This document shows positions 1 to 64,000 of a DNA stretch of 64,000 nucleotides, one piece after another. The notes under the pieces are model-generated. The model ran no database searches and was not told where the DNA came from. It was given only the letters and a program-made list of their open reading frames with translations. The first letter of the stretch is position 1, and the number at the start of each line of letters is the position of its first letter. A program made the position numbers and the translations under genes. Origin of the DNA: Macrostomum lignano. Lineage: Eukaryota. Location of the stretch: NCBI GenBank assembly GCA_002269645.1, contig NIVC01000432.1, forward strand, positions 1-64,000, in the 5' to 3' direction.

Positions 1-28621: not shown

Positions 28622-29062
28622 GGGTTCGGTAGATAGGGATTCGGTGAATGGGGATTCGGTGAATGGGGATTCGGTGAATGGGGATTCGGTGAATGGGGAT
28701 TCGGTGAATGGGGATTCGGTGAATGGGGATTCGGTGAATGGGGATTCGGTGAATAGGGATTCGGTGAATGGAGATTAGGTGAATGGGGATTCGATGAATG
28801 GGGATTCGGTGAATAAGGTTTCGGTAAATAGGGATTCGGTGAATAGGGATTCGGTGAATGGGATACGGTGAATGGGGATTCGGTGAATGGGAATTCGGTG
28901 AATAGGGATTCGGTGAATGGAGATTAGGTGAATGGGGATTCGATGAATGGGGATTCGGTGAATGGGGATTCGGTGAATAGGGATTCGGTGAATGGGGATT
29001 CGGTGAATGGGATTCGGTAAACGGGGATTCGGTGAATAAGATTTTGGTGAATAGGGATTCAG
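28622..29062. repeat. 15-bp minisatellite (GGGGATTCGGTGAAT)
   Basis: About 29 units. Confidence 0.95.
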
Positions 29063-29934
29063 TGGGTCTACTGGAATTCAAAAAGCAGTGTCATGTATAA
29101 TGATGCAGTGATCGTATTAAAACCGACAGGTAAGTTAAGTAAGTTAAGTGAAGTTAAGACTTTAAATATACTTATTTTAAGCTTCATAAAAACTCAGAAC
29201 CTTCGCAGACAGAGGCTGGAGCAACTTCATCATCTTGTGGATGTACAAAACAATGCTTAAGTCAGATATATTTTTTGCCTTGCTAAACATGAAAAGCAAT
29301 TGTTTAAAAGCACTGCTGCCGTTAATATCGGTATATACTACTTGCCTATTCTTCAGTAAGTAGAGCGAATAATGAAATTTGAAAGGCCCAGTTTCTCTAC
29401 GATGAGGTTAACATATTGTATTCGAATTCGAAAGCGAAGAGAGAAGCAGATTTGCGAAGATTTCTGTTCATTTTTAAAGAGCAAGAGCGAAATCAATATC
29501 ACAAGCCGCTACGCATACATTTATCAAATACTCTTAGTAGTACCAGCAGCAAATTACATGAATGTTGGTTAGAAAAATTGTGAAAAAAACGCTTAGCACA
29601 TAAAATTCGCGATCAGCACGAAGTTTTGAAGCATTGAATTGCCCTAATTTGATGAAGCAGCAGAGATGTGTGGATGATTTACTTCAGATTTAAGACTAAT
29701 TCTCATACTACTGACCTACCGCGCAGCAGTAGTGTAAAGCAAACATTTTGGCTAACAGTTGCGAAAATGTAAGCGGGGTGCGCACACAGTGCTCTCAGAT
29801 CAGGTCAAACAGTGCATTTTTGAGTCGTCAGAATGCAATGCAATGAATATTGTGACGTTTGAATGCGCGATAACTTTTTTGATGTAGCGCTAAAATAAAA
29901 AAATTAATTTCTTATACTTTAGACTCCCAGTTTC

Positions 29935-30265
29935 CCATGTCCCGGATCCTCAGCTCACAGATCCCCCGATCCTCAGATCCTCAAATTCCAGATTCTCAGC
30001 TCACAGATCCCCCGATCCTTAAATCCTCAAATTTCAGATCCTCAGATCTTTAGATTCCAGATCCTTAGAACCTCAGATCCTCAGGTCCCAGATCCTTAGA
30101 TCCTCAGAACCCACATCCTCAGATCCCACATCCTGAGATATCACATCTTCAAATCCCACATCCTCAGATCCCACATCTTCAAATCCCACATCCTCAGATC
30201 CCAGATCCTCAGATCCCACATCCTCAGATCCCAGATCCTCAGATCCCACACCTTCAAATCCCACA
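29935..30265. repeat. Degenerate 7/15-bp minisatellite (CCTCAGATCCCACAT family)
   Basis: Directly visible, just downstream of SPATA6. Confidence 0.85.
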
Positions 30266-30390
30266 GCACTTAAACGGTAAAAACTCGTATAATCGTACAA
30301 CCCAAAAATTCTCGCACAAAAATCGAAACGCCAAAATAGCAGTCTTTGTTATTAATTGAACTCAATCGTGGGCCACCAGCCATGAAGTCC

Positions 30391-31868
30391 TCAGGCGCGA
30401 ACGCTGCGCAGTCGAGCGAGCCGGAGCTCCCTCTCCAGCATCTCTACGTCGTCATAATACCGACCGTAGTAGTACGGATAAAAGTACGAATGATAGGGAC
30501 TGTAGTAGTATGGATAGTAGTAGGGCCTGTAGGGCCGGTATGGCGAGCCGCTTCGCCGCAGGGTGTCGGCGACTCGCTCGTGAAGGTCGGCGGACGTCAG
30601 GGCCGGGTAGCGCTCGCTCAGCGTCGGCCGGGACGGCGACGGCGACGGCGACCTTGGACGGGCCCGCGACGGCGCCTGCGCCTCCGCCAGAGACGACGTC
30701 GAACGGCGCAAATCGGCGGCGGATCGACTGCGCTTCAGACGTCCGGTGCCACCGCCCTCGCCGACGCCGCCGCTTCTCGACTTCGCCTCGCCGTAATTAT
30801 CGTGCATATTCGGCGTCCTGCCGACTAGCGAGTTTTCCACGCGCCGAACAACAAACGGTGGTCGACCGTTCGACGCCCCGCAGGCCGCCGCGGCAGCCGA
30901 TTTTGTCGGCGGTTTCTTCGATCGAGTTGACGGTTCGTCCAGATCGTCGCAGAGGGCCTTCAGCCGGGGGCTCGGCGATCGGGAGCGCATAGCGGCGGCC
31001 AGCGTCTGCCGCTCGTAGTTGTTGGCGCCGCCGCCGCTACCGCCACCGCCACCAGACTGCCTCAGTCGCCGGGACCGGGATCGAGACCGGGACCGGCGGG
31101 CGCCGTTGACGCCGACTGAGCTGCCGTTGGCTTTCGAGGTTGCCAGGAGGCCGCCGCCCGGCAGCAGCTCCTCGATGGCGGCGTAGGTGGCGAATTCGAG
31201 CCTGGGCGGCACGCCGGGAAAGTCCAGGGTTCGCGTCATAAGGATGTCGCGGCTGGCCGAGTGGCTGGTCCGGCCGGCCAGAGGGCCGAAGAAGTCGCGG
31301 CAGTTGGTCTCGTGGTAGGCCAGCAGGCAGCCGCCCAGGTAAATGTCCGTCACCTGGGCGGGAAATAAGATCAGTCAAAAGTTGATTCGTTAGTACGAGT
31401 AGTTTTCAGTAGTATTAGTAGTAGTATTATTCATCCAGTGATCGTTTCTAAATTTTTTTTTTCAAAAATGCATCTCAAACTTCTGGACGTCGTCCTTCCA
31501 CTTGAGTAGTTCATGGTGTGCTTGCAGTCAAATTTACGTCGAATAAAACTGAGTACAAAAAATTAAAGTACATGCAGTTTAAAACAGTAACCAAACGTTA
31601 CCTGTCGCAGCTCCAGCGTCACCGGAGCGTCAGCCAGCAGGTCGGCCACTACGAAGGCGTCCTCGGCTGTCCAGAACAGGCGCTCGAACTGGAATCGCTC
31701 GTGAACGTTCAGTGGGAAGGCGGCTTCCAGCAGGCGGGTCCGCTTGGCCTGCCCAAAGACGACAACTACCAGAAAGAGGTCGTCCCGGATGGGGAGCCGC
31801 GTGCCCGGCGAGGACACCACGTCCAGCGTCAGCTCCAGCGTGCATTTGAATCCGCCGCCGCTAGACAT
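30391..31868 (-). CDS. SPATA6: Spermatogenesis-associated protein 6 family; exons 31868-31602 and 31353-30391 (about 409 aa)
   Basis: N-terminal SPATA6 domain FKCTLELTLDVVSSPGTRLP..DDLFLVVVVFGQAKRT...FPL...FQFERLF...LELRQ / LLAYHETNCRDFF...PRLEFAT; phase-0 GT-AG intron CAG|GTAACG ... CCCAG|GTG. Confidence 0.88.
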
Positions 31869-33194
31869 GCTGATGAGTTTCTAATTTTTATTATCGATTC
31901 CGGCTTGTCTTACTGCCAAAAATGAGAGACTAGAAGACGACAGCGGCTCATGAATGCGAATTTTAGTGTTTTATGATTTTCAGATCCTGATACTTTAGCA
32001 ACAAATTTAATTATTATAAGTTGTCATAGTTATTTTTAGTTCCTGTTCATATTGTAATAAAATCGTCAATTATTGAAATTATTGAAAATCAAAAGTCTAA
32101 ATAACTTTAATTAAATCACAAACTTTTAAACTCATAAAATAATCATTCTTAACTTTCGTACTTTGTTGTTTAATTTAGTTTTAAATACTTAAATCCAAAA
32201 AGGCTCCCTTTGCTTACTGGAATTTTTTTATAAATACCATTAATACATGTATAGTAAAAGCTAAACTGTGTCATTGTTTCTGTATAGTTCATTTAATTAA
32301 ATTTAAAACTGTGTCACAGATAAATAGATAAGGAGTGAAGGCAGTGAGTGGTTCTGTCAGTCAAATCAATTACAATTATAGCTGGCTAGAAATGTGCAGA
32401 TGATCTAGTTACTATTTAATTTTTATAAAATTTCTTTAGGGGTAATGTAAATAAAATATAGCCAAAGTTTTATTAGCAAAAATCATTAAGGCAGATGTAA
32501 CCTGCATCGCATGACCACTGATCATACGAGGGTAAAGCCTTGTTAGAAATATATAGATTTACTATAGTCTAAATCACATTGAATCAATTTGCCAAGCAAA
32601 ATAATAAAGTTACAGTTACGTTTTTTCAGAAAAGAAACCCAAAGTATTCTCAAAAAGAAATCTGAAGTTTACACAAACGAAATTGGTTAATACAGGGTAG
32701 TAAGGCAACAGGAAAAAGAAAGTTACATATGAACTGAAAATCACAAGTCATCCGGTTGCTACGCAATATGCATAAAATTAAACGGCATTGTGATTAATAA
32801 ATATAGGAGTTCATGCTACACATTTAAACTTTTGCTGCAACAGTTGAAAGCCACTAAATGATGCTATTGTAAATCTTACTGAAGTATTTGTTTAAGTTGA
32901 TAACAATTAATACTGCTTTAAGGCGGTGAATAAAAAATATATATACATATAAGCATATAAAATTTCGATTTGTGATTTTTTACGGTGCAAAAAACAAATA
33001 TCGTCTATGAAAGCAGACTAAAGCGTTGCCTCTTTTATCCAACGCCTTAATTTTTTGCAATGTAGTGTCACTAATTTTATGTTTAACGCTGCTAGTTCAC
33101 TGATTTGTTTTGCAAAAAATAATATCATCAAATATTATCACTATTAAAGTTCAAAGTTTACGGGTGATTGTTAGCCCGTAGTTTGCGCCAGAGG

Positions 33195-33722
33195 GAGTTT
33201 GCATCAGATTTTTTATCGTTAGTCTCTTTTTACGTTTTCACTTTTCTAATGTATGCAATATAAAGTATTTAAATTGCAATCATGCAACAATATTTTTGCA
33301 ATTTTGGTACGTTTCACCACATTTTAATTATGATGGCAAAATCTATCGTAAAATACTCAACTGATATCAAGAGAATGAAGACGATAATAACGAACCAACA
33401 GCGAAATAAAATGAACGATCGTATATGCTTTGCGCATTTCTGAGAGCTGCCCCAGTCAACCTCTTAATTACGCTCGTAAATTATAACCTTGTAAATCTTT
33501 TATCATTGTCAATGCCAATGACTTTGATAAGGGAGTGACCTCAATAAAGTAAAATATCACGAAAGCAATATATATCTTGGTTCAATCAGACAAATTTAAT
33601 TTACAGTAAAATAATTCTAAAGCACTAAATACTCGTTCAATGAGAAAGCACATAATTTTATTATAAAAATTTCCTTAATTTTCACACGTTCGTTTGAACG
33701 GTTACACAAACCAAAGCCACTC
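33195..33722. repeat. Diverged direct duplicate (X') of the Tctex 3' flank at 35082-35717 (X)
   Basis: Collinear shared words GAGTTTGCATC, CTGATATCAAGAGAAT(G/A)AAGACGATAA, TCTTTTATCAT, AATTTACAGT, AAAGCACTAAA, GGTTACACAA..CCAAAG.CACTC in both copies. Confidence 0.75.
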
Positions 33723-34292
33723 AAAGTCTCAAGAATACATAAGCTGAAAATTGAAACAAAAAACAAAAATAATAAAGGCACAATTAACCACAGTGCATAA
33801 AGAGATCGTGTTAAGGATTAAACTCAATATATAATTAGTTCGATCGGTTGCCATGCTAACAACGTACACTGAAGTACCTTTAATTTTTTATGATGGTCTT
33901 TGAGGGTTGCGTACACGGAGTGTGTAGGTTGGCACACATAAGACTCGTTCACACTACGCCAGTTCTGAATGTCACACTGATAGTGCGTGGTTTTTTTGTT
34001 AAATATAAGATGGAGCATGCACTTTTCTTATTTAGTCGAGTGATTAAACTTGATGGCTCAATTCGATCGTGGTGTAAACAAGCCTTTGATCTAAACACTA
34101 TGAGAATACTGCTGCACACACAGTACTAATTTCTTTGCTTTAAAAAACGCAGCTACAAAAATTTTCGATAACCCTGCTAGAATAATAGTCATTTGCTTAA
34201 GGTACCAGGTTCATACCACACCATAATTGTTAGTATAAATTTGGTAGCAAGAGAAAACAAGAAACTTGAAACCTAATTACCTGCTTAAGGTT

Positions 34293-35085
34293 TCAAAAAT
34301 GAACCTTCATTCGCTTGGTGCGAATAGCGAACGCAACGTTAGCCAGCATGCTGGACACATCAACGTTGGCACTTTCCCACAGCGTGCCGCTTGTGACGAT
34401 AACCCAGAATAGAGCAGAAAACAGAGAGTGGCCCATGTTGCCCAGTGCGGCCTCCTCCGAGAATGGCACAGGGTTGCCCGTCTTCGACTCGTAGATCTCC
34501 TTGAATGTCCTGTAGAACTCCTTGGGGATCTTGTCCACGTGTTCCTGCATCGCCTCGGTCGATAAGCTGGAAATCATCAACAAGCCGAGGTCGGGGCCGA
34601 AAACACTGACGTCCCAGAACTGCCAGTCAAATAGTCGACAAATCATGCTGCCTTCATCGCCCTTGAACATGAAGTTTGAGAACCAGAGGTCGCCATGCGA
34701 TATTCCGACGGGCTCATCTGTGAACGCTGGAACCCCTTTCATTGGATCTGCGACTAAAGTTGCGATAAGCTTCTTCACAAGCTCTTGGATCAGCTCACGA
34801 TCCGAATGTGACGGTACATGCTTGTGCAAGTTCTCAAAGAAGTACTTCGTGTTTTTTTCCAAAATTTCTTTGAGGTCAACGCCACTCTTCCGAATTCCAT
34901 CACTAAATGGCGACTCGCGGCCGAACAGCACGGAGTCCAGCGAGTAGTTAAAGTTCACCCGAGCGATCCAGAACGCGGCCTGCAGTCGGGCAAGGGTCCT
35001 CACTACGCAGTAGGCCTGCTCGATGCCGAATGACTTCCGATCGACAAGGCTGAAGCCTTGCTTCGTCATGTCCTCCATAACGAGT
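34293..35085 (-). pseudogene. EcKL / choline-kinase-like paralog A, 5'-truncated (ORF begins at internal MEDM, 261 aa)
   Basis: HGDLWFSN and LFDWQF motifs; about 98% nt identity to paralog E (44047-42908), but homology stops abruptly at 35085, removing about 118 N-terminal codons. Confidence 0.8.
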
Positions 35086-35711
35086 TTGCATCCGAGTTTG
35101 TATCATCAGTTTCCTTAAGACTCATTTCCAATTGCATCATCACCTTTCCACGCTCGTACTTTTATGTACGTGTACTGGCCCAATACAATTTATTTTAAAC
35201 AATCATTCAACAATACATTTGGTGCTTCTTACAACTCTTTAATCGATGATTGCGGAACCTAATGTAAAATAATCATCTGATATCAAGAGAATAAAGACGA
35301 TAAGAATGAACCAACAACGGAATAACATGCAATGAACTCGTATATTTTTCCATGTACATACATTTCATGTAAATTGGTGTATTTTTACTGAGAGTTTCTG
35401 CCCTTTAGTCAGCCTTGTAATTAACTAAGTAACTGAATATCTTTTATCATCGTCATTGTACTTCAAGGTCTTTGATGAGGTTGAACTAAATAAAGTAATA
35501 ATATAAATCGCGAAAACAATACTAGTATAATCTTAGTCCAAACAGACAAGTTTAATTTACAGTTACAATAATATACGAGTAAAATCATAAAGCACTAAAC
35601 ACGATCTACAATGACAACGCCAATAGTTTAATGCTATAATTTCCGTAATTTTTAAACTTAAAATTTTTACATTTAATTTTTATGTTCTAAAGGGTTACAC
35701 AATTACCAAAG

Positions 35712-36281
35712 TCACTCGCAGTAGATCCAGAATGCAGCCGCAAAAGCTTTAAAGGTTGGTCTATCTAGGAAGCCAGTTACAAAGTCATCAGTAGCTGTGT
35801 TGATCACAGACCGGGATGCTAGTAGCAGAACCTGCTCGGACTTTTGCGCGATCGTCACGTGAACAATAATCTTGTAGCGAGGACAGTTGAAGTTGTTCTT
35901 CATCCTACGCTTCACGTCCTCGGAGACCATTTTTGTCAGCTTGGGAGCCGCCTTTGGGTCGTACTTGGACTCTCCAAGAAAGAATGTCAGACTGTTGTTG
36001 ACGATCTGTTGCACCTCGGCTGGCGGAAACTTCTTGGCAACATCTGGCTCCAGATGGTAGGTGTTCTCCATCTTCTTCACTGGTCGGTTGCGTCGGTGCC
36101 TCGCTCGGATGTCGCCGATTCGCTTCTTGAGCATCATGAGGGTCGCCAGACTCGGCTGTTTCGGCCGAGTCGCTGCTGCTCCCTCCTGACCGTCAGGTGA
36201 TCCCTTGACGACGTTAGAAGGCTTTAGCTGGCTTGGAGCCGGAGCCGACACTGTGGAGATGCGCTTCTTGTCGTTGCTCAT
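35712..36281 (-). CDS. TCTEX1D1: Tctex1 domain-containing dynein light chain (TCTEX1D1/DYNLT5-like), intronless, 189 aa
   Basis: MENTYHLEP...KFPPAEVQQIV...Y...L.K.VSEDVKRRMK...RYKIIVHVTI.Q...ASR...TDDF...FAAAFWIYCE: typical Tctex-1 domain with a basic N-terminal extension. Exact paralog assignment uncertain. Confidence 0.85.
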   Translation of the reverse strand: MSNDKKRISTVSAPAPSQLKPSNVVKGSPDGQEGAAATRPKQPSLATLMMLKKRIGDIRARHRRNRPVKKMENTYHLEPDVAKKFPPAEVQQIVNNSLTFFLGESKYDPKAAPKLTKMVSEDVKRRMKNNFNCPRYKIIVHVTIAQKSEQVLLLASRSVINTATDDFVTGFLDRPTFKAFAAAFWIYCE

Positions 36282-36884
36282 GCCTGAATTTTCTCTGAGG
36301 CACTCTCTCGGAGATTGCTATTGAATGGTTTTCTATGAAGCTAACGGTGAATATTTCAGTTTTTCTGGTCTTATCAGATTCACCTCTAATCGCTCACACA
36401 GGTACCGCACCATTTTGCTTATTGTGTGCTCGAAAAATACCCTAGCAACCAACAACTCTTATCTCCATGTATAGTGGACTGAAGGGTGAAATTGATTGCA
36501 TTTCCAAAAAGAAAGCTGAAAGCAATAAAAGAACTTATTATCGCTACACACGGCTGACAGCCCTCACAATTCTAAACTTTTAGAAATTTTAGCCTTCATG
36601 TAGATAGACTCAAAAATGTTGACCAAACGTTTTCCATGGGCAAACTTGGTACTAAGGACGGGAAACTACAGTAAAAGAGGCATGACTTTTAGAGCGCGGA
36701 AAGAATGGTCAAATATCAGAATTTAGAATGATTTAAACGTATATTTTTTCGTAAATTTTTGCAATTGCTTCATCAAATTCTTCGTCGGGTTTTAAGCTAC
36801 GCATTTTTCAAATGTCTGATGGAACTTTTAGTAAATGAAATGATTCGTTAGTAGGGTTGATATCACTGCTCTCCGGCAACACCG

Positions 36885-38022
36885 TCAGTCGGCAGGCATA
36901 GCCAAACGGTTTGAACGAAGAACAAAGGCCAAATTGTTCAGCAAACTGGGCACGTCCAGGTAGTCAGTCTCCCACAGCACACTGCTGGACGTCACTACCA
37001 GAAAAAAGCCCAAAAGAATGCATTCTTCATATTAACAAGTGCGGCCTCCTCAGAGAACGGTGCCGGGCTGCCCGTCTTCGACTCGTAGATCTCCTTGAAT
37101 GTCCTGTAGAACTCCTTGGGGATCTTGTCCACGTGTCCCTGCATCGCTTCAGTCGACAAGCTGGAAATCATCAGCAAGCCGAGGTCGAAGCCGAAAAGCC
37201 CAACATCCCAGAACTGCCAGTCAAACAAGCGGCAGATCATTCTGTCTCCGTCGCCCTTAAACATGAAGTTCGAGAACCAGAGGTCGCCATGAATGAGACC
37301 CATTGCTCGATCCTTGCCACTGGGCATAGCGCTGCTGTGTTCCGTACCGTCTTCTCGACGAATTCGTCTAGGCGAGACAAAATTATTTTCTGATCGTCAA
37401 CTGACTTGACTCGCTTGCCCAGATTAGCGCGAAAGTATTCAGCGTTGCGCTCGATCATCGGACGAAAATCAATGCGACTCTGTCGGATCGAGTTGGTAAA
37501 TGAAGTTTCTGGGCCGAACAGCACAGAGTCCAGCGAGTAGTTGAAGTTTACCCGAGCGATCCAGAACGCGGCCTGCATTCGGGCAAGGGTCCTTACTACG
37601 CAGTAGACCTGCTCGATGCCGAATGACTTCCGATCGACAAGGCTGAAGCCTTGCTTCGTCATGTCCTCCATAACGAGAATCGTGCCCTTGTCGCTGATCT
37701 TCTGACCGAAGGCTCTCGGGAACACCCCGCTCAATGTTGTACTGCTCCATGACCCGCTCCAGCACTGGGCCCGTCAAACCATAGAACACGACCTCGGTAC
37801 GACAGAAGTGCGTGCTCACCTGCTGGAGCTGTTCTAATTCGGTCCGAGTTGCATCGCTCCATTTAATAAAGATGTGCAGCGGCTGATCGGAACCCTCTCT
37901 CGTGATCGTAACCGCCCTTCGAAAGCTGAGGTAGCCGCCTTGGCCCACAACCTCGCTTGCCTTGGAGAGTTTGTTGGAGGATTGAAAGTTGAATAGTCGA
38001 GCAGCTCTGCTTCAATGTTCAT
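36885..38022 (-). CDS. EcKL / choline-kinase-like paralog B, full length but with four single-base frameshifts (gene or young pseudogene)
   Basis: MNIEAELL...GQGGYLSFRR...HFCRTEVVFYGLTGPVLERVMEQYNIE...HGDLWFSN...LFDWQF...LWETDYLDVPSLLNNLAFVLRSNRLAMPAD*; shifts near 37998, 37728, 37328 and 36998; no in-frame nonsense codons once corrected. Confidence 0.8.
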
Positions 38023-38793
38023 TGTTTACGATCGCCCAGCTTAATTAAGAGATTGTAAAGGCTGCACGACTGTACGTTGTTTACTACAGAGCTAAAGCAA
38101 ATTTGCAACACTATTTTCTCGTAGTTAAGTTTGCCTGTATTGCGCTATCTTGGAGCTGAGGTGGTATGCTACTCGTATGATGAGTTTAGCGAACACAAAG
38201 CATGCAGTTCTGCAGTTATGCAAGCAAAGGATTTCTGCTTGGCCTTATCTGACTGGCAATTTTACTCGGGTGTAGAGGTTTCAGCAAATTGCTATGTTAA
38301 GTAAGTTAACTTTACTGCACACATTAATGGATGTTCGGGCTCCCAAACTTTCAAATTTCAAATTTAATTGAATACCCGATAAGAGCATATGAGAGCTTGC
38401 AGTAGTACTAAACCCCACATTGCGACAAATAGAAGCTAATTAGAATTGCACTCTTTAATCATCCAGTGGTTGCATGATATGCCAATCAGAACAGAGTGGA
38501 TCCAAGTCTTATCTGTACCAATATTCCAACCCGAAGCTATTCGCTTACTTTCGAAAAACGAGCAAAGAAGTTAACTCTAAAGAAGATCAGACTTGAGGTC
38601 TCTGACGCGTAAGTGGACGAATGGACTTTTTTAGAGTTAATTGCTCGCGTGATGCTCTTATCAATGGTAAATGTTAAATTATAAAGTGTGCAGACTCAAG
38701 CCCAGGGTTATTTACGAAAACTCAGAAATTAGAGAGAAGTTAATAGAGTTATTACATACATTCTAGCTAGACTCAAACGCTACTATAGATACT

Positions 38794-39926
38794 ATGGACG
38801 TTGTTGAGGAGCTAAAGCTTCTGCTTAAACTGAAGTCTGATAGTGAGATCGAACAGAGCGATGAGATGTTCCGTAAAGGTGGCTACCTCAGCTTCCGCCG
38901 CGCAGTGACTATCAAGAGGGACCGTGAGCCGCCGATGCACATATTCGTTAAATCTAGCGACGTTACGCGCCCGGAGTTGGATCAGCAGCAGTTTATTAGC
39001 TTCCATGCCTGTCAAAAGGAAGTCATATTCTACGGACTGATGGGTCCCGTGCTCGAGCGGGTCATGGAGCAGTACAACATTAAGCGGGTGTTTCCCAAAA
39101 CGCTTGGACAGAAAATCAAAGACAAGGGCACCATTCTGGTGATGGAGGACATGACGAAGCAGGGGTTCAGTCCTGTAGACAGGATGTCATTTGGTATCGA
39201 GCAGGCCTACTGCGTAGTGAGGTCCCTTGCCCGAATGCAGGCCGCGTTCTGGATCGCTCGGGTGAACTTAACTACTCGCTGGACTCCGTGCTGTTCGGTA
39301 AAGAGTCACCGTTCAGTGACAGTGTACGGAAAAGCGGCATGGATTTCAAGCCAATGATTGAGCGAAATTCTGCGTACTTCTTTGACAATTATGAAAAGCA
39401 TGTAAAATACCCGGAGGACGCACAAGTGATTCGCGAGTACGTGACCAAGTTCATCAAGACACTTTTGGACGATCCAATGAAAGGCATGCCCTGTCTCACT
39501 GACGAGCCACTTGGACTTTCGCACGGCGACCTCTGGTTCTCGAATTTCATGTTCAAGGGCGACGGAGACAACATGATTTGTCGACTGTTTGACTTGCAAT
39601 TTTGGGACATCAGCATCTTCGGCTTCGACCTAGGATTGATGATGGTGACCAGTTTGTCGAATGAGTCAATGCAGGAACACGTGGACAAGATTCCGAAGGA
39701 GTTCTACAGGACATTCAAGGAGATCTACGAGTCGAAGACGGGCAGCCCTGTGCCCTTCTCAGAGGAAGCTGCACTGGGCAACATGGGCCAGTCGATGTTC
39801 TACGCCATGTTCTGGGTGATCGGCACCTGCGACCTGCTGTGGGAGAGCGACAATATTGACGTGACCAACATGCTTTCCAATGTTGCTTTCGCTATTCGCA
39901 CCAATCGCATCAGGTTGCCATTTTAG
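38794..39926 (+). CDS. EcKL / choline-kinase-like paralog C, one -1 frameshift near 39269
   Basis: ORFs 38794-39357 and 39288-39926 join at AACTT[c]AAC (NFN) when compared with the paralogs; HGDLWFSN and LFDLQF motifs. Confidence 0.85.
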
Positions 39927-40930
39927 TTAACGAAGAAACATTTCATTGTGACCACAATCTGATTTAAGAATTTAGTGTACACTAGTTTAAAATAAAACGT
40001 CTCATATATACACTGTAGCTGAAAGTTTACTTGCAGATTTGTGCGTTTGACACCATGTGCTTAGATGAGAATAGTTAACTAATTTCACTCCTATTGACAG
40101 TAGTGTATGAGAAAACATTTTTCTATTTTCCCTTCAATTTCTGGCTGGCTTTTTAATCTCTGTGCCAATTAAAGTACACAAGAGCGATTTTCACCCACTG
40201 AAATACAAAGATCAAAGTACACGAAAGATTATAAGAAAGAAATAATGCTAAACATACAAAACAAAATTAGTTTCCTCAAAGTGTTTGCAAGAAAAAGTAC
40301 ATTGAATTTACAATATTTGCTCCGAAATTACTACTGGGCACATCCTATTCAATTACTGCAATAAGTACAATCGTTCTGTAAGTAACGAAATTTCAATTTG
40401 TCCTAAAGGCCTGGATGGATGCAAGAAAACTGATTAATTGCGCCAGGCAGGAAACTGACTGACGATCTAATTAGGCTAGAACTGACCCCGGTTAGGCACA
40501 ACTAATGCATGCAGAACTCGTGCACCCTGACACTATTGCTACAATAGTCCGAAAGCAATTATCAGCACACAGCCAGTTAGTTAGATATAGGAAGCTACAG
40601 GCACAGCACATGTTCTACATGTAGCTTCCTTCTTGTGGGCCTGGGGCCACGATTCCGCAGTGTCTCTTGCTACTTTTCTACACAAAGCCATGAACATTTC
40701 CGACGCATTGCACAGTTGCTTTTTCATTATCAGCGCTTCCGAGTCAGTAAATCGAACCTCTCTCTGGTAGGTCTTCGCTCTCAGAACTAAAAACTGTATA
40801 TACTGATTGATATTATTTTCTTTGTGAATTCTTGAACTCTATAAGCCGCGAAGAAACTGAATAGTTCTATTTGTTTGAGCTAACATAGATTTTCTGTAAT
40901 AACTTAAGCCATTGACACGAAGCATCAGAT

Positions 40931-42064
40931 ATGGATATAACAAAAGAGCTCATTAGACTTTTCGGCCCAAATTCTGACAAAGACATCACTCTAGAAAAAG
41001 AAATTTTTGGCCAGGGCGGTTACCTTAGTTTTCGCCGGCAAGCCACCGTCAACAAGGAAGAACGAACGCTGCACATATTCGTAAAATCGAGTGATCTAAC
41101 TCGCTCTGAGCTGGATCAGGCAGTGCGGCAGTTATGCAACCACTTTTGCCGAATAGAGTGCATATTTTATGGCCTGGTTGGACCCGTGCTGGAGCGGGTG
41201 ATGGAGCAGTACAACATTGAGCGGGTGTTCCCGAGAGCCTTCGGTCAGAAGATTAGCGACAAGGGCACGATTCTCGTTATGGAGGACATGACGAAGCAAG
41301 GCTTCAGCCTTGTCGATCGGAAATCATTCGGCATCGAGCAGGCTTACTGCGTAGTGAGGACCCTTGCCCGAATGCAGGCCGCGTTCTGGATCGCTCGGGT
41401 GAACTTCAACTACTCGCTGGACTCCGTGCTGTTCGGCCGCGAGTCGCCATTCGCTGATTGCATTAAAAGAAGTGGCGTTGATTTCAGGCCATTTGTCGAG
41501 CAAAGCTCAAAGTACTTTCTTAAACACATAGGAAAGCACGCTTCTCTAGAAGATGCTTCGCTGATTCGAGATACCGTGTTAAAATTCATCGATAATTTGA
41601 TGGAGGATCCGATGAAGGGGATGCCTTGCCTCAATGACGAGCCACTTGGACTTTCGCATGGCGATCTCTGGTTTTCTAACATTCTGTTTAAAGGCGATCA
41701 GAAAGACGGCACAACTTGCTGCTTACTGGACTGGCAGTTCTGGGACCTCAACGTCTTTGGCTTCGACCTTGGCCAGTTGATGTTTACAAGTTTATCCTTC
41801 GAAGCGATGCAGGAACACGCGGACAAGATCCCAAAGGAGTTCTATAGAATGTTCAAGGAGATCTACGAGTCGAAGACGGGCAGCCCTGTGCCGTTTCCAG
41901 AGGAAGCGGCACTTGGTAACATGAGGAAGTCGTTGTTCTACGCTATGTATTGGGTTGTTCGCTCTAGCATCCTGATTTGGGAAAGCGGCAACATTGATGT
42001 GACCAACATGCTGGCTAATATGGCCTTCGCAATTCGTACGGATCGAATCTGGTTTCCATTTTGA
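40931..42064 (+). CDS. EcKL / choline-kinase-like paralog D, intact intronless 377 aa
   Basis: GGYLS N-lobe motif, FVKS, LVMEDM hinge, Brenner-type HGDLWFSN and LLDWQF; APH/choline-kinase fold of the EcKinase/DUF227 type. Confidence 0.9.
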   Translation: MDITKELIRLFGPNSDKDITLEKEIFGQGGYLSFRRQATVNKEERTLHIFVKSSDLTRSELDQAVRQLCNHFCRIECIFYGLVGPVLERVMEQYNIERVFPRAFGQKISDKGTILVMEDMTKQGFSLVDRKSFGIEQAYCVVRTLARMQAAFWIARVNFNYSLDSVLFGRESPFADCIKRSGVDFRPFVEQSSKYFLKHIGKHASLEDASLIRDTVLKFIDNLMEDPMKGMPCLNDEPLGLSHGDLWFSNILFKGDQKDGTTCCLLDWQFWDLNVFGFDLGQLMFTSLSFEAMQEHADKIPKEFYRMFKEIYESKTGSPVPFPEEAALGNMRKSLFYAMYWVVRSSILIWESGNIDVTNMLANMAFAIRTDRIWFPF

Positions 42065-42134
42065 GCAACGCTGTTCACCCAGTCGAGAACAATAACGCTT
42101 AATCCTTTATGCTGACGAATAAATTAGTTCTATT

Positions 42135-42245
42135 TTCCCTTTATACGTCGTAGACTTTCCTGACCCTTTATATGTTCGTAGACTTTCCTGACCCTTTATA
42201 CGTTCGTAGACTTTCCTGACCCTTTATACGTTCGTATACTTTTCC
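42135..42245. repeat. 28-bp tandem repeat x4 (CCCTTTATACGTTCGTAGACTTTCCTGA) between convergent EcKL D and E
   Basis: Directly visible. Confidence 0.9.
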
Positions 42246-42907
42246 GACTGAGGAAATCAAAGACAGCTAGCCTCATATTGATTATAATTTACTTGCTCTG
42301 GGTTTCTATGCAAACTGACTTTAAAAAGTTCGTTGTTTTTTGCTACGAGTACTTCCAATAGGATGACTTGTTCCTGCTGAAGTTCGAATATACCGTTCCA
42401 TTAGCACTACACTTAACCCCCTAGTGAGTCAAATAAAAAGACAAGCTGAAAATAAAAATAAAAAACAAAAAGAAAGGCGCAACGACAGCGCTTATATATA
42501 GTCGAATTATAACTAAAGCGAAGAAAAGCTTCACCGAGTCGAGTTTAGACTACAACTAGCCCACGTTCAGCTCGAATTGGTAAAGTAATATATCGGTACA
42601 CTTACGAATCGTTCACCACGCCGTTTTTGCACTATCGCACTGACAGTAATAAAGCGTGTGCATTTACATAAGGTGTTTAGAGGCTTGTTTACACCGCCAT
42701 CAAATGAAATTACTCGACTAAATAGGAAGTGCTTTGACTTCACGAAAAAACCCTGCACTAATTTCGTTGCCTTGAAAAGGGAAAATTAAGTCAGCTACAA
42801 TACGAATTCTGATAATTTCGCTAGTAAAAAATTCATTTGTTTAAGTACCAGGTGAAAGCCAAAACATAATTGTTAGTAAAAAAATGGTAACACAAGAGAG
42901 GCAAGCC

Positions 42908-44047
42908 TTAGAATTCAAAAGGAAACATAATGCGCTTGGTGCGAATAGCGAACGCAACGTTAGCCAGCATGCTGGACACATCGACGTTGGCACTTTCCCA
43001 CAGCGTGCCGCTTGTGACGATAACCCAGAATAGAGCAGAAAACAGAGAGTGGCCCATGTTGCCCAGTGCGGCCTCCTCCGAGAATGGCACAGGGTTGCCC
43101 GTCTTCGACTCGTAGATCTCCTTGAATGTCCTGTAGAACTCCTTGGGAATCTTGTCCACGTGTTCCTGCATCGCCTCGGTCGACAAGCTAGAAATCATCA
43201 ACAAGCCGAGGTCGAGGCCGAAAACACTGACGTCCCAGAACTGCCAGTCAAATAGTCGACAAATCATACTGCCTCCATCACCCTTGAACATGAAGTTCGA
43301 GAACCAGAGGTCGCCATGCGATATTCCGACGGGCTCATCTGTGAACGCTGGAACCCCTTTCATTGGATCTGCGACTAAAGTTGCGATAAGCTTCTTCACA
43401 AGCTCTTGGATCAGCTCACGATCCGAATGTGACGGTACATGCTTGTGCAAGTTCTCAAAGAAGTACTTCGTGTTTTGTTCCAAAATTTCTTTGAGGTCAA
43501 CGCCACTCTTCCGAATTCCATCACTAAATGGCGACTCGCGGCCGAACAGCACGGAGTCCAGCGAGTAGTTGAAGTTCACCCGAGCGATCCAGAACGCGGC
43601 CTGCAGTCGGGCAAGGGTCCTCACTACGCAGTAAGCCTGCTCGATGCCGAATGACTTCCGATCGACAAGACTGAAGCCTTGCTTCGTCATGTCCTCCATA
43701 ACGAGAATCGTGCCCTTGTCGCTGATCTTCTGACCGAAGGCTCTCGGGAACACCCGCTCAATGTTGTACTGCTCCATGACCCGCTCCAGCACTGGGCCCG
43801 TCAAACCATAGAACACGACCTCGGTACGACAGAAGTGGTTGCTGACCAACTGCAGCGCATTTAGGTCAGACCGAGACACATCGCTAGATTTGATGAAGAT
43901 ATAGATAGGTACTTCGTTGTCTCTTGTAATTTTAACAGGCTTGCGGAAGCTGAGGTAACCACCCTGTCCAAACACCTCTTCTCCCTGAGTGATTTGCTTC
44001 TCAGAGTTCAGATCAAACAAGTGAACAAGTTCTGCTGCTATGTCCAT
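42908..44047 (-). CDS. EcKL / choline-kinase-like paralog E, intact intronless 379 aa
   Basis: Same motifs (GGYLS, FIKS, LVMEDM, HGDLWFSN, LFDWQF); complete ORF. Confidence 0.9.
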   Translation of the reverse strand: MDIAAELVHLFDLNSEKQITQGEEVFGQGGYLSFRKPVKITRDNEVPIYIFIKSSDVSRSDLNALQLVSNHFCRTEVVFYGLTGPVLERVMEQYNIERVFPRAFGQKISDKGTILVMEDMTKQGFSLVDRKSFGIEQAYCVVRTLARLQAAFWIARVNFNYSLDSVLFGRESPFSDGIRKSGVDLKEILEQNTKYFFENLHKHVPSHSDRELIQELVKKLIATLVADPMKGVPAFTDEPVGISHGDLWFSNFMFKGDGGSMICRLFDWQFWDVSVFGLDLGLLMISSLSTEAMQEHVDKIPKEFYRTFKEIYESKTGNPVPFSEEAALGNMGHSLFSALFWVIVTSGTLWESANVDVSSMLANVAFAIRTKRIMFPFEF

Positions 44048-45009
44048 GGCTGAACGGGGCTTTTGTGAGTTGAATGAGAAATATTTTTTAATTCGGCTTT
44101 CATTCGATAATGTAAGTCATTTAAATCATTCACACAATGGAAAGTTGTTTTAAGGTTAGATAAGGAGTTGTCTGTTGACGACAAACATTTCAGCGCTTAA
44201 TGCGGCCAGAGCGAACAACTCAACTCGACTTACTTAATTGGAGTTCTGATTGGTCTGCTCTCGGCACGAAAAATAGACCAGACTTTAGCTGAGGTCAAAG
44301 ATAGCTATGATAAAATCCAAATTTCAAGTGTTTTGCAACAATGCAACTAAGTGCACGTGATTGTGCTCGTGACAGAGGTAAAAATTGTAGCCTTGTAAAT
44401 ACTTTAAAGAGCAACGGGTTTTTTAATTTATGCGTTCCTTAAGAAAAACCCTGCTAAAAGTACAAGTACTTCATATTAGTCTGGTAGTCAGGACTTTTTA
44501 CGATCCGTTAACCGGACTAATACAGACAATATAACTTTGAAAACCGAGATTTACTATAGTGCCAAAGAACAAAAGCAATTCATTTATATTTTACAAGCTT
44601 TGTTTAAGAAGGTAAAAATATTGCTTAAGGCACTTGGACACGTATCCTAAATTATTCTCTATTCTTTACAAAGGAGCATTATTCATAAGTTCTTATCCAA
44701 CTCCTTGCTAAGCGCAAACGGAGAACTCAAAAAGGCGAATGCTAGTAGTCTAATGCTAGTAGTCTCTTATCAGTTTAGTAGCTAAAATACGACTAGAATT
44801 TCCATAGCAGCGACACACATACGAACTTAAAAAATCAGAACAGCTCACTAGACTGTTTGAATTCCAGTAAGTCACCCAGAAAAAGAGGGCAGTCAGTCAG
44901 GGTGGCCATAGCAATGAACGGTGCGTACAGTAAGTACGTAGTGAGCAGTCAGTTGTGACAAGTTGCAAGCGAAATGATGCTGTTAAGAACATCAGATTGA
45001 GCTAATAAC

Positions 45010-45830
45010 CTCCCAGTTGCATCACCGACTTTCCAGGACGTCAGATTGCGCTAACACGAGTAATCTCTCAAATGTGTCACCGGACTCCCAGTACCTCACA
45101 TTGCGCCAATAATCTCCCAAACGTCTCACAGCACTCCCAGAGCCTCACATTGCGCCAATAATCTCCCAAACGTCTCACAGCACTCCCAGAACCTCACATT
45201 GCGCCAATAATCTCCTAAACGTCTCACAGCACTCCCAGAACCTCACATTGCGCCAATAATCTCCCAAACGTCTCACAGCACTCCCAGAACCTCACATTGC
45301 GCGAATAATCTCCCAAGTGTCACCGCACTCCCAGAACCTCAGACTACACTAATAATCCCCCAAGTGTGTGACCGCACTCCCAGAACCTCAGACTACACTA
45401 ATAATCCCCCAAGTGTGTGACCGCACTCCCAGAACCTCAGACTACACTAATAATCCCCCAAGTGTGTGACCGCACTCCCAGAACCTCAGACTACACTAAT
45501 AATCTCCCAAATGTGTCACCGCACTCTCAAAACCTAAGTTACACCAACAATCTCCCAAATGTGTCACCGCACTCCCAGAGCCTCAGACTACACTAATAAT
45601 CTCCTAAGTGTGTCACCGCACTCCCAGAACCCCAGACTACACTAATAATCTCCCAAATGTGTCACCGCACTCCCAGAGCCTCAGACTACACTAATAATCT
45701 CCCAAGTGTGTCACCGCACTCCCAGAACCTCAGACTACACTAATAATCCCCCAAGTGTGTGACCGCACTCCCAGAACCTCAGACTACACTAATAATCTCC
45801 CAAATGTGTCACCGCACTCTTAGAACCTCA
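45010..45830. repeat. 49-bp minisatellite (GCACTCCCAGAACCTCAGACTACACTAATAATCTCCCAAATGTGTCACC) with two unit subtypes
   Basis: 49-bp spacing (45181/45230; 45361/45410); about 16 units; CACATTGCGCC subtype left, CAGACTACACT subtype right. Confidence 0.93.
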
Positions 45831-47246
45831 TAGCCCTAGTCAGCTAACAAAAAATAAACTATTAAACTAAAATACTTGGCTATAAAAATGAATCAGAATT
45901 AAATTCGAGTGATAGAGCGCTTAATTAATTTCTCTCTAGTGAACGAATCAATGTTGTTATATTTTAAGTACAGCAACCATAAATAACTGTATTTAACCCA
46001 TAATCTGCCCACAAACTGCTTTTAATAATTGGAATTCAAGAATTGGACACTTTCTGCAAGAAAAAAACAGATTATACATTTCATAATCAATAATAAAGTC
46101 CAATTTTGCATCAGAGAGAATCTTATTGAAAAGGACATTGTCTACTAGATAGATATCACGCAACAAAACAGACAGTTTATTGTAGAATTCCAAACATTAA
46201 AAATTAATTAATATTTTGGCTTGACAAAACAAGAATGTAGAAAAGCGCCATCCAACCACCTGCACATCCGGAATGAACTGTAGATTTTACTATCATACAA
46301 ACAAAAATCTGAATAAACATTGCATTATTTTCCAAAATCGATCAAGATCACAATTTACACCGTAGTACCGTACAAAGCTGAAATTAATTCCACAAATTAA
46401 GGGAGGGCTAAACTGACACCCAGTTTTTCACCAGCTGAAAAACATTTTCATTTAAAGCATCAAAATTATATAATCATTGGGATTATTGGCATTACAAGAC
46501 TGTCTATCAATCGTCAAATTTGAATAAACTGCAAACATGTAGTCTGCAGACTTGAGCAACTTCTTTGGGTCAGATTGTAAAGGCCTGGGTAGGGATGTTG
46601 CTATGTTATTTGATTTTGAACTCTTTCTTTCACTGAAGAAAGATGCGACGTCAATTCCGGCTTTCAATGTGGCATCCTGAATGCACCCTGGCAACCAGCT
46701 TGTAACATTTCGGGGAGGCTTGATAAATAAAGTTAACTAAATATCATGCATTAATTAGTATTGTCAGTTTGAAGCGATGGTACACACACGGTGAGTGGGC
46801 ACCAACAATTCTTTACAATATTAGAACACATCGCAACCATACTACTAGTCAGTAGGAAACATAGAATATTAATTTCTTAAATGACAAACTGAACTCTGGA
46901 TTCAAGACAACGCTACAAAAAAATACAGCGATATGGAAACTGTGGAGATATAACGAAGGATTATAATTAATAAACACAATAGCCAAGTATAAAAATATTG
47001 TGTACTGCAGTTTTTTGCGCAGAAATTAAAATTAAAAGTGTGACACAATCGCTTATATTTTCTTTTTTTGTTTAAAACAACGAGACAAACGGGAAAAAGA
47101 GCAAAGACTGGAAGCGCATGCAACTGGGACAGATTTCATTTTTCTCGATAACAGAGCTCCTTAATATACAGTGACTGCATAGTCTGCTTATTGTGTAATC
47201 AAAAGCTATAGTAGCCTTGGCGTGAGACAACGGACAGACAGCTAGA

Positions 47247-50200
47247 CTAGCAGCACTTCTTCTTAGACGATTGTCCAGGACTGACTCGGGTGATTCTCAC
47301 GCCTCCGCCTGTGCCGCCACCGTCGGATGCGGCGCTCTGCGCACCCTTGGTCTTCAGAATCTCCGACGTTATTGTGCGAAACATCTGCAAATAACCATAC
47401 GTACGGGGATATATGACTGGCTGGCTGACTGACTGACTGACTGACTGGCTGACTGACTGACTGACTGATTGACTGACTGGCTGACTGACTGACTGACTGA
47501 TTGACTGACTGACTGATTGACTGACTGACTGACTGACTGGCTGGCTGACTGATTGACTGACTGACTGACTGGCTGGCTGACTGATTGACTGACTGACTGA
47601 CTGATTGACTGACTGACTGATTGACTGACTGACTGACTGACTGGCTGGCTGACTGATTGACTGACTGACTGACTGACTGGCTGGCTGACTGATTGACTGA
47701 CTGACTGATTGACTGACTGACTGGCTGACTGACTGATTGACTGACTGACTGATTGACTGACTGACTGACTGACTGACTCACTCACTCACTCACTGACTGA
47801 TTGATTGACTGACTGACTGACTGACTGACTGACTGATTGACTGACTGACTGACTGATTGACTGACTGACTGGCTGACTGATTGACTGACTGACTGACTGA
47901 CTGACTGACTGGCTGGCTGACTGATTGACTGACTGACTGATTGACTGACTGATTGACTGACTGGCTGACTGACTGACTGACTGACTGACTGACTGACTGA
48001 CTGACTGACTGACTGACTGACTCACTCACTCACTCACTCACTGACTGATTGATTGACTGACTGACTGACTCACTGAGTTACTGACTGATTGACTGGCTGG
48101 CTGGCTGGCTGGCTGACTGACTGACTGACTGATTGACTGACTGACTGACTGACTGAATGACTGACTGATCTATTAAGTTGCAATCGACAATGCAGAAGTT
48201 TCGAAGCCTTACCAAGTCAACATTTACATTGTCCTTAGCCGAGGTTTCAATACTCAGCACTCCGTATTCGTTAGCAACTGTTTTCAAATCCGAGGTTGCC
48301 ACCGCTTTAGTCTCGGGACTGTCGTTCTTGTTGCCAACTAATTGGATTTAAAAATAGAGATGCAGTTTTAAGATTTTATTTTAATAATTAGAAAAACATG
48401 ACAAGCTACTTTTAGTAGAATGAATGGCTATCCTTAGGGGGCCATTGCAGCTCATCCACAGCCTAACTGAAATTATTATTGTTATTATTATTATTATTAT
48501 GGTTATTCTTACCTAGCAGCTTAGACACATTTGATGGACAATTATGGTTAATCTCCTCGAACCAGCGTTTAACGTTGGCAAAAGTGGGACCAGAATTGAC
48601 ATCGAAAACCACAATTATACCGTGCGCACCTCGATAATATGTGGCAGTGATTGTGCGAAATCGTTCCTGACCTGCATAGCAGAGAAATTCAAAGTTAGTC
48701 ATGATTAACTAAGAAACTGCAAATTTCACAAATCTCCATCAGAACTAACCAGCCGTGTCCCAAATCTGCAGTTTCACTCTGACTCCATCAATGTCGAGCG
48801 TTTTTATCTTGAAGTCAACACCGATGGTAGTGATGTAGTTGCTTGAAAATGTGTCATCAGTGTAGCGCAGAAGAAGAGCACTCTTGCCCACTCCTACAGA
48901 TGGATAAACAGAGTTGCATTGCCTCAACAGTAGCTGTCACAAACACTACATGGACTGTTGGACTTCTTTGAGTAATTGTCTAGGGTGCTTTAGAGAATTA
49001 AGAAAGCTCAAGATTATAACAGTATAACAATATGAAAGAAAAAAATTTTTGGGTAATTACAATATGTACTTAAAAACTTTGAGATTATTTAGAGCAAAAA
49101 TAGTTTCCTGGAATTATAGGATACTGTTTTAATAGGTGTCTAATTATAATCTAAGAAAAAATTAGATAATTTATTATTGATAATAATTAATAATCGCTTT
49201 TTGAAGTGTCCTAAGGTGAAGTATTCTAAAGTATCCTATTTTGTATAGTTTGTCCAATATATTACTTAGTATCCTTGGCTAAGATCCTTGCTTATAATTA
49301 TGCAAAGATATAATACTATAATACTAGCTTTCAATAATAAAGAACATACTTTCTATATATTCTTTATAATAAAACAACTGACAAAGTGTGGTAGTGCAAA
49401 CTCCCACTGAAGTTTTATTATTTTAAATTTTCTAATAACATATTACAGACTGATGGTGGACTTTCCCATTTTGCTATCAACCCGTTTGTGGCCCTATCTG
49501 CCCACCTTGTGGCGCAGTTCTATGACCTATTTTTGGTCCCCATTCTGGCCTACCCGCCCTTTTTCTGGCCTTGCATGTCCCTTGTTCTGTTTTTATTCTT
49601 TTCCCCTCTGTATTTTCTGCGGACACTTTTGCTCGCCAAGTTCTGGACCCCAGTGTCCATGCCCTGTCCCCATTCTCTGAACCACTTTGCCCACCTTCTG
49701 CTCCCCCTTTTTGTATTTATTTGGCCTCATTTGGCCCAATTCTATAAAGCTCTTCTTCCTCCTCTTCCTGCTCTCCTCTACTATTTTCTCGAATTTTTGC
49801 TTAACTAGTGCTCTGTGGAATAGACCCTAATACATTAATTGCGACTAGCTAATTTCTTTGCTTAGACTCATCCAATCTTTAATTTAGAGCCTAACACTGT
49901 GGCTCCACCGGCATCATTTATTGTCAAGTCAACCTGAACATTAATACTTTGCCAGCCTACTAATAATAATAAAACAAACATCAACCTACTTAATATCTTT
50001 TGCTTAATACTTAATTGAGAGCCATAGCCTATCTTAAGTCATTTGCCTATGGGCGTAAAATAACCAAGTTCTCAACTTAAGGAGAGCCCTGAAACTTCAA
50101 CATTCCATAATACATAAATTATAGTGTTGGCAACACTATTCTACTGATAGTAATAAGTCAAGCATATGAGGTACATTAATTTCGATGTCTAAGGACCCAC

Positions 50201-53200
50201 TCTGAACACTTGCGCCTAACGAAGACCACTCGTCTATAACCAAAACTACCCTCCCCCCTAGGGCCCAGAATTGAAGACCCTGGCAGCCAGAGTATTTAGG
50301 AGAAATTTCATTGAGATTTGTCTGCGCAATTTTCTGGATTTAATTTGTACGAGCTTAACACCAGCAGTAATTCAAAAGACAGAACTGCCCCAATTTGGTG
50401 TCAAACCAGGCAACCACCAACAAATTTTCTTTTCTCTGAATCTCCATCCTTATCTCAAAAGCTTGCTCCATATGTACATAGAGCATGTGTATTTTGAAGA
50501 GTGGAAAGGGTGAAGCATAGAGCAGGGATACAAAGAGCCTTATAGTAGGCCAGAGTGATATGAGTATTTGTCCCCCAGCCTCTAGACACATAGATTCCCT
50601 AGAGGGTGAGCCAGCCAATTGGGGCTAGGCCCACACTGCAAAGAGAGGCAGGTGACACATCCTTGCCAAGACAGTGCATGAGACACTAGGGACAATAGAC
50701 TGCCTAGGGGCAGAGTGCACTCTCTGCTACAATAATATATTTTGACTTAATTTCCTTGTTCTTAAAACTTCTTTTAAATTCAATAAAAATAGGTATCAAT
50801 AAATCAATAACATTCTGGAGCAAAAGAACTAATTCAATATTATAGACAATTTATCTTCAAGCATTTTTGTCCAGGCCTCTTTATCTAATTTTAACAAGGT
50901 AATTTCATTTAAAATACAAGACATAATGTCCAAAAATTAAGATAGTTTTTGAAAATTCTGTTGCTTTTTAGTTGTGTCAGACAAAGTGCTATCATGTCTA
51001 TAAAATTACCACATTCATTATTTAATATTAATATTATGACCTTGTTAATACGCTATGCATTGAAATAATACTTTGTTTATTGATCATGATAATATGGTAG
51101 TAGTATTTATATTTTTAAGAATGCCTATTTCTTAATTTTAAAAAAATAATATTTGTTTTAATAAACAAAATATTCTCAGTTTGTAAAATTTGTTATAAAT
51201 ATACCCAAAACTTGTTATAAATAGGAGTAAAGTTTTAGGAAAAAGACTAACTTGGTTCTTGCCTTGTTGTCAAGCTATAAAGCATAGAAACTTGTTTTCA
51301 GATTCATAAGTGTCAGTCATTTGGTGGTAAGAGATTCTAAGAAGTGTTTAGAAAACTCCCGAAGTGAATCAAGAGTACATGCATTAGAAGTACATGCTAA
51401 GAGCAAGTGCTGTGACCCTCTAATCTTGGTAATGCCTATAGACCAAAGAAGTAGTACATATACTAGTAAGACTACTCAGGCTACAAAGAATGCTACCAGA
51501 ATGCTACTAGAACACTACTTAGACTTATACAAAGAAAAGGTAGACTACAGCAATAGGATTATTAAAAGAGAATTTTAGAACTAGTACAACTTTAAATATG
51601 TATAAAACTGTAGTAAGGTTGTATAATTTTATCACTTATTAATAAAGTTTTTGAAATAAGCTATAAGGACTTAAATTTCTTATCTTACTCCATGAAAAAT
51701 GTAAATAGCATTGGTCATATACTAGTATGCATATTGAAGTTATAGCCATAAGATATGAGATATGAGATTAGCCATAAGAAATTGCTATAGGATGAGATTG
51801 CCTCCTTTTAAAGCCTAGGAGCTACTTGGCTTCTTGAGTTTGATCTTGACATAGCATTATAGATAAGGATATAATTCAAATTAGGAGTCTACAATATTAG
51901 AAATCCTAATTGTCAATGTTGACAATGACATTCATCTTATGTTTATGCAAAATTATATTTTAGTCAAATATCTAAGTGATATAGAGTTAGGCAAAGTGCA
52001 CTAGTATAAGGCTACTAAACTCAATAAACTAGCTTACTGACCCAACAAGGCACATAGCACTAATAAGGCATGAACTAATGAATTGAACAAGGGGTAGTTG
52101 AGGAAGGCAACTTAGAATAGGCTTTTTTATCATCTTAGTAAAAAGTGTTGTGACTGTGAGCAAGCCCTATTGCAGCGCATGGCTTAAGTACGCCAGACGC
52201 CTACACAACCTGCGCCACGCTGTGAAATGACTTACCTGTGAAAGAAACCTAAAGCAAAGTTAACGCAGTTTTGGGTAAACGGCAGGAGTAACTATGACTG
52301 TCTTATCAAGCCTAAATGCCTCGGCATCTAATTAGTACTGCGCCGCGCCGTACTAATCGCCGCGCGCGTATGCGCCGCGCCGCGCCGTATTAGATCCGCG
52401 CCGGACGCCGTCCGCCAAAATGCCCATGCGCTGCAATCAGGCGAGCAAGGGGTAACACATTAGAGCCTGTCTAGGCTTGATACCCTGTCTGTTGCATACC
52501 CAATGCACCCATGCTCCTTTTCCCAAGCACAGACAGCATGACTAAGCTGTCTCATCCCCTGGCCTCCCCACCCTACAGTTTGTATAAGTAATGTCTATGT
52601 GCTGGTATCGCTCTGTCTTACCTAGTCTCTCTTGTGACCCAATCTAAGGCCCTGTGTGGAGGTGGTACAAGAAATAGGTTCTGTTAAATACACAGGCCCT
52701 GCTTGCATGAGGGGCTAAGAAGTTAAGAGTGCCAAATGTGCTGTAACTCTATCAGTCTATAAGACTTGCAATTCTTTGTCAGCCAATAACATTACAGGGC
52801 AGTTAGAACAAAAAGGATAGCTTACAATGCATTTGCATTGATTAGTAATATTAATGAAGTTATAAAACCATGCACTTTTTGCTACTTCTAAAAGAAGAGC
52901 CTTTTACAAGCATATGATTCAAAATGAAACAAAATGATTCTTATTTGGCTATTATCTTTTAGCAATTTGAAAAAGCCAATCTAAAAATCAACATAAATGC
53001 AAGCTTTGAAAAGATCAAGTAAGGGTTTTAACTTTGTCATTGCCTAGGATATAGAAGCAGATATGGCTAAGATTGACACCATTAAAAACTAGTGCAAACT
53101 AACAGATAAGAGCTAGTTGCTAGTTTTCCTTGGATTTGCAAACTACTACAAGAAATTTATATTTATTTTTTTGAAATTGCATTTTTACTATATTTATGGT

Positions 53201-56200
53201 AAAAAAAAGTCCTCAAAATTCTATAATCTTAAATACCACAACAAATTATTTGAAAGTAGCATGCAGTTGCCTCCATAGCTCCCAACTGGCTAGAACTAGC
53301 ATTGAAAGCCCAAATTTGGCTTCATAGGGCAATGTGTAAGTGTCTGAAAGACTTTAACTATGGACTTTTAAATGAACTAAATCATTTAAATAATTATATC
53401 TATACTAATTTATATATTATAGTTCTTATAATTATTATACATGACAGGATCTCTGCTACCTGCTAGAAAAAGCCACCCTACTATAATTTTCTGATCATGA
53501 AAAGCAGCATTATACAACACAGCTACAAGCATAAGTCAAGTGATTGCCATTTTGGCTGCATAGGAGAAAAAACTCCAATTGAAGCTGCTACTACAATTTT
53601 TGAATAGCTACATCTAACAAATGGAAAAAATCAGGCCTTGTTTTTCATACCAACTATAGCATAGTAGCAGCAAAGTAGTTGTAGATGCCAATGTGGACAA
53701 GGCCATGGATTAATAACCAGCAGAGGCCAAAGACCAATGGCTACAAATGAAAGCAGAATAGAGATTGCTGCAATTTAAACACTAGCAAAATGCCCAAAGC
53801 TTATAAATAAATGCATCAAAATAAAGTTACTTTATAGTGATGGCTCTAAATACTGGGACTCTGGCTTTGTTCAACAAAAATTGCCAGCAACTAAAAGTTG
53901 CAAAATTTTATCTAGGATGTTGGAAGTAATATTTGATGATTAACCTGGCAAAAATTATAAATAAAAATTGTACCACAACTATTTCAGTAGAAACCTCAAT
54001 ATCCTTGACTCAGAAGACAGTGACAATGGTATGGATATCAATGATAATTAACTTCAATGATAATTCAGATATATAGTACTTTTCATTGTATAATACATTG
54101 TATACAGACAATAAATCTTCTCTTATATATACAATATATGCATATTAATACTGCTTATGATAATTTGTCTATATATGCACTCATTTAAAAGTGTCATTTT
54201 GCCACTTTTCATTTGTATTCTTCCATTTTATAGTTACTATTAAAACAGCGATATTTTGCATTAAGCTTTTTAGTATTTTGCATATAGCCTTTTTATAAAT
54301 ATTGTACTTTCTCTGCCATTATCTTGTATGTAATGTTTGATATAAAAATGTTTTATTTCTTTACCATTAATCTCCCCTAAAAACACCCATGCCTTATGCT
54401 CATTATATTGCACAAAACGATTATTTGTAAAACTTTATATACTCATATAACTAGCTGTCCTAAATATAATAGTCATTTATTATTCTTTGTTCATAATGGT
54501 TATTTTGATAATAAAGTTGTTTTACTATACATACTATTTTTACTAAACCCACTATAAATGAGTCTAAAGCATGAATTGGGAGGTAAGAGCAACTTGTATT
54601 GCCTTGTCCTAGTGACTAACACTTTGTCCAAAAATTGCTCCTGTCTTTGCTGAACAATTGTTCTAAAAAATAGCTTAGTTGTCACTGTCTATTATTTGAA
54701 GGCATTTAGCCTTCCTTCCCCAAGAGCAATTAGATATTTATAATCTATCCCTACCCCCCCCCCTCTTCTCAGGATATACAGCCCCTTCCCATTCTTCCAA
54801 GATGGTATAACTGCTTCCTTGGCAACCCCACATCATTTTTCTCTCCTATTAGAACAGACATACTGCTTCCCCTACTCTCCTTCTAGACATTCTGCCTAAC
54901 CTAGCATTCTATCAACTCCCCAATTCCAACTCACTGTTTGCTCAGGCCCTTGCTTATCCTTAAACACTCTCCTAATTATTAGGTTTCCTATCCTACCTTT
55001 TCACCCAATTAAACACCCTACCCTCAATGCTAGCATTCTCTATTAGTTATTGGAATTCCCCATTAGTGTCTCCCATTTCCCAGGCAACTATGATCTATGA
55101 CATAGCCCTTCCCTTCTTCCCATTTTCTTCATTAGACTGATTAGACAGTTTTTTGCTACTTGGACACTTAGGCTGTTAAGGGAATCTCTAATGCATACTC
55201 CCTAAAGTAGTATTATTTGAATATTTCTCCCAATTCCAAGAAATTCCCAAGTAAACCTTATCTTTGAGACCCAATTATTGCATAATAGAACTAGAAGCAT
55301 TAAGCCCAACAAATTCCTAAACCCAGAACCTCTACAACACTATTTGCCTATCACATTATTTTACTTGGGTATATGTGCAACATATGTTAAAACATTCTTT
55401 TTTGATAATTGGTATTGCCTAAAGGTTTGTAATTATATAATTAACAAGAAAAATATGTATATAATCTATTTATATATATAGAATTAAGAAAATTAAGAGT
55501 AAGAATTATATTAAGTATATAAAATGTACTAAAATTGTATTTAATATCATGATTTTGCATTAAAATGTTTCTTAGAAAAATTCAAAATATGGAACAATAG
55601 TTTTTACAACAGTCACAGCTAAGAAATTTCTTGCAAAAATAGTGTAACTTGTTTTCAATTTAACTTTTGTAAAATTGTCCAATTGGTCTATGTTTTATCT
55701 CATTTTAAAACTTTTGTATTGCACTTTAAATAAATTGACTCATTATTTGTATTTTATATTATATAACTTTTTTGTTTATAAGTAGCACTATTTCGGTCAT
55801 ATTTGCATTTTTTTAATTTGTGCTAAAAAATTTAAATCTCACTATCTAAAGTCTTTATAAAAGTAATATTAAAATATTTAAAGTATATATGCCATTCAAA
55901 AATAGAACTTTTAGTAAAATTTTAATAAAACAACTTTATTAAATTTAGTCATTAACATGTATTCTTCTATTTATTAAAAATTATATAAAATATCATATAG
56001 AATCAATATCCTATAGCCCTTAGGCAAAGGCCTGAAAAAAACCAAGCCAAAGGAGACTAAGCAAATTTTTGCCAGCCCATCTATCTAAGATAAAGCCAGC
56101 CCATCTATCTAACCCCCCTTTCCGATAGTCTGGATCATACTAGGTGAATGCCCAAACAAAAATTGAATAGCTCTTTATGTTTTATTAGAATGTAAGGTTT

Positions 56201-59200
56201 TAAGTTACTCCCAAAATTGTAAGAGAATTATAAATGCATGCCAAATATTTTAAGTACATGCCCACTTTCAAATCTCTGCTGGTGTTGCAACAATAAATGC
56301 CCTTTTTACATTGCAACAATAAATGACCTTTTTGAATTGGTAAGAAACCTATTTTGGCTAATTGTTTGATTTTTTGCAAGTACTATTTGTGTAGAAAATT
56401 GTACTTGTACTGGCTTTTTCTATTTAAATGCCTTGTTAAGAGTTTTAAAAACCTGGAAAGCTTAAAATTTATGCTTAAAAATTAACTTAATCTTTTATCT
56501 TTTTTTATCATTCATCTTTTTTACTTAACACTAAATTTTCTCTGCATGATTCCATAAAGTGCATGCCGGGTTTGCACACACTATTTTCTAAGGAGTGATG
56601 CATTCATGCAAACTGTGCACACCTAGCTTTTGATATGCAAAGCCAATGCATACCCAAATTTTTAGGCAGGTATATAGACTATATGATCTAGAGTGTAGTA
56701 CTCATAATAGTTATAATAAGCTATACGCAGTGTTGGGCATGATACTCAAAAAAGTATCAATGAAAACCAATACTCTAATACCCTTTCTGAAAAAAAGTAT
56801 CGCTGATACCTGAAAGTTCAATACCTAAATTTGAGTTTTGGCAATATCCTCATACATGCGCAACCTCCAAAATTCAGTCGGCTGTGCGACTTAGTTTTAA
56901 CAAAAATGCGACATAGTTTTTGGCCAAAAATGTGACTTACATGTAAAAAACCCAAAAGCAAAATTAACGCAGCTTTGGGTAAATGGCAGGAGTAACCTTG
57001 ACCGTCTTATAAAGCCAAAATGCCTCATCAGCTACTTAGTACTACTTGGGTTTTTTTGGGGTGGGCATTTTTGCGACTTCCTTGGTTGGCCGCCAAATCG
57101 GTAGGCTGGATTGGCTGACTCGGCCGACTGTTGCGCATGTATGGATATCCTAATTTCAATACTCTATTGCAATACCCAGTTTTTGCAAAAAGAATGCTTA
57201 ACAAATATAGATGCATATGATTTAAGTCTCTCAGACCTTTTCCTAGATTTTTAAGGCAAATAAAGCAAGCTTAGCATTGTTTTAAATCTCAAAGCCTTCA
57301 ATGAAACAAATAAAATAAAAGTAACAAATGAAAACCAATAGTTGCCACTATAGTCAATCATTAACTATTTACTAGCCTCCGTAGTCATTATTCTTTATAC
57401 CTATTAGCACTGTACAATTGTTTTAATATAGTGTGGTGGCCTGTCAGTCTACGATTGGTGTCTGCATGCTTAACAGCTCAGCCTTGTTTTTGGGTTGAGT
57501 GCACTTACATATGCATATGTACTCAGCTAGCCAGACCAAATGCTTTAAGCCAAGGTAGAGACTTTAAGGCTTTACCTCTGATTGGGCAACACCTTGCCCC
57601 TCCACTCTTTATACATGTAAACCTAATTGCCTCATTTCTCTTCCTTAGACTCAACTTGGCCTAATATATGCTTCCAAAATAGTGGATTTATTTATTTATT
57701 GCTGTATGCATGTACATGTTTGTATATGTAAGCATTGTTCACTAAATTGCTTGTCTTACTAATGTAGCACTAGTGTATTTGCTAATTGTAGAAATTATGG
57801 AATTGATTAGCAATCAATGACTAACAGTGCTGTAGAACTTGCAGCATGATAATTGACTAAATAATATCATTTTAATGATAATTACTAATTATCATTAAGC
57901 TAATTAATAAAGTATATATGGGCATAAGCTATTTTAAATTTTTTTAAAAACTTGATTTAAGATCAAAAGTATTAATTATTTCAGCTTTATTGACCTAAAA
58001 GTGAAGTATTTATCATTACTATGCTAGCCTGTATTCCTATAAGCTTTGCGTGCCTAATAAATATCTATAATAGTAGTGAAGTTATTATTGCAATTTATAC
58101 AAGTAAAATAGTTGGTTATTATCCATGTTGAATCCATGAAAATAATTTAGCCTTTTGTTTTACTACACGAAATATTGACAATAAAAATACTTTGTTATAA
58201 ATGTAGCCTCCTAGACCCTATATATACAAGCCAATTTGCCCCCAAATAAACCAACTTGCTTGCTGGCTACGCACTTCTAGCTTGTTCATTCGCTAAATCC
58301 ACAGACTTATTCTTATCAAGTTGGTTATTTGCAAAACTAAAGAGTTGAAGTGCCCAAAAACTTATTAAGAGAAGGGATTGGAGAAATATACAAAGGAAAT
58401 TCAGAGAGTGATTGCTGAGACCCTCTAGTCAAGGTAACACCCTAGAGACTAGTAATGGATTGAAATTCAATATTGATTTTGATATTCCGAACTTCGAAAC
58501 TAATTTTGCATTGAAATAATTTCGATTTTGAATTTCGACACCATTAATCAAAAATCATTTCGAAATTTTGGTTATATTTTAACAATTTAAACATTGATGA
58601 TCATGCTACACAAGTAAGAAAATCTATAGGAAGTGAAAGGAAGTGCAGTTCAAAGACTCAGTGGGGAGGTGAGAATCGTCTTTTCTATAAGAAAAGATTG
58701 TGCAAGACACACACTGTTCCAGGCCTTGTGCTGCACCCACCTCAATCTCTACAAGCCCACTGGCTGAACTCATTGACGTGGATTTTAATTGGCTAAAGAC
58801 TTAAAGCCTTAATGAAATAGATATAGGCTACTCGTATCTAGATCTTCAGTTTAAACAGTGGTGAAGTATAATACAACTTTTACTATATTTCTATGTACAA
58901 GTGTATAATACATAATACACCAGCATTTTCTATTTCGTATTTTTAAAGTAAGTTAAATCTTAAGTATTCTGGTGGTTTAAACATATCAAAGATACTTTTT
59001 ATAAAACATGTAAGCTCATACATGTAGAGGCAAGGTGTTAACCTTTTTGCATGATTAGCAAAAAAGTAAAAATTTGTTAAGCTCAAAAATTTTGATTTTG
59101 ATTTTGTTACAATTTCAATTTTGATTCTAAGGAACCAAAAATTTCAATTTTGATTTCAATTTGAAAAATAATTTTAATCCATCACTACTAAAGACTGAAG

Positions 59201-59209
59201 AGATACTAA

Positions 59210-59244
<35 letters not shown>

Positions 59245-60005
59245 AAATATAGCCATACCAGTACTAGACCACTCAGGCCAAATTATACATTAGACGCTAC
59301 AGAATTATACATTAAATGCTACCAGACTTATACATTAGACGCTACCCTGAAAAATATGAAATTCTAAGAAACAAGTAGAAATTTAAAAGAGAGAAATTAA
59401 ACCCCTGTTACAACTTTGGTGGTTTAGCTATTGAAATATAGAGTAAGAAGAAATAGCCCTGTTACAACTTGGTGGCAATTAGTAGGATAGTTGGAGGACA
59501 GAAGTAACCCCTGCGACAACTTTGCTAGCTTAACAGTGGGATTTTGTATTGATTAGGAACAACCCTATGACATTACTTTCTGTAAAATTATGCAACTATT
59601 TTATTCATTTTAACAAAATTTTGATTGTTTGCATGCTCAAAATTTTAAAAGTATTTGACTATATATTAGGAAAATTTGAAATTTGTATCAGAAGTTAGGC
59701 TTACTGAAGTGACGAAGTCTGATATGATAAAAAAGTATCAAATTCCAATACTCCAATACCCAAAAAGTATTGCCGATAGTATTGGAGTATTGGAATTGTG
59801 CCCAACAGTGGCTATATGGCTAGATAACAATATAAAATATTTTTTTATAGAACTTCCTAGTTAAATTATACAAAAAATTAACAGACAACATTATATAGAG
59901 AATAAATACCAATGAGAAGCAAAAAGCCAGAGCCCAGAGGGCAGACTTACCACTATCACCAATAATCAACAATTTAAAAAGAAAGTGGTAGTCTGGTGAG
60001 CTCAT
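47247..60005 (-). CDS. RAB35: Rab35-like small GTPase; exons 60005-59951, 48893-48750, 48671-48513, 48337-48213, 47384-47247 (206 aa)
   Basis: [19 protein letters not shown]...[13 protein letters not shown]...[26 protein letters not shown]...[12 protein letters not shown]...VGNKNDSP...[10 protein letters not shown]...KKKCC*. All four introns are GT-AG with matching phases (55+144+159+125+138 = 621 nt). [20 protein letters not shown] and GNKND.P fit Rab35 better than Rab1. Confidence 0.9.
47416..48168. repeat. (GACT)n = (CAGT)n microsatellite with GATT/GGCT variants in Rab35 intron 4
   Basis: Directly visible, about 750 bp. Confidence 0.97.
52225..52340. repeat. Dispersed ~115-bp repeat, second copy at about 56930-57045 (probable non-autonomous element)
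   Basis: TGACTTAC.TGT.AAA.AA.CC.AAAGCAAA.TTAACGCAG.TTTGGGTAAA.GGCAGGAGTAAC..TGAC.GTCTTAT.AAGCC.AAATGCCTC...TAGTACT present in both copies. Confidence 0.8.
59741..59797. repeat. Perfect 19-bp inverted repeat with a 19-bp spacer (MITE-like relic)
   Basis: AATTCCAATACTCCAATAC (59741-59759) is the exact reverse complement of GTATTGGAGTATTGGAATT (59779-59797); related AAAAAGTATC/CCAATAC words at 56735-56850. Confidence 0.85.
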
Positions 60006-60949
60006 CACTGAGATACGATACAATAGCAATTTTTTATTCTGTGTATGAAATAGCTAAACTATACAAGTTGCAGAATACTGAATACTGTGAATAATAGACT
60101 TTATAATTTATAGTGCCTAGCCTTGAGCTAAACTTAATTTAACACATTAGACTCAAAACGTTTTATAGTAAATATACTATTATACAGAAGTCTGAATGGA
60201 TTATGTAATGTTAATGTAAACCTTTTGCTGACAGGTGCGTCACAGCTAAAGCAATCAGAAACAAAAATGTATGTAAGCTATAATAAGTAGATAGATGAGG
60301 CTATGTTTATCGGTGGTGAATGTTAGCTAAGTTGCGTTACGTTGCCCTGCACATTAAACGGTATTAAACCGATCAGGGGGGGCCGTACATTGAGTCCGTC
60401 GTGTTATACGATGGCAAATTTAAATTTTTACAGATAGATCATGATTATAACATTACAGGTGAGCTAAATACTGAAGTTTTTATGCACCTAATGCTGTTTA
60501 TAGATAAAAAATCGAAACTTTCGCAAAATTCGAAGCGAATATATTTTATCGGAGCTTACAGCACAGTCCCTGATCATTACTCCTTTGTTTGTTGCAAGGT
60601 ACATACATGTTTTCATGTACATGCAAGGTTTAGCGACAAAAACGAAAGATTTTTTGGGTTATATTCATCATTTTCATTCTTAAATAAAGAATTGCGGCAG
60701 TGTATTCCCGTTTCTTACGACTTATTTTCTGCTGTCTTTAACAGTTTCGATTTGCAAGCATTTGTGATCAGATGTTTATCATTTCCCTGATATCTGTATG
60801 CACAGTGTACGAGCTAAATATATATATTTATAGCTTCCATAGTTCTTTATTCCTCCAAATTGGTAAAAATTGCGTAGCTTATTTATATTTGCATGTGTTA
60901 TGCACAGTAATTTGCATGTACGCGAGAACGATTCCATCCGGTCAATTTG

Positions 60950-61900
60950 TCAGACAAGCCTGAGTATGTCTATACTCAGATCTAGAGGAAAAGCTCAATA
61001 CAACAAAGGTACACCTCACGTGACAGAAGGGAGGGTGGCAGAACGTACGCCTTTGGCCGCGCTCCTCAAAAAGTCAGCCCCCCGTTGCAGGTCAGAAAAA
61101 CGGGGCTCGCGCATTGCACAGAAGCAGCTCGGGGCCGGTAGCGCTTTGGGGTAATCATGCTAAAACAGCTCTCCGCGATTAAACAGCTTCGCGGAACATG
61201 AGGGACATGAGGGAGATCCCCCGACGCTCTTCTTTCCGTGTAGTGCCTGGGCTTCGTCGGGATTGCGACAATGTGCGTTGTCATCCACTCAAAGGGAACA
61301 GCCCCTTCCAGCATTAAGGACGTCGTTTATACCACTCAATCCCCCTCAGTGGCGACTCTCTGTATTCACACAGCGCTTCGACGGGTACCTCGTCCGGGCC
61401 GGTGGCGCAGCCAGCACAATGCGAGCAAACCGTACTACGTTGGTGCTGCCACTACGTTTTGGTTTTGGTGGCCAAAATACATTGGCCAAAATCGTCTTGC
61501 GACGGAAGTACCGTCTCCCGGTCTCCAGTGGCCGTGGCAGATTTTATGGCAGTGTCGATACCGGCGAAGAAGTCACGCAGCTAATTTCTGGTGGGTTTTG
61601 CCGACCAGATTCAGCGCCGTCTTCTTTATTTTTCGTCCAGTGCGAGCATTAATAGCGGGTCGGACAAGCTAATTCCTGTGGTCCATTCCTGCGAAGTTGA
61701 CGCACCTGATATCATTGACGGCAACCTAGCTATTGGCGCTTCGTGTAGGTCTCTGCCAGGGATTTCTCGGCCTTGGAAGTCGGCTGTCTGATCCGTTGCA
61801 GCCAATGTCCGCCTCGCCTCCTTCCCTTCCTTAGCCCAGACTGGGAGATTGTGCGCTGCCGGCTGCATTAAAGGCAACGTCTTGCATTGGCAGCGGCTAT
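60950..61900 (-). mobile_element. Decayed non-LTR retrotransposon (LINE, RTE-like) ORF2 / reverse-transcriptase fragment
   Basis: Minus-strand peptides in order across frameshifts: ATGPDEVPVEAL, VPFEWMTTHIVAIP, RGISLMS, AKLFNR, matching the pre-RT GPDGIPAE / P.EW...I..IPK / YRGISL..KLFNR signature of LINE ORF2. Clade assignment tentative. Confidence 0.7.
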
Positions 61901-63171
61901 CGATCGGGTGGGTACGGGTGGGTCGCAGAGCTACATGTATACACGGCATACTACTCCTGAGGTGAAAGTGACTTGCGAGTAGTGTTCAGAGTACATGTAC
62001 ATAGCTTGTGTTTCCATGGACGCGCATCAATAAAGACGCGTGTCCTTTGGTGACCATAAAGGATTTAAGTTTAAAACCAAGAGTGTTTTCTGCACGGTTT
62101 ATACTCTCAATTTTCTACACTTGCATGTACACCATACCATCATCGGCTGCTATCGGGTTAGTTATACCTCAAATGCTTGATTGTCATGCCAGCAGTCAGC
62201 ATCGTATGTTGGATGCAAATCATTTTGTGCGAACAGCAAAGCTATAAGACTAAACGTGTTGATATAAGGTTTGTTGCGAGCAAAAACAACCAACTTTGGT
62301 TGGCAATTGCTTCATGGTTGACAGAACAAGGTTGCAAGGGTATGAGAGTGAAACATGAAACATCAGTGTAACTTGATGCAACGCTGGTGCCGTGAATTTT
62401 GATAGTTATAATTTTCTGCTAGCTTAGCCTGGCCTGACAGTCGTCAACGAACAGTGCAATTGCTTGCCTACGTTTCTGTATACTGAAGCAACTTTTTTGC
62501 TTCTGGGGCTAACCACCCGAAAATACATGACCCCCATGTAGAAGGGAATGTTGTCAGTGCACATGTTACTCTTGTCCGAAGCGAATTAAGATTTCAAAGA
62601 GGATTCCGAAGAGTCTCAAGTAAGCCTGGACAAAATGTATGAGATTTCAAGCACTTCACAGCTACATCGATGACTTTGGTAGCTCTTATACCTATTTGAA
62701 GTCAACGACCGAACTGGAAGTGTCTCGCTTCCTTATTTGACTAAGAAAAGAGCTGTGAGTGTTTAAAAAAACCAAAATCTATTGAACCCGAAATAGCTCG
62801 AGTGTCCTTGTAACACCTTTCTTAGTTGGTTCCTATAGCTACCTATTGAAGCTTTGCTATGCCACTTTGGTTTGATGAAATACAGAGAAATCGACGAGGG
62901 CTCTTCTGTGTTGGAATTTTTCAGCCCAGTCAAATTGCTTCGCGGGGATTTTCTCTCAAAATTTCACTTCCTCGTTGCTTCGAGTTGCTGACGTCAAAAA
63001 TTTCTTAAATCATTTTTTTCTCACAAATGAAGCTCAAACTCTATTTTAGGAAAATGAAAATGAAATCGTACTTTTGGATGCACAATAATGTTAAAATATG
63101 CACTCAGGACACCAAGGAGAGACTGACAGACAATCGGTTCCCAGAAAATGAGTATGTATGAATACGTGATT

Positions 63172-63345
63172 AGAAGTGTGTGACTGAAGACATTGAAGCG
63201 TGTGACTGAAGACATTAAAGTGTGTGACTGAAGGCATTGAAGCGTGTGACTGAAGACATTGAAGCGTGTGACTGAAGACATTGAAGTGTGTGACTGAAGA
63301 GACTGAAGTATGACAGAAGACATCGAAGTGCGGGACTGAAGACAG
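63172..63345. repeat. 22-bp minisatellite (GTGTGACTGAAGACATTGAAGC)
   Basis: About 8 units. Confidence 0.9.
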
Positions 63346-64000
63346 GAAAACATTGGATATGCAGAAGCACACTTCACTGGAAGACAGCAAAATAACCGAC
63401 TCTGATTTAAAAATTCCACGAGTTACAAAAAATGTATTTAAAGATTCAAAGCGGGCATCATATGTGAACTAGTGAATTTATAACCATGTAGTACTAATAG
63501 GGTTCCATAAAGAATTCTGCGGCCCTACAAAACTGCAGTAGATGTGACGAGCAATAAAAGAATGAGAAAAATCTCCTGCTATAGGAAAAATCCTTAGCCA
63601 CAGGATAAGCCTGCTAATCAGCATCAGCGTGATAGCACAGCATACCGTATCCCGTACAGCAATCTGACGTTGGTGACAGATATGTACTTTTACATTGCAC
63701 CGACGTTCAGCCGACGTATGACATACGACGTATGATTCAACGCTTCCACGCAGTTTTTCTTCGAGTTTTCTCCTATTCGTTATGCATCCTGCGGGTCTCA
63801 AGATCTCCCTGACTGTCCCGGCCAGAGATTTCACCGCCGCGATATGAGAAGATCTATGAGAGCGATCAAAGCATCCTTTCACCCGCCCCCTCCGCAGAGC
63901 AGACATGACCGGATGGATTTGGAATCCGAGTAATTGGTAGGACAATTGGTATGACTTCATCATCCCTCGATGTACATGTAGTATTTTTCCTCGCTGTATG

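What the first reader, a model, noticed from the sequence alone, without database searches (positions are those of the whole stretch)
34293..44047. Five-copy EcKL kinase array built as a mosaic of homogenised and hypervariable blocks in inverted orientations
Orientation is A-, B-, C+, D+, E-. Block 1 (GPVLERVMEQYN...DSVLFG, about 265 nt, covering the hinge) differs at only about 6 nt between D and E, synonymous sites included. B equals E almost base for base from HFCRTEVV onward. Block 2 (MQEHVDK...AALGNM) is also highly similar in all copies. The N-terminus and the segment between hinge and HGD loop are only about 45-55% identical in protein (seen, hand counts). EcKLs phosphorylate ecdysteroids and are implicated in xenobiotic detoxification in insects (established); the inter-lobe insert contributes to substrate binding in this fold. 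Inference: patchwork gene conversion keeps the scaffold uniform while substrate-binding parts diverge, and crossover between inverted identical blocks (B/C, D/E) would invert the DNA and swap N- and C-terminal modules, a shufflon-like generator of small-molecule kinase diversity.
Basis: partly seen in the sequence, partly recalled or inferred. Interest (0 to 1): 0.7.

Follow-up and report, generated by a model that had tools for sequence, protein, structure and literature searches.

The report
Gene-conversion mosaic in flatworm kinase cluster
A cluster of duplicated small-molecule kinase genes in the flatworm Macrostomum lignano has two short stretches kept almost identical by DNA copying between the duplicates (gene conversion) while the rest is anciently diverged; this is a clear example of a well-known process, not a programmed DNA-shuffling device.

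Summary
Window 34.3-44.0 kb comes from Macrostomum lignano, a flatworm, not an insect. It carries four full-length EcKL/CHK-type kinase genes (B-, C+, D+, E-) and a 5'-truncated fragment (A-). A Tctex-1 gene lies between A and B.

Nucleotide identity is 31-68% in the N-terminal, helical-insert and C-terminal segments. It rises to about 82-100% in Block 1 (~258 nt, hinge) and 86-100% in Block 2 (~119 nt).

Evidence for interlocus gene conversion:
- dS in Block 1 is 0.10-0.14 (D/E, B/E) against saturation outside.
- Codons of conserved residues are identical in all four genes in 69/103 cases inside the blocks versus 11/77 outside (p=7.5e-13).
- Run-length permutation tests are significant, and GC3 is raised in the blocks.
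- Fragment A is 98-99% identical to E, while their 3' flanks are ~70%.
- A second, collinear copy of the locus shows the same mosaic, intact B and C, and SNPs shared among paralogs.

The 'shufflon-like' inversion generator is not supported. Both locus copies have the same orientations, and there is no recombinase. B/C share only 53 identical nt. The variable segments look old and constrained, not hypervariable.

The parts
34293..35093 (-). Copy A: 5'-truncated EcKL fragment (E residues ~112-377). It lacks the N-lobe, including the beta3 Lys and alphaC Glu. It retains a 261-aa ORF starting at MEDMTKQ.
   Evidence: tblastn 96.6% to E; alignments; 98-99% nt identity to E from the truncation point to ~20 nt before the stop.
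35712..36281 (-). Interposed unrelated gene: Tctex-1 family dynein light chain ORF (189 aa), between A and B.
   Evidence: Pfam PF03645, 66.8 bits; also present in the second contig.
36885..38022 (-). Copy B: full-length EcKL-type gene. In the window it carries four 1-nt indels (near 38003, 37728, 37333, 36999). It is intact (379 aa) in the second contig.
38794..39926 (+). Copy C: full-length gene with one 1-nt deletion near 39270, inside Block 1. It is intact (377 aa) in the second contig.
40931..42064 (+). Copy D: intact 377-aa EcKL-type kinase gene.
42908..44047 (-). Copy E: intact 379-aa EcKL-type kinase gene. 14 synonymous against 1 nonsynonymous difference between the two locus copies.
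43542..43837 (-). Block 1 in E (43542-43798) plus the 5' extension of the B/E tract, which starts at HFCRTEVV (43837).
37514..37810 (-). Block 1 in B (37514-37771) plus the B/E tract extension. B and E share a run of 43 concordant polymorphic sites.
41180..41436 (+). Block 1 in D: 7 differences from E over 257 nt.
39043..39298 (+). Block 1 in C: 82-92% identical to the other copies. It is less homogenised, or was homogenised longer ago.
34921..35087 (-). Block 1b in A. The truncation point of A lies inside Block 1.
43055..43173 (-). Block 2 in E. The equivalents are A 34434-34552, B 37028-37146, C 39667-39785 and D 41805-41923.
34312..35087 (-). Long A/E conversion tract (partner in E: 42933-43708). 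It is 98-99% identical, ends ~20 nt before the stop codon, and the 3' flank beyond it is ~70% identical.

Best explanation
This is an old cluster of lineage-specific EcKL/CHK-type small-molecule kinase paralogs in Macrostomum lignano, with mixed gene orientations. It holds four full-length genes and one truncated fragment.

Most of each gene records the ancient age of the duplications: synonymous sites are saturated. Non-reciprocal homologous recombination between paralogs (interlocus gene conversion), acting between both direct and inverted copies, has repeatedly overwritten particular stretches:
- A ~260-nt block covering the end of helix C, strands 4-5, the hinge and the following long helix. 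It is very recent among A, B, D and E, and older or weaker in C.
- A ~120-nt block of C-lobe helices, older, in all copies.
- Nearly the whole of fragment A, overwritten from E or exchanged with it.

Inferred, not shown: conversion persists where protein constraint keeps enough identity for heteroduplex formation, which then reinforces identity. It is shut out of the N-terminal, helical-insert and C-terminal segments, which have diverged too far and where a converted allele may also be selected against.

The outcome is a mosaic of constant scaffold and divergent periphery, produced as a by-product of ordinary recombination rather than by a dedicated mechanism.
For: 1. dS by segment (NG86):
- Block 1: D/E 0.10, B/E 0.14, A/E 0.07, C against the others 0.43-0.65.
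- Block 2: 0.05-0.76.
- N-terminal and middle segments: pS 0.71-0.90, saturated.

2. Among amino acids conserved in B, C, D and E, the codon is identical in all four in 68% (Block 1) and 65% (Block 2), against 14% elsewhere (p=7.5e-13).

3. Permutation of polymorphic sites (Sawyer-type):
- B/E run of 43 sites, global p<=0.0002.
- At third positions only, D/E p=0.0004-0.017 and B/D p=0.0014 in the second locus.

4. A second contig of the same assembly (NIVC01001481.1) is collinear at 96.8% over 15 kb and shows the same mosaic.

5. In Block 1b, paralog distances (3-9/167) overlap the distances between the two locus copies of one gene (2-4/167).
- 8 of 12 variable sites differ between the two locus copies of a gene.
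- 6 have the same minor base in different paralogs.
- 22 of 45 informative site pairs show all four gametes.

6. Fragment A cannot encode a kinase, yet it is 98-99% identical to E. The A and E 3' flanks are only ~70% identical over 144 nt. Protein-level selection cannot explain this.

7. GC3 is 0.78-0.82 in Block 1 and 0.70-0.88 in Block 2, against 0.48-0.64 in the N-terminal and middle segments. This fits GC-biased conversion.

8. The blocks are only ~35-45% identical in protein to the nearest other M. lignano paralogs, so family-wide constraint does not explain nucleotide identity.
Against: - The assembly was polished with Pilon using short reads. Reads mapping ambiguously among paralogs could create or erase single differences. 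The fine-scale shared SNPs and the exact difference counts are therefore less secure than the block pattern.
- For Block 2 the copies still sort by gene between the two locus copies. Conversion there is inferred only from synonymous identity and is older; strong codon-level constraint is not formally excluded.
- Only two locus copies from one inbred line were available. No outgroup species was available to give the direction and age of the tracts.
- Quartet-informative sites are too few to give resolved, conflicting tree topologies.
Confidence: 0.85

Rival explanations
1. There is no conversion. The blocks are conserved because the nucleotide sequence itself is under selection, for example extreme codon preference, an RNA structure, an embedded regulatory or small-RNA element, or an overlapping reading frame.
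For: - Block 2 keeps gene-by-gene sorting between the two locus copies.
- GC3 is high in the blocks, which could also reflect codon preference in the most constrained parts.
Against: - The truncated, non-coding-competent fragment A shares the identity.
- Block 1 identity differs by pair (B=E, D close, C clearly apart) instead of being uniform.
- The B/E tract has a sharp boundary at HFCRTEVV that the other copies do not share.
- Different paralogs share the same SNPs, with four-gamete violations.
- No Rfam family matches anywhere in the window.
Confidence: 0.05
2. Assembly artefact: collapse, chimeric consensus or short-read polishing made the paralogs look identical in the blocks.
For: - Canu PacBio assembly polished with Pilon using Illumina and RNA-seq reads.
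- Scattered 1-nt indels differ between the two contigs.
- 36% of the assembly length lies in scaffolds classified as chimeric between subgenomes.
Against: - The blocks are only 120-260 nt long and lie inside genes whose flanks differ by 40-55%. Multi-kb long reads anchor them uniquely.
- Polishing cannot turn ~40% divergence into ~1-3%.
- Two separately assembled contigs give the same block boundaries, pair by pair.
- Block 1 in C stays distinct.
Confidence: 0.05
3. One reading: the inverted identical blocks are used for recurrent crossover that inverts DNA and swaps N- and C-terminal modules. This would be a shufflon-like generator of kinase diversity, germline-polymorphic or somatic.
For: - The geometry allows it. 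D(+) and E(-) are convergent, 843 bp apart, and share a 257-nt block at ~97-98% identity. A crossover there would exchange their C-terminal two-thirds.
- Conversion between inverted copies (D/E, B/D) shows that they do pair.
Against: - The two subgenome copies of the locus are collinear, with the same five orientations and no chimeric N/C combinations.
- There is no recombinase gene, and no ORF of 80 aa or more other than the kinases, Tctex-1 and ORFs overlapping them on either strand, in 32-46 kb.
- No short specific crossover sites were seen; the homology is simply coding sequence.
- Perfect matches between inverted pairs are 53-158 nt.
- Each copy has its own 5' region and N-terminus. This is unlike a shufflon, where one constant gene head is joined to alternative tails.
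Confidence: 0.03

Closest known systems
Interlocus (ectopic) gene conversion producing mosaic concerted evolution in clustered paralogs. Examples from my own knowledge, not checked here: the inverted hsp70 pair of Drosophila, human RHD/RHCE, CYP2D6/CYP2D7, red/green opsins, and arm-to-arm conversion in Y-chromosome palindromes.
   Same: - Short tracts with sharp boundaries.
- Synonymous sites homogenised inside the tracts and saturated outside.
- It acts between direct and inverted copies.
- Pseudogene-like fragments take part.
- GC3 is raised in the tracts.
- Paralogs share polymorphisms.
   Different: - The host is a neopolyploid flatworm and the family is an undescribed EcKL-type kinase clade.
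- The same ~260-nt window is the hotspot for several pairs.
- Two subgenome copies allow some exchange to be dated to roughly the time of subgenome divergence.
EcKL (ecdysteroid kinase-like, PF02958) / CHK kinase-like small-molecule kinases of insects and crustaceans
   Same: - Pfam EcKL hit at 101-105 bits.
- HGDxWxxN and DxQ motifs, and the beta3 Lys and alphaC Glu.
- Predicted fold is like choline kinase, fructosamine-3-kinase and APH.
- Clustered, lineage-specific duplicates, as in insect detoxification-type EcKL clades.
   Different: - Only 15-27% identical to arthropod members.
- The host is a flatworm. Scanlan et al. 2024 (PMC10859841) find EcKLs, within arthropods, only in Tetraconata, and did not treat other phyla.
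- The substrate is unknown, and there is no reason to assume ecdysteroids.
Shufflons and other programmed DNA-inversion systems. Examples from my own knowledge: R64 Rci/sfx, and Hin/Gin-type invertases.
   Same: Only the abstract geometry: inverted repeats inside coding sequence, so that a crossover would exchange C-terminal gene segments.
   Different: - No site-specific recombinase.
- No short dedicated crossover sites.
- No constant gene head joined to alternative tails.
- No alternative orientation observed.
- A eukaryotic nuclear locus.

Membership tests
EcKL / CHK kinase-like small-molecule kinases (PF02958) | Significant match to the Pfam EcKL model, above the gathering score | tested here: met
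   D 104.6 bits and E 101.4 bits against a cut-off of 22. Weaker hits to DUF1679, APH and choline kinase.
EcKL / CHK kinase-like small-molecule kinases (PF02958) | Catalytic residues of the fold: beta3 Lys, alphaC Glu, HxDxxxxN catalytic loop, DxQ metal-binding motif | tested here: met
   K53, E76, H244/D246/N251 and D267/Q269 are invariant in a 63-sequence family alignment. They are present in B, C, D and E. Fragment A lacks K53 and E76.
EcKL / CHK kinase-like small-molecule kinases (PF02958) | Bilobal eukaryotic-like small-molecule kinase fold with a helical insert | tested here: met
   AlphaFold2 model of E: pLDDT 91.2, pTM 0.92. Best PDB matches are choline kinase alpha, fructosamine-3-kinase and APH(3') at E~1e-6, TM 0.46-0.5.
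EcKL sensu Scanlan et al. (the arthropod family, Tetraconata) | Host belongs to Hexapoda or Crustacea, and the protein falls in an established EcKL subfamily | tested here: not met
   The host is the flatworm Macrostomum lignano. Identity to arthropod members is 15-27%. All 15 non-Macrostomum hits whose source was looked up are insects or crustaceans. No subfamily placement was attempted.
EcKL sensu Scanlan et al. (the arthropod family, Tetraconata) | Ecdysteroid or xenobiotic phosphorylation activity | not testable with these tools
   This needs enzyme assays.
Interlocus gene conversion / concerted-evolution mosaic | Synonymous divergence drops sharply inside tracts compared with the flanking coding sequence | tested here: met
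   dS 0.10-0.14 against saturation. Codon identity 69/103 against 11/77, p=7.5e-13.
Interlocus gene conversion / concerted-evolution mosaic | Runs of concordant polymorphic sites longer than permutation allows (Sawyer/GENECONV logic) | tested here: met
   B/E global p<=0.0002. D/E and B/D are significant at third positions. C/E and B/C are not significant.
Interlocus gene conversion / concerted-evolution mosaic | Inside tracts, paralogs are as similar as orthologous or homeologous copies, and paralogs share polymorphisms | tested here: met
   Block 1b: paralogs 3-9/167 against locus copies 2-4/167. Six SNPs are shared among paralogs, and 22/45 site pairs show four gametes. Caveat: short-read polishing. 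Not met for Block 2.
Interlocus gene conversion / concerted-evolution mosaic | Identity does not depend on coding function and ends at tract borders | tested here: met
   Fragment A is 98-99% identical to E, against ~70% in the 3' flank.
Shufflon / programmed DNA inversion | A dedicated site-specific recombinase encoded at or near the locus | tested here: not met
   The ORFs of 80 aa or more in 32-46 kb are the kinases, Tctex-1 and ORFs overlapping them on either strand. Pfam on the larger ORFs elsewhere in the window found no recombinase.
Shufflon / programmed DNA inversion | Alternative orientations of the segments exist | tested here: not met
   The two locus copies are collinear, with the same orientations. 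This is only two haplotype-like copies of one inbred line, so the test is weak.
Shufflon / programmed DNA inversion | One constant 5' gene part joined to alternative invertible 3' parts through short specific repeats | tested here: not met
   Every copy has its own divergent 5' flank and N-terminus. The repeats are 120-260-nt coding blocks.

The most novel reading that the evidence does not exclude
The cluster is a natural module-exchange system. Conversion is confined to scaffold blocks by selection against homogenising the substrate-facing insert and C-terminal helices. Occasional crossovers in Block 1 between the inverted pairs (D/E, B/D, A/D) generate inversion polymorphisms. These re-pair N- and C-terminal modules into new chimeric small-molecule kinases that segregate in Macrostomum populations.
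Probability: 0.04. Interest if true: 0.7.

Novelty: new member of a known kind. Interest (0 to 1): 0.3.

Why it matters
The locus is a clean, quantifiable example of segment-restricted concerted evolution. Tracts can be compared between two subgenome copies of a recent polyploid, so it could help measure tract lengths and rates of ectopic conversion in a flatworm.

It also shows that Macrostomum lignano has a lineage-specific, clustered expansion of EcKL-type small-molecule kinases. In arthropods this family is linked to steroid and toxin phosphorylation and is reported there only from insects and crustaceans. That gives a starting point for asking what these enzymes do outside arthropods.

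It does not reveal a new mechanism.

Tried and rejected
- Word-indexed protein searches with E and D returned only the window's own protein. They gave no extra copies.
- Exact-protein look-ups for D, full-length E and the Tctex-1 ORF found nothing. A third subgenome copy, and other assemblies, could therefore not be brought in.
- Quartet-site counts per segment were too few and too star-like to give formally conflicting topologies. The incongruence shows in distances, and in the BE|CD signal of codons 71-83, not in resolved trees.
- 'A, B and C are pseudogenes', my first reading, was dropped for B and C. Both are intact in the second contig, and the assembly is PacBio-based. A really is truncated in both contigs.
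- An apparent 67% protein identity of the second-contig A to E turned out to be a frameshift artefact of three 1-nt deletions.
- A known RNA element in the blocks was rejected: no Rfam and no tRNA hits.
- Positive selection in the variable segments could not be assessed. dS is saturated between paralogs, and differences between the two locus copies are too few.


Full report
**What is there**

The window is the first 64 kb of contig NIVC01000432.1 of assembly GCA_002269645.1; window coordinates equal record coordinates.

tblastn with the two intact ORFs finds exactly five related stretches in the window:
- A, 34293-35093 (-)
- B, 36885-38022 (-)
- C, 38794-39926 (+)
- D, 40931-42064 (+)
- E, 42908-44047 (-)

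D and E match Pfam EcKL (PF02958) at 101-105 bits against a cut-off of 22. They give weaker hits to DUF1679, APH and choline kinase. An unrelated Tctex-1 family ORF (35712-36281, -) lies between A and B.

State of each copy:
- A begins inside Block 1 at E residue ~112 and has no N-lobe.
- In the window B has four single-base indels and C has one.
- D (377 aa) and E (379 aa) are intact.

**A second copy of the locus**

The same assembly holds a second contig, NIVC01001481.1. It is collinear with window 32920-47868 at 96.8% identity, about 2.2% mismatches, and has the same five orientations.
- There B, C and E are intact ORFs of 379, 377 and 379 aa.
- D carries an 11-nt deletion near its 3' end, giving 386 aa.
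- A has three 1-nt deletions in short homopolymers.

DV1 carries three subgenomes that differ by 1.9-2.4% in SNPs (PMC10733133). The assembly is Canu/PacBio polished with Pilon (PMC5730564). I therefore read the second contig as another subgenome copy. I read the scattered 1-nt indels as probable residual long-read errors rather than pseudogenisation; this is inference.

Between the two locus copies E shows 14 synonymous and 1 nonsynonymous difference, D shows 10 and 5, C shows 3 and 2, and B shows 3 and 5. At least E and D are under purifying selection.

**The mosaic is real**

Nucleotide identity in sliding windows over the five copies:

| Segment | Identity |
|---|---|
| N-terminal third, and hinge to HGD loop | 31-68% |
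| Block 1, D/E | 96-100% |
| Block 1, B/E | 93-100% |
| Block 2, all pairs | 86-100% |
| All of A, against E | 94-100% |

Differences per block in a ten-sequence alignment of both locus copies:

| Region (alignment columns) | Differences |
|---|---|
| N-terminal (1-213), between paralogs | 75-84 of ~205 |
| N-terminal, between locus copies of one gene | 2-3 |
| Columns 256-346, B/E | 0 of 90 |
| Columns 256-346, D against B or E | 2-4 of 90 |
| Columns 256-346, C against the rest | 15-17 of 90 |
| Block 1b (347-513), among A, B, D, E | 3-9 of 167 |
| Block 1b, between locus copies of one gene | 0-4 of 167 |
| Block 1b, C against the rest | 14-19 of 167 |
| Middle segment, between paralogs | 78-126 of ~220 |
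| Block 2 | 0-17 of 119 |

Protein identity by segment is 49-54% (N-terminus), 85-99% (Block 1), 29-55% (middle) and 89-95% (Block 2).

**It is DNA-level homogenisation, not protein constraint**

1. Nei-Gojobori estimates:
   - Block 1 dS: 0.10 (D/E), 0.14 (B/E), 0.07 (A/E), and 0.43-0.65 for C against the others.
   - Block 2 dS: 0.05-0.76.
   - N-terminal and middle segments: pS 0.71-0.90, saturated, with dN 0.34-0.70.
   - The variable parts are therefore old and constrained, not hypervariable.
2. Take only residues conserved in all four intact genes of the second contig. The codon is identical in all four in 49/72 (Block 1) and 20/31 (Block 2), against 11/77 elsewhere. Fisher p=7.5e-13 combined, 1.8e-11 for Block 1 and 5.6e-7 for Block 2.
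3. A Sawyer-type permutation of polymorphic sites:
   - B/E gives a run of 43 concordant sites (global p<=0.0002).
   - At third positions only, the runs are significant for D/E (global p 0.017 and 0.0004) and for B/D (0.0014 in the second contig).
4. Fragment A cannot make a kinase, yet it is 98-99% identical to E from its truncation point to about 20 nt before the stop. The A and E 3' flanks align at only ~70% over 144 nt and then lose similarity.
5. SNPs in Block 1b:
   - 8 of 12 variable sites differ between the two locus copies of a gene.
   - Six have the same minor base in different paralogs.
   - 22 of 45 informative site pairs show all four gametes.
6. GC3 is 0.78-0.82 (Block 1) and 0.70-0.88 (Block 2), against 0.48-0.64 in the N-terminal and middle segments. 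GC-biased conversion would give this.
7. The nearest other M. lignano paralogs (PAA45927, PAA94455; 33-34% identical overall) are no more than moderately similar in these blocks. Family-wide constraint does not predict nucleotide identity.

**Caveats**

Pilon polishing with ambiguously mapped short reads could add or remove single differences. The shared SNPs and the exact counts are therefore softer than the block pattern. Polishing cannot create that pattern out of ~40% divergence. The pattern also recurs, with the same pair-specific boundaries, in two separately assembled contigs.

For Block 2 the copies still sort by gene. Conversion there is older and rests on synonymous identity alone.

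**Structure**

An AlphaFold2 model of E (63-sequence alignment; pLDDT 91.2, pTM 0.92) matches choline kinase alpha, fructosamine-3-kinase and APH(3') enzymes (Foldseek E~1e-6, TM 0.46-0.5).

K53, E76, D246, N251, D267, Q269 and D279 are invariant in the family alignment, with H244 nearly so. These residues are present in B-E.

Where the segments fall on the model:
- Block 1 (residues 84-172) covers the end of helix C, strands 4-5, the hinge LVMEDM and the long helix 135-158.
- The variable middle segment (173-238) is the helical insert.
- Block 2 (292-328) is a pair of C-lobe helices.
- The C-terminal helices (329-379) are variable.

That the insert and C-terminal helices shape the substrate pocket follows from what is known of APH and choline kinases. 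It is an inference here.

**How it most likely works**

Old duplicates pair ectopically. Heteroduplex and repair copy short tracts between them, regardless of orientation. Tracts start and survive where identity is still high, that is in the constrained scaffold, and this in turn keeps identity high. Segments that have diverged beyond the homology needed are excluded, and conversions there may also be selected against.

Shown: the tracts, their significance and their recency relative to subgenome divergence. Inferred: the feedback between constraint and conversion, and any role of selection for diversity.

**The inversion or 'shufflon' idea**

A crossover in Block 1 between convergent D and E would indeed exchange their C-terminal two-thirds. 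But several points count against a dedicated system:
- The two locus copies are collinear, with no chimeric genes.
- There is no recombinase. No ORF of 80 aa or more lies in 32-46 kb other than the kinases, Tctex-1 and ORFs overlapping them on either strand.
- Each gene has its own 5' region.
- Perfect homology between inverted pairs is only 79-158 nt (D/E), 68-137 nt (B/D) and 53 nt (B/C).

Rare homologous inversion cannot be excluded from two copies of one inbred line. Nothing suggests a dedicated or frequent process.

**Comparison and novelty**

Mosaic concerted evolution through interlocus gene conversion is well known in clustered paralogs, inverted pairs included. The examples are from my own knowledge: Drosophila hsp70, RHD/RHCE, CYP2D6/2D7, opsins and Y palindromes. 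This is a new instance of it.

The gene family is EcKL-type by Pfam, motifs and fold. It is only 15-27% identical to arthropod EcKLs. It sits in a flatworm, whereas Scanlan et al. 2024 report EcKLs, within arthropods, only from insects and crustaceans (PMC10859841). All 15 non-Macrostomum hits I looked up are insects or crustaceans. I found no paper describing these flatworm genes.

Overall interest is modest.

Noticed in passing
window 2645-30263: The first ~30 kb of the contig is a patchwork of more than 20 different micro- and minisatellite arrays. Unit lengths are 4 to 49 nt, up to ~550 copies, with strong strand skews. This looks like a subtelomeric or heterochromatin-like contig end lying just beside the kinase cluster.
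   Followed up: partly
window 21776-22027: About 36 tandem copies of TAGGGTT, which is TTTAGGG, the plant-type 7-nt telomere repeat. It lies internally in the contig. This is odd for an animal expected to use TTAGGG (my own knowledge).
   Followed up: no
window 35180-35652 and 33256-33682: Fragment A is bracketed by a ~430-490-nt direct repeat of ~67% identity, also seen in the second contig. It may mark how the partial copy arose: a duplication unit or a transposon-mediated capture.
   Followed up: partly
window 34293-44047 versus proteins P0005-P0018: Apart from other M. lignano proteins, every best hit I looked up for these flatworm kinases is from insects or crustaceans, at 23-31% identity. 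No other spiralian was seen among the hits whose source I looked up. This could mean ancient patchy retention or horizontal transfer of an EcKL-type gene.
   Followed up: partly
L002 (NIVC01001481.1), D copy, equivalent to window 42037-42047: The second-contig copy of D has an 11-nt deletion near the 3' end. It changes the last residues and extends the ORF to 386 aa. Unlike the 1-nt indels, this looks like a real difference between subgenome copies.
   Followed up: no
window 42137-42242 and 45054-45830: There is a 28-nt tandem repeat (3.8 copies) in the D-E intergenic spacer. A 49-nt minisatellite (about 16 copies) lies ~1 kb upstream of E.
   Followed up: no
window 30391-31353 (-) and about 47.2-53.8 kb: The neighbouring genes are an ORF with a SPATA6-like domain (PF14909, E=1.4e-10) and an Arf-family GTPase gene annotated across about 47-54 kb.
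   Followed up: no
window 34522-34947 (+), 43143-43568 (+), 39389-39688 (-), 41410-41682 (-): Long antisense ORFs (90-141 aa) lie opposite the insert/HGD part of copies A, E, C and D. They are probably a codon-composition by-product.
   Followed up: no

Follow-up and report, generated by a model that had tools for sequence, protein, structure and literature searches.

A CpG-depleted block over the transposon-filled first intron of Rab35 in Macrostomum lignano, a probable footprint of germ-line CpG methylation

Flatworms are a standard example of animals whose DNA methylation has been reduced or lost, and the methylation map of Macrostomum lignano is barely described. The original prediction for one M. 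lignano (flatworm) contig was that the long first intron of Rab35 is a CpG desert, eroded by deamination of 5-methylcytosine (5mC) in the germ line. This raises the question of what has removed CpG from this intron, and whether the process acts locally and is still running. The window analyzed here is the whole 64,000-nucleotide stretch NIVC01000432.1:1-64000, and the comparisons cover two paralogous genes at five loci, none of which contains Ns.

Rab35 and the CpG content of its first intron

Rab35 was predicted correctly: it has five exons joined by GT-AG introns, and the spliced coding sequence gives a 206-aa protein with 100% identity to M. lignano BOX15_Mlig009737g2. Its parts are as follows.

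59951-60005, minus strand: Rab35 exon 1 (coding sequence), with the ATG at 60005-60003
48894-59950, minus strand: Rab35 intron 1, 11,057 bp, GT donor and AG acceptor verified
47247-48893, minus strand: Rab35 exons 2-5 (48750-48893, 48513-48671, 48213-48337 and 47247-47384), with three short introns between them; CpG-normal

A search of intron 1 turned up neither a tRNA nor an Rfam family, and its ORFs do not exceed 87 aa, which leaves no RNA gene or sizeable ORF to account for it. Elsewhere in the window, exact look-ups of three ORFs (EcKL 40931-42064, Tctex 35712-36281 and ORF 22063-22635) returned no recorded gene, and a protein search with the EcKL kinase for further M. lignano loci matched the window's own gene only.

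The depleted region and its main landmarks, none of them strand-specific, are these.

49900-60020: CpG-depleted, CpG-hypermutable block (the 'desert'), comprising exon 1 and intron 1 minus its last ~1 kb
52610-54248: longest CpG-free run, 1,639 bp, with 42 CpG expected from base composition; 79 GpC
54419-55793: second CpG-free run, 1,375 bp, with 31 CpG expected; 37 GpC; also present in the second locus copy at 85-91% identity
60021-61000: promoter-proximal upstream DNA with stable normal CpG (o/e 1.01, GC 0.34)

The counts on which the prediction was built all hold, for both CpG-free stretches and for a third (50351-52175) that contains two CpG versus 48.5 expected. At a local background o/e of 0.9 the Poisson probabilities are 4e-17 for 52610-54248, 6e-13 for 54419-55793 and 1e-16 for 50351-52175. 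CpG o/e in 1-kb bins across the window shows the same depletion over 49-60 kb, at 0.00-0.32 with one bin at 0.49 (the bin of a CpG-rich islet at 52164-52442 excepted), versus 0.9-1.3 over 28-45 kb and 60-62 kb. The AT-rich intergenic DNA that had been described as full of CpG (33001-34000, GC 0.33) has 33 CpG and an o/e of 1.20, and the sharp return of CpG upstream of the gene was found as well, with CpG returning at 60311. A supposed LINE relic at 61-62 kb is indeed CpG-normal (o/e 0.98), but Pfam gave no LINE evidence for it (four/six frames tested). The remaining long CpG-free runs of the window are satellites, in which GpC is missing too; satellites are ruled out as the source of the runs in intron 1.

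In strand-symmetric dinucleotide odds, the block has a CpG odds ratio of 0.15 (two young MITEs left out) versus 0.96 in GC-matched intergenic control DNA (GC 0.35 versus 0.32 in the block). CpG is the only depleted dinucleotide: GpC stands at 1.50 versus 1.37 in the control, CA/TG at 1.12 versus 1.09, TA at 0.96 versus 0.86, and the others change little. The CA/TG and TA values also rule out RIP-like mutation, in which CpA/TpG is lost and TpA gained. The TpG/CpA excess is almost nil, where the gain expected at the GC of the block is only ~0.2. This observation counts against a 5mC footprint, although a compensating gain could have eroded.

CpG decay between locus copies

The present locus (L001) was compared with a second genomic copy (L003, contig NIVC01001481.1, record positions 128,216-165,165), including flanks of ~25 kb. 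Inside the block none of 23 CpG sites is conserved, versus 147 of 195 GpC sites (75%; Fisher p=4e-13). In the flanks, 881/958 CpG (92%) and 1207/1276 GpC (95%) are conserved, leaving almost no CpG excess. CG versus TG/CA makes up 80% of the CpG differences in intron 1, and TG-versus-CA double differences number 14 in the block and 1 outside. The proposed erosion of the 5mC-deamination type is thus borne out in its pattern, given that it is CpG-specific and that every block CpG differs between the copies, mostly as CG versus TG/CA. The CG/TG swaps noticed between two copies of an intronic repeat (AAACGG/AAATGG and GACTGT/GACCGT) were also seen.

At the 5' edge, CpGs at or above 60160 are conserved between the copies and those at or below 60017 are not; at the 3' edge, CpGs at or below 49842 are conserved and those at or above 49909 are not. 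CpG sharing ends at exon 1 and resumes ~1 kb before exon 2. Upstream, 17 of the 22 CpG sites in 60160-60811 are identical in the second copy, and downstream two 1-kb bins over 47006-49005 conserve 23/25 and 22/24. From the final ~1 kb of intron 1 through exons 2-5 and the short introns, CpGs are conserved like GpC, and exons 2-5 contain 34 CpG versus 33.2 expected, the unconstrained C-terminal tail included. Given these CpG-normal exons, the pattern is not that of canonical whole-gene-body methylation. Confinement to intron 1 was a fair description, with exon 1 to be added; unmethylated-like behaviour is seen in the promoter, in the final ~1 kb of the intron, in exons 2-5 and in the ~25 kb flanks.

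The paralogue Rab35b repeats this layout in its own sequence. Its intron 1 has a CpG o/e of 0.2-0.4 that in L002 begins exactly at the gene start, an edge found in L003 too, its exons 3-5 are CpG-normal, and among copies of its intron 1 CpG is conserved at 7/23 sites versus 40/53 for GpC (p=3e-4), with 7 TG~CA doubles. Block length follows intron length, at about 5 kb in L002, 10 kb in L001 and 15 kb in L003.

Between L001 and L003 the block has diverged by 8.3% versus flank values of 1.6-2.5%, with both transitions and transversions in excess. This three- to fivefold all-site excess recurs in two further copy comparisons, so the block differs from its flanks beyond CpG behaviour. Misalignment was ruled out as its source (ts/tv 2.4 inside versus 1.4 outside). 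The extra divergence may mean that the block copies coalesce further back or that their mutation rate is raised overall. The CpG/GpC contrast survives it, although the two effects are entangled over time. An apparent CpG-hypermutable patch in a ULK4-like gene proved to be an out-of-register 21-bp tandem repeat.

Transposons and imported sequence

Intron 1 appears to be a transposon nest, with many copy-specific indels, two MITEs with terminal inverted repeats (TIRs) and a candidate TIR element. The second locus copy carries a retroelement RNase H ORF, for which a protein search gave nine matches, eight in the ENA collection and one in Logan assemblies. The elements of the present intron, again without strand, are listed here.

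52164-52442: CpG-rich islet, a MITE-like insert of 279 bp with 19-nt terminal inverted repeats, 31 CpG and partial homology to the MITE family
56852-57143: MITE, 292 bp, TIR CATACATGCGCAAC / GTTGCGCATGTATG
56728-59810: candidate TIR transposon of 3.1 kb, read from the sequence, filling the 5' part of the intron, CAGTGTTGGGCA ... TGCCCAACAGTG; its ends pair at 11 of 12 terminal bases and resemble each other in their subterminal motifs

The MITE at 56852-57143 postdates the split of the locus copies, as the orthologous L003 site is empty (307 bp versus 6 bp). It has kept 12 of its 21 ancestral CpGs and lost nine (43%), versus 6/248 unique non-CpG changes (Fisher p=6e-8). With collinear shared segments that keep 0/23 CpG and a MITE that has decayed since the split, the comparison shows a local process acting now, by which the CpG decay happened in place and is still continuing.

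The idea that transposons lose CpG only when intragenic is not established. Within the one MITE family, 9/21 CpGs are lost in the present intron copy, 4/21 in a copy nested in an extragenic transposon and 3/21 in the other intron copy, and CpG loss exceeds non-CpG change in all three (three copies only), inside genes and outside. When the intron and every copy-specific segment were compared by BLAST with the window and the five loci, this MITE family alone came up; the CpG-free blocks fell into no repeat family, and the inside-versus-outside comparison is one of a single family. An extragenic element also has a CpG-free core: at L004 1812-4788, where no gene is called, lies a very recent TIR transposon of 2,977 bp that both L002 and L005 lack. 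Its flanks are 99.8% (downstream) and 97.6% (upstream) identical to L005, and its 1,411-bp core is CpG-free where 33 CpG are expected. Its terminal repeat has no match in the window. Such a recent insertion with a CpG-free core means that part of the desert may be imported ready-made. The run at 52610-54248 lies in a copy-specific stretch of 3.1 kb (51104-54237), which L003 lacks and which may have arrived depleted or may predate the split. The CpG-free segments that the copies share showed no recognisable transposon protein or repeat within the window and the five loci.

Two young CpG-dense inserts show no decay. These are the islet at 52164-52442, which as a MITE-like element in a copy-specific segment may simply be too young, and a 1.1-kb insert in the paralogue intron of L004/L005, which has no CpG difference between copies at its ~45 CpGs (count estimated).

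Explanations and known systems

The block is probably the footprint of dense, long-standing and still active germ-line CpG methylation over the transposon-filled part of Rab35 intron 1; 5mC as the cause, and what recruits it, are inferred. A DNMT3/DNMT1 system would keep the block CpGs methylated, and deamination of 5mC to thymine would turn CG into TG (CA when the opposite strand is hit) at some 10-20x the background rate until almost no CpG remains. The block starts at exon 1, directly downstream of a CpG-normal promoter, and stops ~1 kb before exon 2; the promoter, exons 2-5 and both flanks behave as unmethylated DNA. Transposon inserts would either enter CpG-rich and decay there or arrive CpG-free. 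The extra divergence of the block at all sites, the CpG-free sequence that may have been imported and the young CpG-dense inserts that keep their CpGs speak against this account, as does the nearly absent TpG/CpA excess. As to the recruiter, transcription-coupled gene-body methylation seems to us less likely than guidance to the transposon nest by small RNAs or heterochromatin, from where methylation would spread over the block until the active promoter stops it. According to reviews citing Wasik et al. 2015 (PMC11292947, PMC9246332, PMC10658182), M. lignano has kept both DNMT1 and DNMT3, and its 5mC level is low. Methylation targeted to a long intron, as originally proposed, thus fits the CpG-specific, in-place and intron-confined footprint, but the lineage is less paradoxical than was implied, going by those reviews.

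Canonical invertebrate gene-body methylation, in which H3K36me3 recruits DNMT3 over the whole Rab35 unit and the intron is merely most of the gene, would explain why, in every copy, the depletion sets in where the transcription unit begins, next to a promoter that looks unmethylated. Exon 2 is mildly CpG-poor in Rab35 (5 CpG versus 7.9 expected) and in the paralogue (3 versus 8.2), and mosaic genomes usually methylate genes of the type of Rab35, which encodes a conserved trafficking GTPase. However, the canonical form is strongest on exons, and here exons 2-5 have their expected CpG content, their CpGs are conserved like GpC, as are the CpGs of the short introns and of the ~1 kb of intron 1 nearest exon 2, and the block scales with intron length; it neither tracks the length of the gene nor ends at a set distance from the gene start. 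We regard this explanation as improbable. Still less credit goes to imported composition as the full account, with an intron filled by transposons that were CpG-free at insertion and no local process. The extragenic L004 1812-4788 transposon with its 1,411-bp core and the 1.64-kb run within the segment missing from the other copy speak for import, but the collinear segments of both copies share 0/23 CpG and 75% of GpC, and 43% of the CpGs were lost in place from the MITE that arrived after the split. At most, import has contributed to the desert.

Without methylation, the intron could be older or faster-mutating DNA, through gene conversion of the flanks or transcription-associated mutagenesis, with CpG loss a by-product of AT bias. 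The higher divergence of the block in transitions and transversions, repeated in two further comparisons, and its GC of 0.32 versus 0.45 agree with this. We nevertheless find it very unlikely, because conservation is 75% for GpC (odds 1.5) and 0% for CpG (odds 0.15), intergenic DNA of the window that is just as AT-rich keeps CpG odds of 0.96, and the differences are of the CG~TG/CA and TG~CA type. A mis-join, contaminant DNA or a wrong gene model is hardly conceivable: we found no point in favour of such an artefact, and the same structure occurs on two independent contigs with collinear flanks, with GT-AG splicing, an exact match to the deposited protein and no Ns in the loci.

Dense germ-line methylation of the intron, the preferred reading, can be extended in a way that we put forward only tentatively and consider rather unlikely as a whole. 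The low 5mC of M. lignano would be concentrated in sharply bounded islands in the transposon-filled first introns of expressed genes, sparing exons and intergenic DNA, and these islands would also mutate three to five times faster at all sites. A possible cause is a nuclear small-RNA pathway that sees only transposons transcribed within host pre-mRNA; the faster mutation may come, for example, from by-product damage by DNMT or from exclusion from gene conversion. By analogy, such islands would correspond in an animal to the 'heterochromatic introns' of plants.

The Rab35 locus offers a sequence-only prediction of where germ-line 5mC lies in M. lignano, namely in a dense, bounded block on a transposon-laden first intron, with the promoter, downstream exons and neighbour genes free. 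If this is general, M. lignano would methylate mainly intragenic transposon nests and not exons, which would bear on the separation of gene-body and transposon methylation in animal evolution and make this transgenic, RNAi-tractable animal a model for that question. Setting the conservation of CpG against that of GpC in duplicated loci needs no methylome and could be used genome-wide in the duplicated genome of M. lignano.

In invertebrate mosaic methylation, found in Ciona and many invertebrates, CpG-depleted methylated domains lie beside CpG-normal unmethylated ones; classically, methylation covers transcribed gene bodies and is aimed chiefly at exons. The sharp adjoining of depleted and normal domains, the deamination type, the spared promoter and the reported DNMT1/DNMT3 resemble what is described there (PMC11292947, in part). 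Unlike that pattern, exons 2-5 and the 3' end are spared here and the block sits on a transposon-filled first intron. Transposon-directed CpG methylation, as in vertebrates, the sponge Amphimedon and some arthropods (PMC9246332, in part), resembles it in that a transposon nest would be targeted and young inserts decay. Bulk vertebrate DNA is depleted as deeply as the block (o/e 0.15). The rest of the 64-kb window differs from such systems in being undepleted, satellite-rich and repeat-bearing intergenic DNA included. Like a vertebrate CpG island, the 279-bp islet persists with 31 CpG in a CpG-free block, and the 1.1-kb paralogue insert shows no turnover, but the islet is a MITE-like insert with TIRs in a copy-specific segment. 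In Arabidopsis, heterochromatic introns of expressed genes of the IBM1 and RPP7 type are handled by IBM2/ASI1/EDM2. The kingdom and the methylation contexts are different, and by analogy only, the Rab35 block would resemble these introns as a methylated transposon island within an intron whose exons are unmethylated and through which transcription must pass.

The Rab35 gene and its CpG-poor first intron

Minus-strand exons in the window assemble into a Ras-family (Pfam) Rab protein that matches Macrostomum lignano BOX15_Mlig009737g2, annotated as Rab-35, at 100% identity. The locus fetched via this protein (L001) is contig NIVC01000432.1 of GCA_002269645.1, record 37,247-70,005 reversed; L001 position x equals 70,006 minus the window coordinate, and therefore the window represents positions 1-64,000 of that contig.

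Rab35 coding exons and first intron (window coordinates, GT-AG splicing)
59951-60005, minus strand, coding exon 1
48750-48893, minus strand, coding exon 2
48513-48671, minus strand, coding exon 3
48213-48337, minus strand, coding exon 4
47247-47384, minus strand, coding exon 5
48894-59950, minus strand, intron 1 (11,057 bp)

The countable observations of the original prediction, namely CpG-free runs in intron 1, the point of CpG return upstream of the gene and CG/TG swaps between two repeat copies, were all borne out. CG is absent from 52610-54248 (42 expected; 79 GpC; Poisson P 4e-17) and 54419-55793 (31 expected; 37 GpC; Poisson P 6e-13), 50351-52175 holds 2 against 48.5 expected (Poisson P 1e-16), and CpG reappears at 60311. 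The remaining long CpG-free stretches of the window are satellites in which GpC is absent too. Strand-symmetric dinucleotide odds were compared between the CpG-depleted block, minus its two young MITEs, and AT-rich intergenic DNA pooled from the window. CpG odds were 0.15 in the block (GC 0.32) versus 0.96 in the control (GC 0.35), GpC odds 1.50 versus 1.37 and TA odds 0.96 versus 0.86, and no dinucleotide other than CpG shifted comparably. The TpG/CpA excess is almost nil (CA/TG 1.12 versus 1.09), a weak point of the methylation reading.

Elsewhere, the tandem-repeat load of the window is exceptional (many sites in 2645-30263, plus 45054-45830 and 47414-48168), with a 2.2-kb (TCTA)n array at 18871-21066, (TGTC)n, (TATC)n and (AGAT)n arrays, satellites of 0.3-1.5 kb each with 11- to 49-bp units, and a 755-bp (TGAC)n array in Rab35 intron 4. 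An interstitial telomere-like array, (TAGGGTT)x36, lies mid-contig at 21776-22027. Intronless ecdysteroid-kinase-like (EcKL/DUF1679) genes and fragments occupy both strands of 34293-44047; members of this array are ~75% identical to one another in DNA, CpG-normal and stable between locus copies, and a Tctex-1 family gene sits among them at 35712-36281. The GC-rich segment 60900-62100, predicted to be a LINE relic that keeps its CGs, is indeed CpG-normal (o/e 0.98), with 98% conservation in the second locus copy, but the LINE identity found no backing in a four-frame Pfam search, which returned no match.

CpG decay between locus copies and in a paralogue

A second genomic copy (L003, contig NIVC01001481.1) is collinear with L001, with a RhoGEF gene upstream, then Rab35, then EcKL genes downstream. 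Aligned in 1-kb bins, the two diverge by 0.4-3% across ~10 kb of upstream and 15 kb of downstream flank, where 881 of 958 CpG sites (92%) and 1207 of 1276 GpC sites (95%) are identical. Divergence in window 50,006-60,005 is 5-11% per bin, and among sites in sequence common to both copies CpG is conserved at 0/23 versus 147/195 for GpC (Fisher p=4e-13). By a separate count, 80% of 20 intron-1 CpG sites are CG in one copy and TG or CA in the other. Double differences of TG versus CA, left when one ancestral CpG decays on a different strand in each copy, occur 14 times within the block and once outside it. The 5' edge of the block falls between 60,160, upstream of which CpGs are conserved, and 60,017; the 3' edge falls between 49,909 and 49,842, ~1 kb short of exon 2.

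The paralogue Rab35b is 69% identical to Rab35 with the same exon layout, and its three copies (L002, L004 and L005) bring the sample to two paralogous genes at five loci. CpG o/e in L002, at 0.8-1.7 ahead of the gene (0.9-1.5 in most 500-bp bins), falls to 0.2-0.4 precisely where the gene begins and climbs back where its 5-kb intron 1 ends. Between L002 and L005, 7/23 CpG versus 40/53 GpC are conserved in intron 1 (p=3e-4; nearly identical for L002/L004), and seven TG/CA doubles occur there versus none in the upstream flank. L004 and L005 seem less depleted because they contain young CpG-rich inserts. At L002 20332-20733, an intron of a ULK4-like kinase gene carries tandem copies of a 21-bp unit, GATCAGAGACCAGCTATTAGG, and most differences among the copies are CG against CA/TG; the array may be a second CpG-hypermutable spot, with a count blurred by out-of-register alignment.

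In three independent copy comparisons the CpG-poor intron-1 blocks diverge 3-5 times more than their flanks at all sites, CpG or not, with transitions and transversions both elevated.

Divergence of intron-1 blocks and flanks
Window 49,900-60,020 versus L003: 8.3%, flanks 1.6-2.5%
L002 10001-13000 versus L004/L005: 6.3%, flanks 1.4-1.9%
L004 10058-13818 versus L005: 0.47%, flanks 0.15% (p=0.013)

Possible causes are faster mutation in methylated chromatin, or flanks homogenised by gene conversion that transposon indels stop.

Transposon inserts and possibly imported CpG-free DNA

Rab35 intron 1 is a patchwork, with no RNA gene and no ORF >87 aa. Copy-specific segments include several of 0.3-3.1 kb in L001 and up to 6.4 kb in L003, and the intron holds two MITEs with terminal inverted repeats.

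Elements in Rab35 intron 1 and Rab35b loci
Window 56728-59810, candidate 3.1-kb TIR element read from the sequence
Window 56852-57143, 292-bp MITE, absent from the orthologous L003 site
Window 52164-52442, MITE-like islet, 31 CpG in 279 bp, within a 3.1-kb segment absent from L003
L004 10992-12082 / L005 10408-11510, CpG-rich 1.1-kb insert
L004 1812-4788 (contig NIVC01000045.1), 2,977-bp TIR DNA transposon, terminal repeats CCCGATCAAAAA..., ends CCCGATCAAAAAAAG...

Absence of the 292-bp MITE from L003 dates its insertion after the copy split, and it has lost 9/21 inferred ancestral CpGs versus 6/248 changes at other positions. Loss is CpG-biased in all three copies of this MITE (9/21, 4/21 and 3/21 versus 4-6 of 248), one of them nested in the L004 transposon. 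CpG-dense inserts within deserts show no decay, another weak point of the methylation reading: the three CpG differences between L004 and L005 intron 1 all fall in the CpG-poor part and none in the 1.1-kb insert (of an intron total of 72 CpG, we estimate that the insert has ~45 and the remainder 27). Such inserts may be too young, or may escape methylation as CpG islands do; since the islet lies in a segment absent from L003, its survival may only reflect youth. The 6.4-kb insert in the L003 intron bears an ORF of 317 aa, intact and with an RNase H domain of retroelement origin (L003 13841-14794), around which CpG o/e of 0.34-0.67 at GC 0.43-0.55 suggests partial decay.

Part of the desert may have been imported already CpG-free. 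The L004 transposon, which has subterminal GTCTTAAGA-type repeats, lies outside any called gene and is polymorphic, its site being empty in L002 and L005 (flanks 97.6% identical to L005 upstream and 99.8% downstream). Its AGGCCT-rich core, adjoining the nested CpG-rich MITE, runs 1,411 bp without CpG (33 expected; 69 GpC), so CpG-free DNA can arrive ready-made, and the longest CpG-free run of the window, in a segment specific to L001, may have done so. Import cannot explain everything, however, since CpGs decayed in collinear segments common to both copies and in the post-split MITE.

Germ-line methylation as the probable source of the block

Because of the L001/L003 comparison and the decay of the post-split MITE, the CpG loss is local, CpG-specific, deamination-type and continuing. 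This much of the original prediction stands; its variant, transposons methylated only when intragenic, was not established, given the CpG-free core and CpG-biased MITE loss in the L004 transposon, which lies outside called genes. The best-supported explanation is dense germ-line 5mC on the probable transposon nest of intron 1, in a block that would lie between an unmethylated promoter and the 3' exon cluster. Deamination of 5mC would then turn CG into TG/CA some 10-20 times faster than background, a factor we estimate from 0/23 CpG versus 75% conservation and the MITE counts.

Methylation would be recruited by transposon or heterochromatin targeting with spreading, which we favour over canonical transcription-coupled gene-body methylation. 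The latter is disfavoured because it fails on the exons: exons 2-5, poorly conserved C-terminal tail included, hold 34 CpG versus 33.2 expected, and with their short introns are as conserved at CpG as at GpC between L001 and L003 (CpG 23/25 and 22/24). Block length also follows the intron (~10 kb in L001, ~15 kb in L003), which argues against methylation of the whole gene.

Reviews citing Wasik et al. 2015 (PMC11292947, PMC9246332, PMC10658182) state that M. lignano keeps DNMT1 and DNMT3 (with ALKB2) and low-level 5mC, that planarians and parasitic flatworms have lost these enzymes, and that the genomic 5mC pattern of free-living flatworms is undescribed. The CpG depletion itself is confirmed and its interpretation partly supported, the feature being a methylation-type CpG-decay block limited to a transposon-bearing first intron. 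It matters since the M. lignano methylome pattern is essentially undescribed, and since the Rab35 block, in sparing exons, differs in layout from classical invertebrate gene-body methylation.
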